Assembly (NCBI GenBank): GCA_052387815.1
Contig: JBQTIU010000022.1
Span: 15,428 to 79,427, forward strand
Origin: Pseudomonadota bacterium
GTDB lineage: Bacteria; Pseudomonadota; Alphaproteobacteria; CACIAM-22H2
DNA length: 64,000 bases
Direction: 5' to 3'
How positions within the stretch are numbered: the first letter of the stretch is position 1; the number at the start of each line of letters is the position of its first letter. Below the pieces are notes generated by a model that searched no databases, had not been told where the DNA came from, and saw only the letters and a program-made list of their open reading frames with translations. The translations under genes were made by a program, and so were the position numbers. Of the stretch, positions 1 to 64,000 are shown one piece after another.

Positions 1-396
1 GGCATGGTGCATGCCCCCGGCGGGGTGGTAGGCGACGCCGCCCTCGACCACCAGCTCGGCGGCGCGGATCGAGCCGTCGCAGGCCGTGGCGGCGCGCTCG
101 TACATCGAGGCAAACCATGGGTTCTCGAAGGTGCCGAGCTCGTAGCGCGCGCGGTCATCGAGGCGCACGCCCTTGTCGTCCTGGGCCCGCCGCACGGCGG
201 CGATGTAGTCCCGGTCGTGGAAGCGCGCCAGCTCGTCCGCGCTCGCCAGCGGGCAGTCGACGTAAGTCCCCGGGCCAAGCCAGCCCAGTCGCGTCGCGAG
301 GTCGATCACCGTGCCGACCCGGGGAATGCCCAACGGATGGCCAGGCGGATAGCCGCGGTCGCGGAATATCCTGCCGCCGAGGAAGAACGCGCTCAT
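1..396 (-). CDS. Histone deacetylase / acetoin utilisation AcuC-family protein, N-terminal part; the gene runs off the left edge
   Basis: Reverse-strand translation from ATG (complement 396..394) gives MSAFFLGGRIFRDRGYPPGHPLGIP...FHDRDYIAAV...GTFENPWF...AYHPAGGMHHA, typical of the HDAC/AcuC N-terminus. The listed +ORF 4..426 is its antisense shadow. Confidence 0.6.
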   Translation of the reverse strand, partial: MSAFFLGGRIFRDRGYPPGHPLGIPRVGTVIDLATRLGWLGPGTYVDCPLASADELARFHDRDYIAAVRRAQDDKGVRLDDRARYELGTFENPWFASMYERAATACDGSIRAAELVVEGGVAYHPAGGMHHA

Positions 397-642
397 GATC
401 GCGACCATGGCCCACGAGTCGGGTAAACTCCAGCGGCCACAGGAACGGCCTCGCGCCGCGCCTCGTCCCGGCGGGGTTGCGGCGCTACCTGCCGGCGGCG
501 CGCCGCTAGTCGCGCCGCCGGATCATCGCCAGCCGGGCAACGCGCTCGAGGGACGACCGGGCTTGGTTTTTATCCTGAAATGGATCAAGATCAAGAGGGT
601 CCTTCACGGGAGCCCATGACACCACAGGGAGGCAAGATCATT

Positions 643-951
643 ATGCATCGTCGCATTGCGGGCGCGGTGGCGGCCGCGCTGCTGGTCGCCTTCGCCGCCC
701 CCGGCGCCCAAGCGCAGAATGCCGATCCCCAGCTGTTGACCATCAGTTGCGCGGGCTGCCATGGCCCGGGCGGGAAGAGCCCCGGCCCGATGCCGGCGCT
801 CAACGGCCGCAGCGCCCAGTCGCTCGCCGAGCTGATGCGCGCCTTCCGCGCCGACCAGCGACCAGCGACGGTCATGAACCGTATCGCCAAGGGCTACAGC
901 GACGCCGAGATCGACGCGGTGGCCCGCGAAATCGCCACTGCCTGGAAGTGA
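643..951 (+). CDS. Mono-haem c-type cytochrome (flavocytochrome c small subunit, FccA/SoxE-like)
   Basis: CAGCHG haem-binding motif, N-terminal signal peptide (AGAVAAALLVAFAAPGAQA), GGAGG 10 nt upstream of ATG 643. Sits immediately upstream of the FccB-like flavoprotein. Confidence 0.75.
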   Translation: MHRRIAGAVAAALLVAFAAPGAQAQNADPQLLTISCAGCHGPGGKSPGPMPALNGRSAQSLAELMRAFRADQRPATVMNRIAKGYSDAEIDAVAREIATAWK

Positions 952-962
952 GGAGGCGACCC

Positions 963-2258
963 ATGACCACCAAGCTTTCCCGCCGCGGGTTCAACCGGCT
1001 CGTTGGCCTGGCCGCCGCCTCCTCCGCGCTCGGCCTGTCGGCCTGCGCCACCACCGAGGCCCAGGCCAAGGGCCGGGCGGTCGTCATCGGTGGCGGCTTC
1101 GGCGGCGCCACGGCCGCTAAATACATCCGGTTGTTGGACCCGGGCGTCCAGGTGACGCTGGTCGAGCCGAGCCGGACCTTCCTCACCTGCCCGTTCAGCA
1201 ATTACGTGCTGGCGGGGTTCAAGACCATGGCCAACATCACCCACGACTACAACGCGCTCTCGACCACGCACGGCGTCCAGGTGGTCCACGAGACGGCGGT
1301 TGCGATCGATCCGGCGGCGCGCATCGTGCGCCTCGCCTCGGGCGCGAGCCTGCCTTACGACCGCCTAGTCGTTTCGCCCGGCATCGACTTCCGGTGGGGC
1401 GCGATCGAGGGCTATGTCGAGACCGCGGCCGAGGTCATGCCGCACGCCTGGAAGGCCGGGCCGCAGACGGTCCTCCTGCGCCGCCAGCTCGAGGCGATGC
1501 CCGATGGCGGCCTGGTCATCATCGCGGCGCCGGCCAACCCGTTCCGCTGTCCGCCGGGCCCTTACGAGCGCGCGGCGATGATCGCCCACTATCTCAAATC
1601 GGCGAAGCCGCGCTCCAAGATCCTGGTGCTCGACGCCAAGGACATGTTTTCCAAGCAGGGCCTGTTCCAGGACGGCTGGAAGGCGGTCTACGGCGACATG
1701 ATCGAGTGGGTGGCGCTGGGCAAGGACGGCAAGGTGACGCAAGCGATCCCGGCCGAGATGACGCTGGTCAGCGAGTTCGGGCAGCGGCACAAGGGCGCGG
1801 TGGTCAACGTCATCCCACCGCAATGGGCGGGCGCGATCGCGCGCCAGGCCGGGCTTGCCAACCAGACCGGCTGGTGCCCGGTCGACCCGGTGACCTTCGA
1901 ATCGGCGATCCACAAGAACGTCCACGTCATCGGCGATGCTTCGCTCGCCGGCGCCATGCCCAAATCGGGCTTCGCGGCCAACAGCCAGGGCAAGGTGGCG
2001 GCGATGGCGGTCGTGAACGCGATCAACGGCCGGCCGACCGCGGCGCCGACCTACGTCAATACCTGCTACAGCCTGATCACGCCCGATTACGGCATTTCGG
2101 TCGCCGACGTCTACCGCGTGACGGCACAGGGCATCGTCACCACCCCGGGTGCGGGCGGCGTGAGTCCGCGCCAAGCCGATGCCGCGTTCCGGGCCGCCGA
2201 GGCGCGCTATGCCGAAGGCTGGTATGCGGCGATGGGGCAGGACATCTGGGACGCCTGA
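963..2258 (+). CDS. Flavocytochrome c sulfide dehydrogenase flavoprotein subunit (FccB/SoxF-like)
   Basis: Tat signal SRRGFNRLVGLAAASSALGLSACA, FAD-binding GGGFGGATAAKY, CPFSN motif, about 430 aa. Real start is ATG 963, inside listed ORF 747..2258. Confidence 0.85.
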   Translation: MTTKLSRRGFNRLVGLAAASSALGLSACATTEAQAKGRAVVIGGGFGGATAAKYIRLLDPGVQVTLVEPSRTFLTCPFSNYVLAGFKTMANITHDYNALSTTHGVQVVHETAVAIDPAARIVRLASGASLPYDRLVVSPGIDFRWGAIEGYVETAAEVMPHAWKAGPQTVLLRRQLEAMPDGGLVIIAAPANPFRCPPGPYERAAMIAHYLKSAKPRSKILVLDAKDMFSKQGLFQDGWKAVYGDMIEWVALGKDGKVTQAIPAEMTLVSEFGQRHKGAVVNVIPPQWAGAIARQAGLANQTGWCPVDPVTFESAIHKNVHVIGDASLAGAMPKSGFAANSQGKVAAMAVVNAINGRPTAAPTYVNTCYSLITPDYGISVADVYRVTAQGIVTTPGAGGVSPRQADAAFRAAEARYAEGWYAAMGQDIWDA

Positions 2259-2303
2259 GCGAGGGCCGCCGCCGCGACAAACGATCACCGGGAGGCTCAG
2301 CGC

Positions 2304-3167
2304 ATGGACCAAAGGATCATCGCGCTTTACGACGAGTACACGCACAAGCCGCTCGCGCGCCGCTTGTTCCTGCGCCGCCTGGCGGCGCTCGCGGGCGGCC
2401 CCGCCGCCGCAGCGGCGCTGCTGCCATTCCTCGAAAACAACTACGCGCGGGCCGCGATCGTTGCCGACACCGACCCCCGGCTCGACGTCGAGGACATGTC
2501 GTACAAGGGAACCCCGGGGCAGATCCACGGCTATGCGGCGAAGCCCAAGGGCGCGGGGAGGCTGCCCGCGGTCGTCGTCATCCACGAGAACCGGGGGCTC
2601 AATCCCTATATCAAGGACGTGGCGCGGCGCGTGGCGCTTGCGGGATTCGTCGCCATCGCCCCGGACCTCCTGTCGCCGTTCGGCGGCACGCCCCGCGACC
2701 CCGAGCATGCGGCTAGAGCGCTCCGTGAGATGGGGCCAACGATGCCGAGCAACAACCTCGTCGCGGCGGTGCGCTATGCGAAGGAGCGGCCCGACGCGAC
2801 GGGCAAGGTGGGATGCGTCGGCTTTTGCTGGGGCGGCGGCATGGCGAACCAGCTCGCGATCGACGCCGGGACCGACCTCGCGGCGGGCGTGTCGTTCTAC
2901 GGCCCAACGCCCGCGCCCACCGAGGTTCCCTATATGAAGGCGCGCATGCTGCTGCACTACGCGGGCCTCGACGCCCGGATCAACGGGGGCGTTCCCGGCT
3001 ATGAAAAGGCCCTCAAGGCGGCGGGCGTGGCCTACACGCTCCACATGTACGAGGGCGTCAACCACGCTTTCCACAACGACACCGGGGGCGCCCGCTACAA
3101 CCAGGAGGCGGCGGAGCTCGCCTGGCGGCGGACGATCGAGTTCCTGAAGGGCGCGCTTGCCGAGTGA
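2304..3167 (+). CDS. Dienelactone hydrolase family protein (carboxymethylenebutenolidase-like)
   Basis: Tat-like N-terminus RRLFLRRLAALAGG, DLH-family motifs (VVVIHENRGLNP, GFCWGGG nucleophile elbow), 287 aa. Confidence 0.8.
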   Translation: MDQRIIALYDEYTHKPLARRLFLRRLAALAGGPAAAAALLPFLENNYARAAIVADTDPRLDVEDMSYKGTPGQIHGYAAKPKGAGRLPAVVVIHENRGLNPYIKDVARRVALAGFVAIAPDLLSPFGGTPRDPEHAARALREMGPTMPSNNLVAAVRYAKERPDATGKVGCVGFCWGGGMANQLAIDAGTDLAAGVSFYGPTPAPTEVPYMKARMLLHYAGLDARINGGVPGYEKALKAAGVAYTLHMYEGVNHAFHNDTGGARYNQEAAELAWRRTIEFLKGALAE

Positions 3168-3191
3168 GCGCGCGTGGGCGCGCGGCCCTCG

Positions 3192-3599
3192 CTATCCGCT
3201 CGATCGGCTCACGAGCTCGAACTCGTCGAGCTTCGCGGCTTCGCGATCGAACGTTCCGGTGACCTCGCACGCGTGGCGATGATTCGAAAGGCCGATGAGC
3301 GCATCCGCGAAATCCATCTCGCCCACCTGGTAGCGCTGCGCCGCAACTCGCACAAGATCAGCGTCCTCCAGTGCAAGCCGATCGTGGCGCAGCAGATGGT
3401 CAATCGCCAGCGCGACGCGTGATCGGTCGATTCGTTGAACGCGTTCCAATGTCCATATGACCTCGCAGAGCACGACCCGGTTGACAAAACAGGGTTCCGC
3501 CCGGGTTTCGCGGGCCAGGTACCGCTCGGCCTGGTCCGCCTGCTCCCGGTCATCGTCGAGCAGCAGCCGCAAGAGAATGTTCGTGTCGATGCCCTTCAC
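3192..3599 (-). CDS. vapC: PIN-domain toxin VapC
   Basis: MKGIDTNILLRLLLDDD...FADALI..., PIN acidic residues, 135 aa. Start overlaps the stop of the upstream antitoxin by 4 bp. Confidence 0.85.
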   Translation of the reverse strand: MKGIDTNILLRLLLDDDREQADQAERYLARETRAEPCFVNRVVLCEVIWTLERVQRIDRSRVALAIDHLLRHDRLALEDADLVRVAAQRYQVGEMDFADALIGLSNHRHACEVTGTFDREAAKLDEFELVSRSSG

Positions 3600-3889
3600 G
3601 CCGAGCGCCGCGGACGCTTGGACTTGCGATAACCCAGCCCACGCATGACGTCTTTCGCCACCGCCTTCTTCATGGCTTCGTCCATCTCTTCCATCGACAG
3701 CTTCCGCCTGCCTGGCCGCGCGAGAAGGCCCTTGAGGCTCGAGATATCGTCGTCCACGGGGCGCAGAACGGCGCGGTCATCGCTTTCGACGGTGAACTCC
3801 ATCCGCGCGCCCGTCTTAAGGCGCAGCCGCTCGCGGACCTCCTTGGGGATCGTCGTCTGGCCCTTGCTGGTGAGGGTCGCGTAGGGCAT
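3596..3889 (-). CDS. vapB: AbrB/MazE-fold antitoxin VapB
   Basis: SpoVT/AbrB motif TIPKEVRERLRL, 97 aa, directly upstream of and overlapping vapC. Confidence 0.75.
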   Translation of the reverse strand: MPYATLTSKGQTTIPKEVRERLRLKTGARMEFTVESDDRAVLRPVDDDISSLKGLLARPGRRKLSMEEMDEAMKKAVAKDVMRGLGYRKSKRPRRSA

Positions 3890-3960
3890 CGATGTGTTCC
3901 TTACGTTTTGGGAACTTCCTTACATTACGGCAAGGACCGCCCGCGGCGCAAGGCCCGCGC

Positions 3961-4773
3961 CTAACCCCCTACCTTCGCCAGCACGTCGGCCTTGAGGAAC
4001 CGCTCGACCACCAGCATGAAGCCGATCGAGGGGACGAGCAGAATGAGGGCGGTGATCGACGAGATCTGGTAGTTGCCGCCCATGCTGGCGAGGAACATTA
4101 GGAGCGGCAGGGTCGTCACCTCGGGCGCGCCGACGAAGAACGAGCCGGTGAACTCGTCGAGCGATTCGAGGAACACGAAGATCGAGCTGGCGATGATGCC
4201 GGGCGCGGCGAGCGGCAGGGTCACGGTAGCGAAGGTCCGCAGCGCCGAGGCGCCGAGGTTGCGCGCCGCCTGCTCGAGCTCGGGATCGACGGCGGCGAAG
4301 GCGGCGGTGGTGATCCATACCGCGAAGACGAGGCCGTGGACGGTGTGGACGAGCACGACGCCCGCGACCGTGCCGTTGAGGCCGAACTCGTAGAAGACGC
4401 GCGCGATGTTCATATAGATCGGCAGGCTCGGAAACGCCTGCGGCAAGAGGAAGGCGAGCATGAACAGCGCCCGCCAGGGCAGCCGCCCGCGCGCCAGCGC
4501 CAGACCCGCCGGCACCGAGACCGCCAGACAGAGGGCGACCGTCAAAAGCGCGATCCAGATGCTGACCGACAGCGATTCCATCGCGCGGCCGGTCGGCCGG
4601 AAGACGTGCTCCCACCACCGGAAGCCCCATTGCGAGGGCAGCTTGTGGGGGAAGTACCACGCCTCGGCGAGCGACCACAGCACGAGGTTGGCGAGCGGCC
4701 CGAAGATTGCGAAGGCGATGAGGCCGAGCACGATCCCGCGCGCCAGCCACCCCCAAGCGGAGGCGCCGGTCAT
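3961..4773 (-). CDS. ABC transporter permease (PotC/spermidine-putrescine type)
   Basis: Six TM segments, EAA-like loop LEQAARNLGASALRTF, 270 aa. Confidence 0.85.
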   Translation of the reverse strand: MTGASAWGWLARGIVLGLIAFAIFGPLANLVLWSLAEAWYFPHKLPSQWGFRWWEHVFRPTGRAMESLSVSIWIALLTVALCLAVSVPAGLALARGRLPWRALFMLAFLLPQAFPSLPIYMNIARVFYEFGLNGTVAGVVLVHTVHGLVFAVWITTAAFAAVDPELEQAARNLGASALRTFATVTLPLAAPGIIASSIFVFLESLDEFTGSFFVGAPEVTTLPLLMFLASMGGNYQISSITALILLVPSIGFMLVVERFLKADVLAKVGG

Positions 4774-5603
4774 GCGCCGCTCCTCTCGCGCACGCCCTGG
4801 CGCAGATAGATCCAGGCGGCGGCGGCGGTCACCACGTACGAGATGAAGCCCAGCGCGTTGGCCACCCCGTAGTCACCGAAGGCGTTGATGCGATAGGCCA
4901 TATCGACGGTGATCATGGTCGGCGTGCCGCCGCTGATCATCAGCGGCACCGACAACACCGACATCATGGTGACGAAGGACAGGATCAACCCGACGACAAG
5001 GGTCGGGCGGATCTGCGGGACGACGATCTCGAAGAGGATGCGCAAGGGCGAGGCGCCGAGATTGCGCGCCGCCTCGATGGTGGCGCGGTCGAGCGAGGCC
5101 ATGGCGCCGGAAACCATCAGGGCGACGAACGGCGTCTGCTTCCACACGAAGGTGATGATGATGCCCCGCCAGTCGAGGAAGCTCTGGGTGTCGGCGATGT
5201 CGATGAGGTCGAGCGAGACCAGCGTATTGTTCATGAGCCCGTTCTTGGCGAGGAAGGTGCGCATGCACTGGGCGGCGACGATGAACGGGACGAACAGCGG
5301 CCAGCGATAGAGCCACGACAGGATGGCAATCGCGGTCCGGTTGCCGCCGAGCGTGAGGTATCCGCCGATGGCGATTGCGGCCAGCCCGATCAACGTGGAG
5401 GAGGAGGCGACGATGATCAGTGTGAAGATGATGTCGCGCGAGTAGAGCTCGTAGGACTTGCCGAAATTGTCGAGGGTGAAGCCGCCGCTGCGCGCCTCGA
5501 ACGCGCTTATGAGCGAGAAGCCGAGCGGAAAGATGAACAGCGCCAGCACCACGACGAGGGCCGGCGCGACGAGCGCGAGCGAGAGGGCGCGCGAGTGCTC
5601 CAT
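4770..5603 (-). CDS. ABC transporter permease (PotB type)
   Basis: MEHSRALSLALVAPALVVVLALFIFPLGF..., EAA loop IEAARNLGASPLRILFEIVVP. Start set at the internal ATG (complement 5603..5601) of ORF 4770..5858; the upstream part is Arg-rich shadow. Confidence 0.8.
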   Translation of the reverse strand: MEHSRALSLALVAPALVVVLALFIFPLGFSLISAFEARSGGFTLDNFGKSYELYSRDIIFTLIIVASSSTLIGLAAIAIGGYLTLGGNRTAIAILSWLYRWPLFVPFIVAAQCMRTFLAKNGLMNNTLVSLDLIDIADTQSFLDWRGIIITFVWKQTPFVALMVSGAMASLDRATIEAARNLGASPLRILFEIVVPQIRPTLVVGLILSFVTMMSVLSVPLMISGGTPTMITVDMAYRINAFGDYGVANALGFISYVVTAAAAWIYLRQGVRERSGA

Positions 5604-5700
5604 CGCCGCGCGCGGTTCATGCGCCCCCGCTCGCTCGCCGGATGCGCCGCGGGCGAGCGGGGGTCGTTCTCCAGGTTCCGGCGATCGCCGCCGGCGCGCT

Positions 5701-6858
5701 TCAGTTGGCGACCTGGCGTTCGTAGGCTTCCAGGATCTCGCGGAAATACTCGCCGATCGGCATCGGCTTGCCCTTGGCCGCCAGGTCGTGCGGCGAGACG
5801 TCCTTGAACAGCTTGTCCCACACCGCCTTTTCGAGATGCACCTCGACGTGCTGGGCATCGATGCCGGGGTACCAGTTAAAGCGCTTGACGATGCCTTCGG
5901 CCTGGATCGCGGGGCTGGTCGCGAACTCGACGAATTGCCGCGCGGCAGGCGCGTTGGCCGCCTTGCTCGGGATGACGTAGTACATCGGCTGGCCCGGCAG
6001 GCCCGGCGAGATGAGTTGGAGACGGACGGTGGGCGCCATCCGGCCCTCCGCCTGCCAGGTGTAGAACATGTCGACCCACACCGGGCCCATCGCGATCTCG
6101 CCGCGGTTCAGCATGTCGAGCGTGCCGGCGTTGCCGGGCGTGAGCACGACGTTGGTGTTGAACTCCTTGAGCTTGGCGAGCGCCGGGGCCCAGGTGGCCT
6201 TGAGGTTGGGGTCGTACGGGCCTTCCATGAGCTGCTGCGGGTTGGGCGAGTGGGCGTAGACCCAGCCGAACAGGAAAGCTACGCCCGACATCCCGCCCTT
6301 GATGCCGTTATAGCCGAACTTCTTGGGGTTGGCCTTCACCCACGCCGCCAGCTCGTCGTAGCTCTTGGGCGGGCTGGCGATCAGCGTCGGGTTGTAGGCG
6401 ATCGCCGTCTGGCTGTGGAACATCGGGAGGACGAAGCCGTCCACATTGGCGCCGAGCGAGTTCTTGGCCGTATCCCGCGACACCAGGGCGCCGGTCTTGA
6501 TATTGGGCCGGTAGCGTTCGAGCAGGCCTTCCTGCACCATCTGGCCGGCCATGCGCTGGTGGACGACGGCAACGTCAACGTCCCATTGCGGGGCGTTCGC
6601 CTTTTTCTGCGCGTCCAGGCGCTCCCAGATCTTCTGCGAGCCGGTGTCGCCAGGCCCCGTGCCGACCGCGCGCACGCGCACGCCGGGGTTGTCCTTCTCG
6701 AATCGGGGCCCGAGGAAATCGGTGACGTAGTCGACCATGTTCTGGTCGCCGGCGGTCATGACGTTGAGCGTGACGCGCTGCTGGGCGCCGGCATCCGCGG
6801 CAAGAGCGAGCGCGAAGCCGGAGGCGAGCAGCGTTGGCAAGAGGACGGATTTACGCAT
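5701..6858 (-). CDS. ABC transporter periplasmic substrate-binding protein (family 1, polyamine/iron type)
   Basis: Signal peptide MRKSVLLPTLLASGFALALAADAGAQ, 385 aa, SBP_bac_1-like. Confidence 0.85.
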   Translation of the reverse strand: MRKSVLLPTLLASGFALALAADAGAQQRVTLNVMTAGDQNMVDYVTDFLGPRFEKDNPGVRVRAVGTGPGDTGSQKIWERLDAQKKANAPQWDVDVAVVHQRMAGQMVQEGLLERYRPNIKTGALVSRDTAKNSLGANVDGFVLPMFHSQTAIAYNPTLIASPPKSYDELAAWVKANPKKFGYNGIKGGMSGVAFLFGWVYAHSPNPQQLMEGPYDPNLKATWAPALAKLKEFNTNVVLTPGNAGTLDMLNRGEIAMGPVWVDMFYTWQAEGRMAPTVRLQLISPGLPGQPMYYVIPSKAANAPAARQFVEFATSPAIQAEGIVKRFNWYPGIDAQHVEVHLEKAVWDKLFKDVSPHDLAAKGKPMPIGEYFREILEAYERQVAN

Positions 6859-6926
6859 GTCGAAGTTCCTCCTGGTTGGGCGTCGGGGTGCGGCGATCCG
6901 GGCAGTCCCCGCGCGGTTTTTGTGTC

Positions 6927-8018
6927 CTACCCTCCATTTGGGCTCGCCGGGTAGAGATGGAGCGCAGCGGATTTGAGCCGGACGCCGATCTCGGCGCCGA
7001 CGGCGAACCGCCGCTCGTCATCGACCATGAATTGCCGGTCGCCCACGCTGACCGCGTAGCGCCAGAAGCCGCCGGGATACGAGGTCTGGGCGATGCGGCC
7101 CTTGAGCACGAGGTCGCCGCTCGCCGCGGCCTCGCCGATCGCCTCGGGCGGGATCAGGCGGGCGGTCTCGCTGCGGAAATAGGCATCGACCGGGCCCGGC
7201 GCGACGGCGCCGTCGGGCGCCAGGCGGGCCGGGCTGTTGTAGGGGCCGGGCTCGATCGCGATGCCGCCGTTGGCCGCCCGCGCCGACAGACGGATGGAAT
7301 TCGCGGCGCCCATGAACGCGGCGACGAAGGGCGAGACCGGGCGATTGTAAACCTCCTCCGGCGCGCCCACCTGGGCGATGGTGCCGGCGTCGAGGATGAC
7401 GAGACGGTCGGCCATCACCATCGCTTCCTCGCGGTCGTGGGTGACGTGGATGGTGGTGATGGCGAGCGACTGCTGCAGGGCCTTGATCTCGTGGCGCACC
7501 TCCTCGCGGATGCGCGCATCGAGGTTCGACAGCGGCTCGTCGAGCAGCAGGATCTGCGGGTTGATGGCCAGCGCCCGGCCGAGCGCCACGCGCTGGCGCT
7601 GGCCGCCGGATAGCTGCGTGACCATGCGCGCGCCCAAGCCCTCAAGCTTGAGCATGGCGAGGATCTCGTCGACCCGCCGGCCGATCGCCGCCCGCTTATG
7701 CGCGCGCAGGCGCAGGCCGTAGCCGATGTTCTGCGCCGCGCTCATGTGCGGCCACAGGGCGTAGGACTGGAAGACCATCGCCATCTCGCGCTTGTCGGGG
7801 GGCGCGGTGGTGATGTCGCGGCCGGCCACCCGGATGGCCCCCGCGGCCACCGGGACGAATCCCGAAATCGCGCGCAAGAGCGTCGTCTTGCCGCAGCCCG
7901 AGGAGCCGAGCAGGGCCACGAACTCGCCGCGCGCCACGGACAGCGACACGTCTTTCAAGACCTTGACGCGGCCGTAATTGACTTCGAGCGCCTCGACGTC
8001 GAGCGCGGCTGCCGCCAT
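6927..8018 (-). CDS. ABC transporter ATP-binding protein (PotA/MalK-like with C-terminal TOBE domain)
   Basis: Walker A GSSGCGKTT, signature LSGGQRQRVALGRAL, Walker B LLLDEPLSNLD, 363 aa. Confidence 0.9.
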   Translation of the reverse strand: MAAAALDVEALEVNYGRVKVLKDVSLSVARGEFVALLGSSGCGKTTLLRAISGFVPVAAGAIRVAGRDITTAPPDKREMAMVFQSYALWPHMSAAQNIGYGLRLRAHKRAAIGRRVDEILAMLKLEGLGARMVTQLSGGQRQRVALGRALAINPQILLLDEPLSNLDARIREEVRHEIKALQQSLAITTIHVTHDREEAMVMADRLVILDAGTIAQVGAPEEVYNRPVSPFVAAFMGAANSIRLSARAANGGIAIEPGPYNSPARLAPDGAVAPGPVDAYFRSETARLIPPEAIGEAAASGDLVLKGRIAQTSYPGGFWRYAVSVGDRQFMVDDERRFAVGAEIGVRLKSAALHLYPASPNGG

Positions 8019-8164
8019 CCGAACCGTACCTCCGGGCCGGCCAAGCTTTCCGTACCCCCTATTCTAGCGGACCGGCCCCGCAAATACAAAACGCTGGCGG
8101 CTCGGGCGCCTCCTCCCCAATAATGGGTTCCAAGGCGCGACGGCGGCAAAGCCAAGGAGGAGCC

Positions 8165-8917
8165 ATGAACCGAATCGACCTCGCCGGTCGCAAGGCCGTC
8201 GTCACCGGGGCCGGCCGCGGCATCGGCTATGCGATCGTCGAGCGCATGCTCGAGTCCGGCGCCGAGGTGGCGTTGTGGGACATCGACGCCCATGCGCTCG
8301 ACGCCTCCTCGAAGCGGCTCGCCGGCCGCGGTGCGGCGCACACGACCGTGGTCGACCACGCCGACGCGGCCCAGGTGACGGCCGCCGCCCAGGCCGCCAT
8401 CGGCCAGATGGGGCGGATCGACATCCTGGTCAACAACGCCGGCATCGCCGGCCCCAACCAGAAGACCTGGGAGTGTTCGCCCGAGGACTGGCGACAGGTC
8501 CTCGAGGTCGACCTGATCGGTCCGTTCCTATGCTGTCGGGCGATCGTGCCGCGCATGATCGCGCAGAAATACGGCCGCATCGTCAACATCGCCTCGATCG
8601 CCGGCAAGGAGGGAAACCCCAACGCCGCCGCCTACAGCGCCGCCAAGGCCGGGCTCATCGCGCTCACCAAATCCTTGGGCAAGGAACTGGCCGAAAGCGG
8701 CGTGCTCGTCAACTGCGTGACGCCGGCCGCGGCCAAGACCGACATTTTCAAGCAGATGACCGAACAGCACATCCAGTACATGCTGTCGAAAATCCCGATG
8801 AACCGCTTCGTCGACACCTCCGAGGTCGCCGCGCTGGTGGTCTGGCTGTGCTCGGCCGATTGCAGCTTCTCGACTGGCGCGGTGTTCGACATCTCGGGCG
8901 GCCGCGCCACCTATTGA
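8165..8917 (+). CDS. Short-chain dehydrogenase/reductase (SDR)
   Basis: MNRIDLAGRKAVVTGAGRGIGYAI (TGxxxGIG), NNAGI, YSAAKAG catalytic motif. AAGGAGG upstream of ATG 8165. Confidence 0.85.
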   Translation: MNRIDLAGRKAVVTGAGRGIGYAIVERMLESGAEVALWDIDAHALDASSKRLAGRGAAHTTVVDHADAAQVTAAAQAAIGQMGRIDILVNNAGIAGPNQKTWECSPEDWRQVLEVDLIGPFLCCRAIVPRMIAQKYGRIVNIASIAGKEGNPNAAAYSAAKAGLIALTKSLGKELAESGVLVNCVTPAAAKTDIFKQMTEQHIQYMLSKIPMNRFVDTSEVAALVVWLCSADCSFSTGAVFDISGGRATY

Positions 8918-8981
8918 GGCCCCGCCTAAGCCGGCGGTCGGGGTCGCGGGCCCGATCGCGATCCGGGCTATCCTTCAAACC

Positions 8982-9722
8982 TCACAGGCTGAACCCACCG
9001 TCGACCACGAACACCGATCCGGTGGTGAAGGCGCTTTCATCGCCGGCGAGATGGACGCCCACCGCCGCCACCTCCGCAGGGTGGCCCAGCCGGCCCATCG
9101 GCTGGCGGGCAATGAAGTCCTTGCGGGCCTGGATGGGATCGGCGAAGGCGGCGATGCGCGCCTCGAGCGACGGCGTCTCTATGGTTCCGGGGCAGATCGC
9201 GTTGCAGCGGATGCCCGCCCTGATGTAGTCGGCGGCGATCGCCTTGGTCAGCCCGATCACCGCCGCCTTGGTGGTGCCGTAGACGAAGCGGTTGGGGATC
9301 CCACGGATCGACGAGGCGCCCGAGGACACGTTGATGATCGATCCCTTTTTGCGCTGGAGCATGCCCGGTAGAACGGCGCGCGTGACCCAGTACATCGACC
9401 GCACGTTGAGGTTCATCGCGAACTCCCATTGCTCGTCGGTGCACTCGAGGATGGTGCCGTGATGGACGAAGCCGGCGCAGTTGAACAGCACCTCGATCGG
9501 CCCCACCGCGGCCGTGGTCGTGGCGATCGCCGTTTTGTCCAAGACATCGAGCCGGCGCGTGGCGATGCCCGGCGTGAGCGCGAGTTCCGTAAGCTTCGCC
9601 TCGTCGATATCGGTGGCGAAGACCGTAGCGCCCTCGGCGGCGAAGGCGAGCGCGGTTGCCCGGCCGATGCCCTGCGCCGCGGCGGTGACCAGCGCCGTCT
9701 TGCCGTGCAGCCGGTTGCCCAA
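8982..9722 (-). CDS. Short-chain dehydrogenase/reductase (SDR)
   Basis: LHGKTALVTAAAQGIGRA, NCAGF, YGTTKAA motifs. Proposed TTG start (complement 9722..9720) preceded by GAGGAGGGGGAG; the listed ORF extends upstream into shadow sequence. Confidence 0.7.
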   Translation of the reverse strand: MGNRLHGKTALVTAAAQGIGRATALAFAAEGATVFATDIDEAKLTELALTPGIATRRLDVLDKTAIATTTAAVGPIEVLFNCAGFVHHGTILECTDEQWEFAMNLNVRSMYWVTRAVLPGMLQRKKGSIINVSSGASSIRGIPNRFVYGTTKAAVIGLTKAIAADYIRAGIRCNAICPGTIETPSLEARIAAFADPIQARKDFIARQPMGRLGHPAEVAAVGVHLAGDESAFTTGSVFVVDGGFSL

Positions 9723-9825
9723 CTCCCCCTCCTCGTTCGCGCCCGGCGATGGTAGTGGGCCGAGCTTCCACCTGGCAAGCGAAGGCCCTATATTGGGGCG
9801 CGCGATTGCAACCTCGGAGCCCGCC

Positions 9826-11367
9826 ATGGCCGAAGCCGCCAGAGCGACCATTCGCCTCAACCCCTTGGACAACGTCGTCGTGGCGCGGACCGACATCCTG
9901 CGGGGGACCGCCATACCGGCCGAGGGCGTCAGCGCGCGCGCCCACATCCCCGCGGGCCACAAGCTCGCGACCCGCGCCATCCCGCTTGACGCGCCCGTGA
10001 AGCGCTACAACCAGGTCATCGGCTTCGCCACCGCGTCGATCGCGCCGGGCGATCACGTCCACACCCACAATTGCGAGATCCGAGACTTCGCGCGCGATTA
10101 CGGCTTCGGCGAGACCGCGCGGCCCACGCCCTATGTCAACGAGCCGGCGACCTTCCAGGGGATCGTGCGGCCGGACGGACGGGTGGCGACGCGCAATTTC
10201 ATCGGCGTGCTCACTTCGGTGAACTGCTCGGCGACCGTTGCCAAGCATATCGCCGCGGCCTTCAAGACGAATCCGTTCACGGGCGAGGGACCGCTCGCCG
10301 CCTTCCCGAACGTCGACGGCGTGGTCGCGCTCACGCACAAAAGCGGCTGCGGCATGAGCGGCGAGGGCGAGGGCATCGAGGTGTTGCGACGGACCATCGC
10401 GGGCTATGCGCGCCACCCCAATTTCGGCGCCGTGCTGGTGGTCGGGCTGGGCTGCGAGGTCAACCAGATCGACGCGCTCGTGCAGGAGGAAAAGCTGATC
10501 GCCGGCGACCTCCTCCAGACCATGACCATCCAGGAGACCGGGGGGACCGCGAAGACGGTCAAGTCCGCGATGTCCCGTATCAATGAGCTGCTGCCCGAGC
10601 TCGACAAGGTCCGCCGCCAGGCCGTGCCGGCCGCGCATATCACGGTCGGCCTGCAATGCGGCGGATCGGACGGCTATTCCGGGATCTCCGCCAACCCGGC
10701 GCTCGGCGCCGCCTCGGACCTCTTGGTGCGCCACGGCGGCACGGTGATCCTGTCGGAGACGCCGGAGACCTACGGCGCCGAGCACCTCTTGACCCGGCGC
10801 GCGGCGAGCCGCGAGGCTGGCGAGAAACTGGTCGCGCTGATGAAATGGTGGGAGGCCTACACCGCGCGCCACGGCGGCGAGATGGACCACAACCCGACGC
10901 CCGGCAACAAGGCCGGCGGCATCACCACCATCCTCGAGAAGTCGCTGGGCGCCGCCGCCAAGGCGGGCACGACCAACCTGGTCGAGGTGTACAAATACGC
11001 CGAACCGGTCATGGCCAAGGGCTTCGTGTTCATGGACACGCCCGGCTACGACCCGGTCTCGGCGACGGGCCAAGTCGCGGGCGGCGCCAATCTCGTCTGC
11101 TTCACCACCGGCCGCGGGTCGGTGTACGGCTGCAAGCCGGCGCCCTCGCTCAAGCTGGCGACCAACACCAGGCTCTACGAGCGGATGACCGACGACATGG
11201 ACTTGAACTGCGGCGGCATCATCGACGGCACCGAGACGATCGAGGAATGCGGGCGGCGCATCTTCGAGCTCATCTTGAAGACCGCGGCGGGCGAGAAGAC
11301 CAAGAGCGAGGGGCTGGGCTTCGGCGAGGACGAGTTCGCCCCCTGGCAGTTGGGGGCGGTGATGTGA
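9826..11367 (+). CDS. UxaA-family sugar-acid dehydratase (altronate/galactarate dehydratase, SAF N-domain)
   Basis: MAEAARATIRLNPLDNVVVARTDILRG (SAF domain), then the altronate-hydrolase-like body (GLGCEVNQ, GGSDGYSGISANP, FTTGRGS). ATG 9826 with GGAG 8 nt upstream; about 513 aa. Confidence 0.85.
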   Translation: MAEAARATIRLNPLDNVVVARTDILRGTAIPAEGVSARAHIPAGHKLATRAIPLDAPVKRYNQVIGFATASIAPGDHVHTHNCEIRDFARDYGFGETARPTPYVNEPATFQGIVRPDGRVATRNFIGVLTSVNCSATVAKHIAAAFKTNPFTGEGPLAAFPNVDGVVALTHKSGCGMSGEGEGIEVLRRTIAGYARHPNFGAVLVVGLGCEVNQIDALVQEEKLIAGDLLQTMTIQETGGTAKTVKSAMSRINELLPELDKVRRQAVPAAHITVGLQCGGSDGYSGISANPALGAASDLLVRHGGTVILSETPETYGAEHLLTRRAASREAGEKLVALMKWWEAYTARHGGEMDHNPTPGNKAGGITTILEKSLGAAAKAGTTNLVEVYKYAEPVMAKGFVFMDTPGYDPVSATGQVAGGANLVCFTTGRGSVYGCKPAPSLKLATNTRLYERMTDDMDLNCGGIIDGTETIEECGRRIFELILKTAAGEKTKSEGLGFGEDEFAPWQLGAVM

Positions 11368-11376
11368 GGGCGCCGG

Positions 11377-12144
11377 ATGAGCGATAGCCTGTTCTCGCTC
11401 GCGGGCCGCACGGCGCTGGTCACCGGCGCCTCGCGCGGCCTCGGCCTGGCGATCGCACGGGCGCTCGGGGCCCACGGCGCGCGCGTTGTTTTGAATGCCC
11501 GCGATGCCAAGCTCCTCGAGGCCCGCGCCACCGTGCTGCGGGACAAAGGGATCGCGGCCGAGGTCGCGCCCTTCGACGTCACCGACGAGGCGGCAGCCAC
11601 GGCCGCGCTCGCCCGCATCGCCCGCCAGCACGGGCGCCTCGACATCCTGGTCTCCAATGCTGGGATCAACATCCGCAAGGCCGCGCTCGAATATCCGACC
11701 GCGGATTTCCAGGCGGTGATCGCCACCAATCTCACCGCCTGCTTCATCCTCGGCCGCGAGGCCGGCAGGCTCATGGCGGCGCAAAATTACGGCCGCATCA
11801 TCATGGTGAGCTCGATCATCGCGCGCCTGGCCCGGCCCACAATCTCGGCCTACGCGGCCGCCAAGGCCGGGCTCGACTCGCTAACCCGCGCGCTCGCCGT
11901 CGAGCTGGGGCCGAAGGGGGTGACGGTCAACGCCATCGCACCGGGCTTTTTCGCCACCGACCTCAACGCCCCGCTCATGGCCAACCCGGACTTCGACGCC
12001 TTCGTGCGCAAGCGCACGCCGATCGGGCGCTGGGGCCAGCCCGACGAGCTCGGCGGCGCGGCCGTCTTCCTCGCCTCCGATGCGGCGGCTTACGTCAACG
12101 GCCACACGCTGGTGGTCGACGGCGGCGTCACCGTGGCGCTGTAG
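11377..12144 (+). CDS. Short-chain dehydrogenase/reductase (gluconate-5-dehydrogenase-like SDR)
   Basis: LAGRTALVTGASRGLGLAIA, SNAGI, YAAAKAG, 255 aa. Start is 10 nt after the dehydratase stop. Confidence 0.85.
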   Translation: MSDSLFSLAGRTALVTGASRGLGLAIARALGAHGARVVLNARDAKLLEARATVLRDKGIAAEVAPFDVTDEAAATAALARIARQHGRLDILVSNAGINIRKAALEYPTADFQAVIATNLTACFILGREAGRLMAAQNYGRIIMVSSIIARLARPTISAYAAAKAGLDSLTRALAVELGPKGVTVNAIAPGFFATDLNAPLMANPDFDAFVRKRTPIGRWGQPDELGGAAVFLASDAAAYVNGHTLVVDGGVTVAL

Positions 12145-12235
12145 AGCCCTCGGGGGCGAGATCGTCCTCGATGAAGGCGTTGATGATCGCGTCGATCGAG
12201 GCGTCCGCCTCGAACCCCATAGCGCGCGCGCCGCT
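12059..12235. repeat. Left copy of a ~180 bp direct duplication: SDR 3' end plus orphan epimerase C-terminal fragment
   Basis: 12059..12235 matches 13600..13778 with only a few mismatches, including an identical 76-nt block after the TAG stop. The minus-strand reading of the left copy gives ...ARAMGFEADASIDAIINAFIEDDLAPEGSTAPR*, the last ~33 aa of the epimerase encoded at 13670..14668. Confidence 0.7.
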
Positions 12236-12320
12236 GCGCTCGCGATGGGGCTTCGCGCCGCGCGCGGGTCCTCCGTGTGGACGACCGGGACGACCTCGCA
12301 CCTCATCCCCGGGCGCAAAA

Positions 12321-12366
12321 AAGTGTTACCAATGTGCCCGGTCTAAAGTGTTACCCATGTCCCCGG
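12321..12366 (+). promoter_or_regulatory. Two 21-bp tandem direct repeats upstream of the DUF433-MNT-HEPN operon (candidate operator/promoter)
   Basis: AAGTGTTACCAATGTGCCCGG (12321..12341) and AAGTGTTACCCATGTCCCCGG (12346..12366), 25-bp period, in a locally AT-richer patch 40 bp upstream of ATG 12405. Confidence 0.45.
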
Positions 12367-12404
12367 CTGTACAAGGAGCTGACCCGGAGCGGGGGAGAGA
12401 AGGC

Positions 12405-12611
12405 ATGGCCCGCAAGCGTATCGAGATCAACCCCCAGATCATGTTCGGCAAGCCGGTCATCCGAGGCACGCGGATCACCGTCGAGCACATCCTGCGCAAG
12501 CTGTCCGCCGGGAGGACGCCGGAAGAGATTCTGCGCAACCGTCCGCAACTGAGCGTCGACGACATCCGTGCCGCCGAGGCCTTCGCTGCCGATCTGGGGA
12601 GGACGCCATGA
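12405..12611 (+). CDS. DUF433-family small protein (antitoxin-like)
   Basis: MARKRIEINPQIMFGKPVIRGTRITVEHILRKLSAGRTPEEILRNRPQLSVDDIRAA fits the DUF433 pattern (GKPvIrGTRI). GGAG upstream; stop overlaps the next start (ATGA). Confidence 0.75.
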   Translation: MARKRIEINPQIMFGKPVIRGTRITVEHILRKLSAGRTPEEILRNRPQLSVDDIRAAEAFAADLGRTP

Positions 12612-12928
12612 TCAGCGCCGCAGTTCCGGAAGCCCTATTGAACTCGGTGATCGCCTATTTCAATCCGCGCCGGGTGATCCTGTTCGGCTCCGCTGCGCGC
12701 GGCGCGGCGGGACCCGACAGCGACTATGACCTGGTGGTCGTACTCGACGACGACGTGCCGCCGGAGCGATTGAGCTGGCGGGCGAGCTACGAGGCGCGGC
12801 GCGACTGGCACCGTGCGGTGGACATCCTCCAGTGTCGGGAAACGACCTTCCGCGAGCGATCCCGCATCGTCGGCTCGCTCGCCCACAGCGTCGCTACCGA
12901 GGGCGTCATCGTCTATGAGCGCACCTGA
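12608..12928 (+). CDS. Minimal nucleotidyltransferase (MNT) partner of a HEPN/MNT module
   Basis: ILFGSAARGAAGPDSDYDLVVVL (GS...DxD nucleotidyltransferase motif), 106 aa. Confidence 0.8.
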   Translation: MISAAVPEALLNSVIAYFNPRRVILFGSAARGAAGPDSDYDLVVVLDDDVPPERLSWRASYEARRDWHRAVDILQCRETTFRERSRIVGSLAHSVATEGVIVYERT

Positions 12929-13337
12929 GGATTCGCGCTGGCTGGAGGCGCGCCGCTGGTTCGCGGTCGCGAACGAGGATCTGCGCGTCGCCCGCGCCTG
13001 CCTGACGATGGACGAGCCGGCCCTCGGCGCGGCGGCGTATCACTGCCAGCAGGCGGTGGAGAAGCTTATGAAGGGGCTTCTCGTCGCGGGCGCGCGACCG
13101 TTCCGCAAGATCCACGATCTCGACGAACTTGCCGAGGCGGCAACGGCGGTATTTCCGGGCCTTCGTCCGCATCTCGACGCCTGCCGTCCGTTCACCCGCT
13201 GGGGAACCGCGCTCCGCTATCCGGAGATCGGCGACGAGGCGCTCGTCGGGCCGACGGCGGCGGACATCGCCTCGGCCCTGCCTCGGATCGAAGCCCTCGC
13301 CGCCGCCGTCGCCGAACTCGGTTCCGGACGACGGTAG
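12915..13337 (+). CDS. HEPN-domain protein (HepT-like toxin partner)
   Basis: AAYHCQQAVEKLMKGLLVAG helix typical of HEPN, then the ALRYP segment; 140 aa. Start ATG 12915 overlaps the MNT 3' end by 14 nt; the listed ORF 12813..13337 contains it. Confidence 0.75.
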   Translation: MSAPEDSRWLEARRWFAVANEDLRVARACLTMDEPALGAAAYHCQQAVEKLMKGLLVAGARPFRKIHDLDELAEAATAVFPGLRPHLDACRPFTRWGTALRYPEIGDEALVGPTAADIASALPRIEALAAAVAELGSGRR

Positions 13338-13517
13338 CCGCGGAGAATCAATCGCATGGCCATCGTCAACAAGGATCGCATCAGCCGCGGGCCGGAGCTG
13401 CTGCGCCAAGGGCTGACGCCCTTGATCGAACGGCAGCTCGAGGCGCGACTCGGCGCCAACGGGGTGAAGCGCGCCCTCGAGCTCATCCTCGAGACCGCGG
13501 CGGGCTCGAACACCCAA

Positions 13518-13686
13518 GGGCGGCGCCGGCCTCGAGGAGCTTGGCGCCGCGGGCGTTCAAGACCACGCGCGCGCCGCCGAGCTGCGGGGCAAAGGGATCG
13601 CGGCGGTGTTCCTCGCCTCCGACGCGGCGGCTTACGTCAACGGCCACACGCTGGTGGTCGACGGTGGCGTCACCGTGGCGCTGTAG
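13518..13686 (+). pseudogene. Scrambled remnant of a second copy of the 11377..12144 SDR gene
   Basis: 13521..13577 is the reverse complement of SDR nt ~11472..11535. 13578..13603 matches SDR nt ~11536..11562 in direct orientation. 13604..13686 matches the SDR 3' end 12062..12144 including the TAG stop. No intact reading frame. Confidence 0.6.
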
Positions 13687-13778
13687 AGCCCTCGGGGGCG
13701 AGATCGTCCTCGATGAAGGCGTTGATGATCGCGTCGATCGAGGCGTCCGCCTCGAACCCCATCGCGCGCGCGCGCCGC
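13600..13778. repeat. Right copy of the ~180 bp direct duplication (SDR remnant 3' end plus intact epimerase 3' end)
   Basis: See left copy 12059..12235. Identity breaks at ~12235/13778. Confidence 0.7.
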
Positions 13779-14668
13779 GAATCGAGCCGGCCCGGCCAGC
13801 CGTCGACGATGTTCTGGATGCGCGGATCGATTTCCCACTGGATGCGCCCGTAGGCGGCCGCGCCGGCGACCCGCCGCAGGCCCTCGGCCATCTCGGCCAC
13901 CGACAGATCGAGCGAGGGCAGCATCAGCGTCCGCCAGCTGCCCCAGGCCGCTTGCGGCAGGTCGTGGGCGCGGATGAATGCCGCAATTGTCCGGCGCGGG
14001 CTCAACAGCGGCATCATCGAAGTGGGCTTGACCGGACAGACGGCGGTCTTGCCCATCAGCGGCTCGCGGATGATCGAGGAAGCGAAGGTCGAGGCGGCGG
14101 GGTTGGGCTTGCCCGGGCGGACCACGATGGTCGGCAGGCGCAAGCACCGCCCGTCGATGAAGCCCTTGCGGGAATAGTCGGCGATCAGCAGTTCGCCCAT
14201 CGCCTTATGGGCGCCGTAGGAGGTCTGGGGGGTGAGCTTGTGGCCGTCGGCGATGACCTCGGGCAGCTCGCCCCCGAACACCGCGACCGAGGAGGCGAAC
14301 ACCAACCGCGGCGGCGAGCCCAGCGCGCGGCAGGCCTCGAGGACGGCGCGCGTGCCGTCGAGATTGACGCGGTAGCCGAGATCGAAATCGGCCTCGGCGC
14401 CGGCGCTCACCACCGCCGCGAAGTGGAACACGGCCCCGGTGTCGGCCGAGATCACGCGTTTCATCAATTGGGCGTCGTCGATCTCGCCGGCGACGAAGGT
14501 GAGCCGGCGGTCGGCCGGCAGGTCGCTCGCCGCGACGTTGTCGAACAGGACCAGGCGAGCGATGGCTCGCGGCTTCCCGTCCGGCCCGGCGAGGCCGCCC
14601 CGCTTCAAGAGCTCGCGCGCCAGCTTCTTGCCCAGCATCCCGGCGCCACCGGTGATCACGACCTGCAT
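13670..14668 (-). CDS. NAD-dependent epimerase/dehydratase-family oxidoreductase (DenD-like sugar-acid dehydrogenase family)
   Basis: MQVVITGGAGMLGKKLAREL (Rossmann GxxGxxG), YGAHKAMGE (YxxxK), 332 aa. Confidence 0.85.
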   Translation of the reverse strand: MQVVITGGAGMLGKKLARELLKRGGLAGPDGKPRAIARLVLFDNVAASDLPADRRLTFVAGEIDDAQLMKRVISADTGAVFHFAAVVSAGAEADFDLGYRVNLDGTRAVLEACRALGSPPRLVFASSVAVFGGELPEVIADGHKLTPQTSYGAHKAMGELLIADYSRKGFIDGRCLRLPTIVVRPGKPNPAASTFASSIIREPLMGKTAVCPVKPTSMMPLLSPRRTIAAFIRAHDLPQAAWGSWRTLMLPSLDLSVAEMAEGLRRVAGAAAYGRIQWEIDPRIQNIVDGWPGRLDSRRARAMGFEADASIDAIINAFIEDDLAPEGSTAPR

Positions 14669-14687
14669 CGGCTGGGCCCCCGGCCGC

Positions 14688-15590
14688 CTATTCCTTGACC
14701 GCGCCGGTCAGGGAAGAGACATAGTGCTCGACGAAGAACGAATAGAGGATCGCCACCGGCAGCGAGCCCAACAGGGCGCCGGCCATCAGCGCACCCCAAT
14801 GGTAGACGTCGCCCTCGACCAACTGGGTGAGCACGCCCACGGGCACGGTCTTGTTCTCGGAGGACGAGATGAAGGCCAGCGCGTAGATGAACTCGTTCCA
14901 CGACAGGGTGAACGAGAAGATGCCGGCCGAGATGAGGCCCGGAACGGCCAAGGGCAGGGTGATCTTGATCAGGATCTGGATGCGGGTCGCGCCGTCGATG
15001 AGCGCGCATTCCTCGAGCTCGTAGGGGATGGACTTGAAATATCCCATCAACAGCCAAGTGCAGAATGGGATGAGGAAGGTGGGGTAGGTGAGGATCAGCG
15101 CCCAGTTGCTGTCGTAGATGTCGAGGGCGTAGACCATGGTGGCGAGCGGAATGAACAGGATCGAGGGCGGCACGAGGTAGGCGAGGAAGATCAGCAGGCC
15201 CACGGTCTGGGCGCCGCGGAAGCGCAGCCGCTGGATGGCGTAGGCGGCGAGCACGCTGGCGAAGATCGACAAGCAGGTCGAGACCACGGCGACGATCATG
15301 GTGTTCAAGAGCCATTCCGGATACTGGGTCCGGAACAACAGCTTCTCGATGTTGGCGAGCGTCGGATTGGCGACCCAGTACGGGCTGAAGGCCTTGAAGT
15401 TGTACAGCTCCTCGTTCGGTTTGAAGGTCGTCACCCCCATCCAGTAAAAGGGGAAGAGCAGGACGAAGAGGAAGACGCCGAGCGGCACGTACAGGGTCAC
15501 CACGCGGCGCGGCAGGGTGCTCAAATAGGCCATGCCCTGGGTATCGGTGGCCGAGCCCGAAAAACGGGACGAGGGGCTGGCATCATTCAT
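14688..15590 (-). CDS. Carbohydrate ABC transporter permease (MalG/UgpE type)
   Basis: Six TM segments, EAA loop ECALIDGATRIQILIKITLP, 300 aa. Confidence 0.85.
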   Translation of the reverse strand: MNDASPSSRFSGSATDTQGMAYLSTLPRRVVTLYVPLGVFLFVLLFPFYWMGVTTFKPNEELYNFKAFSPYWVANPTLANIEKLLFRTQYPEWLLNTMIVAVVSTCLSIFASVLAAYAIQRLRFRGAQTVGLLIFLAYLVPPSILFIPLATMVYALDIYDSNWALILTYPTFLIPFCTWLLMGYFKSIPYELEECALIDGATRIQILIKITLPLAVPGLISAGIFSFTLSWNEFIYALAFISSSENKTVPVGVLTQLVEGDVYHWGALMAGALLGSLPVAILYSFFVEHYVSSLTGAVKE

Positions 15591-16533
15591 CGGCGCTTCC
15601 TTGCTGCCACTTGCGGCGCTGCAGGCCGTAATAGCTGATCACCGTCGCCACCACCAGGAACGGGATCATCGCCGTGGCGATGGCGGCGCCCTCGCCGAGC
15701 TGGCCGCCGGGGATGGCGCGCTGGAAGGCCAGCGTCGCCATGAGGTGGGTGGCATTCAACGGCCCGCCGCGGGTGATCGCGTAGATGAGCTGGAAATCCG
15801 TGAAGGTGAACAAGACCGAGAAGGTGAGCACGACCGACAGGATCGGCATCAGCATCGGCACCGTGACGTGGCGGAAGCGCTGCCAGGCGGTGGCGCCGTC
15901 GAGCGCCGCCGCCTCGTAGAGTGAGGGCGAAATGGTCTGCAGGCCCGCCAACAGGCAGATGGCGACGAAGGGAATGCCGCGCCAGACATTGGCGAAGATG
16001 ACCGAGGCGCGCGCCGCGTTCGGCTGGCCCAGGAAATCGATATAGGTGTCGATGAGGCCGAGCCGGCTCAACGTGTAGCTGATGATCGAAAACTGCGCGT
16101 CGAAGATCCACCAGAAGGCAATCGCCGACAGCACGGTCGGCACGATGTAGGGCAGGAGCACGATGGCGCGGAGGAAGGCCTTGAACGGCATGCTGTTGTT
16201 GAGCAGCAGCGCCAGCCACAGGCCGAGGCCGAACTTGAAGACGGTGGCGACGGAGGTGTAGAGCAGGGTGTTGAACACGGAAAGCAGGAACACGCTGTCG
16301 GCGAACAGCGAGACGTAGTTCTCGAGCCCGACGAAGATCCCCGGCCGGCCGATCTTGGTGTCGGTGAAGCCGAGCCAGATGCCGAGGCCCATGGGATAGG
16401 TGAGGAACACCAAGAGCAGGGCGGAAGCCGGCAGCATGAAGACGAACGACAGGAAGCCGCTGTGGTCGAACAGCCGCGCGAGCCGGTGCGCGGCAGCCGG
16501 CGCGACAGCGGCCGATTTTACGACCGTCGCCAT
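15583..16533 (-). CDS. Carbohydrate ABC transporter permease (MalF/UgpA type)
   Basis: TM protein with EAA loop YEAAALDGATAWQRFRHVTVP, 316 aa. Confidence 0.85.
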   Translation of the reverse strand: MATVVKSAAVAPAAAHRLARLFDHSGFLSFVFMLPASALLLVFLTYPMGLGIWLGFTDTKIGRPGIFVGLENYVSLFADSVFLLSVFNTLLYTSVATVFKFGLGLWLALLLNNSMPFKAFLRAIVLLPYIVPTVLSAIAFWWIFDAQFSIISYTLSRLGLIDTYIDFLGQPNAARASVIFANVWRGIPFVAICLLAGLQTISPSLYEAAALDGATAWQRFRHVTVPMLMPILSVVLTFSVLFTFTDFQLIYAITRGGPLNATHLMATLAFQRAIPGGQLGEGAAIATAMIPFLVVATVISYYGLQRRKWQQGSADE

Positions 16534-16608
16534 GCGCGGCCCGGCTGCCCCCCGCCCGCGCGCGGGCGGGGGGTCGAGAGCGTCGGCGCGAAGGCGCGCA
16601 ACCCCGGG

Positions 16609-17934
16609 CTAGACCTTGTAGTAGCGCTCGGCGCGTCGCTGGGCCTCGGCGGCGGCATCCTTCGGCGTTTTCGCCCCCGATGCCGCCTGGGCCACCATGT
16701 TGACCATGACGAAGTCGGCGAGCACGCCGGCCGAGGCGTAGCCGAGGCTCCCCGCATAGCTCGGCCACAACATGTTCTTCATGCTGTCGCGATAGGGCGT
16801 GTGCTTGGGATCCTCGGTCCACACCGGGCTCTGCTCGTAGGCCTTGAGCGACTGGCTGAAATAGCCGATCGAGGCCTGCTGCCAGGGCACGTATTGCTCC
16901 TTCTCGAACATGAAGCGGATGTAATCCTTGGCCGCGTTCGGATACTTCGTGTATTTGAACACCATGGCCGGCACCGCCAAGTTGAGCTCGGTCGGCCGCC
17001 CCACCGGGCCGATCGGCATGTTCGCGTGCTGGATGTCCTGGGCTATCGCCTTGAGCGCCGGATCGGTCGACGTCTTGGCCGCGTAGTAGATCGAGATGCC
17101 GTTGGTGGTCAGCCCGATCTGCCCATCCAGGAACGCCTTGTTGTTGTTGGGGTCGAGCCAGGACAGCGTGCCCGGGATGAAGGTCTCGTAGAGCTGCTTG
17201 GCGTATTCGAGCGCCGCGACGGTCTCCGGGCTGTTGATGACCACCCGGTCCTTGTCGTCGACCATCTTGCCGCCGAACGACCACACCAGCCAGTGGGTCC
17301 ACACATTGCCGTCGCCGACCGCGTTGCCGAGCGCGAAGCCGGCGGGGTGGCCCTTCGCCTTGAGCGCCTGGCAGAGCTTGAGGAGCCCCGCGGGGTCGGT
17401 CGGGAACCGCTCGAAGCCCGCTTCCTTCACCCACGACTGGCGGTAGACGATCTGGTTGCCGGCGGCGCCGAGCGGCAGCGCGATCCACCGGCCACGCCGC
17501 ATTCCGAACTTCTTGCACACGTCGTACCAGCCGCCGTACTTCTTATCGAGATAGTTGCCGAGGTCGGTCAGGTCCAACAGCTTGTCCGGGTACTGGTGCG
17601 CGTCGTCGTACCAGCCATAGACGACATCCGGACCCCGGCCGACATTGGCGGCGACGGCCGATTTCGGGCGCAAATCCTCCCATCCCTCGCTATCGACCCG
17701 GACCTCGACCCCCGACGTGGCCTGGTACTTCTTGGTGTTCTCCAGCCACACGGTCTCGTCGCCCTGGACGAATTTCGACGGCCGCATGACCCGGAGCTTG
17801 GCGCCCGTTTCCGGCGTCAGCTTGAACTCCGGGACGGCCTGGGCGTTGGCCGCGCCCGCGTTCAAACCGATCGCCGCGCCGGCGGCGATGCCGGCGCCAA
17901 TCTTAAGGGCATCGCGTCTCGTAAAATCGCTCAT
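16609..17934 (-). CDS. Sugar ABC transporter substrate-binding protein (Tat-exported)
   Basis: MSDFTRRDALKIGAGIAAGAAIGLNAGAANAQA Tat signal, family-1 SBP, 441 aa. Confidence 0.85.
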   Translation of the reverse strand: MSDFTRRDALKIGAGIAAGAAIGLNAGAANAQAVPEFKLTPETGAKLRVMRPSKFVQGDETVWLENTKKYQATSGVEVRVDSEGWEDLRPKSAVAANVGRGPDVVYGWYDDAHQYPDKLLDLTDLGNYLDKKYGGWYDVCKKFGMRRGRWIALPLGAAGNQIVYRQSWVKEAGFERFPTDPAGLLKLCQALKAKGHPAGFALGNAVGDGNVWTHWLVWSFGGKMVDDKDRVVINSPETVAALEYAKQLYETFIPGTLSWLDPNNNKAFLDGQIGLTTNGISIYYAAKTSTDPALKAIAQDIQHANMPIGPVGRPTELNLAVPAMVFKYTKYPNAAKDYIRFMFEKEQYVPWQQASIGYFSQSLKAYEQSPVWTEDPKHTPYRDSMKNMLWPSYAGSLGYASAGVLADFVMVNMVAQAASGAKTPKDAAAEAQRRAERYYKV

Positions 17935-17998
17935 TTCCCATATCCTCCGTTGGTTGTGAGAACGATGATTGACAGCCTCGGCGCCCTTGCGGGGTCGA

Positions 17999-19066
17999 CT
18001 ACAAGTGCCGGCCCGAAGCGGCGTCGAAGAGATGGATCGCGGCGGGCTGCGGGACGAGGCCGATCCATTCGCCCGGTCGGAACGGGTGCCGTTCGGTGAA
18101 CAAGGCGGAGATCTGCATCCCGGCCATCTCGGCCACGACTTGGATCTCGGCCCCGGTCGGCTCGACCACCAGCACCTCGGCTGTCAGCCCGGCGCCGTTC
18201 GCGCCGAGCGACAGGTGCTCGGGCCGGATGCCGAAAATCACCCTCTGCCCGTCGGCGCCGGCGGTGGCCGGCACATCGATCGCCGCGCCGCCGGCCAGCT
18301 CGACCCGCGCCGCCCCGCCGTAACGGCTGAGCGTGCCGGAAAGGAAGTTCATCGCCGGCGAGCCGATGAACCCGGCGACGAACAGGTTCGACGGGCGGTC
18401 GTAGAGTTCGAGCGGCGCGCCGACCTGCTCGACGATGCCGTCGTGCATGACCACGATGCGATCGGCCATGGTCATCGCTTCGATCTGGTCGTGGGTGACG
18501 TAGACCGTCGTGGTCTTGAGGCGCTGGTGCAGCGCCTTGATCTCGGTGCGCATGGCCACGCGCAGCTTGGCGTCGAGATTGGACAGGGGCTCGTCGAACA
18601 GGAACACCTGCGGATCGCGCACGATGGCGCGGCCCATGGCGACGCGCTGGCGCTGGCCGCCCGACAGCTGGCGGGGATAGCGGCCGAGAAATTCGGTCAG
18701 GTTCAGGATCTCCGACGCCTTGCGGACCCGCTCGTCGATGAGCCGGCGGTCGGCCCGGCGCAGCTTCAAGCTGAAGGCCATATTGGCGTAGACCGTCATG
18801 TGCGGGTAGAGCGCGTAGTTCTGGAACACCATCGCCACGTCGCGGTCCTTGGGCGGCAGGTTGTTGACCTCCCGCTCGCCGATGGCGATCGATCCGACGG
18901 TGATCTCCTCGAGCCCGGCGATCATCCGCAGGAGGGTCGATTTCCCGCACCCCGACGGCCCCACCAGCACCACGAACTCGCCGTCCGTGATGTCGATGCT
19001 GACGCCGTGGATGACCTTAGTGCTGCCGAACGCTTTCTCGACGTCGCGAATGATGACCGAAGCCAT
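17999..19066 (-). CDS. Sugar ABC transporter ATP-binding protein (UgpC/MalK-like)
   Basis: GPSGCGKST Walker A, LSGGQRQRVAMGRAI, LFDEPLSNLD, TOBE C-domain, 355 aa. Confidence 0.9.
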   Translation of the reverse strand: MASVIIRDVEKAFGSTKVIHGVSIDITDGEFVVLVGPSGCGKSTLLRMIAGLEEITVGSIAIGEREVNNLPPKDRDVAMVFQNYALYPHMTVYANMAFSLKLRRADRRLIDERVRKASEILNLTEFLGRYPRQLSGGQRQRVAMGRAIVRDPQVFLFDEPLSNLDAKLRVAMRTEIKALHQRLKTTTVYVTHDQIEAMTMADRIVVMHDGIVEQVGAPLELYDRPSNLFVAGFIGSPAMNFLSGTLSRYGGAARVELAGGAAIDVPATAGADGQRVIFGIRPEHLSLGANGAGLTAEVLVVEPTGAEIQVVAEMAGMQISALFTERHPFRPGEWIGLVPQPAAIHLFDAASGRHL

Positions 19067-19169
19067 GCCTGTTCCTGGGCGATGGAGTTTTCTTACGGGC
19101 GGGGCGCGAGGCTGTCTTGCTGTGGTCTAGCGCGTTTAACCCGCCCTGGCAAGACCGCAGCCGGAGCCG

Positions 19170-20329
19170 TCAGGACAGCTCCGGCTCGAGGCGGTCGAGC
19201 GCTTCGGAAAGACGGGCGGCCGAGGTCGCGAAGCACAGCCGGAGCCATCCTTCCCCTTCGGGCCCGAAGGCGATGCCGGGGGCGAGACCCACTCCGGCGC
19301 GCGCCACGAGGTCCTTGGCGAAGGCTAAGCTGTCGGTCATGCCGTCGACCTCGAAGAAGGCGTAGAACGCGGCCTCGGGGCGCATCAGGCGGACTCGCCG
19401 CATCGCGCCGAGGCGCTGGACGACGAGATCGCGGGCGGCGCGATACTGCGCGAGGATCTCGGCGATGAAGCCCTCGCCGTCCTCGAGCGCCGCCATGCCG
19501 GCGGCTTGCGCGAAGGTGGCGGCGCACGACACGTTGAATTCGTTGATCTTCCCCAAGGTCTCGCCAGTCGCCGCGGGGGTCACCGCCCAGCCGAGCCGCC
19601 AGCCGGTCATGCACCACGACTTGGAGAAACTGTTGATGGCGATCACCGGGTCCTCGGGCAAGGCGACGTCGAGCAGCGAGGGGGCGATCTTGCCCTCGTA
19701 GACGATGCGATCGTAGACCTCGTCGCCGATCGCCCAGATGCCGCGCCGGCGGCAGAAGGCCAAGACCTCGACGAGGTCGGCCGCCGGCATCACCCAGCCG
19801 GTGGGGTTGCCGGGCGAGTTGATGAAGATGGCGCGCGTGCGCGCATCGCAGGCGTCGAATAGCCGCTCCAAGTCGAGCGACCAGCCGGCGGGGCCGGGCG
19901 CGAGCGCCACGCGGCGCGGCTCGCCGCCCATGATCCGGACCGCATCCGCGCAGTTCGGCCACAAGGGCCCGGTCAGCACCAGATTGTCCCCGGGGTCGAT
20001 CAGGCTTTCCATGACCAGCATGATCGCGCTCATGCCCGAGCCGGTGACGGTCACGCGCGCCTCCTCGATCTCGACCCCGCGCAGGCGCGAAAGGTAGCGG
20101 GCGAGCGCCTGGCGCAGCTCGGGGATGCCGCGATTGGGCGTGTAGAACGTGCGCCCCGCCGCCAAGGCGCGGCTCGCCGCCTCGCAGATGAACGCCGGGG
20201 TCGGCCGGTCGGATTCCCCGAACCACAGCGGGATGAGGCCGGGCACCCCGAAGCCGGCGTCGGAGACGGCGCGGATGCGCGAGCCCGTCAGCCCCTCGAC
20301 GAGGGCTCGCAGCGGGGCGCGAGGCTGGT

Positions 20330-20333
<4 letters not shown>
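19170..20333 (-). CDS. Class I/II (aspartate-aminotransferase-family) PLP-dependent aminotransferase
   Basis: GEPDF-like GESDRPTP, SFSKSWCMTGWRLGW (PLP lysine region), ~387 aa. Proposed TTG start overlapping the upstream dehydratase stop (TTGA). The listed 612-aa ORF N-terminus is Arg-rich shadow. Confidence 0.75.
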
Positions 20334-22075
<1,742 letters not shown>

Positions 22076-22277
22076 TTTTTTTCCCTTCGAAGTGGGGCTC
22101 GACATCGATGCGACTCTAGCAGGAGGGGAGAAAAAGGTCGTGCCCGAGATGGCGGGTGGCGCGGTCGTCGGCGGCCGCGGGGCGGCGGCTGCCAACATCC
22201 GGCTTCCACCGCGCTCGCCGGCTCGGGTAACATGACCGGGGGCAGCTGCTGGCGGGGACGGCCGCGGGGAGCGTCGG

Positions 22278-23063
22278 ATGGCATGGATCACGGGCGCGTA
22301 TCTGCTCTATCTGTTCACGCCCATCGTGCTGCTGCTGGTTGGCTCGTTCGGCGAGGCGTGGTTCAACACCCTGCTCCCCACCGGCTTCACCGGAAAGTGG
22401 TACGAGGCGGTGTGGCGGGACGGCAGCTTTCAGCGGGCTTTCTGGGTGAGCCTCGAGGTCGCGGCCGCCGCCTGCGCGATCTGCACCGCGATCGGGCTGC
22501 CTTTCGCCTATGCGATCTATGGCGCGGCCTCGCGCGGCGTGCGTGCCGCGGCACGCATCGTCTACCTGCTGCCCATCGCGATGCCGCCGCTGGTGCTGGC
22601 GTTCGGCTTCCTGCTCGTGTTCTCCAGCGACACCCTGCCGTTCCTCGGCAGCCTGTGGGTGCTGATCGGGGGCCATGTCGTGCTCACCCTGCCCTACATG
22701 CTCCAGAGCCTGGTCGGCGATATGCGGCATCTCGGGCTGGCCGAGCTCGAGCGCGCCGCCGAATCGCTTGGCGCCTCGGCCGCGTCGCGCTTCTTCAACA
22801 TCGTGCTCCCGGCGCTGCGCCACAGTCTCGCCTCCGGCCTGATCATGGTGGCCGCCTTGTCGATCGGCGAATTCCAGCTCTCCAACCTGGTTGCCGGGTT
22901 CCTCACCCGCCCCTACCCCGTTGTCCTGCTCCAGGCATTCTACGGGGCGACCGGCTTCGCGTGCGCGGCGACGGTGATCCTCCTCGTCCTGGCGCTGTTG
23001 GCGGCGGTGGGCGGCGGGCGCGCGGCGCGCGGGGCGCGGCTGGCGCACGGGATGTCGGCATGA
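22278..23063 (+). CDS. ABC transporter permease
   Basis: TM protein, EAA loop LERAAESLGASAASRFFNIVLP, 261 aa. Confidence 0.8.
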   Translation: MAWITGAYLLYLFTPIVLLLVGSFGEAWFNTLLPTGFTGKWYEAVWRDGSFQRAFWVSLEVAAAACAICTAIGLPFAYAIYGAASRGVRAAARIVYLLPIAMPPLVLAFGFLLVFSSDTLPFLGSLWVLIGGHVVLTLPYMLQSLVGDMRHLGLAELERAAESLGASAASRFFNIVLPALRHSLASGLIMVAALSIGEFQLSNLVAGFLTRPYPVVLLQAFYGATGFACAATVILLVLALLAAVGGGRAARGARLAHGMSA

Positions 23064-24145
23064 GCGGCGCGGCGGTGGTCGCGCTCGAGGGCGTCGGCTT
23101 CGTCTACCCGGGCACGGCGGCGGGCGTGTGCGACGTCACGCTCGACATCCGCGCCGGCGAACTGGTCGCGATCATCGGGGCGAGCGGCTGCGGCAAGTCG
23201 ACGCTGCTCAAGCTGATCGCCGGGTTTCTGGCCCCCGCGCGCGGCCGCGTGCGGCTCGACGGGCACGACATGGAAGGTGTGCCCCCGCGCGAGCGCCGGC
23301 TCGGGGTCGTCTTCCAGGCCTATGCGCTGTTCCCGCACATGACCGCCGCCGAGAACGTCGCCTATCCGCTCAAGGTGCGCGCCGTGCCGGCGGCCGAGCG
23401 GCGTCGTCAGGCGCTGGCGATGCTGGCGCTGGTCGGCCTGTCGGCCTTCGCCGAGCGCATACCGGCCGATCTCTCGGGCGGCCAACAGCAGCGCGTGGCC
23501 CTCGCCCGGGCGCTGGTCTTCCGGCCGCGCGCCCTGCTGCTCGACGAGCCGCTCTCGGCGCTCGACGCCGCGCTCCGCCTCGAGATGCGCGACGAGATCC
23601 GCCGCCTGCAGCGCGAGTCCGGCATCGCCACGCTGCACATCACCCACGACCAGGAAGAGGCGTTGTCGATGGCCGACCGCGTGGCGATGATGCGCGCCGG
23701 GCGGCTGGAGCAGGTCGGCGCGCCGCGCGACCTTTACGACCGGCCGGCGAGCCGCGCCGTCGCTGCCTTCGTCGGACATGCCAACCTGTGGCCGGGCGTG
23801 GTGGCGGGGCCGACCATGCTGACGACGCCCCTCGGGCCGCTCGTCGTCCCCCCGCACGCTCGCCCGGCCGGCGCGCGGATGACCGTGCTGGTGCGGCCCG
23901 AACGGGTATGCGTCGGCGCGGCCGCGGACGGGGTCAACGGCTTCGCCGGCCGCCTGGTGCGCGATCGCTTCCTCGGCGCGGTCCGGCGCTTCGATCTGGC
24001 GGCGGCGGGCGGCGTCATCGTCGGCGAGACCGCGCAACCGGGCGACGTCGATTTCGTTCATGTCCGCCCCGAACACGTCCAGCTTCTGCCCGACGAGCCG
24101 GGCGAAGACTCGAGCCCTGTCGTGACAACCAGCAATGGAGGATGA
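23060..24145 (+). CDS. ABC transporter ATP-binding protein
   Basis: GASGCGKSTLLK, LSGGQQQRVALARAL, LLLDEPLSALD; start ATG 23060 overlaps the permease stop. This is the true gene inside the spurious 1270-aa ORF 20333..24145. Confidence 0.9.
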   Translation: MSGAAVVALEGVGFVYPGTAAGVCDVTLDIRAGELVAIIGASGCGKSTLLKLIAGFLAPARGRVRLDGHDMEGVPPRERRLGVVFQAYALFPHMTAAENVAYPLKVRAVPAAERRRQALAMLALVGLSAFAERIPADLSGGQQQRVALARALVFRPRALLLDEPLSALDAALRLEMRDEIRRLQRESGIATLHITHDQEEALSMADRVAMMRAGRLEQVGAPRDLYDRPASRAVAAFVGHANLWPGVVAGPTMLTTPLGPLVVPPHARPAGARMTVLVRPERVCVGAAADGVNGFAGRLVRDRFLGAVRRFDLAAAGGVIVGETAQPGDVDFVHVRPEHVQLLPDEPGEDSSPVVTTSNGG

Positions 24146-24146
24146 G

Positions 24147-25226
24147 ATGAGAATGCTCAAGCACGCACTTGCCGTGGCGGCGCTGGCAGCCCTGCCGACG
24201 CTGGCCCTCGCCCAGACGGCGGTCGATTCCCCCGAGCTCTATCCGGGTGAGCGGGCGCTCTACGAGGCGGCGAGCCGGGAAGGCCTCGTTGTCTCCTTCG
24301 ACACCGGCCCGACCTGGGCCAACTGGGCGGCCCAGTTCGCCGCCTTTAAAGTGCGTTATCCGAATGTCGAGATGACCTACAACGATCTTGGCTCGGCGGC
24401 GACGGTGGTGGCGCTGGACAAGGCGCGCAATCGGCCGCAGGCCGACACCGCCTATTACTTCGCCGCCTCGGCGGTGGACGCCGTGCGCAAGGGCGTGGTG
24501 GCGCCGTTCAAGCCGGTCAATTTCGACAAGCTGCCGGAAGTGTTCCGCCACCCGGAAGGCGAGTGGTTCACCATCCACTCGCTGACCATCGCCTTCGTGA
24601 TCAACACCAAACTGGTCAAGAACGTGCCGCAGTCCTGGGCCGACCTGCTGAAGCCCGAATACAAGAACTCGATCGTCTATCTCGACCCGCGCTCGACCGG
24701 CGTCGGCCAGGTGCTCACCTTCGCCGCCAACTTCGCCGGCGGCGGCGACATGAGCAACGTCCAGCCGGGCCTCGACTACCTGGGCAAGCTGCACAAGGCC
24801 GGCAATGTGCTGCGCGTGGTCGGCACTACGCCTTATGCGCAGTTCGTCAAGGGCGAGATCCCGATCTGGATCTCCTACGAGAACGATGGGCTCAAGGCCA
24901 AGCACATCGACGGGCTGGGCGAGGCGGTCGCGGTGGTGATCCCGAAGGAGGCCTCGGCCGCCGCCCCCTACGCCATCAGCCTGGTCAAGAACGGCCCCAA
25001 CCCCAATGCGGGCAAGCTGTGGCTCAACTTCATTATGACCGAATTGGGCCAGGGCATCTTCGCCCAGGGCTTCGTCCGGCCGGCCGTCCCGGGCGTCAAG
25101 GTGCCCGACGCGGTCGCCGACAAGCTGCCGCCGGCGCCGCAGGTCAGGCCGCTCGACGTGCAGGCGGCGGCGGCCAAGAAGGCGGAGATCGACGCCGGCT
25201 GGGCCAAGGTCGCGGTCGGAAACTGA
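24147..25226 (+). CDS. ABC transporter substrate-binding protein (family 1)
   Basis: MRMLKHALAVAALAALPTLALAQT signal peptide, GGAGG 8 nt upstream of ATG 24147, ~359 aa. Confidence 0.8.
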   Translation: MRMLKHALAVAALAALPTLALAQTAVDSPELYPGERALYEAASREGLVVSFDTGPTWANWAAQFAAFKVRYPNVEMTYNDLGSAATVVALDKARNRPQADTAYYFAASAVDAVRKGVVAPFKPVNFDKLPEVFRHPEGEWFTIHSLTIAFVINTKLVKNVPQSWADLLKPEYKNSIVYLDPRSTGVGQVLTFAANFAGGGDMSNVQPGLDYLGKLHKAGNVLRVVGTTPYAQFVKGEIPIWISYENDGLKAKHIDGLGEAVAVVIPKEASAAAPYAISLVKNGPNPNAGKLWLNFIMTELGQGIFAQGFVRPAVPGVKVPDAVADKLPPAPQVRPLDVQAAAAKKAEIDAGWAKVAVGN

Positions 25227-25300
25227 CGCTCGACCCGCCCCGCCCCGCCCCCGCCCCCATGTCATCCGCGACCGGGGCGGGGCGGGGCGTGAGCGATCGC

Positions 25301-26131
25301 ATGGCGCGCCACCGCCCCCCCGCCCGCTTGTGGCTGGCCGCGCCCGGGCTGTCGGTGCTCGCCTTCTTCTTCCTGCTGCCGCTCGCCGCTGTCTCGGCGG
25401 ATGCGTTCGCCGACCGCGCCTTCGCCCGGGTACTCGCCAATCCGCTCGTCTGGCGCGGTCTGCAAGGCAGCATCCTCCTGACGCTGGTGGCGTCGGGGTT
25501 CTCGCTCGCGGTCGGCTTCGCCGTGGCGCTGCACCTGTCGCGCCTTGCCGATGGCGTGCGCGCGGCGCTCGTTTTCCTGATCTCGCTGCCGCTCACCTTC
25601 TCCGGGCTGATCGTCGCCTACGGCTTCATCCTGGGCTATGGCCGCGCCGGGTTCGTCACTCAGTTGCTGGCTTTCCTCGGCGTCGATCCGGCGTGGTTCT
25701 CCGGCCTGCTCTACAGCCCCGTCGGCCTCGCCTTCGCGTCGTCGTATTACCTGATACCGCGCGTCGTCATGTTGCTGTTGCCGGTGCTGGTCAACTTCGA
25801 CTGGACGCAGCTCGCCGCCGCCGAGTCGCTGGGCGCGACGCGCCGGCAGGCGATCGCCGGCATCGTCGTGCCGCAGATTCTTCCCACCGCCTTCGCCACC
25901 TTCTGCCTGATCGCGGCGGTGGTGTTCGGCGCCTACGGCACGGCGCTTGCCCTGGTCGGCACGCGGGTCAATATCCTGCCGCTGCAGCTCTACAGCTTGA
26001 TCTCCGAGACCGGCTCCGACTTTCCCGCCGCGGCGGCGTTGTCACTGGTGCTGACCGCGATTTGTTCTTGCATGATGGCGGCCGGCGAGATCGTCGCGGC
26101 GCGCCGCGAGGGGCGCGATGCTCACCCTTGA
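25301..26131 (+). CDS. ABC transporter permease
   Basis: MARHRPPARLWLAAPGLSVLAFFFLLP..., EAA loop AAAESLGATRRQAIAGIVVP, ~276 aa; internal ATG of listed ORF 24563..26131. Confidence 0.8.
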   Translation: MARHRPPARLWLAAPGLSVLAFFFLLPLAAVSADAFADRAFARVLANPLVWRGLQGSILLTLVASGFSLAVGFAVALHLSRLADGVRAALVFLISLPLTFSGLIVAYGFILGYGRAGFVTQLLAFLGVDPAWFSGLLYSPVGLAFASSYYLIPRVVMLLLPVLVNFDWTQLAAAESLGATRRQAIAGIVVPQILPTAFATFCLIAAVVFGAYGTALALVGTRVNILPLQLYSLISETGSDFPAAAALSLVLTAICSCMMAAGEIVAARREGRDAHP

Positions 26132-26741
26132 CCGCGCCGCCGGCCGACTGGCCGACGCCGGGGGACGGCGGTTCGACCCCGCGAGCCGCACCTGGAGGCC
26201 CGGCGCGGCCGTAGCCGGTGAGCGCGTCGACCCGCGCGCGGCGGTGCGCTGGCTGCAGAACGAGAGCGGCGCGCGGCTGCGCGTGCCGGTCGGGGTCATC
26301 GGCCCGCGCCAGGCGAGCCCCGAGCAGCTCGCCGCCGCCGAGGCGATCGGCCGCGGCCTGGCCGAGATGGGCCTGACCGTGCTGTGCGGCGGCCGGCAGG
26401 GGGTGATGGAGGCGGTTTGTCGCGGCGCCGCCGCGGCGGACGGCCTCTCGGTCGGCTTGCTGGCCGAGGCCGACGCGGGCGCCGCCAACCCGTTCCTCGG
26501 CGTGGCGTTGGCCACCGGCATCGGCGAAGCGCGCAACGCGCTCATCGCGCGCGCCGCCTTCTGCCTGATCGCCGTCGGCGACAGCCTCGGCACGCTCTCC
26601 GAGGTGGCGCTCGGCCTGCAGTTCGGCAAGGCGGTGCTCGGGCTGGCCGGGGCGGCGCGTCTCTCCGGGGTGCGGACGGTCGAGGGTGCGGATGCCGCCC
26701 TCGACGCGGTGGCGGCGCTGGTTCTCGATCTTTCCGGCTGA
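26118..26741 (+). CDS. TIGR00725 / LOG-like (SLOG Rossmann) family protein
   Basis: PVGVIGPRQASPEQLAAAEAIGRGLAEMGLTVLCGGRQGVMEAVCRGAAAADGLSVGLL...GIGEARNALIARAAFCLIAVGDSLGTLSEVALGLQFGKAVLGL matches the remembered TIGR00725 pattern. Start overlaps the permease 3' end by 14 nt. Confidence 0.6.
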   Translation: MLTLDRAAGRLADAGGRRFDPASRTWRPGAAVAGERVDPRAAVRWLQNESGARLRVPVGVIGPRQASPEQLAAAEAIGRGLAEMGLTVLCGGRQGVMEAVCRGAAAADGLSVGLLAEADAGAANPFLGVALATGIGEARNALIARAAFCLIAVGDSLGTLSEVALGLQFGKAVLGLAGAARLSGVRTVEGADAALDAVAALVLDLSG

Positions 26742-26786
26742 CCGGCCGGTAAGCGAGGCGCCCGCCAACCGACGTTCCGGACAGGC

Positions 26787-28496
26787 TCACACCTTTTCCT
26801 TGGTCATCGCCGTCGCCGCGCGGGCGTCCGCGCGCACCGCCGTGACGGTCTTGCGCGTGGTCAGCCATTCGCGGTCGGTGCGCAACTCGATCACCGCGGG
26901 CTTGCCGGAAGCGATCGCGCGCTCGAGCGCCGGGGCGAACTCCGCGGTCCGCTCGACGATCTCCCCGTGCCCGCCATAGGCGCGGGCGAGGGCGGCGAAG
27001 TCCGGGTTGACGAGGTCGGTGGCGACCACGCGCTCGGGATGCTCGCGCTCCTGGTGCATGCGGATGGTGCCGTACATGCGGTTGTTGAAGACCAGCACGA
27101 TCGGCGCCACGCCGTGCTGCGCGGCGGTCGCCAGTTCCTGGCCGCTCATCATGAATCCGCCGTCGCCGACGCTGGCGAGCACCAGCCGGTCGGGATGGAC
27201 GAGCTTGGCGGCGACGGCGGCCGGCACCGAATAGCCCATGGCGCCGCTGGTCGCCCCGATCTGCCGGGTGGGGCGGCGATGGATGAGGTAGCGCTGCAGC
27301 CAGCCGGTGTGGTTGCCGGCATCGAGGGTGAGGATGAAATCCTCCGGCAGCCGCGCGCGCAGGCCGGCGAGCGCCTGGCCCATGTCGAGCGCCCCGTCGT
27401 AGGGCGTGGGCTCGAGATGGCCGAGATAGTCGCGGCGCGCCGCCTGCGCCCAATCCCGCCAGCGAGTCCCTTCGACCGGCGCGAGTTCGGCCGCGGCGGC
27501 GGCGAAGGCGGCCGCGCCCGACTGGATCGCCAGATCGGGGCGGAAGACCCGCCCGAGCTCGTCGGCGTCGGCATGGACGTGGATCAACGTCTGGCGCGGC
27601 TCGGGCGCCTCGAGGACCGTATAGCCTTGAGTCGTCATTTCGCCGAGCCGGGCCCCGATCACCAACAGAACGTCCGCCTGCTTGGCGCGCTCGACCAGGC
27701 CCGGCGGCGGCGCCGTCCCGAGATCGCCGACAAAAACGGGGCTGTGGTTATCGAACACGTCCTGGCGGCGGAAGGAGCAGCAGGTCGGCAGGCCGTTCGC
27801 TTCGGCGAAGGCGACGATCTGGCGGCAGGCGACATCGTTCCAGCCGGGCCCGCCGACCAGCATCAGGGGTCGCTCGGCCCGCTCCAGCATCGAACGCAGC
27901 CGGGCCATGTCGCTGCGGCCGGGGTGGGCGTGGACGGCGGTGTAGGGTTCGGCGTCGCGGACCGCGACTCGGGTCGCCAGCATGTCCTCGGGCAGGGCGA
28001 GGACCACCGGTCCTGGCCGGCCGGAGGCGGCGACATGGAAGGCGCGGGCAATGTATTCGGGGATGCGCTCGGCGACCTCGATCTGTGCCACCCATTTGGC
28101 GAGCGGCGCGAACATCTTTCGGTAATCGACTTCCTGGAAGGCTTCGCGGTCGATCGCCTGGCGCCCGACCTGGCCGATCAACAGGATCATCGGCGTCGAG
28201 TCCTGGAAGGCGGTGTGGACACCGACCGCGGCGTGGCAGGCTCCGGGGCCGCGCGTCACCAAGCACAGGCCCGGGCGGCCGGTGAGCTTGCCGTAGGCCT
28301 CGGCCATGTTGGCGGCGCCCGCCTCGTGGCGCGCATTGATGAGCCGGATGCGGTGGCGGGCATCGTGGAGCGCGTCGAGCACTTCGAGATAGCTCTCGCC
28401 CGGCACGCAGAACGCCATGTCGGCGCCGTGGATCAGCAACTGGTCGACCACGACCCGGCCGCCGCTGCGCAAGCTTGGCTTGGTCATCGCCACCAC
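26787..28496 (-). CDS. Thiamine-diphosphate-dependent enzyme (acetolactate-synthase-like family)
   Basis: Three-domain ThDP layout: N-terminal PYR domain (FCVPGESYLEVLDAL), central domain, C-terminal GDGGFMMSGQELATA ThDP-binding motif; 569 aa. Confidence 0.85.
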   Translation of the reverse strand: MVAMTKPSLRSGGRVVVDQLLIHGADMAFCVPGESYLEVLDALHDARHRIRLINARHEAGAANMAEAYGKLTGRPGLCLVTRGPGACHAAVGVHTAFQDSTPMILLIGQVGRQAIDREAFQEVDYRKMFAPLAKWVAQIEVAERIPEYIARAFHVAASGRPGPVVLALPEDMLATRVAVRDAEPYTAVHAHPGRSDMARLRSMLERAERPLMLVGGPGWNDVACRQIVAFAEANGLPTCCSFRRQDVFDNHSPVFVGDLGTAPPPGLVERAKQADVLLVIGARLGEMTTQGYTVLEAPEPRQTLIHVHADADELGRVFRPDLAIQSGAAAFAAAAAELAPVEGTRWRDWAQAARRDYLGHLEPTPYDGALDMGQALAGLRARLPEDFILTLDAGNHTGWLQRYLIHRRPTRQIGATSGAMGYSVPAAVAAKLVHPDRLVLASVGDGGFMMSGQELATAAQHGVAPIVLVFNNRMYGTIRMHQEREHPERVVATDLVNPDFAALARAYGGHGEIVERTAEFAPALERAIASGKPAVIELRTDREWLTTRKTVTAVRADARAATAMTKEKV

Positions 28497-28627
28497 CAGA
28501 TCCGGTAGGATCGGAGCCCTTGCCCCGGCTTGGGACGCCGGGCAGTTAAGGGCCGGATCCCAAGGCTGTCAACGGACCTTCTTACGGATGGACAAGGACA
28601 GCCGGTTGTGGTTAGGTTTGGCGGGCT

Positions 28628-29122
28628 ATGAACGAGATGATCGAAGAAAAGACGGTCTACGCGGAAGCCATCACCGAGTTCCCGAGCGGCTTCCATCAGA
28701 TGCTCGGCTACCGGATCATGGAATGGACCGATGGCGCGGCGACGCTGGCGCTCACCGTCGGCCCGCGGCACCTGAACCGCGGCGGGGTGTTGCATAGCGG
28801 CGTGCTTGCCACCCTGATCGGCACGGCGGGCGCCTATGCCGGCTGCTACTGCCCCCATGCCGAGCGCGCCCGGCGGGTCGCCGCCATCTCGTTGTCGGTC
28901 CAGTTCGTCGCCCCGCCGAAGAGCGGCGCCGTCCTCGCCCGCGCCAAGGTTCGCGGCGGCGCCAAGAAAATGTACATTGCCTCGGCCGAGGTGCACGACA
29001 CGGCGGGCACGCTGCTGGCGGTAGGCGAGGTCGTTTACCGCTACCAGGCGGGCAGCGAGACGACCGAAGGCGTGCCGCTCGGGCAAGAAGGCGGCGAAAA
29101 GCGCAACACTTCCTTGGGCTAA
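28628..29122 (+). CDS. PaaI/4HBT-family hotdog-fold thioesterase
   Basis: MLGYRIMEWTDGAATLALTVGPRHLNRGGVLHSGVLATLIGTAGA, 164 aa. Confidence 0.8.
   Translation: MNEMIEEKTVYAEAITEFPSGFHQMLGYRIMEWTDGAATLALTVGPRHLNRGGVLHSGVLATLIGTAGAYAGCYCPHAERARRVAAISLSVQFVAPPKSGAVLARAKVRGGAKKMYIASAEVHDTAGTLLAVGEVVYRYQAGSETTEGVPLGQEGGEKRNTSLG
28941..29122 (+). repeat. Left copy of a ~185 bp direct duplication (3' end of the thioesterase gene)
   Basis: 28941..29122 aligns with 39605..39789 with a handful of substitutions and one extra A in the right copy; both copies end exactly at the stop codon. Confidence 0.75.
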
Positions 29123-29234
29123 AGCCGCAGCGTCCGAATTGTCGCTCATCGTCGCCGGATCGTAACCCCTTGGCATCAAAATCCGGCCATCCTAATTGTC
29201 GCCGACCGGACATCACAATTGTCGTTGTACAGCG

Positions 29235-29805
29235 TAGCGGCCTGGCCGCCGCGAGGATCGCTTGGCGCCAGGCTCAGCCGACGCTTGATCCCGCCCGGCT
29301 CGTCTTCCTCGACGAAACCGGAGTGACCACCAACATGGCGTGACGCTATGGGCGGGCGCCGCGCGGCCGGCGGCTGGGATGCTCCGTTCGCCGCGGCCCC
29401 TGGAAAACCACGACGTTCGGCGCCGCCCTGCGCCAGGATGGCATCGCCGCTCCTTGCGTCTTCGATGGACCGATCAACGGCGATGCTTTCCGCGCCTATA
29501 TCCAGCAGTGCCTGGCGCCGACCCTGAGGCCGGGCGACACTGTGATCATGGACAATTTCGGCAGCCACAAAGTCGCCGGCGTCCGGGAAACCATCGAGAG
29601 TGGCGGCGCGACACTATGGTTCCTGCCGCCCTACAGTCCCGACCTCAACTCGATCGAGCAGGCCTTCGCCAAGCTCAAAGCCATCCTGCACAAAGCCGCT
29701 GCCAGAACCCTCGACACCCTCACCACAGCCATCGCCGTCGCCCTCGACCACTTCCCAACATCCGAGTGCGCCGTATACCTCGAAAACTCAGGATATGTTC
29801 CAATC
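29235..29805 (+). mobile_element. IS630-family transposase gene remnant: DDE C-terminal half only, with an in-frame TGA
   Basis: ...LDPARLVFLDETGVTTNMA*RYGRAPRGRRL...GPWKTTTFGAALRQDG...VIMDNFGSHKVAGVRETIESGGATLWFLPPYSPDLNSIEQAFAKLKAILHKAAART...ECAVYLENSGY is a canonical IS630 DDE region. The codon at 29341..29343 is TGA where family members have Arg. No N-terminal HTH part. Confidence 0.7.
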
Positions 29806-29826
29806 AACCGAAAAACGCTCCAGGCG

Positions 29827-30100
29827 GCTCGCCCAATCCATCACCACAACCAAATAGAGAAAGCCGCGCGCCATCGGGATGCAAGTAATGTCCGCCGCCC
29901 ACACCTGGTTCACCCGCTCGATCGCGAGCCCGCCCAAGAGGTAGGGATAAACCTTGTGATTCCCCGCCGGCGCGCCGATCGCCGCACGACAGCGTCTCAT
30001 CGCTTCGCGATGAGACGCTCCCACAGCCGCTCGAACCCCAGCGCTGGCCCGATGCGCCGTGTCGCGGTCTTCGTCGCCGTGTCGTTGTCGAGCGCGCCCA
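29827..30100 (-). mobile_element. IS3-family transposase OrfB (integrase core N-terminal part) remnant
   Basis: Minus-strand ...REAMRRCRAAIGAPAGNHKVYPYLLGGLAIERVNQVWAADITCIPMARGFLYLVVVMDWASR matches the IS3-family OrfB block (HKTYPYLLRGL...NQVW..DITYIPM..GFLYLV..MDW.SR). Homology stops abruptly at ~29827, where the IS630 fragment abuts on the other strand. Confidence 0.6.
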
Positions 30101-30447
30101 GCACCATCGTCTTGTCGGCGAAGCGCGCCCGAGCGCCGCAGCCGTTCCAGTTGTCCGCTCGCCTGCAGCTCTTCCCACCGCCCGAGCGTGGCGATCACCC
30201 GTTGGCGGACCTGCCGCCCGGTGCGCACGCTCCCCACGATCGGCAAGTAGGCGCGCCCGCCGGAGTCCTCTTGCGGAAGTACAACGGTGCCTCCGTGTGG
30301 TGCGCACGGAATCACCGAACACAACGCCGAAATCAGCAAAAATAAAGCACCGACGTGGCACTATAAATTCAGCCCCTTCCACCCTCGCCTCTCAACCTAT
30401 CAAGGGGTTACGCCATGCCACCCGTCGGGAACCGATGAAGATGGGTG

Positions 30448-30840
30448 AGAGCGGATGACCTCCGCCTCGCGCACCCGCTCGTAGCGTGCATCCAAGATCA
30501 GATACGGATCGGGCTCGACCAGCCGCCGGCTGGCAAACGCCGCCAGGCCCGCGTCCAGGGTCTTGTTGATGGCGCTGATCGCGGAGGCTGAGAACTGGTG
30601 CCCGCAGAGTTCTTCCGTAATCGCCTTGATCTTGCGGCTCGACACGCCCTGGACGTACATCTCCGCCAACCTCCCGACCAGTGCCTTCTCCGAGCGCCGG
30701 TAGCGAGCGAACAGCGCGGTCGAAAATCGCCCTTCGCGATCCTGCGGCACCCGCAGCTCGAGCTTGCCCACCCGCGTGATCAGAGTCCGGCCGTAATAGC
30801 CGGCCCAGTCGCCAAGACGTCCCGCCGTTCGCCCGCCGGA
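30448..30840 (-). mobile_element. IS256-family transposase internal fragment (residues ~80-210 equivalent)
   Basis: Minus-strand ...DWAGYYGRTLITRVGKLELRVPQDREGRFSTALFARYRRSEKALVGRLAEMYVQGVSSRKIKAITEELCGHQFSASAISAINKTLDAGLAAFASRRLVEPDPYLILDARYERVREAEVIRS is near-consensus IS256 family. Both termini are missing: stop codon upstream, and divergence after VIRS. Confidence 0.75.
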
Positions 30841-30934
30841 TCAGGCAGAAATGGACCACGACGATGACCAGCACGATGGGCAGCAGCTGGGTGAGCCGCA
30901 GCACGACGTAGGCGCTCATCGAGCCGGGCTTCAT
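30841..30934 (-). pseudogene. N-terminal stub of an ABC (Dpp/Opp-type) permease truncated by the IS256 fragment
   Basis: MSAYVVLRLTQLLPIVLVIVVVHFCL resembles DppB/OppB N-termini (MLRYILRRLLQLIPTL...); there is no downstream body. Confidence 0.35.
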
Positions 30935-31100
30935 GAGCGCATCAATCGGCGGCTCGCCGGTTCACCGGCGCTCCCCGCCGGGCCGGGGCGGCGCCATCGC
31001 GGGCCTCCTTGCATCGTCGCGACCCGGGTTCACGCGGGGCAACCGCGGCTCGAAGATACGGCGACGGTACCGACTCCCGCCCGCCGAGTTCAAGCGACGG

Positions 31101-31868
31101 TCAAAGCAGGGCCTTGCGCAGGCCGCCGTCGATCTGCAGGGTCGTTCCAGTGACGTACGAACCCTTCGGCGAGGCGAGGAGCGCGGTCATCGCCGCGATG
31201 TCCTCGGGCCGGCCGATCCGCCCGACCGGAATATCGGCCGCGAGGTCCTTCATCGCCTTGCCCGACTGCTCGCTCACCTTGTGGAGCCGCGGGGTCTCGA
31301 TCAAGCCCGGGCAGATGGTGTTGATGGTGATGCCGAGCGGCCCCAATTCCAGGGATAGCGTCTTGGCGAGGCCGATGACGCCGGCCCAGGTCGCGACCGA
31401 CAGGCCGAAGCCGACGATCGGCTGCACCGCCGACAAGGCCGTGATGTTGACGATGCTGCCCCGGCCGCGCCGGCGCATGTGCGGCACCACCGCCCGGATC
31501 ATACGCAGCACGCTCAATAGGTTCTGCTCCACCGCCTTGCCCCAGGCGACGTCGTCGAAGGCGAGGCTGTCGCCGAGCGGCGGCGCCCCGTCGTTGTTGA
31601 CCAGGATGTCGACCCCGCCGAGCCGACGCACCGCCTCCTCGACGATGCGCGCGCAGTCCTCGGCCCGGCGGATGTCGCCCTGGACGGCGGCCACCCGGGC
31701 TCCGGTCTCGCGCGCCACTCGATCGGCCGCCTTGCCCAGCGCCGGCTCGCGGCGGGCGGTCATGCAGACCGCCGCACCCTCCGCGGCCAGGGTCCGCGCG
31801 ATGGCGAGGCCGATCCCTTGGCTCGCGCCGTTGACGATCGCGATCTTGCCGCCGAGTTCGAGGTCCAT
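31101..31868 (-). CDS. Short-chain dehydrogenase/reductase (SDR)
   Basis: GKIAIVNGASQGIGLAIA, NNDG, catalytic region, 255 aa. Confidence 0.85.
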   Translation of the reverse strand: MDLELGGKIAIVNGASQGIGLAIARTLAAEGAAVCMTARREPALGKAADRVARETGARVAAVQGDIRRAEDCARIVEEAVRRLGGVDILVNNDGAPPLGDSLAFDDVAWGKAVEQNLLSVLRMIRAVVPHMRRRGRGSIVNITALSAVQPIVGFGLSVATWAGVIGLAKTLSLELGPLGITINTICPGLIETPRLHKVSEQSGKAMKDLAADIPVGRIGRPEDIAAMTALLASPKGSYVTGTTLQIDGGLRKALL

Positions 31869-31870
31869 GG

Positions 31871-32728
31871 CTACCCCTTCAATGTGGCGAGGAACCGCTC
31901 CGCGTTCGAGCGGAACACCTTCTCCAGCACCGCGTCGGCGAAGCCGAGGCCCTGCCAGTCCCGCACCAGCCGCTCGTAGGTGAACAGCGGATAGTCGGCC
32001 CCGAACATCACGCGGTCCTGCAACCGGCGCGCGATCTCGTGCTTGAGGTCGTCGCTCAGGTAGCGCGGCGACCAGCCGTGGAGCTCGTACCAGACGTTCG
32101 GCTTGTGCAGCATCACCGCGATCATCTCGGTCTGCCAGGGCCAGGCCGGTCGCGCGGCGACGATCGTGAGCTTGGGATGACGCGCCGCCACGGCGTCGAG
32201 ATGGCGCGGGTGGCAGCTGTCGAGGGTGATCCCCGCGCCCCCCGGCAGGCCGGCGCCGAGGCCGGTGGTGCCGACGAAGATCAGCGCCGGCATCTTGGCC
32301 TCGATGCAGGTCTTGTAGAACGGGTCCCAGGCGGGATCGCTCGCCGGCACGCCGCCCGACCCCGACACGGCGAGGCCGACGAAGCCCGAGCCCGCCGCGA
32401 GGCAGCGCTTGAACTCGTCGAGCGCCGGCGTGCCGAGCTCCGGCTGGAAATGCACCCAGTTGCCGATGATCACGTCGGCATGGGCGCGCTGGGTGGCGAA
32501 GCCGTAGTCGTGGAGGTCGCGCGCCTGATCGACCGGCAGGAACTTCGTGAACCCGAAATCCAGGATCACGCGCAGCTCGGCCCGCCGGAAGTCCTCCGCC
32601 ATTTCTGCTTCGGTCGCGTATTGCGGTCGCGAGCGCCAGGTATGCTCCTGTCGTGCCAGCTCGTCCTCGGTCCTGAGCGGATAGCCCCGTTTCGTCTTCC
32701 AGTGCGAGTGCATGTCGATCAGCGGCAT
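31871..32728 (-). CDS. Amidohydrolase-2 (PF04909) family metal-dependent hydrolase/decarboxylase
   Basis: MPLIDMHSHW..., TIM-barrel amidohydrolase-2 signature residues, 285 aa. Confidence 0.75.
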   Translation of the reverse strand: MPLIDMHSHWKTKRGYPLRTEDELARQEHTWRSRPQYATEAEMAEDFRRAELRVILDFGFTKFLPVDQARDLHDYGFATQRAHADVIIGNWVHFQPELGTPALDEFKRCLAAGSGFVGLAVSGSGGVPASDPAWDPFYKTCIEAKMPALIFVGTTGLGAGLPGGAGITLDSCHPRHLDAVAARHPKLTIVAARPAWPWQTEMIAVMLHKPNVWYELHGWSPRYLSDDLKHEIARRLQDRVMFGADYPLFTYERLVRDWQGLGFADAVLEKVFRSNAERFLATLKG

Positions 32729-32757
32729 GAGGCGTTCCTTTCTCCGGTGGCGGCGTC

Positions 32758-33465
32758 TCAGGAGAGCCCGAGATAGGTCCGACGGATGTCCGCGCTCTCG
32801 CGCAGTTCGGCGCCGGTGCCTGCGACGACCACGCGCCCGGTCTCGAGCACGTAGACGCGGTTGGCGATCGCCAGCACCTGGTGCGCGTTCTGCTCGGCGA
32901 CGACGATGGTGACGCCCTCTTCGTTCAGCCGGCGGATGACGTGGAAAATGTCGCGCACGATCCGCGGCGCGAGCCCGAGGGACGGCTCGTCGAGAACGAG
33001 GAGGCGCGGCACGCTCATCAGCGCCCGGCCGATCGCCAGCATCTGCTGCTCGCCGCCGGAGAGCAGGCCGGCCGGCTGCCGGCGCCGCGCGGCGAGGATT
33101 GGAAAATAGGACTCGACCCGCTCGAGCGTGCGGCGGAATTCGCGGCGCGCGGCCGGCAGATAGGCTCCGACCTCCAGGTTCTCGGCCACGGTGAGGTCCG
33201 GGAACAGCAGGCGGCCTTGCGGAACCTGGACCATCCCGGCGGCTACGATCTGCTCGGGCGCCAGGCCCCGGATCGGTCGTCCCTCGAGCATGATCCGCCC
33301 GGCATGGACCGTGGTCAGGCCGGACAGGGTGCGCGCCAGCGTCGTCTTTCCGGCGCCGTTGGTTCCCAGGATGCCGACGATCGCGCCGCGCTCGACCGAC
33401 AGCGCGACGTCGCGCAGGACGTCAATACGCCCGTAGCCGGCAGAAAGGCCCGCGATCTCAAGCAT
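32758..33465 (-). CDS. livF: Branched-chain-amino-acid-type ABC transporter ATP-binding protein (LivF-like)
   Basis: GTNGAGKTTL, LSGGEQQMLAIGRAL, 235 aa. Confidence 0.85.
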   Translation of the reverse strand: MLEIAGLSAGYGRIDVLRDVALSVERGAIVGILGTNGAGKTTLARTLSGLTTVHAGRIMLEGRPIRGLAPEQIVAAGMVQVPQGRLLFPDLTVAENLEVGAYLPAARREFRRTLERVESYFPILAARRRQPAGLLSGGEQQMLAIGRALMSVPRLLVLDEPSLGLAPRIVRDIFHVIRRLNEEGVTIVVAEQNAHQVLAIANRVYVLETGRVVVAGTGAELRESADIRRTYLGLS

Positions 33466-34231
33466 GGGGCTCGCTCTCGCCGAGATAGGCCTCGATCACG
33501 CGCGGGTCCGCCTGGACCTCGACCGGCGTCCCTTCGGCGATTTTCTCCCCGTGGTCGAGGACCGTGATGCGGTCGGCGAGCGCCATGATGACGCGCATGT
33601 TGTGTTCGACCACGACCAGGGTGATGCCGTGCTCGCCGGCGAGCGCGCGGCAGGTGCTCACCAGGTCCTGCGCCTCTTGGGCGGCCATGCCGGACGCCGG
33701 CTCGTCGAGCATCAGCAGGCGCGGGTCGCCGAACAGGGCGCGGACCAGGTCGACCTTCTTCAGCACGCTGAAGGGCAGGTCGCCGGCGAGCGCGTCGCGG
33801 TAGGGCGTAAGACCGAACCGTTCGATCAGCGCCTCCGCCCCGCCGATCGCCGCGCGCTCCGTCCTCGCCATCGCCGGCGTGCCGATCAGGTTGTGCCAGA
33901 AGCCCGCATTGTGCCGTTCGTAGCTGGCGGTGAGCACGTTGGTCAGCACGGTCTGGTCGGGGAAGACCTCGGCGTGCTGGAAGGTGCGGCCGATGCCGAG
34001 CGCGGCGATGCGGTGGCCCGGAAGCGTCTGCATCTCGCGCCCGTCGAACCGGATCCGCCCGGCGCTCAGCGCGACGAGGCCCGAGGCCGCGTTGATCAAC
34101 GACGTCTTGCCGGCGCCGTTCGGACCGATCAGGCCGTGGATCTCGCCCTGCTCGATGGCGAACGAGACGTCCGACAGGGCAGCGAGACCGCCGAAGGTCA
34201 CCGACAGCCGCTCGACGGCGAAGTAGCTCAC
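33458..34231 (-). CDS. livG: Branched-chain-amino-acid-type ABC transporter ATP-binding protein (LivG-like)
   Basis: GPNGAGKTSL, C-terminal LivG extension. Proposed GTG start (complement 34231..34229) preceded by GGAGGG and overlapping the LivM stop (GTGA). Confidence 0.8.
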   Translation of the reverse strand: MSYFAVERLSVTFGGLAALSDVSFAIEQGEIHGLIGPNGAGKTSLINAASGLVALSAGRIRFDGREMQTLPGHRIAALGIGRTFQHAEVFPDQTVLTNVLTASYERHNAGFWHNLIGTPAMARTERAAIGGAEALIERFGLTPYRDALAGDLPFSVLKKVDLVRALFGDPRLLMLDEPASGMAAQEAQDLVSTCRALAGEHGITLVVVEHNMRVIMALADRITVLDHGEKIAEGTPVEVQADPRVIEAYLGESEPHA

Positions 34232-35205
34232 CGCGGCCCTCCGCTCGCCGCGCCGGCCGTGCCGCGCGCCAGGAGGCGCTTGAGCGCCGGCCACAGCCCG
34301 ATGAGCCCGCTCGGCATGACCATGAGCACCAGCAGCAGGAGGCCGCCGTAGACCAGCTCGTTGTATTCCTTGAACCCGCGCAGCAGCTCGGGCAGCACGG
34401 TGAGGACCGCGGCGCCGATCACCGATCCGGCGACCGAGCCGAGGCCGCCGACGACGATGAAGGTCACGTGCCGGATCGAGGTCCAGACGCCGAATTCCAG
34501 CGGATCGATGAAGCGCACCAGCGTCGCGAACATGGCGCCGGCGACGCCAGCATAGACCGCAGCCACCACGAAGGCGATCAACTTCACCCGGGTGACCGGG
34601 ATGGCCAGGGTCTCAGCCGTCGCTTCGCTCACCCGGATGCTGTTGAACGCTCGGCCGATCGGCGAGTTGAGCAGCCGCCAGGCGGCGTAGAGCGCCATGA
34701 AGGCGACCGCGAGAATCACGTAGTAGAGCGACAGGTCGCTGGCCAGGCGGACCCCGAATAGCGACGGGCGGGGCACCGCGAGGCCGCGCACGCCCCCGGT
34801 CACCGACGGCAGCGACTCGATGATGATCTGCATGATCTCGAGAAAGCCGAGGGTGACGACGGCGAGGTAGAAGCCCCTCAGGCGCAGCGCCGGCAGGCCG
34901 AGCACGACCCCGAACAGGCCGGAAACGGCGCCGGCCAGCGGCAGAGCCAGCCAGAAGGTGAGGCCGAGCTGGGTGAGGAGGAACGCGCTCGTATAGGCGC
35001 CGATCGCCATGAAGGACGAGTGGCAGAGCGAGATCTGGCCGGCGTTGCCGGTGAGCAGATTGAGGCCGATGGCCAGGACGACGTTGATCAGCGCCAGCGA
35101 CAGCAGGTAGTGGTGGTAGGAGCCGAGGAACCACGGGCCGACCAGGAGCAGCGCCACGAGCCCGGCCAGGCCCGCCCGTCGCAGCGAAGCTTCGTCGGGC
35201 CGCAT
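34228..35205 (-). CDS. livM: Liv-type ABC transporter permease (LivM-like)
   Basis: Polytopic membrane protein, 325 aa, LivM-like order in the operon. Confidence 0.85.
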   Translation of the reverse strand: MRPDEASLRRAGLAGLVALLLVGPWFLGSYHHYLLSLALINVVLAIGLNLLTGNAGQISLCHSSFMAIGAYTSAFLLTQLGLTFWLALPLAGAVSGLFGVVLGLPALRLRGFYLAVVTLGFLEIMQIIIESLPSVTGGVRGLAVPRPSLFGVRLASDLSLYYVILAVAFMALYAAWRLLNSPIGRAFNSIRVSEATAETLAIPVTRVKLIAFVVAAVYAGVAGAMFATLVRFIDPLEFGVWTSIRHVTFIVVGGLGSVAGSVIGAAVLTVLPELLRGFKEYNELVYGGLLLLVLMVMPSGLIGLWPALKRLLARGTAGAASGGPR

Positions 35206-35212
35206 GCCTGGC

Positions 35213-36091
35213 TCAGACCCGGCGCGCTTCGGCCTGGCCGAACAGGCCGTGCGGCCGCACCAGCAGGATGAGAAGCAGCAGGACGAAGGCGACCGTCTCC
35301 TTGAACAGGCCGCCGAAATAGGCGCCGCCGAAGACCTCGAGCACGCCGAGCAGCATGCCGCCGATGACCGCGCCGACCAGGCTGTGGAATCCGCCCAGGA
35401 TCGCCGCCACGAAGGCCTTGAGGATGACGCCGCCCATCTCGGCGTGGATACCGATGAGGGGCGCGACGAGAATCCCGGCGACGGCCGCGATCATCGTGCT
35501 GATGGCGAAGGTGATGGCAAACATCCGGTTGACCCTGATCCCCATGAGCTGAGCCGCCACCGGGTTCTGCGCCACGGCGCGCATCGCCTTGCCGACCAGG
35601 CTGCTGCGGAAGAACGCGGCCAGCGCGGCCATCAGCACCAGGGAGCAGCCGATCACCCACAGGTACTGCGGATTGATCCGCAGGCTGCCGACGGCGAGGG
35701 GCGCATCCCCGAACGGTGTGGCGATGGTCGACACTTGCTCCTGCCACGACAGACGCAGGACGTTCTTGATCATCAGCCCGACCGCCAGGGTCGCGATGAC
35801 GACGGTGAAGGCCGGCGCGCGGGCGAGCGGCCGGATCAGGCCGCGCTCGAGGGCGATCCCCACCCCGCCGGTGATCAGCAGCGTCAGGACGAACACCCAG
35901 GGGTAGGACAACTTGGCCAAGGTGCTGAGGAACAGCGCGATGTACGCGCCGAGCGTGACCAGCTCGCCCTGGGCGAAGTTGACCACCGAGGTACCCTTGA
36001 ACGCGAGCACCAGGCCCAGCGCGACGAGGGCGTAGATGCTGCCGGTGCTGAGGCCGGCAATCGCCAGCTGCAAGGCGACCTCAAGAGTCAT
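35213..36091 (-). CDS. livH: Liv-type ABC transporter permease (LivH-like)
   Basis: MTLEVALQLAIAGLSTGSIYALVALGLVLAFKGTSVVNFAQGE... canonical LivH N-terminus; start ATG complement 36091..36089 inside listed ORF 35213..36214. Confidence 0.85.
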   Translation of the reverse strand: MTLEVALQLAIAGLSTGSIYALVALGLVLAFKGTSVVNFAQGELVTLGAYIALFLSTLAKLSYPWVFVLTLLITGGVGIALERGLIRPLARAPAFTVVIATLAVGLMIKNVLRLSWQEQVSTIATPFGDAPLAVGSLRINPQYLWVIGCSLVLMAALAAFFRSSLVGKAMRAVAQNPVAAQLMGIRVNRMFAITFAISTMIAAVAGILVAPLIGIHAEMGGVILKAFVAAILGGFHSLVGAVIGGMLLGVLEVFGGAYFGGLFKETVAFVLLLLILLVRPHGLFGQAEARRV

Positions 36092-36170
36092 GACGAGGCC
36101 CCGGCCGGCGCGGGGCGGCGAGAGGCCCGGCGGCGGGCCGACCGGCCGCCGGACCCGCCGCCCAGTGCGT

Positions 36171-37391
36171 CTATTTCTTGTACTCGGCGAGGATCTCGCT
36201 GTCGCGCGCCGCATCCCACCGCACCGGGACCCAGTGCTGGTTGATCACCACCATCATCTGCATTCGCAGGTTGCCGATGTGATGCCAGTCGGTGAACGTG
36301 CGCGGCGTTGCGATCTCGCTCACCTTGTAGTCCTTGATCGTCTCCAGCGCCTTGACCAGGCCGTCGCGGGTGAGCCCCCGGCCCGCCCGGCGCAGTCCCT
36401 CGGCGACCACATGCATGTCGGAGTAGGAGAGGATGTCGAACAGGTTCGGCCGGCCCTTGATCTCGGTCGGATTGAGCTTCGACCAGGCCTCCTTGAACTT
36501 GAGCATGTCGGGATGCACCGAGTCGAGGAAGACGCCGGTCAACCATCCGCCCATGAACCCCTCGGCGGAATAGCCGGCGGCGGCGATCAAGGAGTTGTCG
36601 ACCATCGCGCCGCTGCCGAAGATTGGTTGGCGCAGCCCCAGCTCCCGCGCCTGGCGGAGGATGATCGACGCCTCGGTGACGTGCCCGAGGGTCATGATCA
36701 CCTCGGGGTTCGCTTCCTTGATCTTCAACAGCTGCGGCGTGAAATCCTTGTCGCCGACCTTGAACTCGGCGCGCAGCACGGGCTTCATGTTGTACCACTT
36801 GGCGAGCAGCCGCTCGGTCGCGTCGCCCTCGTTCTTCGGGAACTCGTCGCTGCCGCTCAGGATGGCGATCTTCTTCGCCTGCAGGAACTGGGTGATGAAC
36901 TCGGCGTAGAGCTCGCCGTAGCGCGCCGCCTCGGTCGTGCCGCCGCGGAAGAAATACTTGTTGAACGGCCGCGTCACCGGGGGCGCTGAGGCGAAGGAAA
37001 CGTAGTTCGGCACCTTGAGGTCGCGCAGATATTCGAGCGTGCCGACCGTCGGGTTGCTGCCCGAGACGCCGAAGATCATGAATGCCTTGTCCTGCTCGAC
37101 CAGCTTCTTGACCGCCGCCAGCGCCCTGGCCGGCGAGAAGCCGTCGTCCTCGAACTCCACCCTGATCTTCCGGCCATGGATGCCGCCCGCGTCGTTGATC
37201 TCCTTGACCGCGACCGCCAGGCCGTCGCGCCCGCCGAGGCCGATATAGGCGGCCGGCCCGGTGAGCGGGCCGTAGGCGCCCAAGACGATGGTGTCGCTGG
37301 TTACGCCGTCTTGCGCGCTCGCCGGCGATCCGGCGAGGGCAACCGCCGCGGCGAAGGCGGCGGCGATGATTCGATCGGTACTCTTGCGCAT
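36171..37391 (-). CDS. Liv-type (family 4/6) periplasmic substrate-binding protein
   Basis: Signal peptide MRKSTDRIIAAAFAAAVALAGSPASA, LivK/ligand-binding-receptor fold motifs, 406 aa. Confidence 0.85.
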   Translation of the reverse strand: MRKSTDRIIAAAFAAAVALAGSPASAQDGVTSDTIVLGAYGPLTGPAAYIGLGGRDGLAVAVKEINDAGGIHGRKIRVEFEDDGFSPARALAAVKKLVEQDKAFMIFGVSGSNPTVGTLEYLRDLKVPNYVSFASAPPVTRPFNKYFFRGGTTEAARYGELYAEFITQFLQAKKIAILSGSDEFPKNEGDATERLLAKWYNMKPVLRAEFKVGDKDFTPQLLKIKEANPEVIMTLGHVTEASIILRQARELGLRQPIFGSGAMVDNSLIAAAGYSAEGFMGGWLTGVFLDSVHPDMLKFKEAWSKLNPTEIKGRPNLFDILSYSDMHVVAEGLRRAGRGLTRDGLVKALETIKDYKVSEIATPRTFTDWHHIGNLRMQMMVVINQHWVPVRWDAARDSEILAEYKK

Positions 37392-37469
37392 GGGGTTCCT
37401 CCTCTCTCCTTGGGTCCTCGTTCGATGCGCCGCGGTCCGGAGCGGCGCCGACTTCGCTGTCCTCCCCGC

Positions 37470-39122
37470 CTAGCGGGCGTGCTTGCGGTCGGCCGCGCGG
37501 CGGCCGATGACGATGTCCCTGAGCGGTCCCTTCTGGATCTTGCCGGTCGGGGTCCGCGGCAGCTCGCTCATCAGCTCCAGGAATTCGGGCAGCTTGTAGG
37601 TCGCGATGCGCGGCCGCAGGAAGTCGTTGATCTCGTCGAAGGTGATCGTCTGCCCGGCCTTGGGCACGATGCAGGCGCAGGTGCGCTCGCCCAGCCGCGG
37701 ATCGGGCAGCCCGACCACGGCGGCGTCCATCACCTTGGGGTGCTGGTAGAGCACCTCCTCGATCTCCCGCGGATAGATATTGGCTCCGCCGCGGATGATC
37801 ATCTCCTTCTTGCGCCCCGCGATCCGTAGATAGCCCTTTTCGTCGAACACGCCGAGATCGCCGGTGCGGAACCAGCCGTCCTTGGTGAAGCTGCGCCGGT
37901 TGACGTCGGGATTGTTGTAATAGCCGATGGTGACTGAGGGTCCGTAGGTCAGGATTTCGCCGACCGTCCCCGGCGGGCACTCGACGCCGTTGTCGTCGAC
38001 CACCTTGTTCCGCATCGCGGGCAGCGAGCGTCCGACCAGCCCGCACACGGATTCCGGGTGCTCCGAGAGCCGCGTATGCGCCTGCGAGCCGCATTCGAGC
38101 ATGCCGTACATCTCCAGGAGATGGCCGGGGATCCGGGCACGAATCTCGCGGATCACCTCGATCGGACAGGACGCCCCGCCGGTCATCATCACCTGGAGCG
38201 AACGGAGATCGTACTTGCCGAAGTCGGGCGCGTGGAGCAGCGACACCAGGTGCGCCGGCGCACAGCAGAAATGCGTCACCTTCTCCTTCTGGATCAGCTC
38301 CAGCGCCCGCTCGGCCCTGAAGATGTCGAGGAGCACTACGGTGCACCCGGCGAAGATCGCCTGCAGCACGTTGAACAGGCCCCAGTTCAGGCCGACCGGC
38401 AGGAAGATCAGGAACACGCTGTTCGACGTGATCGCCTGGCCTTCGTTGAGGAAGCGGCCCGCGCAATTCGTGGTGTTGTGCAGGTGGAGCACGGCTTTGG
38501 GGTCGCCCGTCGTGCCCGAGGTGAAGGCGGCCCGCACCAGGTCGTTGCCGTGCGGCCGGCGGCGGCGCAGCTCCGCCTCCGGCACCGCGAGCGGTGCGTC
38601 GTGGTCGAGGAAGCCCCTCAGATCGAAGGCGTCCTCCGGCACGGCGTCGCCAACGAACATCACGTGCTTCAGCGCCGGCAGGCGCGGCCGCAGCTCGCGG
38701 ATCATCGCCGGGTAGTCGAACCGGCGGAACCCGCTCGGCGCGATCACCGCTGAGGCGCGCGTGAAGCCGAGGATGAACTCGACCTCGCGGGCGCGGAAAT
38801 CGCTGTGGTACTGGCAGAACGGCACCCCGGCCATCATCGCCGCGTTGATCGCAACCACGAACTCGCTCCAGTTCGGCAGCTGGATCGCGATCACGTCGTC
38901 GGCGGTCAGGCCGAGCTTGACGAAATGCGCCGCCAGACGCTGGGCGCGGCGGTGAAGCTCGGCATAGGTCAACCGGCAGCGGCCGTCGATCACCGCGATC
39001 TTGTCCGGGGTGCTCGCCGCGACGCGATCGAGTTCCTCGTTGCTGGTCGTCTGGACCCAGTACCCGGCGCGCTCGAACTCGCGCATGCGCTCGGGCGGGA
39101 TCTGGGGGTCGTCTATCCGCAC
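37470..39122 (-). CDS. AMP-dependent synthetase/ligase (acyl-/aryl-CoA ligase)
   Basis: TSGTTGDPKAV AMP-binding motif, YGMLECG, GWFRTGDLG, PRTPTGKIQK; 550 aa. Confidence 0.85.
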   Translation of the reverse strand: MRIDDPQIPPERMREFERAGYWVQTTSNEELDRVAASTPDKIAVIDGRCRLTYAELHRRAQRLAAHFVKLGLTADDVIAIQLPNWSEFVVAINAAMMAGVPFCQYHSDFRAREVEFILGFTRASAVIAPSGFRRFDYPAMIRELRPRLPALKHVMFVGDAVPEDAFDLRGFLDHDAPLAVPEAELRRRRPHGNDLVRAAFTSGTTGDPKAVLHLHNTTNCAGRFLNEGQAITSNSVFLIFLPVGLNWGLFNVLQAIFAGCTVVLLDIFRAERALELIQKEKVTHFCCAPAHLVSLLHAPDFGKYDLRSLQVMMTGGASCPIEVIREIRARIPGHLLEMYGMLECGSQAHTRLSEHPESVCGLVGRSLPAMRNKVVDDNGVECPPGTVGEILTYGPSVTIGYYNNPDVNRRSFTKDGWFRTGDLGVFDEKGYLRIAGRKKEMIIRGGANIYPREIEEVLYQHPKVMDAAVVGLPDPRLGERTCACIVPKAGQTITFDEINDFLRPRIATYKLPEFLELMSELPRTPTGKIQKGPLRDIVIGRRAADRKHAR

Positions 39123-39336
39123 TCGGTGTTCCCTCCCGCCGCGATCAGGTAGACCGCGCCGCGGCCGCGAACCCTCGCCTGGCGTCTGATCGGTCAGTTA
39201 GCATTCGCCGGTCTTTCCCGTCAAGGACGGGCGGTCGGCCGCTCCGCCCCGTGCGATCCGCACCCGCGTCGGTCCCGGCGCGCGAGCGATCGGACGGTCG
39301 CGGATCCCGGCGGCGCCGGGGGATGACCGTCGCCGC

Positions 39337-39600
39337 TCAGCGCACCACCAGATCGAGTGGCCGGGCCGAAAGCAGCGCGTTGCCGGATTCGGTCACCACC
39401 ACCGACGCGCCGGGATACATCGCGATGCCGGCGCTCGAATCCATCAGGATCATGTGCAGGAAGAAGACCATGTTGGGCGCGGCCACGATCGGGTTGCCGG
39501 CGTAGAGCGTCGGCCAGTCCATCCAGTTGGGCGCGAAGGTCGTGCCGAGCGAATAACCGCACGCATTCAGCCGATACTCGCGCATTCCCGCGCCGGCCGC
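39337..39600 (-). pseudogene. C-terminal fragment of an M24-family (creatinase/prolidase-type) peptidase
   Basis: Minus-strand ...MREYRLNACGYSLGTTFAPNWMDWPTLYAGNPIVAAPNMVFFLHMILMDSSAGIAMYPGASVVVTESGNALLSARPLDLVVR* resembles the M24 C-terminus (GMVFTIEPG...G.RIED.V.VTE.G.E.L). Upstream it runs straight into the antisense of the thioesterase fragment, so the N-terminal ~300 aa are absent. Confidence 0.55.
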
Positions 39601-39604
39601 GACG

Positions 39605-39789
39605 CGCGCCAAGGTCCGCGGCGGCGCCAAGAAAAAATGTACATCGCCTCGGCCGAGGTGCACGACACGGCGGGCACGCTGCTGGCGGTAGGCGAGGTCG
39701 TCTACCGCTACCGGGCGGGCAGCGAGACGACCAAAGGCGTGCCGCTCGGGGAAGAAAGCGGCGAAAAGCGCAACACTTCCTTGGGCTAG
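39605..39789 (+). pseudogene. Right copy of the thioesterase 3' end (gene fragment; direct repeat of 28941..29122)
   Basis: ...KMYIASAEVHDTAGTLLAVGEVVYRYRAGSETTKGVPLGEESGEKRNTSLG*; an extra A (AAAAAA vs AAAAA) shifts the frame relative to the intact copy; no 5' part. Confidence 0.75.
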
Positions 39790-39815
39790 CCGGCCCTTCG
39801 GGCTCTTAGGGAGGC

Positions 39816-40607
39816 CTAGCGCCCCTTGAACACCGGTTTGCGCTTGGCGAGGAAAGCGCGGGTGCCTTCCCGAAAATCCTCGGTATCGAAGCAAGCATAG
39901 CCCTCTTCGAGCTCGCGCCCCGTGAGCGGGCGCGGGTCGGCGAGGCGGCGCGCGAATTTCTTGTGCCAGCGATTGCACAAGGGCGCGCCGTCGGCGATGC
40001 GGCGGGCGGCGGCATAGGTCTCCTTCACGACCTCGGCGTCGGGGACGACGCGGTTGACCAGGCCTTTCTCCTTGGCCTCGGCGGCGCCGAACACGCGGCC
40101 CTCGAGCAGGATTTCGAGCGCCGCGGCGCGGCCCACGAGGTCGATGAACGCCTCGAGCTCCGGGTAGGCCATGATCACGCCGATGCGGTTGATCGGCACG
40201 CCGAAGCGCGACGATTGGCCGGCGATGCGCAGGTCGCACATGCTCGCCAGCTCCAGGCCCCCGCCCACGCACAGCCCGTGGATCATCGCCACGCTGGGGT
40301 GGCGGCAATCGCGGAGCGCGTGCATGGCCGCATGCATCAGCTTGCCGTAGGCCGCCGCCTGCCGGGGGTCGTTGCGCATGGTCTCGAACTCGGCGATGTC
40401 GGCCCCCGGCGCGAATGCCTTCTCCCCCGCGCCGCGCAGCACGATGCAACCGACCCGGTCCTCGCGCTCCAGCCCCCGGATGACCTCGCCCAGCCGCTTC
40501 CACATCGGCGCGTTGAGCGCGTTGAGCTTGTCCGGGCGATTGAGCGTCACGGTGACGATGTCGGCGTCGCGCTCGACCAGGATGACGTCGCTCTCCGCCG
40601 CCGGCAT
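39816..40607 (-). CDS. Enoyl-CoA hydratase/isomerase (crotonase) family protein
   Basis: LNRPDKLNAL..., crotonase-fold motifs, 263 aa. Confidence 0.85.
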   Translation of the reverse strand: MPAAESDVILVERDADIVTVTLNRPDKLNALNAPMWKRLGEVIRGLEREDRVGCIVLRGAGEKAFAPGADIAEFETMRNDPRQAAAYGKLMHAAMHALRDCRHPSVAMIHGLCVGGGLELASMCDLRIAGQSSRFGVPINRIGVIMAYPELEAFIDLVGRAAALEILLEGRVFGAAEAKEKGLVNRVVPDAEVVKETYAAARRIADGAPLCNRWHKKFARRLADPRPLTGRELEEGYACFDTEDFREGTRAFLAKRKPVFKGR

Positions 40608-40612
40608 GGCGC

Positions 40613-41815
40613 CTAGCCTCGGCGCCCGGCGGATTCGCCGAGGTAGTCGAGCGCCGCCGCCGCTCCGCCCTTGCGGTGCGGCACGTTTGCGAGCCCGAGG
40701 CCCATCTCGACCCCGGCGAGCGTGCCCATGAGCATCAAATCGTTGAAGTCGCCAAGATGCCCGATGCGGAACACCTTGCCCTTGAGCCGGCCGAGCCCGG
40801 ACCCGAGCGACATGTCGAATTGCTCGAGGATCGCCCGGCGCAATTCGTCAGCGTCGTGGCCGTCGGGCACGAGCACGGCGGTGAGCGAGGCCGAATACTC
40901 GGCCGGGTTCGTGCACAGGATCTCGAGGCCCCAGGCGCGCACGGCCCGGCGCGTCGCCTCGGCATGGCGGCGGTGACGAGCGAAGACGTTGTCGAGCCCC
41001 TCCTCGCGCAGCATCGCGATCGCCTCGCGCAAGCCATAGAGCAGATTGGTCGCCGGGGTGTACGGGAAATACCCGCTCCGGTTGGCTTCGAGCATCGCCC
41101 CCCAGTCCCAGTACGAGCGCGCCAGCCGCGCCGTCCGGTGGGCGGCGAGCGCCTTGTCGCCGAGCGCGTTGAATGACAGGCCCGGCGGCAGCATGAGGCC
41201 CTTCTGCGACCCGGCGACCGTCACGTCCACGCCCCATTCGTCGTGGCGATAATCGATCGAAGCGAGCGAGGAGATGGTATCGACCAGGAACAGCGCCGGG
41301 TGGCGGGCGCGGTCGATCGCCGCGCGCAGGTCCGCGACACTGCTCGTGACCCCGGTCGAGGTCTCGTTGTGGACCGCCGCCACCGCCTTGATGCGACGCC
41401 CGTGGTCCGCGGCAAGGCGCGCTTCGAGCGCGGCCGGATCGGCGCCCGTGCGCCAGTCGCCCGGCACCATCTCGACCTCGAGGCCGAGCCGCGCAGCCAT
41501 TTCGCTCCACAGCGTGGCGAAATGCCCGGTCTCGAACATCAGCACCCGGTCGCCGGGCGACAGCGTGTTGACCAGCGCCGCCTCCCAGGCCCCGGTGCCC
41601 GAGGCCGGGTAGATGACGACCGGCCCGGCGGTGCGAAACACCGATTTGAGGCCGTCGAGGACCTCGCGCGCGAGGCGGCCGAAGGCGGGGCCGCGATGGT
41701 CGATGGTCGCTCGATCGATCGCCCGCAGGACGCGGTCGGGCACGTTGGTGGGCCCCGGGATCTGCAGGAAATGCCGGCCGCTCCGGCGGAGGTTGGCGTG
41801 GGCGTCTGGGGGCAT
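40613..41815 (-). CDS. Class V aminotransferase (serine-glyoxylate / alanine-glyoxylate aminotransferase-like)
   Basis: MPPDAHANLRRSGRHFLQIPGPTNVPDRVLRA..., SQKGLMLPPGLSF (PLP lysine), ~400 aa. Start ATG complement 41815..41813 inside listed ORF 40613..42166. Confidence 0.85.
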   Translation of the reverse strand: MPPDAHANLRRSGRHFLQIPGPTNVPDRVLRAIDRATIDHRGPAFGRLAREVLDGLKSVFRTAGPVVIYPASGTGAWEAALVNTLSPGDRVLMFETGHFATLWSEMAARLGLEVEMVPGDWRTGADPAALEARLAADHGRRIKAVAAVHNETSTGVTSSVADLRAAIDRARHPALFLVDTISSLASIDYRHDEWGVDVTVAGSQKGLMLPPGLSFNALGDKALAAHRTARLARSYWDWGAMLEANRSGYFPYTPATNLLYGLREAIAMLREEGLDNVFARHRRHAEATRRAVRAWGLEILCTNPAEYSASLTAVLVPDGHDADELRRAILEQFDMSLGSGLGRLKGKVFRIGHLGDFNDLMLMGTLAGVEMGLGLANVPHRKGGAAAALDYLGESAGRRG

Positions 41816-41916
41816 GAGTCGCAGTGTCCACAGCAAGTTGAGACGTCCGGGATTTGTAGCACATCGGATGTCCCTGGCGTTACCGATGTCCGGGAGCCGC
41901 CCGCCGCGCGCTAGCG

Positions 41917-41945
41917 CTGACCCTCGCCGATCGAGGGTGTATAAT
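41917..41945 (+). promoter_or_regulatory. Sigma-70-like promoter (-35 CTGACC, 17-bp spacer, -10 TATAAT) facing the upstream ORF and FAD/Fe-S oxidoreductase
   Basis: Perfect TATAAT at 41940..41945, which is unusual in this GC-rich context, with CTGACC 17 bp upstream. Confidence 0.4.
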
Positions 41946-41984
41946 TCGCCCGCCACGCCGTTTGGCTGCCGCCGGAGGCCCCGC

Positions 41985-42089
41985 ATGTCGCGCCTAGTGA
42001 TCGCCGCCGTCCTCGCCCTCGCCCGGTCGACGCCCGCCGGCGCCAAGGCGCCGCGCGGGCCGCTGGCGGTCTCGGCCAGCTTCGAGTAG
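41985..42089 (+). CDS. Candidate 34-codon upstream ORF / leader peptide (MSRLVIAAVLALARSTPAGAKAPRGPLAVSASFE)
   Basis: GGAGG 9 nt upstream of ATG 41985. Stop is 8 nt before the ATG of the large oxidoreductase, which itself lacks a Shine-Dalgarno. Signal-peptide-like hydrophobic core. Different frame from the downstream gene. Confidence 0.3.
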   Translation: MSRLVIAAVLALARSTPAGAKAPRGPLAVSASFE

Positions 42090-42097
42090 CCGCAACC

Positions 42098-45055
42098 ATG
42101 GCGCCCGCCGGCGCTCCCACCTCGGCCGCCCGGATTCACCCCGGCGACGGCGCGCTCGCCCGGCACCTCGGCCGCGAGCTGGCGGGCGAGGTGTTGTTCG
42201 ACGCCTTCTCGCGCGGCCGCTATTCAACCGACGCCTCGATCTACCAGATCGAGCCGATCGGCGTGGTCGTGCCGGCGCGCGTCGAGGACATCGAAGCCGC
42301 GATCGCGATCGCGCGCCAGCACGGCGTGCCGGTCTTGCCCAGGGGCGGCGGCACCTCGCAAGGCGGCCAGACGGTCGGCCGGGCGCTGGTGATCGACACC
42401 TCGAAGCACCTGAACCGCCTGATCGATATCGATCCCGCACGGCGCATCGCGCGGGTCGAGCCGGGGCTGACCCTCGATGCCTTGAACCGCAAGCTCAAGC
42501 CCCACGGCCTGTTCTTTCCGGTCGACATCTCGACCGGCAGCCGCGGCACGCTGGGCGGCATGGCCGGCAACAATTCCTGCGGCGCGCGCTCGATCCGCTA
42601 CGGCAACATGGTCCACAACGTGCGCTCGATCGACGCCGTGTTGGCCGACGGGACGCTCGCCTGCTTCGGCGAGGTGCCCGAGGCCCTCGACGGGCTCGTG
42701 GCCCCACGGCGCTATGTTGAGCTGGTCCGCACCCTGCGCGGGCTCGCCGAGGGCGTCGCCGACGAGTTCGCCTCCGAGCGCTGGCCGCGCCTGTTGCGCC
42801 GGGTCGGCGGCTACAACCTCGACATGATCCGCCCGCACGCCGTTCCGGGCCTCGGCCGCAACGAGCCCGGCCACAACCTGGCCAAGCTGTTGGTCGGCTC
42901 CGAGGGCACGCTTGGCTTCTTCACCCGGCTCGAGCTCGCGCTCGCGCGCATCCCTCCGGCGCGGATGCTCGGCGTCTGCCACTTTCCGACGTTCTACGAA
43001 GCGATGGACGCCACGCGCCATATCGTCGCGCTCGACCCGAGCGCGGTCGAGCTCGTCGATCGGACGATGATCGAGCTCGCCCGCGACATCGCCATGTTCC
43101 GGCCGATCGTCGAACGCTTCGTCAAGGGCGAGCCCGCGGCCATCCTGCTGGTCGAGTTCGCCGGCGAGGAGCTCGAGGTCCAGAGACGCAAGCTCGCCGA
43201 CCTGGTGGCGCTGATGGCCGAGCTCGGGTTCGCGGGCGCCGTCGTCGAGGCCGTGGACTCCGCCTTGCAGACCGCGATCTGGGAGGTTCGCAAGCAGGGC
43301 CTCAACATCATGATGTCGATGAAAGGCGACAGCAAACCCGTATCCTTCATCGAGGATTGCGCGGTCGCCCTCGACGACCTCGCCGAGTACACGCGGCGGA
43401 TCGACGAGGTGTTCCGCAAGCACGGGACCACCGGCACCTGGTACGCGCATGCCTCGGTCGGCACGCTGCACGTGCGCCCGATCCTTGCCCTCAAGGACCC
43501 CGACGAGGTCAAGAAGATGCGCGCCATCGCCGAAGAGACCTTCGCCATCGTGCGCGCGTACAAGGGCTCGCATTCGGGCGAGCACGGCGACGGCCTGGTG
43601 CGCTCCGAATTCCACGAGCGGATGTTCGGGGCGCGCATCGTGCGCGCCTTCGAGGCGGTCAAGGACGCCTTCGACCCCGACGGCCTGTTCAACCCCGGTA
43701 AGATCGTCCGGCCGCCGCGCATGGACGACCGCACGCTGTTCCGCTACCGGCCGGGCTACCAGGCCCTGCCGCTCAAGACCGCGCTCGACTGGTCGGCCTG
43801 GGGCGGATTCCCGGCCGCGGTCGAGATGTGCAACAACAACGGCGAGTGCCGCAAATCCGATCCCGGCGTGATGTGCCCGTCCTACCGCGCCACCGGCGAC
43901 GAGCAGCACCTGGTGCGGGGGCGCGCCAACACGCTGCGCCTGGCATTGACCGGGCAGCTCGGCCCCGACGCCCTGGTCTCCGACGCGATGTGGGAGACCA
44001 TGGATCTGTGCGTCGCCTGCAAGGGCTGCAAGCGCGAATGCCCGACCGGCGTCGACCTGGCGCGCATGAAGATCGAGTTCCGCCACGCCTGGAACCGGCG
44101 CCACGGGCTCAAGCTCCGCCAGCGCCTCGTCGCCTACCTGCCGCGCTACGCCAAGGTGGCGGCGCGCCTCGCGCCGGTCCTCAATCTGCGCGACCGCTGG
44201 CGGGTCCTCGCCCAGGCGTCGGAACGGGTCCTCGGCCTGAGCGCCCGGCGCACCCTGCCGGCTTGGCGACGGGACACCTTCCGCGCCGAAGGGGCGCCGG
44301 GGCCTGGGGATCGCGAGGTCGTGCTGTTCGCGGACACCTTCAACAACTATTTCGAGCCCGAGAACCTGCGCGCGGCGGTCAAGGTCCTGGGCGCCGCGGG
44401 CTACGCCGTCGTTGTGCCCAAAGCGGCCGACGGCAAGGGCGCTCGGCCGTTGTGCTGCGGGCGGACGTTCCTCGCCGAGGGCCTGGTCGAGGAGGCGCGC
44501 GCCGAGGCGCGGCGCGTGCTGGCGGCGCTCGGGCCCTATGTCGCGCGGGGCGTTCCGATCGTCGGGCTCGAGCCCGCCTGTCTGTTCACCCTGCGCGACG
44601 AGTTCCTCGCCATGCTGCCCGGCCCCGAGACCGAGGCGCTCGCGGGCCGGGCCCTCATGTTCGAGGAGTTCCTCGCCGCCGAGCACAAGGCCGGCCGCTT
44701 GGGCGCGCTCAAGCTCAAGGCCCTCCCCGAGCCGCGCTGCCTCGTCCACGGCCACTGCCACCAGAAGGCGTTCGGCGCGATGGACGCGGCCTTGACGGCG
44801 CTCAAATTCGTCCCCGGCCTCAAGGTCGAGGTCATCGAGTCGAGCTGCTGCGGCATGGCCGGCGCCTTCGGCTACGAGGCCGGGCACTACGACATCTCGA
44901 TGAAGATGGCGGAGTTGTCGCTGCTGCCGGCGGTCCGCGCGGCCGGCGATGTGCTTCTGGTCGCCGACGGGACGAGCTGCCGCCACCAGATCGAGGACGG
45001 CGCCGGCCGTCGGGCGATCCACGCCGCCCGCGTGCTCGAACGGGCGCTCATCTGA
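42098..45055 (+). CDS. FAD-binding (FAD-linked oxidase) plus Fe-S (CCG-domain) fusion oxidoreductase, glycolate-oxidase/D-lactate-dehydrogenase superfamily
   Basis: N-terminal FAD_binding_4 ([32 protein letters not shown]), two C-terminal CxxCxxC clusters ([14 protein letters not shown]; later cysteine-rich CCG repeats), 985 aa. Confidence 0.85.
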
Positions 45056-45086
45056 GCCGGCCTCCCACATCCGCACGGAAGACCCC

Positions 45087-45773
45087 TTGAGCCCCGAGGA
45101 AATCGCCCGCACCACCGCCCGCATCCTCATCGAGGTGAAGGCGGTCCATTTCAATACCGCCAAGCCCTACATCTTCACCTCGGGCTGGGCGAGCCCGACC
45201 TACATCGACTGCCGCCGGCTGATCTCCTTCCCCCGCGCCCGCACCAGGCTCATCGACATGGCGATCCGGACCATCGAGCGCGGGGTCGGCTTCGAGGCGA
45301 TCGACGCGGTGGCCGGCGGCGAGACAGCCGGCATTCCCTTCGCCGCCTGGATCGCCGACCGGCTGGCCCTGCCGATGCTCTACGTGCGCAAGAAGCCCAA
45401 GGGCTTCGGCCGCAACACCCTGATCGAGGGCGCGCTCGAGCCGGGGGCGCGCGTGCTCTTGGTCGAGGACCTCGCCACCGACGGCAGGAGCAAGCTCGGG
45501 TTCTGCAAGGGTCTCAGGGAGGCCGGCGCCGAAGTCGAGCACGCCTTCGTGCTGTTCCATTACGGCATCTTCCCCGAAAGCACCGAGGGCATGGCCGCGA
45601 TCGGGGTCAAGCTGCATGCGCTGGCGACCTGGTGGGATGTCTTGCGGCTGGCCGAGGAAGGCGGCCATTTCGACCCAGCCGAGCTCGCCGAAGTGCGCAA
45701 GTTCCTCGAACGCCCGGCCGAGTGGTCGGCCGCGCACGGCGGCGCCGATCAGCCGGCCCCGCCCCGCCCCTGA
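45087..45773 (+). CDS. pyrE: Orotate phosphoribosyltransferase
   Basis: [30 protein letters not shown]..., PRPP-binding [11 protein letters not shown]; start uncertain (TTG 45087 proposed; listed ORF starts upstream and overlaps the previous gene). Confidence 0.75.
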
Positions 45774-45786
45774 GCCGCGGCCGGGC

Positions 45787-46620
45787 ATGCCCAGGTTCGC
45801 GGCCAACATCTCGCTGATGTTCAACGAGTGGGCGCCGCTCGACCGCCTGGCGGCGGCACGCGATGCCGGGTTCGCGGCGGTCGAGATGCAGTTCCCCTAT
45901 GCGATCCCGCTCGACGACTTCGCCCGGGCGCGCGAGCGCGCCCAAGTCGAGGTCGCGCTGATCAACATTCCGGCCGGCGAGCGGGCGAAGGGCGATGTCG
46001 GCCTCGGCGCCCTGCCCGGCCGCCGCGCCGAACTCGGCGCCGGCATCGCAGAGGCGCGGCGCTACGCCGAAGCGCTCGGCGTCAAACGGGTGAACCTCCT
46101 GGCAGGCGCCCCGGAGCGGGGCGCCGATCTGGCGCGCTGCCGCGCGACACTCGTCGACAACATGCGCGCCGCCGCCGCCGAGATGGCGGAGATCGGGGCC
46201 GTCGTGTGCATCGAGGCGATCAACACCCGCGACGTGCCGGGCTTCTTCGTCACCGGCAGCGAGCAGGCGATCGCGCTCATCGACGAGGCCGGCGTCCCCA
46301 ACCTCGCCCTCCAGTACGACGTCTACCACATGCAGATCATGGAGGGCGACCTGATCGGGACGCTCACCCGCCTTCGCGCCCGCATCGGCCACATTCAGTT
46401 CGCCGATACCCCGGGCCGGCACGAGCCCGGTACCGGCGAGATCGATTTCGCCGATGTCTTCGCCGCCCTCGACCGCATCGGCTACGCCGGCTGGCTCGGC
46501 GCCGAGTATCGCCCGAGCGGGGCGACCCTCGCCAGCCTCGGCTGGTTCCAAGCCTGGCGGCAGGCCGCCGCGACGGGATTAGCGGCTGTCCGATCCTTCA
46601 CCGGCCTGGAATCCTGTTAA
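45787..46620 (+). CDS. Hydroxypyruvate-isomerase-family (xylose-isomerase-like TIM barrel) protein
   Basis: MPRFAANISLMFNEWAPLDRLAAARDAGFAAVE..., Hyi/OtnI-like, 277 aa; ATG 45787 inside listed ORF 45616..46620. Confidence 0.8.
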   Translation: MPRFAANISLMFNEWAPLDRLAAARDAGFAAVEMQFPYAIPLDDFARARERAQVEVALINIPAGERAKGDVGLGALPGRRAELGAGIAEARRYAEALGVKRVNLLAGAPERGADLARCRATLVDNMRAAAAEMAEIGAVVCIEAINTRDVPGFFVTGSEQAIALIDEAGVPNLALQYDVYHMQIMEGDLIGTLTRLRARIGHIQFADTPGRHEPGTGEIDFADVFAALDRIGYAGWLGAEYRPSGATLASLGWFQAWRQAAATGLAAVRSFTGLESC

Positions 46621-46657
46621 GATCGCTGCGCTCCCTTGCGCGCCAAGGAGGGAAAAG

Positions 46658-48328
46658 ATGCGCGTGGCAACCTTGCATCTGTTCGCGGCGGCCGTTGTCG
46701 CATGGGGCCTGGGCGCGCCCGCGGCCGGCGCCAAGGACGAGCTCGTCATCGGAATGACCCAGTTCCCCTCCACCTTCAATCCCAACATCGACGCCATGCT
46801 CGCCAAGACCTATGTGCTGGCGATGACGCGCCGCCCGTTGACCGCCTATGACAAGCACTGGAAGCTCATCTGCCTGCTGTGCACCGAGCTGCCGACCATC
46901 GAGAACGGGCTCGCCAAGCCGTTCGAGGTCGGCGACGGCAAGCACGGCATCGCCGTCACCTACACGATCCAGCCCGGCGCCACCTGGGGCGACGGGGTGC
47001 CGGTGACGACCGAGGACGTGCTGTTCACCTGGGAGGTCGGGCGCCATCCCAAGACCGGGGTCAGCGACATGGAGCTCTACCGCCGCATCGTCAAGATCGA
47101 TGTCCACGACCGGAAGACCTTCACCCTCCATGTCGACAAGCTCACCTTCGAATACAACGCCGTCAACGATTTCGATCTGCTGCCGGCCCATGTCGACCGG
47201 CGTCATTTCGCCGACCCGGAGAATTACCGGCGGCGGACGGCCTACGATTCCGACACCGTCAACCCCGGGCTCTATTTCGGCCCCTACCGCATCGTCGAGG
47301 TCGTCCCAGGCGCGCACATCGTGCTCGAACCCAATGCGACCTGGTACGGAGCGAAGCCGCATTTCAAACGCATCGTCGTCCGCGTGATCGAGAACACGGC
47401 GGCGCTCGAGGCCAACCTGTTGTCCGGGTCCATCGACTACATCGCCGGCGAGCTCGGCCTGTCGCTCGACCAGGCCTTGGCCTTCGAGAAGCGGCACGGC
47501 CCCCGCTTCGACATCCAATACAAGGCCGGCCTCATCTACGAGCACATCGACCTCAACCTCGACCAGCCGACGCTCAGGGACCGGCGGGTCCGCCGCGCCC
47601 TCCTCCATGCGCTCGACCGCGAGACGCTGAGCCGCCAGCTTTTCGAGGGCAAGCAGCCGGTCGCCCATTCCTTCGTCAGCCCGCTCGACTGGATATCCGT
47701 CGACGATCTCCCCAAATACGCCTACGACCCGGCCCGCGCCGCCTCGCTTCTCGACGAGGCCGGGTGGTCGTCGATCAAGGGCGGCTTGCGCCACAACCAG
47801 GCCGGCGAGCGCCTGGCCTTCGAGCTCATGACCACGGCCGGCAACCGGACCCGCGAGACCGTGCAGCAGGTCCTGCAGAGCCAGTGGCGCAAGGTCGGCA
47901 TCGACGTGCGGTTGCGCAACGAGCCGGCGCGGGTGTTCTTCGGCGACACCGTGCGCCAGCGCAAGTTCCCCGCCATGGCGATGTTCGCCTGGATCAGCAG
48001 CCCGGAGAACGTGCCGCGCTCGACCCTCCATTCCGAGCACATCCCGGCGTCCGACAACAATTTCGCCGGCCAGAACTACACCGGCTTCCGCAACGCCGAG
48101 ATGGATTCGCTGATCGAGCGCATCGAGGTCGAGCTCGATCGCGACCGGCGCCGCGCCTTGTGGCGCCGGGCGCAGGAGATCTACATCGCGGAGCTGCCGG
48201 TCCTGCCCCTCTATTTCCGCGCCGACGCCTTCATCGTCCCGAAATGGCTGGCCGGCATCGAACCCACCGGGCACCAGGGGGTGACGACGCTGTGGGTCGA
48301 GCAGTGGCGCCCGCGCCCCTCGCCGTAG
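46658..48328 (+). CDS. ABC transporter substrate-binding protein, family 5 (peptide/opine type)
   Basis: Signal peptide, SBP_bac_5 architecture, 556 aa. Confidence 0.85.
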   Translation: MRVATLHLFAAAVVAWGLGAPAAGAKDELVIGMTQFPSTFNPNIDAMLAKTYVLAMTRRPLTAYDKHWKLICLLCTELPTIENGLAKPFEVGDGKHGIAVTYTIQPGATWGDGVPVTTEDVLFTWEVGRHPKTGVSDMELYRRIVKIDVHDRKTFTLHVDKLTFEYNAVNDFDLLPAHVDRRHFADPENYRRRTAYDSDTVNPGLYFGPYRIVEVVPGAHIVLEPNATWYGAKPHFKRIVVRVIENTAALEANLLSGSIDYIAGELGLSLDQALAFEKRHGPRFDIQYKAGLIYEHIDLNLDQPTLRDRRVRRALLHALDRETLSRQLFEGKQPVAHSFVSPLDWISVDDLPKYAYDPARAASLLDEAGWSSIKGGLRHNQAGERLAFELMTTAGNRTRETVQQVLQSQWRKVGIDVRLRNEPARVFFGDTVRQRKFPAMAMFAWISSPENVPRSTLHSEHIPASDNNFAGQNYTGFRNAEMDSLIERIEVELDRDRRRALWRRAQEIYIAELPVLPLYFRADAFIVPKWLAGIEPTGHQGVTTLWVEQWRPRPSP

Positions 48329-48332
48329 CGAC

Positions 48333-49313
48333 ATGATCCGCTACCTCGTCGACCGAGCCCTCCAGGGCCTCATCGTCCTGGTCATGATGTCGTTCGCCAT
48401 CTACACGCTCATCGGGCTGATGCCCGGCGACCCCATCGACCTGATGATCAGCGCCAACCCGAAGCTGACCGCGGCCGACGCCGAGCGGCTGCGCCAAATC
48501 CACGGCATCGACCGGCCGATCCTCGAGCGCTATGCCGCGTGGGCGCGCGCCGCGCTCGACGGCGATTTCGGCTACAGCCGCACCTATTCCCAGCCGGTGT
48601 TCGCCGTCCTCGGGCCGCGCCTTGCCAATACGGCGGCGCTCATGCTCGCCGCCTTCGCCCTCGCGCTCGCCCTCGGCCTGCCGGCCGGCATCCTCGCCGC
48701 GACGCGGCCCGGCACCAGGTTCGATCAAGCCATCAATATGTTCTGCTTCCTGTCGGTCTCGGTGCCGACCTTCTGGCTCGCCCTGCTGCTGATCATCGTG
48801 TTCGCGGTGGCGCTCGGCTGGCTGCCGGCGAGCGGGTTCGGCACGCCCGGGCGGAGCGGATTTTGGGACACCGCTCGCCATCTCGTGTTGCCGGTGACGA
48901 CGCTGGCGCTGGTCGAGGCCGGCGGCTACGCGCGCTACATGCGGGCCTCGATGCGCGAGGCCTTGCGCCAGGACTGGATCCGCACCGCCCGCGCCAAGGG
49001 GGCGGGCGAGGCGCGCGTCGTCCTTCGCCACGCGCTCGGCAATGCCATGATCCCGGTGGTGACGATCATGGCGCTCTCGTTCGGCACGCTGTTTTCGGGC
49101 GCGCTCGTCACCGAGACCATGTTCGCCTATCCCGGCATGGGCAAGCTCATCTTCGATTCGGTGATGGGCAACGACTACAACCTGGCGCTGGTCTCTTTGC
49201 TCTTCGCCACGCTGCTCACGCTGGCGGGCAATCTCGGCGCCGACCTCGCCTATGTGGCGCTCGACCCGCGCATCTCGCTGGTGGCGCGCGGCAGAGGCGG
49301 AGGGATGGCATGA
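48333..49313 (+). CDS. ABC transporter permease (DppB/OppB type)
   Basis: MIRYLVDRALQGLIVLVMMSFAIYTL... canonical DppB N-terminus, 326 aa. Confidence 0.85.
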   Translation: MIRYLVDRALQGLIVLVMMSFAIYTLIGLMPGDPIDLMISANPKLTAADAERLRQIHGIDRPILERYAAWARAALDGDFGYSRTYSQPVFAVLGPRLANTAALMLAAFALALALGLPAGILAATRPGTRFDQAINMFCFLSVSVPTFWLALLLIIVFAVALGWLPASGFGTPGRSGFWDTARHLVLPVTTLALVEAGGYARYMRASMREALRQDWIRTARAKGAGEARVVLRHALGNAMIPVVTIMALSFGTLFSGALVTETMFAYPGMGKLIFDSVMGNDYNLALVSLLFATLLTLAGNLGADLAYVALDPRISLVARGRGGGMA

Positions 49314-50185
49314 TCGCGCTCGGCCGCACCCCCGGCGCGAGGGCCGCGCTCGCCGTCCTTGCCGCCTTGCTCGCCCTCGCGGCTGCCGCTCCGTTGATCG
49401 AATCGGCAACGGGCACCGACGCCAACGCGGCCGACCTCTTGAACCGCTTCGCCCCGCTCTCCCTCGCCCATCCGCTCGGCACCGACGAGATCGGCCGCGA
49501 CGTGGCGCTCCGCCTGCTCTACGGCGGCCGGGTGTCGCTCGCCGTCGGCCTGGTGGCGGCCCTGGTCGCGGCGACGTTCGGCACGGTCATCGGCCTCCTC
49601 GCCGGCTATTTCGGCGGCCGCCTCGATGCGGCTCTGATGCGGCTGACCGACGGCGTCATCGCCCTGCCGCTGTTGCCGCTGCTCATCGTGCTGGCGGCCG
49701 TCGACCTCGCGAAGCTCGGCCTGCCCGAGCGTTTCGTCCACTCGGAGGAGCTCAGCCTCTACCGGCTCATCGCCATCACCGCGCTGGTCGGCTGGACGAC
49801 CGTGGCGCGGCTGGTGCGGGGCGCGACCTTGAGCCTGCTCGCCCGCGATTTCGTGCGCGCGGCCGTGGCGCTGGGCGCGGGGCCGGTCAGGATCATGGCT
49901 CGGCACATCCTCCCCAATGCCGTCTCGCCGATCGTCGTCGCCACGACGCTGGCGGTGGGGAATATCATCCTGTTCGAATCGGTGCTGAGCTTCCTGGGGC
50001 TGGGCGTACAGCCCCCCCTGCCGAGCTGGGGCAACATGCTGACCAACGCCCAGGAGGTGATCTGGACGGCGCCGATGCTCGCCGTCTACCCCGGCCTGTT
50101 GATCCTCGCCACCGTCGCCGCCTGCAACCTGCTGGGCGATGCCCTTCAGGACGTGCTCGATCCCAGGAGCGGGGCCAGGCACTAA
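49310..50185 (+). CDS. ABC transporter permease (DppC/OppC type)
   Basis: ATG 49310 overlapping previous stop (ATGA); DppC-like TM protein, ~291 aa. No ATPase genes follow. Confidence 0.85.
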   Translation: MIALGRTPGARAALAVLAALLALAAAAPLIESATGTDANAADLLNRFAPLSLAHPLGTDEIGRDVALRLLYGGRVSLAVGLVAALVAATFGTVIGLLAGYFGGRLDAALMRLTDGVIALPLLPLLIVLAAVDLAKLGLPERFVHSEELSLYRLIAITALVGWTTVARLVRGATLSLLARDFVRAAVALGAGPVRIMARHILPNAVSPIVVATTLAVGNIILFESVLSFLGLGVQPPLPSWGNMLTNAQEVIWTAPMLAVYPGLLILATVAACNLLGDALQDVLDPRSGARH

Positions 50186-51152
50186 GCGTCGGCGCGCCGG
50201 GCCGGCCGCGCGGACCCGGCGCCGCCTGCCACCGCCATGCCGACCGACACCAGGACGATGCCGGCGACCACCAGCCACGACGGCACCTCGCCGAGGACGG
50301 GATAGGCGAGCGCGTTGGCGAAGCCCGGCACCAGGGCCGGGAACCATGCCGCGTGCCCGGCGCCGAGCAGGCCGACCACGCGGGTGAACAGCACCAGCGC
50401 GACAATGCTGGCCAGCAGGCCCTGGTAGAAGCCCTGCAGCAGCAATTCTCCCACCGGCGCGCGAGCAGCCGCAAGCGGGCGGCGATCAGATAGGGCGGCA
50501 GGTAGAGAACGAGCGAGCCCATGCAAACGATCGCGGTCGCGGTCCAGGGGTCGACGCGAGCCGACCGGGCGGCGACGGTGTAGACCGCCCACAGGACGGC
50601 GGCGAGGACGAACAGGACGTGGCCGCGCCATTGTCCGGCAGCGGCATCCCCGAGCCCCTGCCAGCCGATCAGCGCGACTCCGACGCCGACCACCGCGACC
50701 CCGAGGGCGCGCATCGCGGTCCACCGTTCGCCGAGCCACCACAGGCTCAACAGCGTCATCGCCACCAGCACGGAGCTCGGCATGACGACGGCGCCATGGC
50801 CCGCCGGCGCGAAGGCGTAGCCCATGTAGGCGAGAAGCGCGCCCGGCCAGCACCGAGGATCAAGAGGCCGACGTGGCTTCAGCCGATCCCGCCGACCCCG
50901 CGCGCGCCGAGCGTGGTGCGGCGAGCGGCCAGGGCCGCCCACGCGGCCGACCCCGCGCGCGCCGAGCCGCCAGACGACCAGCGCCAGCACCGCGCCGGAG
51001 ATAAGGAACCGCAGCGCCGCCAGATCGAAGGGATCGAGCGCGGCCTGCACGGCGTGGCGCGAGGCCACCGCCCAACTGGCCCAGATCACGGCCGTGGCAA
51101 CCCCGGCCAGGATGCCGACCAACAACTTCGCGCCGGATTCGGTCATGAACAA
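50182..51152 (-). pseudogene. EamA/DMT-family transporter gene, probably disrupted
   Basis: The N-terminal half reads in one frame (ORF 49965..51152: MFMTESGAKLLVGILAGVATAVIWASWAV...). The C-terminal half reads only in another frame (ORF 50182..50853: ...LQGFYQGLLASIVALVLFTRVVGLLGAG...); the switch is near 50470..50480 in a GCGCGCC run. There is also a 40-aa Arg-rich non-hydrophobic stretch where TM4 is expected, beside a 22-bp direct repeat (50891..50912 / 50946..50967). Confidence 0.45.
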
Positions 51153-51299
51153 CGGGCCCTGTAGGGGCGAGGCGCTGTCTCGCCGGTCTCACGACCCGCC
51201 CGCGGACCGGTTTGAAACCGGCCCCTACAAATCAATGGAGTCTGTCAGCATGCCCACCATAGCCCGCCGCGCGGGCAGCGGGCCCGCAAATTCCGCGGG

Positions 51300-52226
51300 T
51301 CAGCCCGGAATTTTGCGCGCGGGACCCAGATCCCGGAGCCGGGCGTCGATGGCGGCGCCGGCCGGCAGGCTCGGCTGCGCGCCGCGCGTAAGGCAGGCGA
51401 GGCCGGCGCCCACGCTCGCCCGGTGCAGGGCCTCGGGCAGCGACCGACCGCGGTCGAGGGCGGCGGCGAGAATGCCGACGAAGGCATCGCCCGCGGCGGT
51501 CGTATCGACGGCCTCGACCTCGAGCGCCGCCACCGCCCAGGTCTCGCCACCATGAACTGCGAGCGCGCCCTCGGCGCCGAGGGTGACGACGACCGTGCCG
51601 CCCAAGCCCGCCGAAAGTCGGCGCGCCAACGGCGCCGGCCGGTCGGCCCGGAGCCCGCGCCAGCCCACCAACGCCGCGGTCTCGATCTCGTTCATCACCA
51701 GCACGTCGACCGCGCCCAGCGCCGCTTCGTCGAGGCCGACGGCAGGCGCGAGGTTGAGCACGATGCGCGCCCCCTTGGCCTTCGCCCGGGCGATGAGCGC
51801 CGCGGTCTCGACCGGGGGCACTTCCATCTGCAGGACCACGGTTGTTGCCGGGCCGAGCAGCGAGTCGGGGATTCGCGCGGCGGCGGCCCGAAGGTTGGCG
51901 CCCTGCGCCACGGCGATCAGGTTGCGCCCGGCTTCATCCACGCACACCGCCGCACAGCCGGTGGGCTCCGGCCCGCTCACCACGCCGGCGATGTCGACGC
52001 CGGCGGCCGCCAGGCTCGCGAGCGCCAATCGCCCAAACGCGTCATCGCCGACGCAGGCCACCATGGACACGTGCGCGCCGTCGCGCGCGGCCGCGACCGC
52101 CTGGTTCGCGCCCTTGCCGCCCGGCACCAGCGCGTAGCTTTGGCCGAGCACGGTCTCGCCCGGGCGCGGCAGCGCGTGCAGCGGGAAGACGAGGTCCATA
52201 TTGATCGATCCGAAGACGACGATCAT
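51300..52226 (-). CDS. PfkB-family carbohydrate kinase (ribokinase-like)
   Basis: MIVVFGSINMDLV..., GGKGANQAVAAA, C-terminal DTTAAGDAF anion-hole motif, 308 aa; ATG overlapping the uspA stop (TGATG). Confidence 0.8.
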   Translation of the reverse strand: MIVVFGSINMDLVFPLHALPRPGETVLGQSYALVPGGKGANQAVAAARDGAHVSMVACVGDDAFGRLALASLAAAGVDIAGVVSGPEPTGCAAVCVDEAGRNLIAVAQGANLRAAAARIPDSLLGPATTVVLQMEVPPVETAALIARAKAKGARIVLNLAPAVGLDEAALGAVDVLVMNEIETAALVGWRGLRADRPAPLARRLSAGLGGTVVVTLGAEGALAVHGGETWAVAALEVEAVDTTAAGDAFVGILAAALDRGRSLPEALHRASVGAGLACLTRGAQPSLPAGAAIDARLRDLGPARKIPG

Positions 52227-53053
52227 CAATGCGCCATCAGGACCGGCACCGTCATATGCTGTAGCAGGTGTCGCGTCGCGCCGCCGAGCACAATCTCGCG
52301 TAGCCGCGAATGCCCGTAGGCGCCCATGACGATGAGGTCGGCGCCGAAATCGGCAGCCCGCGACAACAGTACATCGCCGATTCCGAGCTCGGCGGTCCGG
52401 GTCGTCGTCGCCTCGACCGCGACCCCGTGCCGGGCCAAGTGCAGCGCCATATCCGTCCCCTGCAGGCGGGCCTCCGCGGACTCTTGCGGATTGACCACCA
52501 GCACGAAGGCACGCTTCGCCCGCCTGAGCAAGGGCAGCGCGTCGTTGACCGCGCGGGTCGATTCGCGGGTCGCGTTCCAGGCCACCAGCACCCGCTCGCC
52601 AACGGTCGCGAAGGTGCCGAAGCGCGGCACCACCAGGACCGGCCGGCCCGAGCCCATCACCAGGGCCTCGGGGAGGTCCGCGGCGAGCGTTGCCGCGGCT
52701 CCTTCGCCGGCCTGGCTGACGATCGTGAGGTCGACATGGCGGGCGTGCAGTTGGGCGATCTCGACCACATCGCCCCTCGTCGTCCGCCATTCCAGATCGA
52801 GGCCGGCGCGGGCCGCAAGGTCGCGGGCCAGCTTTTCGGCCTGCGCCGCATCCTCGCGCAGCATCTTTTCGTGGGACGCGAAGACTTCGGCCGGCAGCTC
52901 GGCCGCGATATAGCCGGGCACGGACGGCCTGTGCATCACGTACAAGGCCGCGAGATGCGCCCGGTGATCGGCCGCCAGCCGCAACGCCAGCTCGAGCCGG
53001 GCCTTCGCCGTCTCGGTGGTGTCGGCATAAACGAGTAGATCCTTGTATCCCAT
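52226..53053 (-). CDS. uspA: Tandem-domain universal stress protein
   Basis: MGYKDLLVYADTTE... and a second Usp domain ending ...GHSRLREIVLGGATRHLLQHMTVPVLMAH, ~275 aa; ATG complement 53053..53051. Confidence 0.75.
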   Translation of the reverse strand: MGYKDLLVYADTTETAKARLELALRLAADHRAHLAALYVMHRPSVPGYIAAELPAEVFASHEKMLREDAAQAEKLARDLAARAGLDLEWRTTRGDVVEIAQLHARHVDLTIVSQAGEGAAATLAADLPEALVMGSGRPVLVVPRFGTFATVGERVLVAWNATRESTRAVNDALPLLRRAKRAFVLVVNPQESAEARLQGTDMALHLARHGVAVEATTTRTAELGIGDVLLSRAADFGADLIVMGAYGHSRLREIVLGGATRHLLQHMTVPVLMAH

Positions 53054-53146
53054 CGCCCGCCCCTCCGCTTCGGGTCTCGCCGGCCCCCGGAGGACCGGCC
53101 AAGCCCCATGCCCGGGGCATGATAGCATCGGGATCCGTGGTTGCAT

Positions 53147-53160
53147 TTGATGCAGATCAA
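53147..53160. promoter_or_regulatory. FNR/FixK/CRP-family dimer site TTGAT-N4-ATCAA
   Basis: TTGATGCAGATCAA, a perfect match to the anaerobox consensus, centred ~100 bp upstream of the uspA ATG (minus strand) and ~80 bp upstream of manC (plus strand). Confidence 0.5.
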
Positions 53161-53233
53161 GCCATGGCGGTTGGCGGCGCCCGCCTTTTGCGGTAGCAAG
53201 ACATGGGGTGCGGCTTTCGTGGGGTGCGCGGTC

Positions 53234-54667
53234 ATGGAGAGTCCGATCTATCCGGTGATCCTGTCCGGAGGCGCGGGCACGCGCCTGTGGCCGCTGTCAC
53301 GCGAGCTCTATCCCAAGCAGCTTCTGCCGCTCACCTCGGAGCTGAGCCTGTTGCAGGAGACCGCGCGCCGGGTCGCCGGGCCGGCCTACGGGCCGCCCTT
53401 GATCGTGTGCAATGACGAGCACCGATTCATCATCGCCGAGCAGCTGCGCGAGCTCGGCCTCGCCGCGCCAATGATCGTGCTCGAGCCGGTGGCGCGCAAC
53501 ACCGCCCCGGCCGCCGCCGCCGCCGCCATGCTGGCGGGCCGCGAGCCCGGCGCGCTCATGCTGGTGCTGCCCTCCGACCATGCGATCGGCGATCAGGCGG
53601 CATTCGGCCGGGCGGTCGCGACCGCCGCGGCGGCGGCGCGAACCGGCCGACTGGTCGCCTTCGGCATCGCTCCCACCCGGCCGGAGACGGGGTACGGCTA
53701 CATCCGCCGCGGCCGCGCCCTCGACGGCGTCGCCGGCGCCTATGGGATCGAGCGCTTCGTCGAGAAACCCGACCTCGAGACCGCCCGATCCTTCCTTGCC
53801 GATGGCGCCCCCGGCGATCTCAGGTGGTCCTGGAACAGCGGCATGTTCCTGTTCCCCGTCGCTCTGTTCCTCGCCGAGCTCGGGCGCTTCGAGCCCGAGC
53901 TGGCGGCGGCGGTCCGCGAGGCCTGCGCGAACAGCGCGCGCGACCTCGATTTCATCCGCCTCGACAAGGAAAGCTTGGCGCGCGCGCCGGCGAAATCGAT
54001 CGACTATGCGGTGATGGAGCGGACCGCGGCAGCGGCGGTGGTGCCGGCCGACCTCGAGTGGAGCGACGTCGGCGCGTGGTCCGCGCTGTGGGAGCTCGGC
54101 CGCCGCGACGAAGCCGGCAACGTCAAGATCGGCGACGTGATGGCCGAGGCGACGACGAATTCCTATCTGCGCAGCGAACGCTCGTTGTTGGCGGCGGTCG
54201 GGCTCGACGAGGTGATCGTCGTCGCCACCGCCGACGTCGTCCTCGCCGCCGCCAAGGACCGCGCCCAGGACGTGAAAAAGATCGTCGATCGCCTCAAGGC
54301 GGCGGGCCGCAGCGAGGCGGTCTCGCACCCCATCGTTTACCGGCCGTGGGGCAGCTACCGGACCATCGACAGCGGGGAGCGCTTCCAGGTCAAGCGGATC
54401 ACCGTCAACCCCGGCGCCAAACTCTCGTTGCAGAAGCACGCGCACCGCGCCGAGCATTGGGTGGTGGTGCGCGGCACGGCGCGGGTGGTGCGCGGGAACG
54501 AGACGATGACGCTCGGCGAGAACATGTCGATCCATATCCCCGGGGGCTCCGTCCACCGGCTGGAAAACCCCGGGCCCGGGCCGCTCGAGGTCATCGAGGT
54601 GCAGTCCGGCCACTATCTCGGCGAGGACGACATCGTCCGCCTCGAGGACAGCTACGGGCGGGCGTGA
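53234..54667 (+). CDS. manC: Mannose-1-phosphate guanylyltransferase / mannose-6-phosphate isomerase (bifunctional, type II PMI)
   Basis: MESPIYPVILSGGAGTRLWPLSR..., C-terminal cupin (QKHAHRAEHWVVVRGTA), 477 aa from ATG 53234. Confidence 0.9.
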   Translation: MESPIYPVILSGGAGTRLWPLSRELYPKQLLPLTSELSLLQETARRVAGPAYGPPLIVCNDEHRFIIAEQLRELGLAAPMIVLEPVARNTAPAAAAAAMLAGREPGALMLVLPSDHAIGDQAAFGRAVATAAAAARTGRLVAFGIAPTRPETGYGYIRRGRALDGVAGAYGIERFVEKPDLETARSFLADGAPGDLRWSWNSGMFLFPVALFLAELGRFEPELAAAVREACANSARDLDFIRLDKESLARAPAKSIDYAVMERTAAAAVVPADLEWSDVGAWSALWELGRRDEAGNVKIGDVMAEATTNSYLRSERSLLAAVGLDEVIVVATADVVLAAAKDRAQDVKKIVDRLKAAGRSEAVSHPIVYRPWGSYRTIDSGERFQVKRITVNPGAKLSLQKHAHRAEHWVVVRGTARVVRGNETMTLGENMSIHIPGGSVHRLENPGPGPLEVIEVQSGHYLGEDDIVRLEDSYGRA

Positions 54668-54703
54668 CCCGCGCCCGGCGGCAGCCGGTGCCGTGCGTCA
54701 AGC

Positions 54704-55210
54704 ATGATCGGCAAAACCTACGACGTGCTATTCCTTTGCACCGGCAACTCGGCGCGCAGCATTATGGCCGAGGCGCTGATGACCCACTGGGGCCGAGGCC
54801 GGTTCCGCGGCCATAGCGCCGGCAGCTTCCCCAAGGGCACCGTCCATCCCATCGCGCTCGCGCTCTTGGCCGAGCGGGGCCTGCCGAGCGCGGGGCTCAG
54901 GAGCAAGAGCTGGGAGGAGTTCGCGAGGCCGGGCGCGCCGGCGATGGACTTCGTCCTCACGGTTTGCGACCGGGCCGCGGGCGAAGTCTGCCCGGTGTGG
55001 CCAGGCCGCCCGGCGAGCGCCCATTGGGGCGTCCCCGATCCGGCCGCGCTCGAGGGCACCGAAGCCGAGAGGCGGCAGGCGTTCCGGGGCGCGTACGCGG
55101 CGCTCGAGCGCCGCATCCGGATGCTCGCCGGGCTTGGCGTCGATGGGCTGGAGCGGGCGGCGCTCGAGCGCGCGCTGGCGAGGATCGGTGGAACCAGGAG
55201 CTTCCGGTGA
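54704..55210 (+). CDS. arsC: Low-molecular-weight phosphatase-family arsenate reductase (thioredoxin-coupled ArsC type)
   Basis: LFLCTGNSARS P-loop (CX5R), second cysteine pair VCDRAAGEVCP, 168 aa. Confidence 0.7.
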   Translation: MIGKTYDVLFLCTGNSARSIMAEALMTHWGRGRFRGHSAGSFPKGTVHPIALALLAERGLPSAGLRSKSWEEFARPGAPAMDFVLTVCDRAAGEVCPVWPGRPASAHWGVPDPAALEGTEAERRQAFRGAYAALERRIRMLAGLGVDGLERAALERALARIGGTRSFR

Positions 55211-55389
55211 GCCAGCGCAAGGGGCGGGCATCGCTAGGGCGCTCTGGACAACGGCGCCCGCGCGCGGTTTACTGATCGCGAGGCCACCGCCGGCGGGGAG
55301 AAGCCGCACCATGGTTTCGCCCAGGAACGCCAGCGCTCGGCCGCCCGCGCCGGGACCGGGGCGGGCTCCGGATCAACAGGGAGGACGAT
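55211..55389 (+). promoter_or_regulatory. Conserved leader upstream of the first family-5 binding-protein paralogue (copy 1)
   Basis: Near-identical to 57036..57173 apart from a ~48-bp insertion; contains a 10-bp-stem hairpin GCCCGCGCCGGGACCGGGGCGGGC ~20 nt before the GGGAGG Shine-Dalgarno. Confidence 0.4.
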
Positions 55390-56991
55390 ATGCGATTCAA
55401 GAGTTTGACACTCGCCGCGGTGCTCGGCCTGGCGGCGACGGCGATGGTGTTCATCAGCGCGGCCGAGGCCAAGACGTTCCGCTTCGCCAATGACGGCGAC
55501 GTCGCTTCGATGGATCCCTACAACCGCAACGAGACGTTCCAGCTCGGCGTGATGTGGAACGTCTACGAGGGCCTGGTGCGCCGCGACCAGGACCTCAAAC
55601 TCGAAGGCGCGCTGGCCACCGAATGGAGCCAGGCTGCGCCCAACCTGTGGCGCTTCAAGCTGCGCCCCGGCGTCAAGTTCCACGACGGCACGCCGTTCAC
55701 CGCCGACGACGTGGTGTTGTCGATGACGCGGGCCAGCACGCCGCCCTCCAACATGACCGGCTATTTCGCCTCGGTCAAAGAGGTGCGCGCGGTCGATCCG
55801 CTGACCGTCGAGTTCGAGACCAAGGTCGTCGATCCGCTGCTCGACAGCAAGCTCAACGCCATCGGCATCATGTCGAAGGCGTGGGCCGAGAAGCACGGCG
55901 CGCAGAGGGCCACCGACGTGACCAAGCCGCAGGAGGAGAACTACTCCACCCGCAACGCCAACGGCACCGGGCCCTTCATGCTGAAGAGCCGCGAGCCCGA
56001 CGTGCGGACGGTGTTCGTCAAGAATCCGAACTGGTGGGACAAGGCGACGCACAACATCGACGAAGTCGTGTTCTCGCGCATCGCCAGCGACCCGACGCGC
56101 GTCGCCGCCCTGCTGTCGGGCGAGGTCGACATGATCTACACCGTGCCGCCGCAGGACACCGACCGCCTGAGCAAGACCCAAGGTATCAAGATCATGCAGG
56201 GCCCGGAGACGCGCGTCGTTTACCTGGGCTTCGACCAGGCCCGCGACGAACTGCTCGAATCCAACATCAAGGGCAAGAACCCGTTCAAGGACAAGCGTGT
56301 GCGCGAGGCGTTCTACCGCGCCATCGACATCGAGGCGATCAAGACCCGCGTCATGCGCGGCCAGGCCTTCCCGGTGGCGCTGATGGTGGCGCCGGGCATC
56401 AACGGCTACGCGAAGGACGTCGACGTGCGGCCGAAATACGATCCCGATGCCGCCAAGAAGCTGTTGGCCGATTCCGGCTATCCCGCCGGTTTCGAGGTCG
56501 GCATGGACTGCCCGAACGACCGCTACGTCAACGACGAGGCGATCTGCCTGGCGGTCGTCGCCATGCTGGCGCGCATCGGCGTCAAGGTCAACCTGCTGGC
56601 CCAGACGCGCAGCAAGTACTTCGCGAAGATCCTCGGCCCCGGCTATACCACCAGCTTCTACATGCTCGGCTGGTCGCCGGCCGCGACCTACGACGTGCAC
56701 AACGTCTTCGAGCAGCTATTGCAGACCCGGAACGCGCCGGCACGAAAAGGCGCATTCAACGTCGGCGGCTACTCGAACCCGCAGCTCGACGCGCTCACCA
56801 ACCGGATCGAGGAGGAGGCCGACAAGGCCAAACGCGACGCCATGATCCTCGCGGCGCACAAGATCTACACTGGCGACTTCGCCAACATCCCGCTGCACCA
56901 GCAGGCGCTGATCTGGGCGATGCGCAGCAACGTCGAGATGGTGCAACCGGCCGACAACTCGCTGCCGTTGCGCTACCTCAACGTCAAGTAG
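55390..56991 (+). CDS. ABC transporter substrate-binding protein, family 5 (paralogue 1)
   Basis: MRFKSLTLAAVLGLAATAMVFISAAEA signal, SBP_bac_5, 533 aa. Confidence 0.85.
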   Translation: MRFKSLTLAAVLGLAATAMVFISAAEAKTFRFANDGDVASMDPYNRNETFQLGVMWNVYEGLVRRDQDLKLEGALATEWSQAAPNLWRFKLRPGVKFHDGTPFTADDVVLSMTRASTPPSNMTGYFASVKEVRAVDPLTVEFETKVVDPLLDSKLNAIGIMSKAWAEKHGAQRATDVTKPQEENYSTRNANGTGPFMLKSREPDVRTVFVKNPNWWDKATHNIDEVVFSRIASDPTRVAALLSGEVDMIYTVPPQDTDRLSKTQGIKIMQGPETRVVYLGFDQARDELLESNIKGKNPFKDKRVREAFYRAIDIEAIKTRVMRGQAFPVALMVAPGINGYAKDVDVRPKYDPDAAKKLLADSGYPAGFEVGMDCPNDRYVNDEAICLAVVAMLARIGVKVNLLAQTRSKYFAKILGPGYTTSFYMLGWSPAATYDVHNVFEQLLQTRNAPARKGAFNVGGYSNPQLDALTNRIEEEADKAKRDAMILAAHKIYTGDFANIPLHQQALIWAMRSNVEMVQPADNSLPLRYLNVK

Positions 56992-57035
56992 ACTCGGGGG
57001 GTCCCGGCGCAGTCCGGGCCAAGCCCCGGGCCGCG

Positions 57036-57173
57036 GCCAGCGCAAGGGGCGGGCATCGCTGGGGCGCTCTGGACAACGGCGCCCGCATGCGGTTTACTGA
57101 TCGCGGGCCATCGTCGGCGCTCGGCCGCCCGCGCCGGGACCGGGGCGGGCTGCGGATCAACAGGGAGGACGAT
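57036..57173 (+). promoter_or_regulatory. Conserved leader upstream of the second family-5 binding-protein paralogue (copy 2)
   Basis: See 55211..55389; the same hairpin and Shine-Dalgarno are retained. Confidence 0.4.
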
Positions 57174-58760
57174 ATGCGATTCAAGGGCTGGACGGTCGCC
57201 GCGGTGCTCGGCCTGGCGGCGGCGGCGATGGTGCTCATCACGGCGGCCGAGGCCAAGCCCCTGCGCTGGTCGAGCCAGGGCGACATCCTGACCATGGATC
57301 CGCATGCGCAGAACGAGGGGCTGAACAACACCGTCTCGTCCTACATCTACGAGTCGCTGCTCACCCGCGACAAGGAGATGAAGCTCGAGCCGGCGCTCGC
57401 CGTGTCGTGGAGCCAGCCCGAGCCCAACCGCTGGCGCTTCGTCCTGCGCCAGGGTGTCAAGTTCCATGACGGCGCGCCGTTCACCGCCGACGACGTGGTG
57501 TTCACGGTCCAGCGCGCCATGGCGCCCACGTCGAACTTCAAGATCTACACCCAAGGCATGGCCGAGGCGCGCCGGGTGGACGAGCACACGGTCGATATCC
57601 TCACCAGCGGTCCGAACCCGGTTTTGCTGCAGCAGCTTCCCGAGCTGCGCCTCATGAACAAGGCGTGGGCCGAGAAGAACAACGCCACCCGGCCGCAGAA
57701 CTACGTCGAGAAGGAGGAGACCTACTCGGCACGCAACACCAACGGCACCGGCCCCTTCATGCTCCGCTCGCGCGAGCCGGACATCCGCACCGTGTTCGCC
57801 CACAATCCGAACTGGTGGGGCAAGCGCGAGGGCAACGTGACCGAGATCGTCTACCAGCCGATCAAGTCGGATGCCACGCGCGTCGCGGCACTGCTCACCG
57901 GCGAGATCGACTTCGTGCTCGACCCGCCGGTTCAGGATCTCGAGCGCCTGAGGCGCGGCGGCAACGTCAAGGTCGTCGAGGGCAACGAGAACCGTACCAT
58001 CTTCCTCGGCTTCGACCAGGCCCGCGACGAGCTGCTCTACTCCAACGTTAAGGGCAAGAACCCGTTCAAAGACTTGAGAGTGCGCCAGGCGGTCTATCAT
58101 GCCATCGACATCGAGGCGATCAAGAGCCGCATCATGCGCGGGCAGTCGCGGCCCAGCGGCTCGATCATCGCGCCGCAGGTGCACGGCTTCACGCCCGAGA
58201 ACGACATGCGCCCGCCGCTCGATCGCGCCAAGGCGCGCCAGCTCCTCGCCGAGGCGGGCTATCCCAGCGGCTTCGAGGTGACGCTTGACTGCCCGAACAA
58301 CCGCTATATCAACGACGAGGAGATCTGCCTGGCGATCACCGCCATGCTGGCCCAGGTCGGGATCCAGGCCAGGCTCAACGCCATGCCGCGGGCCACCTAC
58401 TTCCCGAAGATTCAGAAGTATGACACCAGCTTCTACCTGCTGGGTTGGGGCGTGCCGACCTTCGATGCGCTGTACACGCTCCAGAGCCTGGCGCGCACGG
58501 TCGGGCAGGGCGGCGACGGCAATTTCAACCTCGGCAAGTTCTCGAACGCCAAGTTCGATGCCCTGGTCGACCAGATCAAGACCGAGATCGACCAACCCAA
58601 GCGCGACAGGTTGATCGCCGAGGCGCTGAAGATTCACAACGCCGAGGTCGCCCACCTGCCGCTGCACCACCAGGTGATTCCGTGGGCGATGCGCGCCAAC
58701 GTCGAGGTCGTCCACCGGCCCGACAACCGGCTGGAGGCGCGCTGGGTCAAGATCAACTGA
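57174..58760 (+). CDS. ABC transporter substrate-binding protein, family 5 (paralogue 2)
   Basis: MRFKGWTVAAVLGLAAAAMVLITAAEA signal; roughly half the residues identical to paralogue 1 by eye; 528 aa. Confidence 0.85.
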   Translation: MRFKGWTVAAVLGLAAAAMVLITAAEAKPLRWSSQGDILTMDPHAQNEGLNNTVSSYIYESLLTRDKEMKLEPALAVSWSQPEPNRWRFVLRQGVKFHDGAPFTADDVVFTVQRAMAPTSNFKIYTQGMAEARRVDEHTVDILTSGPNPVLLQQLPELRLMNKAWAEKNNATRPQNYVEKEETYSARNTNGTGPFMLRSREPDIRTVFAHNPNWWGKREGNVTEIVYQPIKSDATRVAALLTGEIDFVLDPPVQDLERLRRGGNVKVVEGNENRTIFLGFDQARDELLYSNVKGKNPFKDLRVRQAVYHAIDIEAIKSRIMRGQSRPSGSIIAPQVHGFTPENDMRPPLDRAKARQLLAEAGYPSGFEVTLDCPNNRYINDEEICLAITAMLAQVGIQARLNAMPRATYFPKIQKYDTSFYLLGWGVPTFDALYTLQSLARTVGQGGDGNFNLGKFSNAKFDALVDQIKTEIDQPKRDRLIAEALKIHNAEVAHLPLHHQVIPWAMRANVEVVHRPDNRLEARWVKIN

Positions 58761-58852
58761 GCCGGACCGCCGGCCGGCCGGCGCCCCCGCCGGGTCCGGC
58801 CGGCGACGGCCCCGCCGCTTTGGACCCGCCCCTCCCGGGCCCCGAGCCTTAG

Positions 58853-59836
58853 ATGATCGCCTACATCGTCCACCGCCTCGTCCAGTCAGTCGGGGTCATG
58901 CTGGCGGTGGCTTTCGTCGCCTTCTCGCTGTTCGCCTACGTGGGCGATCCGATCACCATCATGCTCGGACAGGACTACAATGAAATCGACCGCGCGCGGC
59001 TGATGCGCGAGCTCGGTCTCGACCGGCCGTTCTTCGTCCAATACGCCTATTTCATCGGCAACGCGATCCAGGGCGATTTCGGCATCTCCTACCGCATGGC
59101 GGAAGCGGTCGGTCCGCTGATCCTCGGTCGGCTGCCGGCGACGCTCGAGCTCAGCTTCGTCGCCGCGACCCTGGCTTTGATCGTCGGCGTGCCGATGGGC
59201 GTCTATACCGGACTCTACCCGAAGCGCTGGCTGAGCCGCGTGTTCCTCACCGTGTCGCTGATCGGCATATCGCTGCCGACCTTCCTGATCGGCATCCTGC
59301 TGATCCTGATCTTCGCCGTGCTGCTGGGCTGGTTGCCGTCGTTCGGCCGCGGCGAGGTGGTGCGTCTCGGCTGGTGGTCCACCGGGTTCCTCACCGCCAG
59401 CGGCCTCAAGGCGCTGATCCTGCCGTCGATCACGCTGGGGCTGTTCCAGATGACCCTGATCATGCGCCTGGTGCGCTCCGAGATGCTCGAGGTCATGCGC
59501 ACTGACTACATCAAGTTCGCGCGCGCCCGCGGCCTCGCCAACCGCGCCATCCATTTCGGCCACGCGCTCAAGAACACGCTGGTGCCGGTGATCACCATCA
59601 CCGGGCTACAGCTCGGCGCGATCATCGCCTTCGCCATCATCACCGAGACGGTGTTCAGTTGGCCGGGCATGGGCCTGTTGTTCATCCAGTCGGTGCAGTT
59701 CGCCGACATCCCGGTGATGTCCGCCTACCTGGTGCTGATCGGCTTCCTGTTCGTGGTCATCAACCTGTCGGTCGATCTACTCTACTTCGCGGTCGATCCG
59801 CGGCTGCGCCTCGATCGCGACGTGAAGGGCCTATGA
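58853..59836 (+). CDS. ABC transporter permease (DppB type)
   Basis: MIAYIVHRLVQSVGVMLAVAFVAFSLF..., 327 aa. Confidence 0.85.
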   Translation: MIAYIVHRLVQSVGVMLAVAFVAFSLFAYVGDPITIMLGQDYNEIDRARLMRELGLDRPFFVQYAYFIGNAIQGDFGISYRMAEAVGPLILGRLPATLELSFVAATLALIVGVPMGVYTGLYPKRWLSRVFLTVSLIGISLPTFLIGILLILIFAVLLGWLPSFGRGEVVRLGWWSTGFLTASGLKALILPSITLGLFQMTLIMRLVRSEMLEVMRTDYIKFARARGLANRAIHFGHALKNTLVPVITITGLQLGAIIAFAIITETVFSWPGMGLLFIQSVQFADIPVMSAYLVLIGFLFVVINLSVDLLYFAVDPRLRLDRDVKGL

Positions 59837-60768
59837 GCGCGGCCGCACTGCGCGTCCTCGACGGTCTGCGGCGCGCCGCCGACAGCGACATCTTCTACAG
59901 CTTCCGCCGCTCGCCGGCGGTGGTCGCCGCCGCCATCCTCACCGCGGCCTTTTTTCTGGCGGCGCTGCTGGCGCCGTGGGTGGCGCCGCACAACCCCTTC
60001 GACCTCGCCTCACTGGATCTCCTCGACGCCTTCGCGCCGCCCGCCTGGGTCGAGGGCGGCAGCCGGCGCTTTGTGCTCGGCGCCGACGACCAGGGCCGCG
60101 ACGTGCTGTCCACCATCATCTACGGCTCGCGCATCTCGCTGATGATCGGGTTCGCCGCGGTGCTGTTCGCCATGGTGCTCGGCATCGGCCTCGGCTTGGT
60201 CGCCGGTTATGCCGGCGGCGTCCTCGATGCCGTGATCATGCGCGTCGCCGACGTGCAATTGTCGTTCCCGGCGATCCTCATCGCGCTGTTGATCGACGGC
60301 GTCGTCCGCGGGCTGATCGCCCACGAGCACCGGGCCGACGTCGCCATCCTCGTCCTCGTGCTGTCGATCGGCCTGTCGTTCTGGGTGCAGTACGCGCGCA
60401 CGGTGCGCGGCTCGGTGATGGTCGAGAAGAACAAGGAGTACGTCCAGGCGGCGCGGGTGATCGGCATCCACCCGCTGCTGATCGCGGTCCGGCACGTGCT
60501 GCCGAACGTGATGGGCCCGGTGCTGGTCATCGCCACCATCAACTTGGCGCTCGCCATCATCGTCGAGGCGACGCTGTCGTTCCTGGGCGTCGGCGTGCCG
60601 CCGACCCGGCCGTCCTTGGGCACGCTGATCCGCATCGGCAACGACTTCCTGTTCTCGGGCGAATGGTGGATCACGGTGTTCCCCGGCGCGGCGCTCGCCC
60701 TGCTGGTGCTCGCGGTCAACCTGCTCGGCGATTGGCTGCGCGACGCCTTGAATCCCAAGCTCCGCTAG
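59833..60768 (+). CDS. ABC transporter permease (DppC type)
   Basis: ATG 59833 overlapping previous stop; DppC-like, 311 aa. Confidence 0.85.
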   Translation: MSAAALRVLDGLRRAADSDIFYSFRRSPAVVAAAILTAAFFLAALLAPWVAPHNPFDLASLDLLDAFAPPAWVEGGSRRFVLGADDQGRDVLSTIIYGSRISLMIGFAAVLFAMVLGIGLGLVAGYAGGVLDAVIMRVADVQLSFPAILIALLIDGVVRGLIAHEHRADVAILVLVLSIGLSFWVQYARTVRGSVMVEKNKEYVQAARVIGIHPLLIAVRHVLPNVMGPVLVIATINLALAIIVEATLSFLGVGVPPTRPSLGTLIRIGNDFLFSGEWWITVFPGAALALLVLAVNLLGDWLRDALNPKLR

Positions 60769-60769
60769 G

Positions 60770-61772
<1,003 letters not shown>

Positions 61773-61780
<8 letters not shown>

Positions 61781-62840
61781 GAAGCGGCCGCTGCTCAAGG
61801 TCGCGGACCTGCGGCGCTACTTCGATGTCTCGCCGCCGCTGCTCAGCCGCCTGATCGCAGGCACCGGCCGCCGGATCGTCAAGGCGGTCGACGGCATCAG
61901 CTTCGCCATCGAGCGGGGCGAGACCTTCGCCCTGGTCGGCGAATCGGGCTGCGGCAAGTCGACGGTCGCGCGCCTCGTCGTCGGCCTCTACGCGCCGAGC
62001 GGCGGCCGCGTCGAGTTCGCCGGCGTCGATCTTGGCCGGCTGCGCGGCCGGGCCGCGCGCGCGCCCTACCAGGCGCGCATGCAGATGATCTTCCAGGACC
62101 CCTACGCCTCGCTCAACCCGCGCTGGCGCGTCGCCGACATCGTCGCCGAGCCGCTGACGGCGCGCCGCCTGGTGCAGGGCCGCCGGGCGATCGCCGATCG
62201 CGTCGGCGAGCTGCTGCGCCAAGTGCGCCTGTCTCCGGCCGACGGCGACAAGTACCCGCACGAGTTCTCCGGCGGCCAGCGCCAACGCATCTCGTTCGCC
62301 CGGGCGCTCGCTGGCCAGCCCGAATTCCTGGTCTGCGACGAGCCGACCTCGGCGCTCGATGTCTCGGTGCAGGCGCAGATCCTCAACCTGATGAAGGACC
62401 TGCAGCGCCAGCTCGGCCTCACCTACCTGTTCATCTCGCACAACCTGGCCGTCGTCTACCACGTCTCGACCACGATCGGCGTGATGTACCTCGGCCGCCT
62501 GGTCGAGTGGGCCGACACCCGCACCCTGTTCGCCGATCCCTCGCATCCCTATACGCGGATGCTGCTCGACACCATTCCCGACCTGTCGATGAGCGGGGCC
62601 GACCGCGCGCCGGTGGCCGGCGAGGTGCCGAGCCCGATCGACCCGCCGGCGGGCTGCGCCTTCCATCCGCGCTGCCCGTTGGCCGCCGAGCGCTGCCGGC
62701 GCGAGCGGCCGGAGCTGATCGAGACCGGCCCCCGCCGCGTCGCCTGCCACGCGGTCGCCGAAGGCCGCCTGCCGGCGTGGCAAGGGGGAGCGCGCCTGAC
62801 GGGCGCGCGCCAGACGCTTTCGCCTCCGGAAATCTGCTAG
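61773..62840 (+). CDS. ABC transporter ATP-binding protein (DppF/OppF type)
   Basis: [24 protein letters not shown], start ATG 61773 overlapping the previous gene by 8 nt. Confidence 0.9.
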
Positions 62841-62870
62841 ATTGGGGGGCCGAGCTCGAGGAGGGCCGAC

Positions 62871-64000
62871 ATGACCCAACGCGGCAATTCGATGAGTAGC
62901 CGGGACATCGCCGCGCTCATCCACCCGTACACCAACCTCAAGGTGCACGAGAAGGACGGGCCGCTGGTGGTCGGCCGCGGCAACGGGATTTACGTCTACG
63001 ACGAGGACGGCAAGCGCTATATCGAAGGCCTGGCCGGGCTGTGGTGCACCTCCTTGGGCTTCGACGAGGAGCGCCTGGTCGCGGCGGCCGCACGCCAGAT
63101 GCGGAGCTTGCCCACCTATCACATCTTCGCCCACAAATCCCACCCGCCCGGGATCGAGCTCGCCGAACGGCTGCTCGGGCTTTCCCCGGCGCCGATGTCG
63201 AAGGTGTTCTTCGCCAATTCGGGCTCGGAGGCCAACGACACCGCGGTCAAGCTGGTCTGGTACTACAACAACGCGCTCGGCCGGCCGCGCAAGAAGAAGA
63301 TCGTCTCGCGCTGGCGGGCCTATCACGGCGTCACCATCGCCGCGGCGAGCTTGACCGGCCTGCCGGCGAACCACCGCGATTTCGATCTGCCGATCGCCGG
63401 CATCCTCCACGCCGACTGCCCGAGCCATTACCTTTACGGCGCGCCCGGCGAGAGCGAGGAGGCGTTCGCCCAGCGGCTAGCCGAGAATTTGGAGGGGCTG
63501 ATCCTCAAGGAAGGCCCGGACACGGTGGCCGCGTTCATCGCCGAGCCGGTCATGGGCGCGGGCGGGGTGATCGTGCCGCCGGCGACCTATTTCGCCAAGA
63601 TCCAGCCGATCCTCAAGAAGTACGACATCCTGTTCATCGTCGACGAGGTGATCACCGGCTTCGCTCGCACCGGCAACATGTTCGGGACGCAGACCTTCGA
63701 TTTGAAGCCCGACATGATCGCGCTCGCCAAGGCCCTGTCCTCGGCCTACCTGCCGATCTCGGCCCTCCTCATCGCCGAGCCGATCTACCGCGCGCTGGTT
63801 TCGGAGAGCGAGAAGATCGGCGTGTTCGGCCACGGCTTCACCTATTCCGCCCACCCGGTCGCGGCGGCGGTGGCGTTGGAGACTCTCAAGATCTACGAGG
63901 AGCGCGACATCGTGGGCCACGTCCGGCGCGTCGCCCCGCGCCTGCAGGCGGCCTTGCGGAAATTCGCCGCTCACGACCTCGTCGGCGAGGTCCAGGGCGT
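62871..64000 (+). CDS. Class III (omega) aminotransferase, 5' part; continues past the right edge
   Basis: MTQRGNSMSSRDIAALIHPYTNLKVHEKDGPLVV..., GSEANDTAVKL, DEVITGFARTG (PLP lysine region); no stop before the window end. Confidence 0.85.
   Translation, partial: MTQRGNSMSSRDIAALIHPYTNLKVHEKDGPLVVGRGNGIYVYDEDGKRYIEGLAGLWCTSLGFDEERLVAAAARQMRSLPTYHIFAHKSHPPGIELAERLLGLSPAPMSKVFFANSGSEANDTAVKLVWYYNNALGRPRKKKIVSRWRAYHGVTIAAASLTGLPANHRDFDLPIAGILHADCPSHYLYGAPGESEEAFAQRLAENLEGLILKEGPDTVAAFIAEPVMGAGGVIVPPATYFAKIQPILKKYDILFIVDEVITGFARTGNMFGTQTFDLKPDMIALAKALSSAYLPISALLIAEPIYRALVSESEKIGVFGHGFTYSAHPVAAAVALETLKIYEERDIVGHVRRVAPRLQAALRKFAAHDLVGEVQG

What the first reader, a model, noticed from the sequence alone, without database searches (positions are those of the whole stretch)
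55211..57173. Leader duplicated in front of two paralogous binding-protein genes is much better conserved than the genes
The ~140-180 bp upstream regions of the two family-5 binding-protein genes are roughly 90% identical at nucleotide level by eye, whereas the proteins share only about half their residues. The region includes a 10-bp-stem hairpin and the Shine-Dalgarno. Copy 1 has an extra ~48 bp. Differential conservation of a non-coding leader after an old tandem duplication argues for a functional cis element (attenuator, small-RNA or riboswitch-like target, or regulator site), or for recent gene conversion limited to the leader.
Basis: seen in the sequence. Interest (0 to 1): 0.5.

Follow-up and report, generated by a model that had tools for sequence, protein, structure and literature searches.

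The report
Recently copied leader-plus-signal-peptide cassette
Two very different binding-protein genes of one ABC transporter operon carry near-identical upstream regions and signal peptides because that 5' piece was copied recently in this lineage, not because it is an anciently conserved regulatory RNA; this is an ordinary product of operon reshuffling.

Summary
Window 55211-55473 and 57036-57257 are about 93% identical (201 of 216 aligned nt) with one 41-nt indel. The rest of the two family-5 binding-protein genes is 65% identical in DNA and 51% in protein.

No Rfam family matches, folding is no better than shuffled sequence, and no terminator was found. No third copy was found in the window, plasmids, genome or metagenome collections.

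Orthologues show the tract is young. SBP1 and SBP2 belong to two old orthologue groups. Relatives 77-87% identical in protein carry them as single genes, with unrelated leaders and signal peptides.

The two nearest relatives of the permease gene have an SBP1-type gene directly in front of it. The 44 nt after SBP1 resembles that ancestral intergenic region. The first ~180 nt of the permease gene has a different ancestry (corrected p about 0.045).

Best reading: an SBP2-type block was spliced in behind SBP1, downstream of a duplicated copy of the operon's own 5' region. It is probably functional as promoter, ribosome-binding site and export signal, but similarity reflects recency. Low interest.

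The parts
54704..55210 (+). Upstream gene for a low-molecular-weight phosphatase / ArsC-like protein. Its stop codon (55208-55210) abuts the first base of repeat copy 1.
   Evidence: PF01451, E 8.5e-17; sequence.
55211..55473 (+). Repeat copy 1 (263 nt). It covers the whole 179-nt intergenic leader plus codons 1-28 of SBP1 (signal peptide MRFKSLTLAAVLGLAATAMVFISAAEA|K).
   Evidence: Alignment; identity profile.
55245..55273 (+). Possible sigma-70-like promoter, TGGACA-17 nt-TTTACT. It matches 9 of 12 consensus positions but lacks the A at -10 position 2. Its twin lies at 57070-57098. It overlaps the dyad GGGCGC-N11-GCGCCC. Inference only.
   Evidence: Read. The consensus scan found no promoter. 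Identical in both copies.
55295..55334 (+). 40 nt present only in copy 1 (plus one A at 55281, making the 41-nt indel). It is flanked by the imperfect direct repeat CGCCGGC / CGCCAGC, which is consistent with a slippage deletion in copy 2.
   Evidence: sequence.
55343..55366 (+). Interrupted 9-10-bp GC hairpin, 13 nt upstream of the Shine-Dalgarno GGAGG (55380-55384). No U-tract follows it.
55390..56991 (+). SBP1, a 'type-1' family-5 solute-binding protein. It is 87% identical to the single SBP of L001 and 77% to that of L003.
56992..57035 (+). 44-nt spacer. It is probably a remnant of the ancestral SBP1-permease intergenic hairpin. The duplication/insertion junction lies at 57035|57036.
   Evidence: The blastn match between L013 5-316 and window 56719-57033 (83.6%) runs 42 nt past the stop codon; alignment.
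57036..57257 (+). Repeat copy 2 (222 nt). It comprises the leader (57036-57173) plus codons 1-28 of SBP2. Its hairpin is at 57127-57150.
57174..58760 (+). SBP2, a 'type-2' family-5 solute-binding protein. It is 81% identical to the single SBP of L002 and 77-80% to those of L004 and L012. The mature part begins at 57258.
58853..59836 (+). Permease 1. Its first ~160-195 nt (to about 59010-59048) show type-2-like or foreign ancestry. The rest is sister to L013, which is a type-1 operon.
   Evidence: breakpoint p 0.007, permutation-corrected 0.045; identity matrices.
59833..62840 (+). Permease 2 (59833-60768) and the two ATPases (60770-61780, 61749-62840). This single translocon is shared by both SBPs.

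Best explanation
The two near-identical segments are young copies of one 5' cassette: the operon's upstream region, ribosome-binding site and Sec signal peptide. They arose in this lineage when an SBP2-type gene was brought into an SBP1-type transporter operon.

Shown:
- The tract is bounded sharply by a non-homologous junction at its 5' end and by the signal-peptidase-site codons at its 3' end.
- It unites the two paralogues of this genome, while the mature parts group with orthologues in other genomes.
- The closest relatives have SBP1 directly followed by the permease gene.

Inferred, as the most economical order of events:
1. A tandem duplication of the 1,825-bp unit 55211-57035 (leader, SBP1 and 44 nt of intergenic sequence).
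2. Replacement of the second copy from the signal-peptide cleavage codons to about codon 55-65 of permease 1 by DNA from a type-2 operon. The crossovers would lie at the GCGGCCGAGGCCAAG motif, which is identical in the two window copies and L001 and near-identical in L002-L004, and inside the conserved permease gene.

Consequence, also inferred: both binding proteins are translated from the same ribosome-binding site, exported by the same signal peptide, and probably driven by the same promoter/operator, so they feed one translocon under common control. The leader looks 'better conserved than the genes' because it is younger, about 5-7% diverged, not because it has been held constant.
For: 1. 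Tract anatomy. Identity is 67/70, 59/62 and 75/84 nt, then drops to 65% immediately after AAG (Lys28). Four-fold sites are 14/15 identical inside the tract against 67% outside.

2. Contrast with orthologues. Between SBP1 and SBP2 the signal-peptide part is 89% identical in nt and the mature part 65%. For SBP1 vs its L001 orthologue the figures are 56% and 83%. For SBP2 vs L002 they are 60% and 81%. None of about 60 listed homologues has this signal peptide.

3. Leaders of L001-L004 are unalignable to the window leader.

4. Types 1 and 2 each occur as the single SBP of an SBP-permease-permease-ATPase-ATPase operon. The window's membrane and ATPase genes are closest to L001. The nearest permease-1 relative, L013 (90% aa), has an SBP1-type 3' end (79% to SBP1 vs 45% to SBP2) 60 nt upstream of the permease gene.

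5. The 44-nt spacer aligns with the L013 intergenic region.

6. Permease 1 nt 1-180: window-L013 is 77%, lower than L013-L001 at 82%. For nt 181-990: window-L013 is 88%, higher than L013-L001 at 81%. Informative sites run 1222222 then mostly 1, corrected p 0.045.

7. Control. A tandem SBP pair in L011 that is 84% identical in protein shows no leader similarity. The usual pattern is therefore the opposite of what is seen here.

8. Two other inserts in the same window are flanked by 155-180-nt direct repeats of 96-97% identity. Such duplication-associated insertions recur in this genome.
Against: - The direction of copying and the order of events are not resolved. No relative close enough to retain the leader was found, since the best SBP hits are 87% and 82% identical.
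- The permease mosaic rests on 34 informative sites and is only marginally significant (corrected p 0.045).
- Homology of the 44-nt spacer to the L013 intergenic region is modest, about 67-73% in GC-rich sequence.
- Non-coding divergence (6/132) is somewhat lower than divergence in the signal-peptide codons (9/81; Fisher p 0.10). Some constraint on the leader is therefore possible.
- The rest of the source genome could not be searched. It is an NCBI metagenome-assembled genome (MAG), and the two proteins are MGQ0662912.1 and MGQ0662913.1. Further leader copies there cannot be excluded.
Confidence: 0.72

Rival explanations
1. The leader is a functional cis-regulatory element (structured 5' UTR, attenuator, riboswitch, sRNA target or repressor operator). 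Purifying selection has kept it constant since an old tandem duplication, while the coding regions diverged.
For: - Both copies keep the hairpin, the Shine-Dalgarno sequence and a dyad that overlaps a -35-like hexamer.
- The non-coding part is slightly less diverged than the signal-peptide codons (6/132 vs 9/81, p 0.10).
Against: - No Rfam match.
- Folding is no more stable than shuffled sequence.
- No terminator or antiterminator was found.
- The leader is absent from all orthologous leaders examined, although the SBP1/SBP2 split predates those lineages.
- High identity extends through synonymous sites of the signal peptide and ends at a protein-domain boundary.
- A 41-nt indel sits in the middle of the leader.
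- With only two nearly identical copies there is no covariation.
Confidence: 0.08
2. Classical gene conversion. The two SBP genes have long been tandem neighbours with homologous leaders, and a recent non-reciprocal homologous exchange homogenised only the 5' 220-260 bp.
For: - It produces the same sharp island of identity.
- The 3' edge lies in a 15-nt motif that is identical in the two window copies and L001 and near-identical in L002-L004, and that could end a conversion tract.
Against: - There is no homology at all on the 5' side of the tract, where an ArsC-like gene end faces an SBP1-downstream hairpin. Two-ended homologous repair therefore has nothing to pair with.
- None of the relatives examined has the SBP1-SBP2 tandem, and the nearest ones have SBP1 directly before the permease gene.
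- The permease 5' end also looks imported.
Confidence: 0.12
3. Assembly artefact. The contig strings together two strain variants of one locus (an SBP1 allele and an SBP2 allele), so the shared 5' region appears twice.
For: - The source is a metagenome-assembled genome.
- The two copies differ by a strain-like ~5-7%.
- Two other repeat-flanked inserts occur in the same window.
Against: - The junction at 57035|57036 joins the SBP1 downstream hairpin to the first base of the leader. Neither putative strain would contain that link.
- All genes are intact and in frame.
- The 41-nt indel and the scattered substitutions are ordinary divergence.
Confidence: 0.05

Closest known systems
Staphylococcus aureus lpl tandem lipoprotein paralogues (Tsuru & Kobayashi 2008, PMC2568036)
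   Same: In tandem paralogues of secreted or lipoproteins, the unit that stays together during recombination spans the intergenic region plus the 5' end of the downstream ORF. It is not the ORF itself (abstract read).
   Different: In lpl, many copies recombine at a central conserved region, and the conserved unit also includes the 3' end of the upstream ORF. Here there are only two genes from different orthologue groups. The shared unit is the leader plus signal peptide only, and one boundary is a non-homologous junction.
Borrelia burgdorferi oppA1-oppA2-oppA3 in front of oppBCDF (PMC7822543)
   Same: Several family-5 binding-protein genes sit in tandem ahead of one translocon. The second gene is expressed both by read-through and from its own internal promoter (passage read).
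   Different: In Borrelia the internal promoters are experimentally shown and are not reported as copies of the first. Here a promoter is only inferred, and the upstream regions are near-identical copies.
Families with a conserved 5' UTR and signal peptide but variable mature protein, e.g. Mycoplasma vlp/vsa and Borrelia erp/mlp upstream homology boxes (from my own knowledge, not checked here)
   Same: Expression and export signals are shared as a block among otherwise divergent paralogues, and are maintained by recombination.
   Different: Those are multi-copy antigenic-variation systems of pathogens. This is a two-copy transporter operon in an environmental alphaproteobacterium-like MAG, with no sign of switching.
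Homology-facilitated illegitimate recombination (de Vries & Wackernagel 2002; from my own knowledge, not checked here)
   Same: The foreign segment is anchored on one side by homologous recombination (here inside permease 1) and joined on the other side at a short microhomology or a non-homologous point.
   Different: This is a mechanism inferred from sequence mosaicism only. Nothing is known about transformation in the source organism.

Membership tests
Curated cis-regulatory RNA family (riboswitch, leader, attenuator; Rfam) | Match to a covariance model at or near its gathering score | tested here: not met
   There were no hits at gathering score over the whole window. With E<=10 on 54900-57500, the best hit was aspS RNA at 18.9 bits against a 42.5-bit cut-off, E 5.4.
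Curated cis-regulatory RNA family (riboswitch, leader, attenuator; Rfam) | Conservation of the leader upstream of orthologous genes in other taxa, with covariation | tested here: not met
   The upstream regions of L001-L004 are unalignable to the window leader. The 38-nt pattern gave no hit in the genome collection. The 21-nt pattern gave only chance hits inside unrelated sequence, in both the genome and metagenome collections.
Curated cis-regulatory RNA family (riboswitch, leader, attenuator; Rfam) | Structure more stable than composition predicts, or a terminator/antiterminator alternative | tested here: not met
   Folding z-scores are -0.26 and -0.56. No intrinsic terminator was found in 54600-59000.
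Recent segmental duplication / concerted evolution of paralogue 5' ends | An island of near-identity with sharp edges inside otherwise diverged paralogues, including silent sites | tested here: met
   201/216 nt are identical inside the tract against 65% outside. Four-fold sites are 14/15 identical inside against 67% outside. In the coding part, permutation gives p 0.013 for a 27-codon window as good as the first one.
Recent segmental duplication / concerted evolution of paralogue 5' ends | Phylogenetic incongruence: the tract groups the paralogues of one genome, while the rest groups each with its orthologues | tested here: met
   Signal-peptide part: 89% between the paralogues against 56-60% to orthologues. 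Mature part: 65% between the paralogues against 81-83% to orthologues.
Classical homologous gene conversion | Homologous sequence flanking the converted tract on both sides | tested here: not met
   There is no similarity upstream of 55211 / 57036. Homology exists only on the 3' side.
Multi-SBP ABC importer operon with an internal promoter before the second SBP | Two or more SBP genes ahead of a single permease/ATPase set | tested here: met
   The Pfam series is SBP_bac_5, SBP_bac_5, BPD_transp_1, ABC_tran+oligo_HPY twice. The second permease (59833-60768) was not scanned against Pfam; it is 83% identical to the L001 permease 2.
Multi-SBP ABC importer operon with an internal promoter before the second SBP | A functional promoter in the SBP1-SBP2 intergenic region | not testable with these tools
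   There is only a 9/12 consensus match, TGGACA-17-TTTACT, at 57070-57098, read. The scan reported none. This needs 5'-end mapping or a reporter.
Mosaic operon made by import of a homeologous block | A recombination breakpoint in the flanking conserved gene | tested here: inconclusive
   Permease 1 has a breakpoint between nt 158 and 196, uncorrected p 0.007 and permutation-corrected p 0.045. The identity ranking reverses between nt 1-180 and nt 181-990.

The most novel reading that the evidence does not exclude
The ~220-260-bp cassette is a portable 'plug-in' module. By duplicating its own promoter, 5' UTR and signal peptide in front of a foreign binding-protein gene, the operon recruited a new substrate specificity under identical control. 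The two direct repeats contain perfect runs of about 33 nt, read. They would also allow RecA-mediated loop-out or amplification of SBP1, which would leave an in-frame leader-signal peptide-SBP2 gene and so act as a reversible specificity switch in the population. The three repeat-flanked inserts in this one window would then reflect a general insertion mode that duplicates long stretches of the target.
Probability: 0.1. Interest if true: 0.5.

Novelty: new member of a known kind. Interest (0 to 1): 0.2.

Why it matters
This is a clean worked example of how 'non-coding DNA better conserved than the adjacent genes' can mislead. Within a single genome, that pattern signals a young copy rather than functional constraint. 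Comparison with orthologues is what separates the two explanations.

Biologically, it shows one way an ABC importer gains a second binding protein. A foreign mature domain is grafted behind the operon's own expression and export signals, and the graft point is the signal-peptidase site. That is useful for annotators and for people who engineer binding-protein swaps. It does not open a new class of regulation.

Tried and rejected
- Rfam at gathering score on the whole window, and at E<=10 on 54900-57500, gave nothing usable.
- RNA folding of both leaders and of the 44-nt spacer gave z-scores between -0.2 and -0.6.
- The promoter and terminator consensus scan found none.
- A search for further copies found only the two known ones:
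  - 21- and 24-nt sub-blocks with up to 3 mismatches in the window.
  - Low-stringency blastn of both leaders, and tblastn of both signal peptides, against the window.
  - A 38-nt pattern in genome contigs gave no hits.
  - A 21-nt pattern in genome contigs and metagenome contigs gave six hits, all chance, mostly inside coding sequence, with no flanking similarity.
  - Distant blastn against plasmids gave no match.
- The source contig could not be fetched. Exact look-ups of SBP1 failed twice, so the rest of the metagenome-assembled genome (MAG) was not searched.
- A 29-nt, 90% match to the hairpin region at 39255-39282 (minus strand), upstream of an acyl-CoA synthetase gene, was examined and set aside as probable GC-rich chance similarity. 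The motifs there are in a different order and sit upstream of that gene's own CTTGAC promoter.
- NG86 dS values are saturated and biased at this GC content. Paralogues give 0.56 and orthologues 0.7-0.8. I therefore relied on raw identity at four-fold sites.
- Deciding which copy was the donor from signal-peptide similarity to orthologues gave only a weak hint: MRFKS also starts one type-1 homologue, P0020.
- The SBP2-permease intergenic region shows no convincing similarity to type-2 operons.
Full report
WHAT IS THERE

The finding lies at the head of an ABC importer operon. Two family-5 solute-binding protein genes come first: SBP1 at 55390-56991 and SBP2 at 57174-58760. They are followed by two permease genes (58853-59836, 59833-60768) and two ATPase genes with oligo_HPY tails (60770-61780, 61749-62840). 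The gene upstream is a low-molecular-weight phosphatase / ArsC-like gene that ends at 55210. The two binding proteins are 52% identical.

CHECKING THE OBSERVATION

The upstream regions really are near-identical.
- Positions 55211-55280 match 57036-57105 at 67/70.
- Positions 55328-55389 match 57112-57173 at 59/62.
- Copy 1 carries 41 extra nt between these blocks.
- The hairpin (55343-55366 / 57127-57150) and the GGAGG 5 nt before each ATG are present in both copies.
- None of 100 shuffles of the window gave two matches to either sub-block.

First, the identity continues for 84 nt into the coding sequence. Codons 1-28, which are exactly the Sec signal peptide up to AEA|K, are 75/84 identical, with 14 of 15 four-fold sites the same. 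At the next codon identity falls to 65% in nt, 61% at third positions and 67% at four-fold sites, and it stays there for the remaining 500 codons. Second, the 5' edge is just as abrupt. There is no similarity upstream of 55211 or 57036, and copy 2 starts 44 nt after the SBP1 stop. The repeat is therefore 55211-55473 against 57036-57257, about 93% identical.

IS IT A CONSERVED REGULATORY RNA?

Nothing supports that.
- Rfam gives no hit at gathering score on the whole window. At E<=10 around the finding there are only two sub-threshold hits, and the only one inside a leader is aspS RNA at 18.9 bits, against a 42.5-bit cut-off.
- Both leaders fold no better than dinucleotide shuffles, with z-scores of -0.26 and -0.56.
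- There is no intrinsic terminator, and the consensus scan found no promoter. By eye, TGGACA-17 nt-TTTACT at 55245-55273 / 57070-57098 is a weak candidate.
- No third copy exists in the 64-kb window at low stringency.
- A 38-nt pattern found nothing in the genome collection.
- A 21-nt core found six hits in the genome and metagenome collections. All were chance matches with no flanking similarity.
- The plasmid collection gave nothing.

WHAT ORTHOLOGUES SAY

SBP1 and SBP2 belong to two different, old orthologue groups. The mature N-termini are TFRFANDGD in one group and TLRWSSQGD in the other. In relatives, each type is the single binding-protein gene of its own SBP-permease-permease-ATPase-ATPase operon.
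- Type 1: L001 (87% to SBP1) and L003 (77%).
- Type 2: L002 (81% to SBP2), L004 and L012 (77-80%).

The upstream regions and signal peptides of those orthologues are unrelated to the window cassette. The contrast in numbers:

| Comparison | Signal-peptide part (nt identity) | Mature part (nt identity) |
|---|---|---|
| SBP1 vs SBP2 (this window) | 89% | 65% |
| SBP1 vs L001 orthologue | 56% | 83% |
| SBP2 vs L002 orthologue | 60% | 81% |

A leader held constant since the SBP1/SBP2 split would have to be present in these lineages, and it is not. The tract is therefore young and specific to this lineage.

As a control, a tandem SBP pair in L011 that is 84% identical in protein has no detectable leader similarity. 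The normal outcome of tandem duplication is thus the reverse of what is seen here.

HOW THE ARRANGEMENT AROSE

The window's permeases and ATPases are closest to those of L001, a type-1 operon. The closest permease-1 relative in 5.8 billion proteins is L013/L014, at 90% identity. It has an SBP1-type 3' end (79% to SBP1, 45% to SBP2) only 60 nt upstream of the permease gene. Its alignment to the window runs through the SBP1 stop and 42 nt into the 44-nt spacer. The ancestral order was therefore SBP1-intergenic-permease, and the spacer looks like what is left of that intergenic region.

The start of permease 1 has a different history from the rest of the gene. In nt 1-180 the window is no longer sister to L013: window-L013 is 77%, while L013-L001 is 82%. 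In nt 181-990 it is sister: 88% against 81%. Sites that distinguish type-1 from type-2 operons read 1222222 and then mostly 1. The breakpoint falls between nt 158 and 196, with p 0.007, or 0.045 after permutation correction. This is suggestive, not conclusive.

Taken together, a type-2 block spanning about 57258 to 59010-59048 sits downstream of a second copy of the operon's own 5' region.

The most economical path (inference) has two steps. The first is a tandem duplication of the 1,825-bp unit 55211-57035. The second is replacement of the second copy's mature part, intergenic region and permease start by type-2 DNA. One crossover would lie at GCGGCCGAGGCCAAG, which is identical in the two window copies and L001 and near-identical in L002-L004. 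The other would lie inside the permease gene.

Classical gene conversion between long-standing neighbours is less likely, because the tract has no homologous flank on its 5' side and none of the relatives examined has the tandem. Which copy is the older one is not settled.

FUNCTION

By inference, the cassette gives both binding proteins the same ribosome-binding site and export signal. If the 179-nt intergenic region holds the operon promoter, it also gives them the same promoter and operator. This parallels the internal oppA2 promoter in the Borrelia opp operon (PMC7822543).

The non-coding part is slightly less diverged than the signal-peptide codons (6/132 vs 9/81, p 0.10). Some constraint is therefore possible, but it is not needed to explain the pattern. 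The general phenomenon, in which the intergenic region plus the 5' end of the downstream ORF behaves as the evolutionary unit in tandem paralogues of exported proteins, is described for the S. aureus lpl genes (PMC2568036).

SEEN IN PASSING

The same window holds two more inserts bracketed by long, nearly identical direct repeats.
- A DUF433-nucleotidyltransferase-HEPN cassette lies between 175-nt repeats at 12057 and 13599.
- A 10.5-kb block lies between ~180-nt repeats at about 28945 and 39614, next to a DDE transposase remnant.

Insertion with duplication of a long stretch of the target therefore seems to recur in this genome. That fits the reading given here.

VERDICT

The riboswitch/attenuator reading is not supported. 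This is a new instance of a known kind of event, and it is of low interest.

Noticed in passing
window 12057-12231 and 13599-13773 (insert 12232-13598): A 175-nt direct repeat, 97% identical, brackets a 1.37-kb block. The block encodes DUF433 (12405-12611), a nucleotidyltransferase (12608-12928) and a HEPN protein (12915-13337), which looks like a toxin-antitoxin-type cassette. It is preceded by two copies of AAGTGTTACCMATGTSCCCGG (12321, 12346). The repeat covers the 3' end of an SDR gene (11377-12144, +) and the 3' end of a convergent epimerase gene (13673-14668, -), so both flanking genes stay intact.
   Followed up: partly
window c. 28945-29122 and 39614-39795: A ~180-nt direct repeat, 96% identical. 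Copy a is the 3' end of a 4HBT thioesterase gene (28628-29122). Copy b is an orphan fragment 10.7 kb away, between an acyl-CoA synthetase gene (37473-39122, -) and an enoyl-CoA hydratase gene (39819-40607, -). Just inside copy a lie three AATTGTCGY repeats (29137, 29194, 29217) and a truncated DDE_3 transposase ORF (29542-30345).
   Followed up: partly
window 39255-39282 (minus strand) and c. 39140-39160: A 29-nt, 90% match to the leader hairpin region, and a GGTCTACCTGATCGCG motif that resembles the leader's GGTTTACTGATCGCG. Both lie upstream of the acyl-CoA synthetase gene, but in the opposite order and around that gene's own CTTGAC-N17-CTAACT-like promoter. Probably chance in GC-rich DNA.
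   Followed up: partly
L011 5217-8542: A tandem pair of type-1 SBP genes, 84% identical in protein, in another MAG. There are no adjacent permease or ATPase genes, so these are orphan binding proteins, and their leaders are unrelated to each other.
   Followed up: partly
window 53141-54664 and L002 13064-13587: A mannose-1-phosphate guanylyltransferase / isomerase (ManC-type) gene lies near the transporter operon both in the window (upstream, same strand) and in the type-2 relative L002 (downstream, opposite strand). This may be residual synteny or coincidence.
   Followed up: no
window 60770-61780 (ATPase 1): ATPase 1 is 81% identical to the type-1 L001 protein and 79% to the type-2 L002 protein, while L001 and L002 are only 72% identical to each other. 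The gene may therefore also be mosaic.
   Followed up: no
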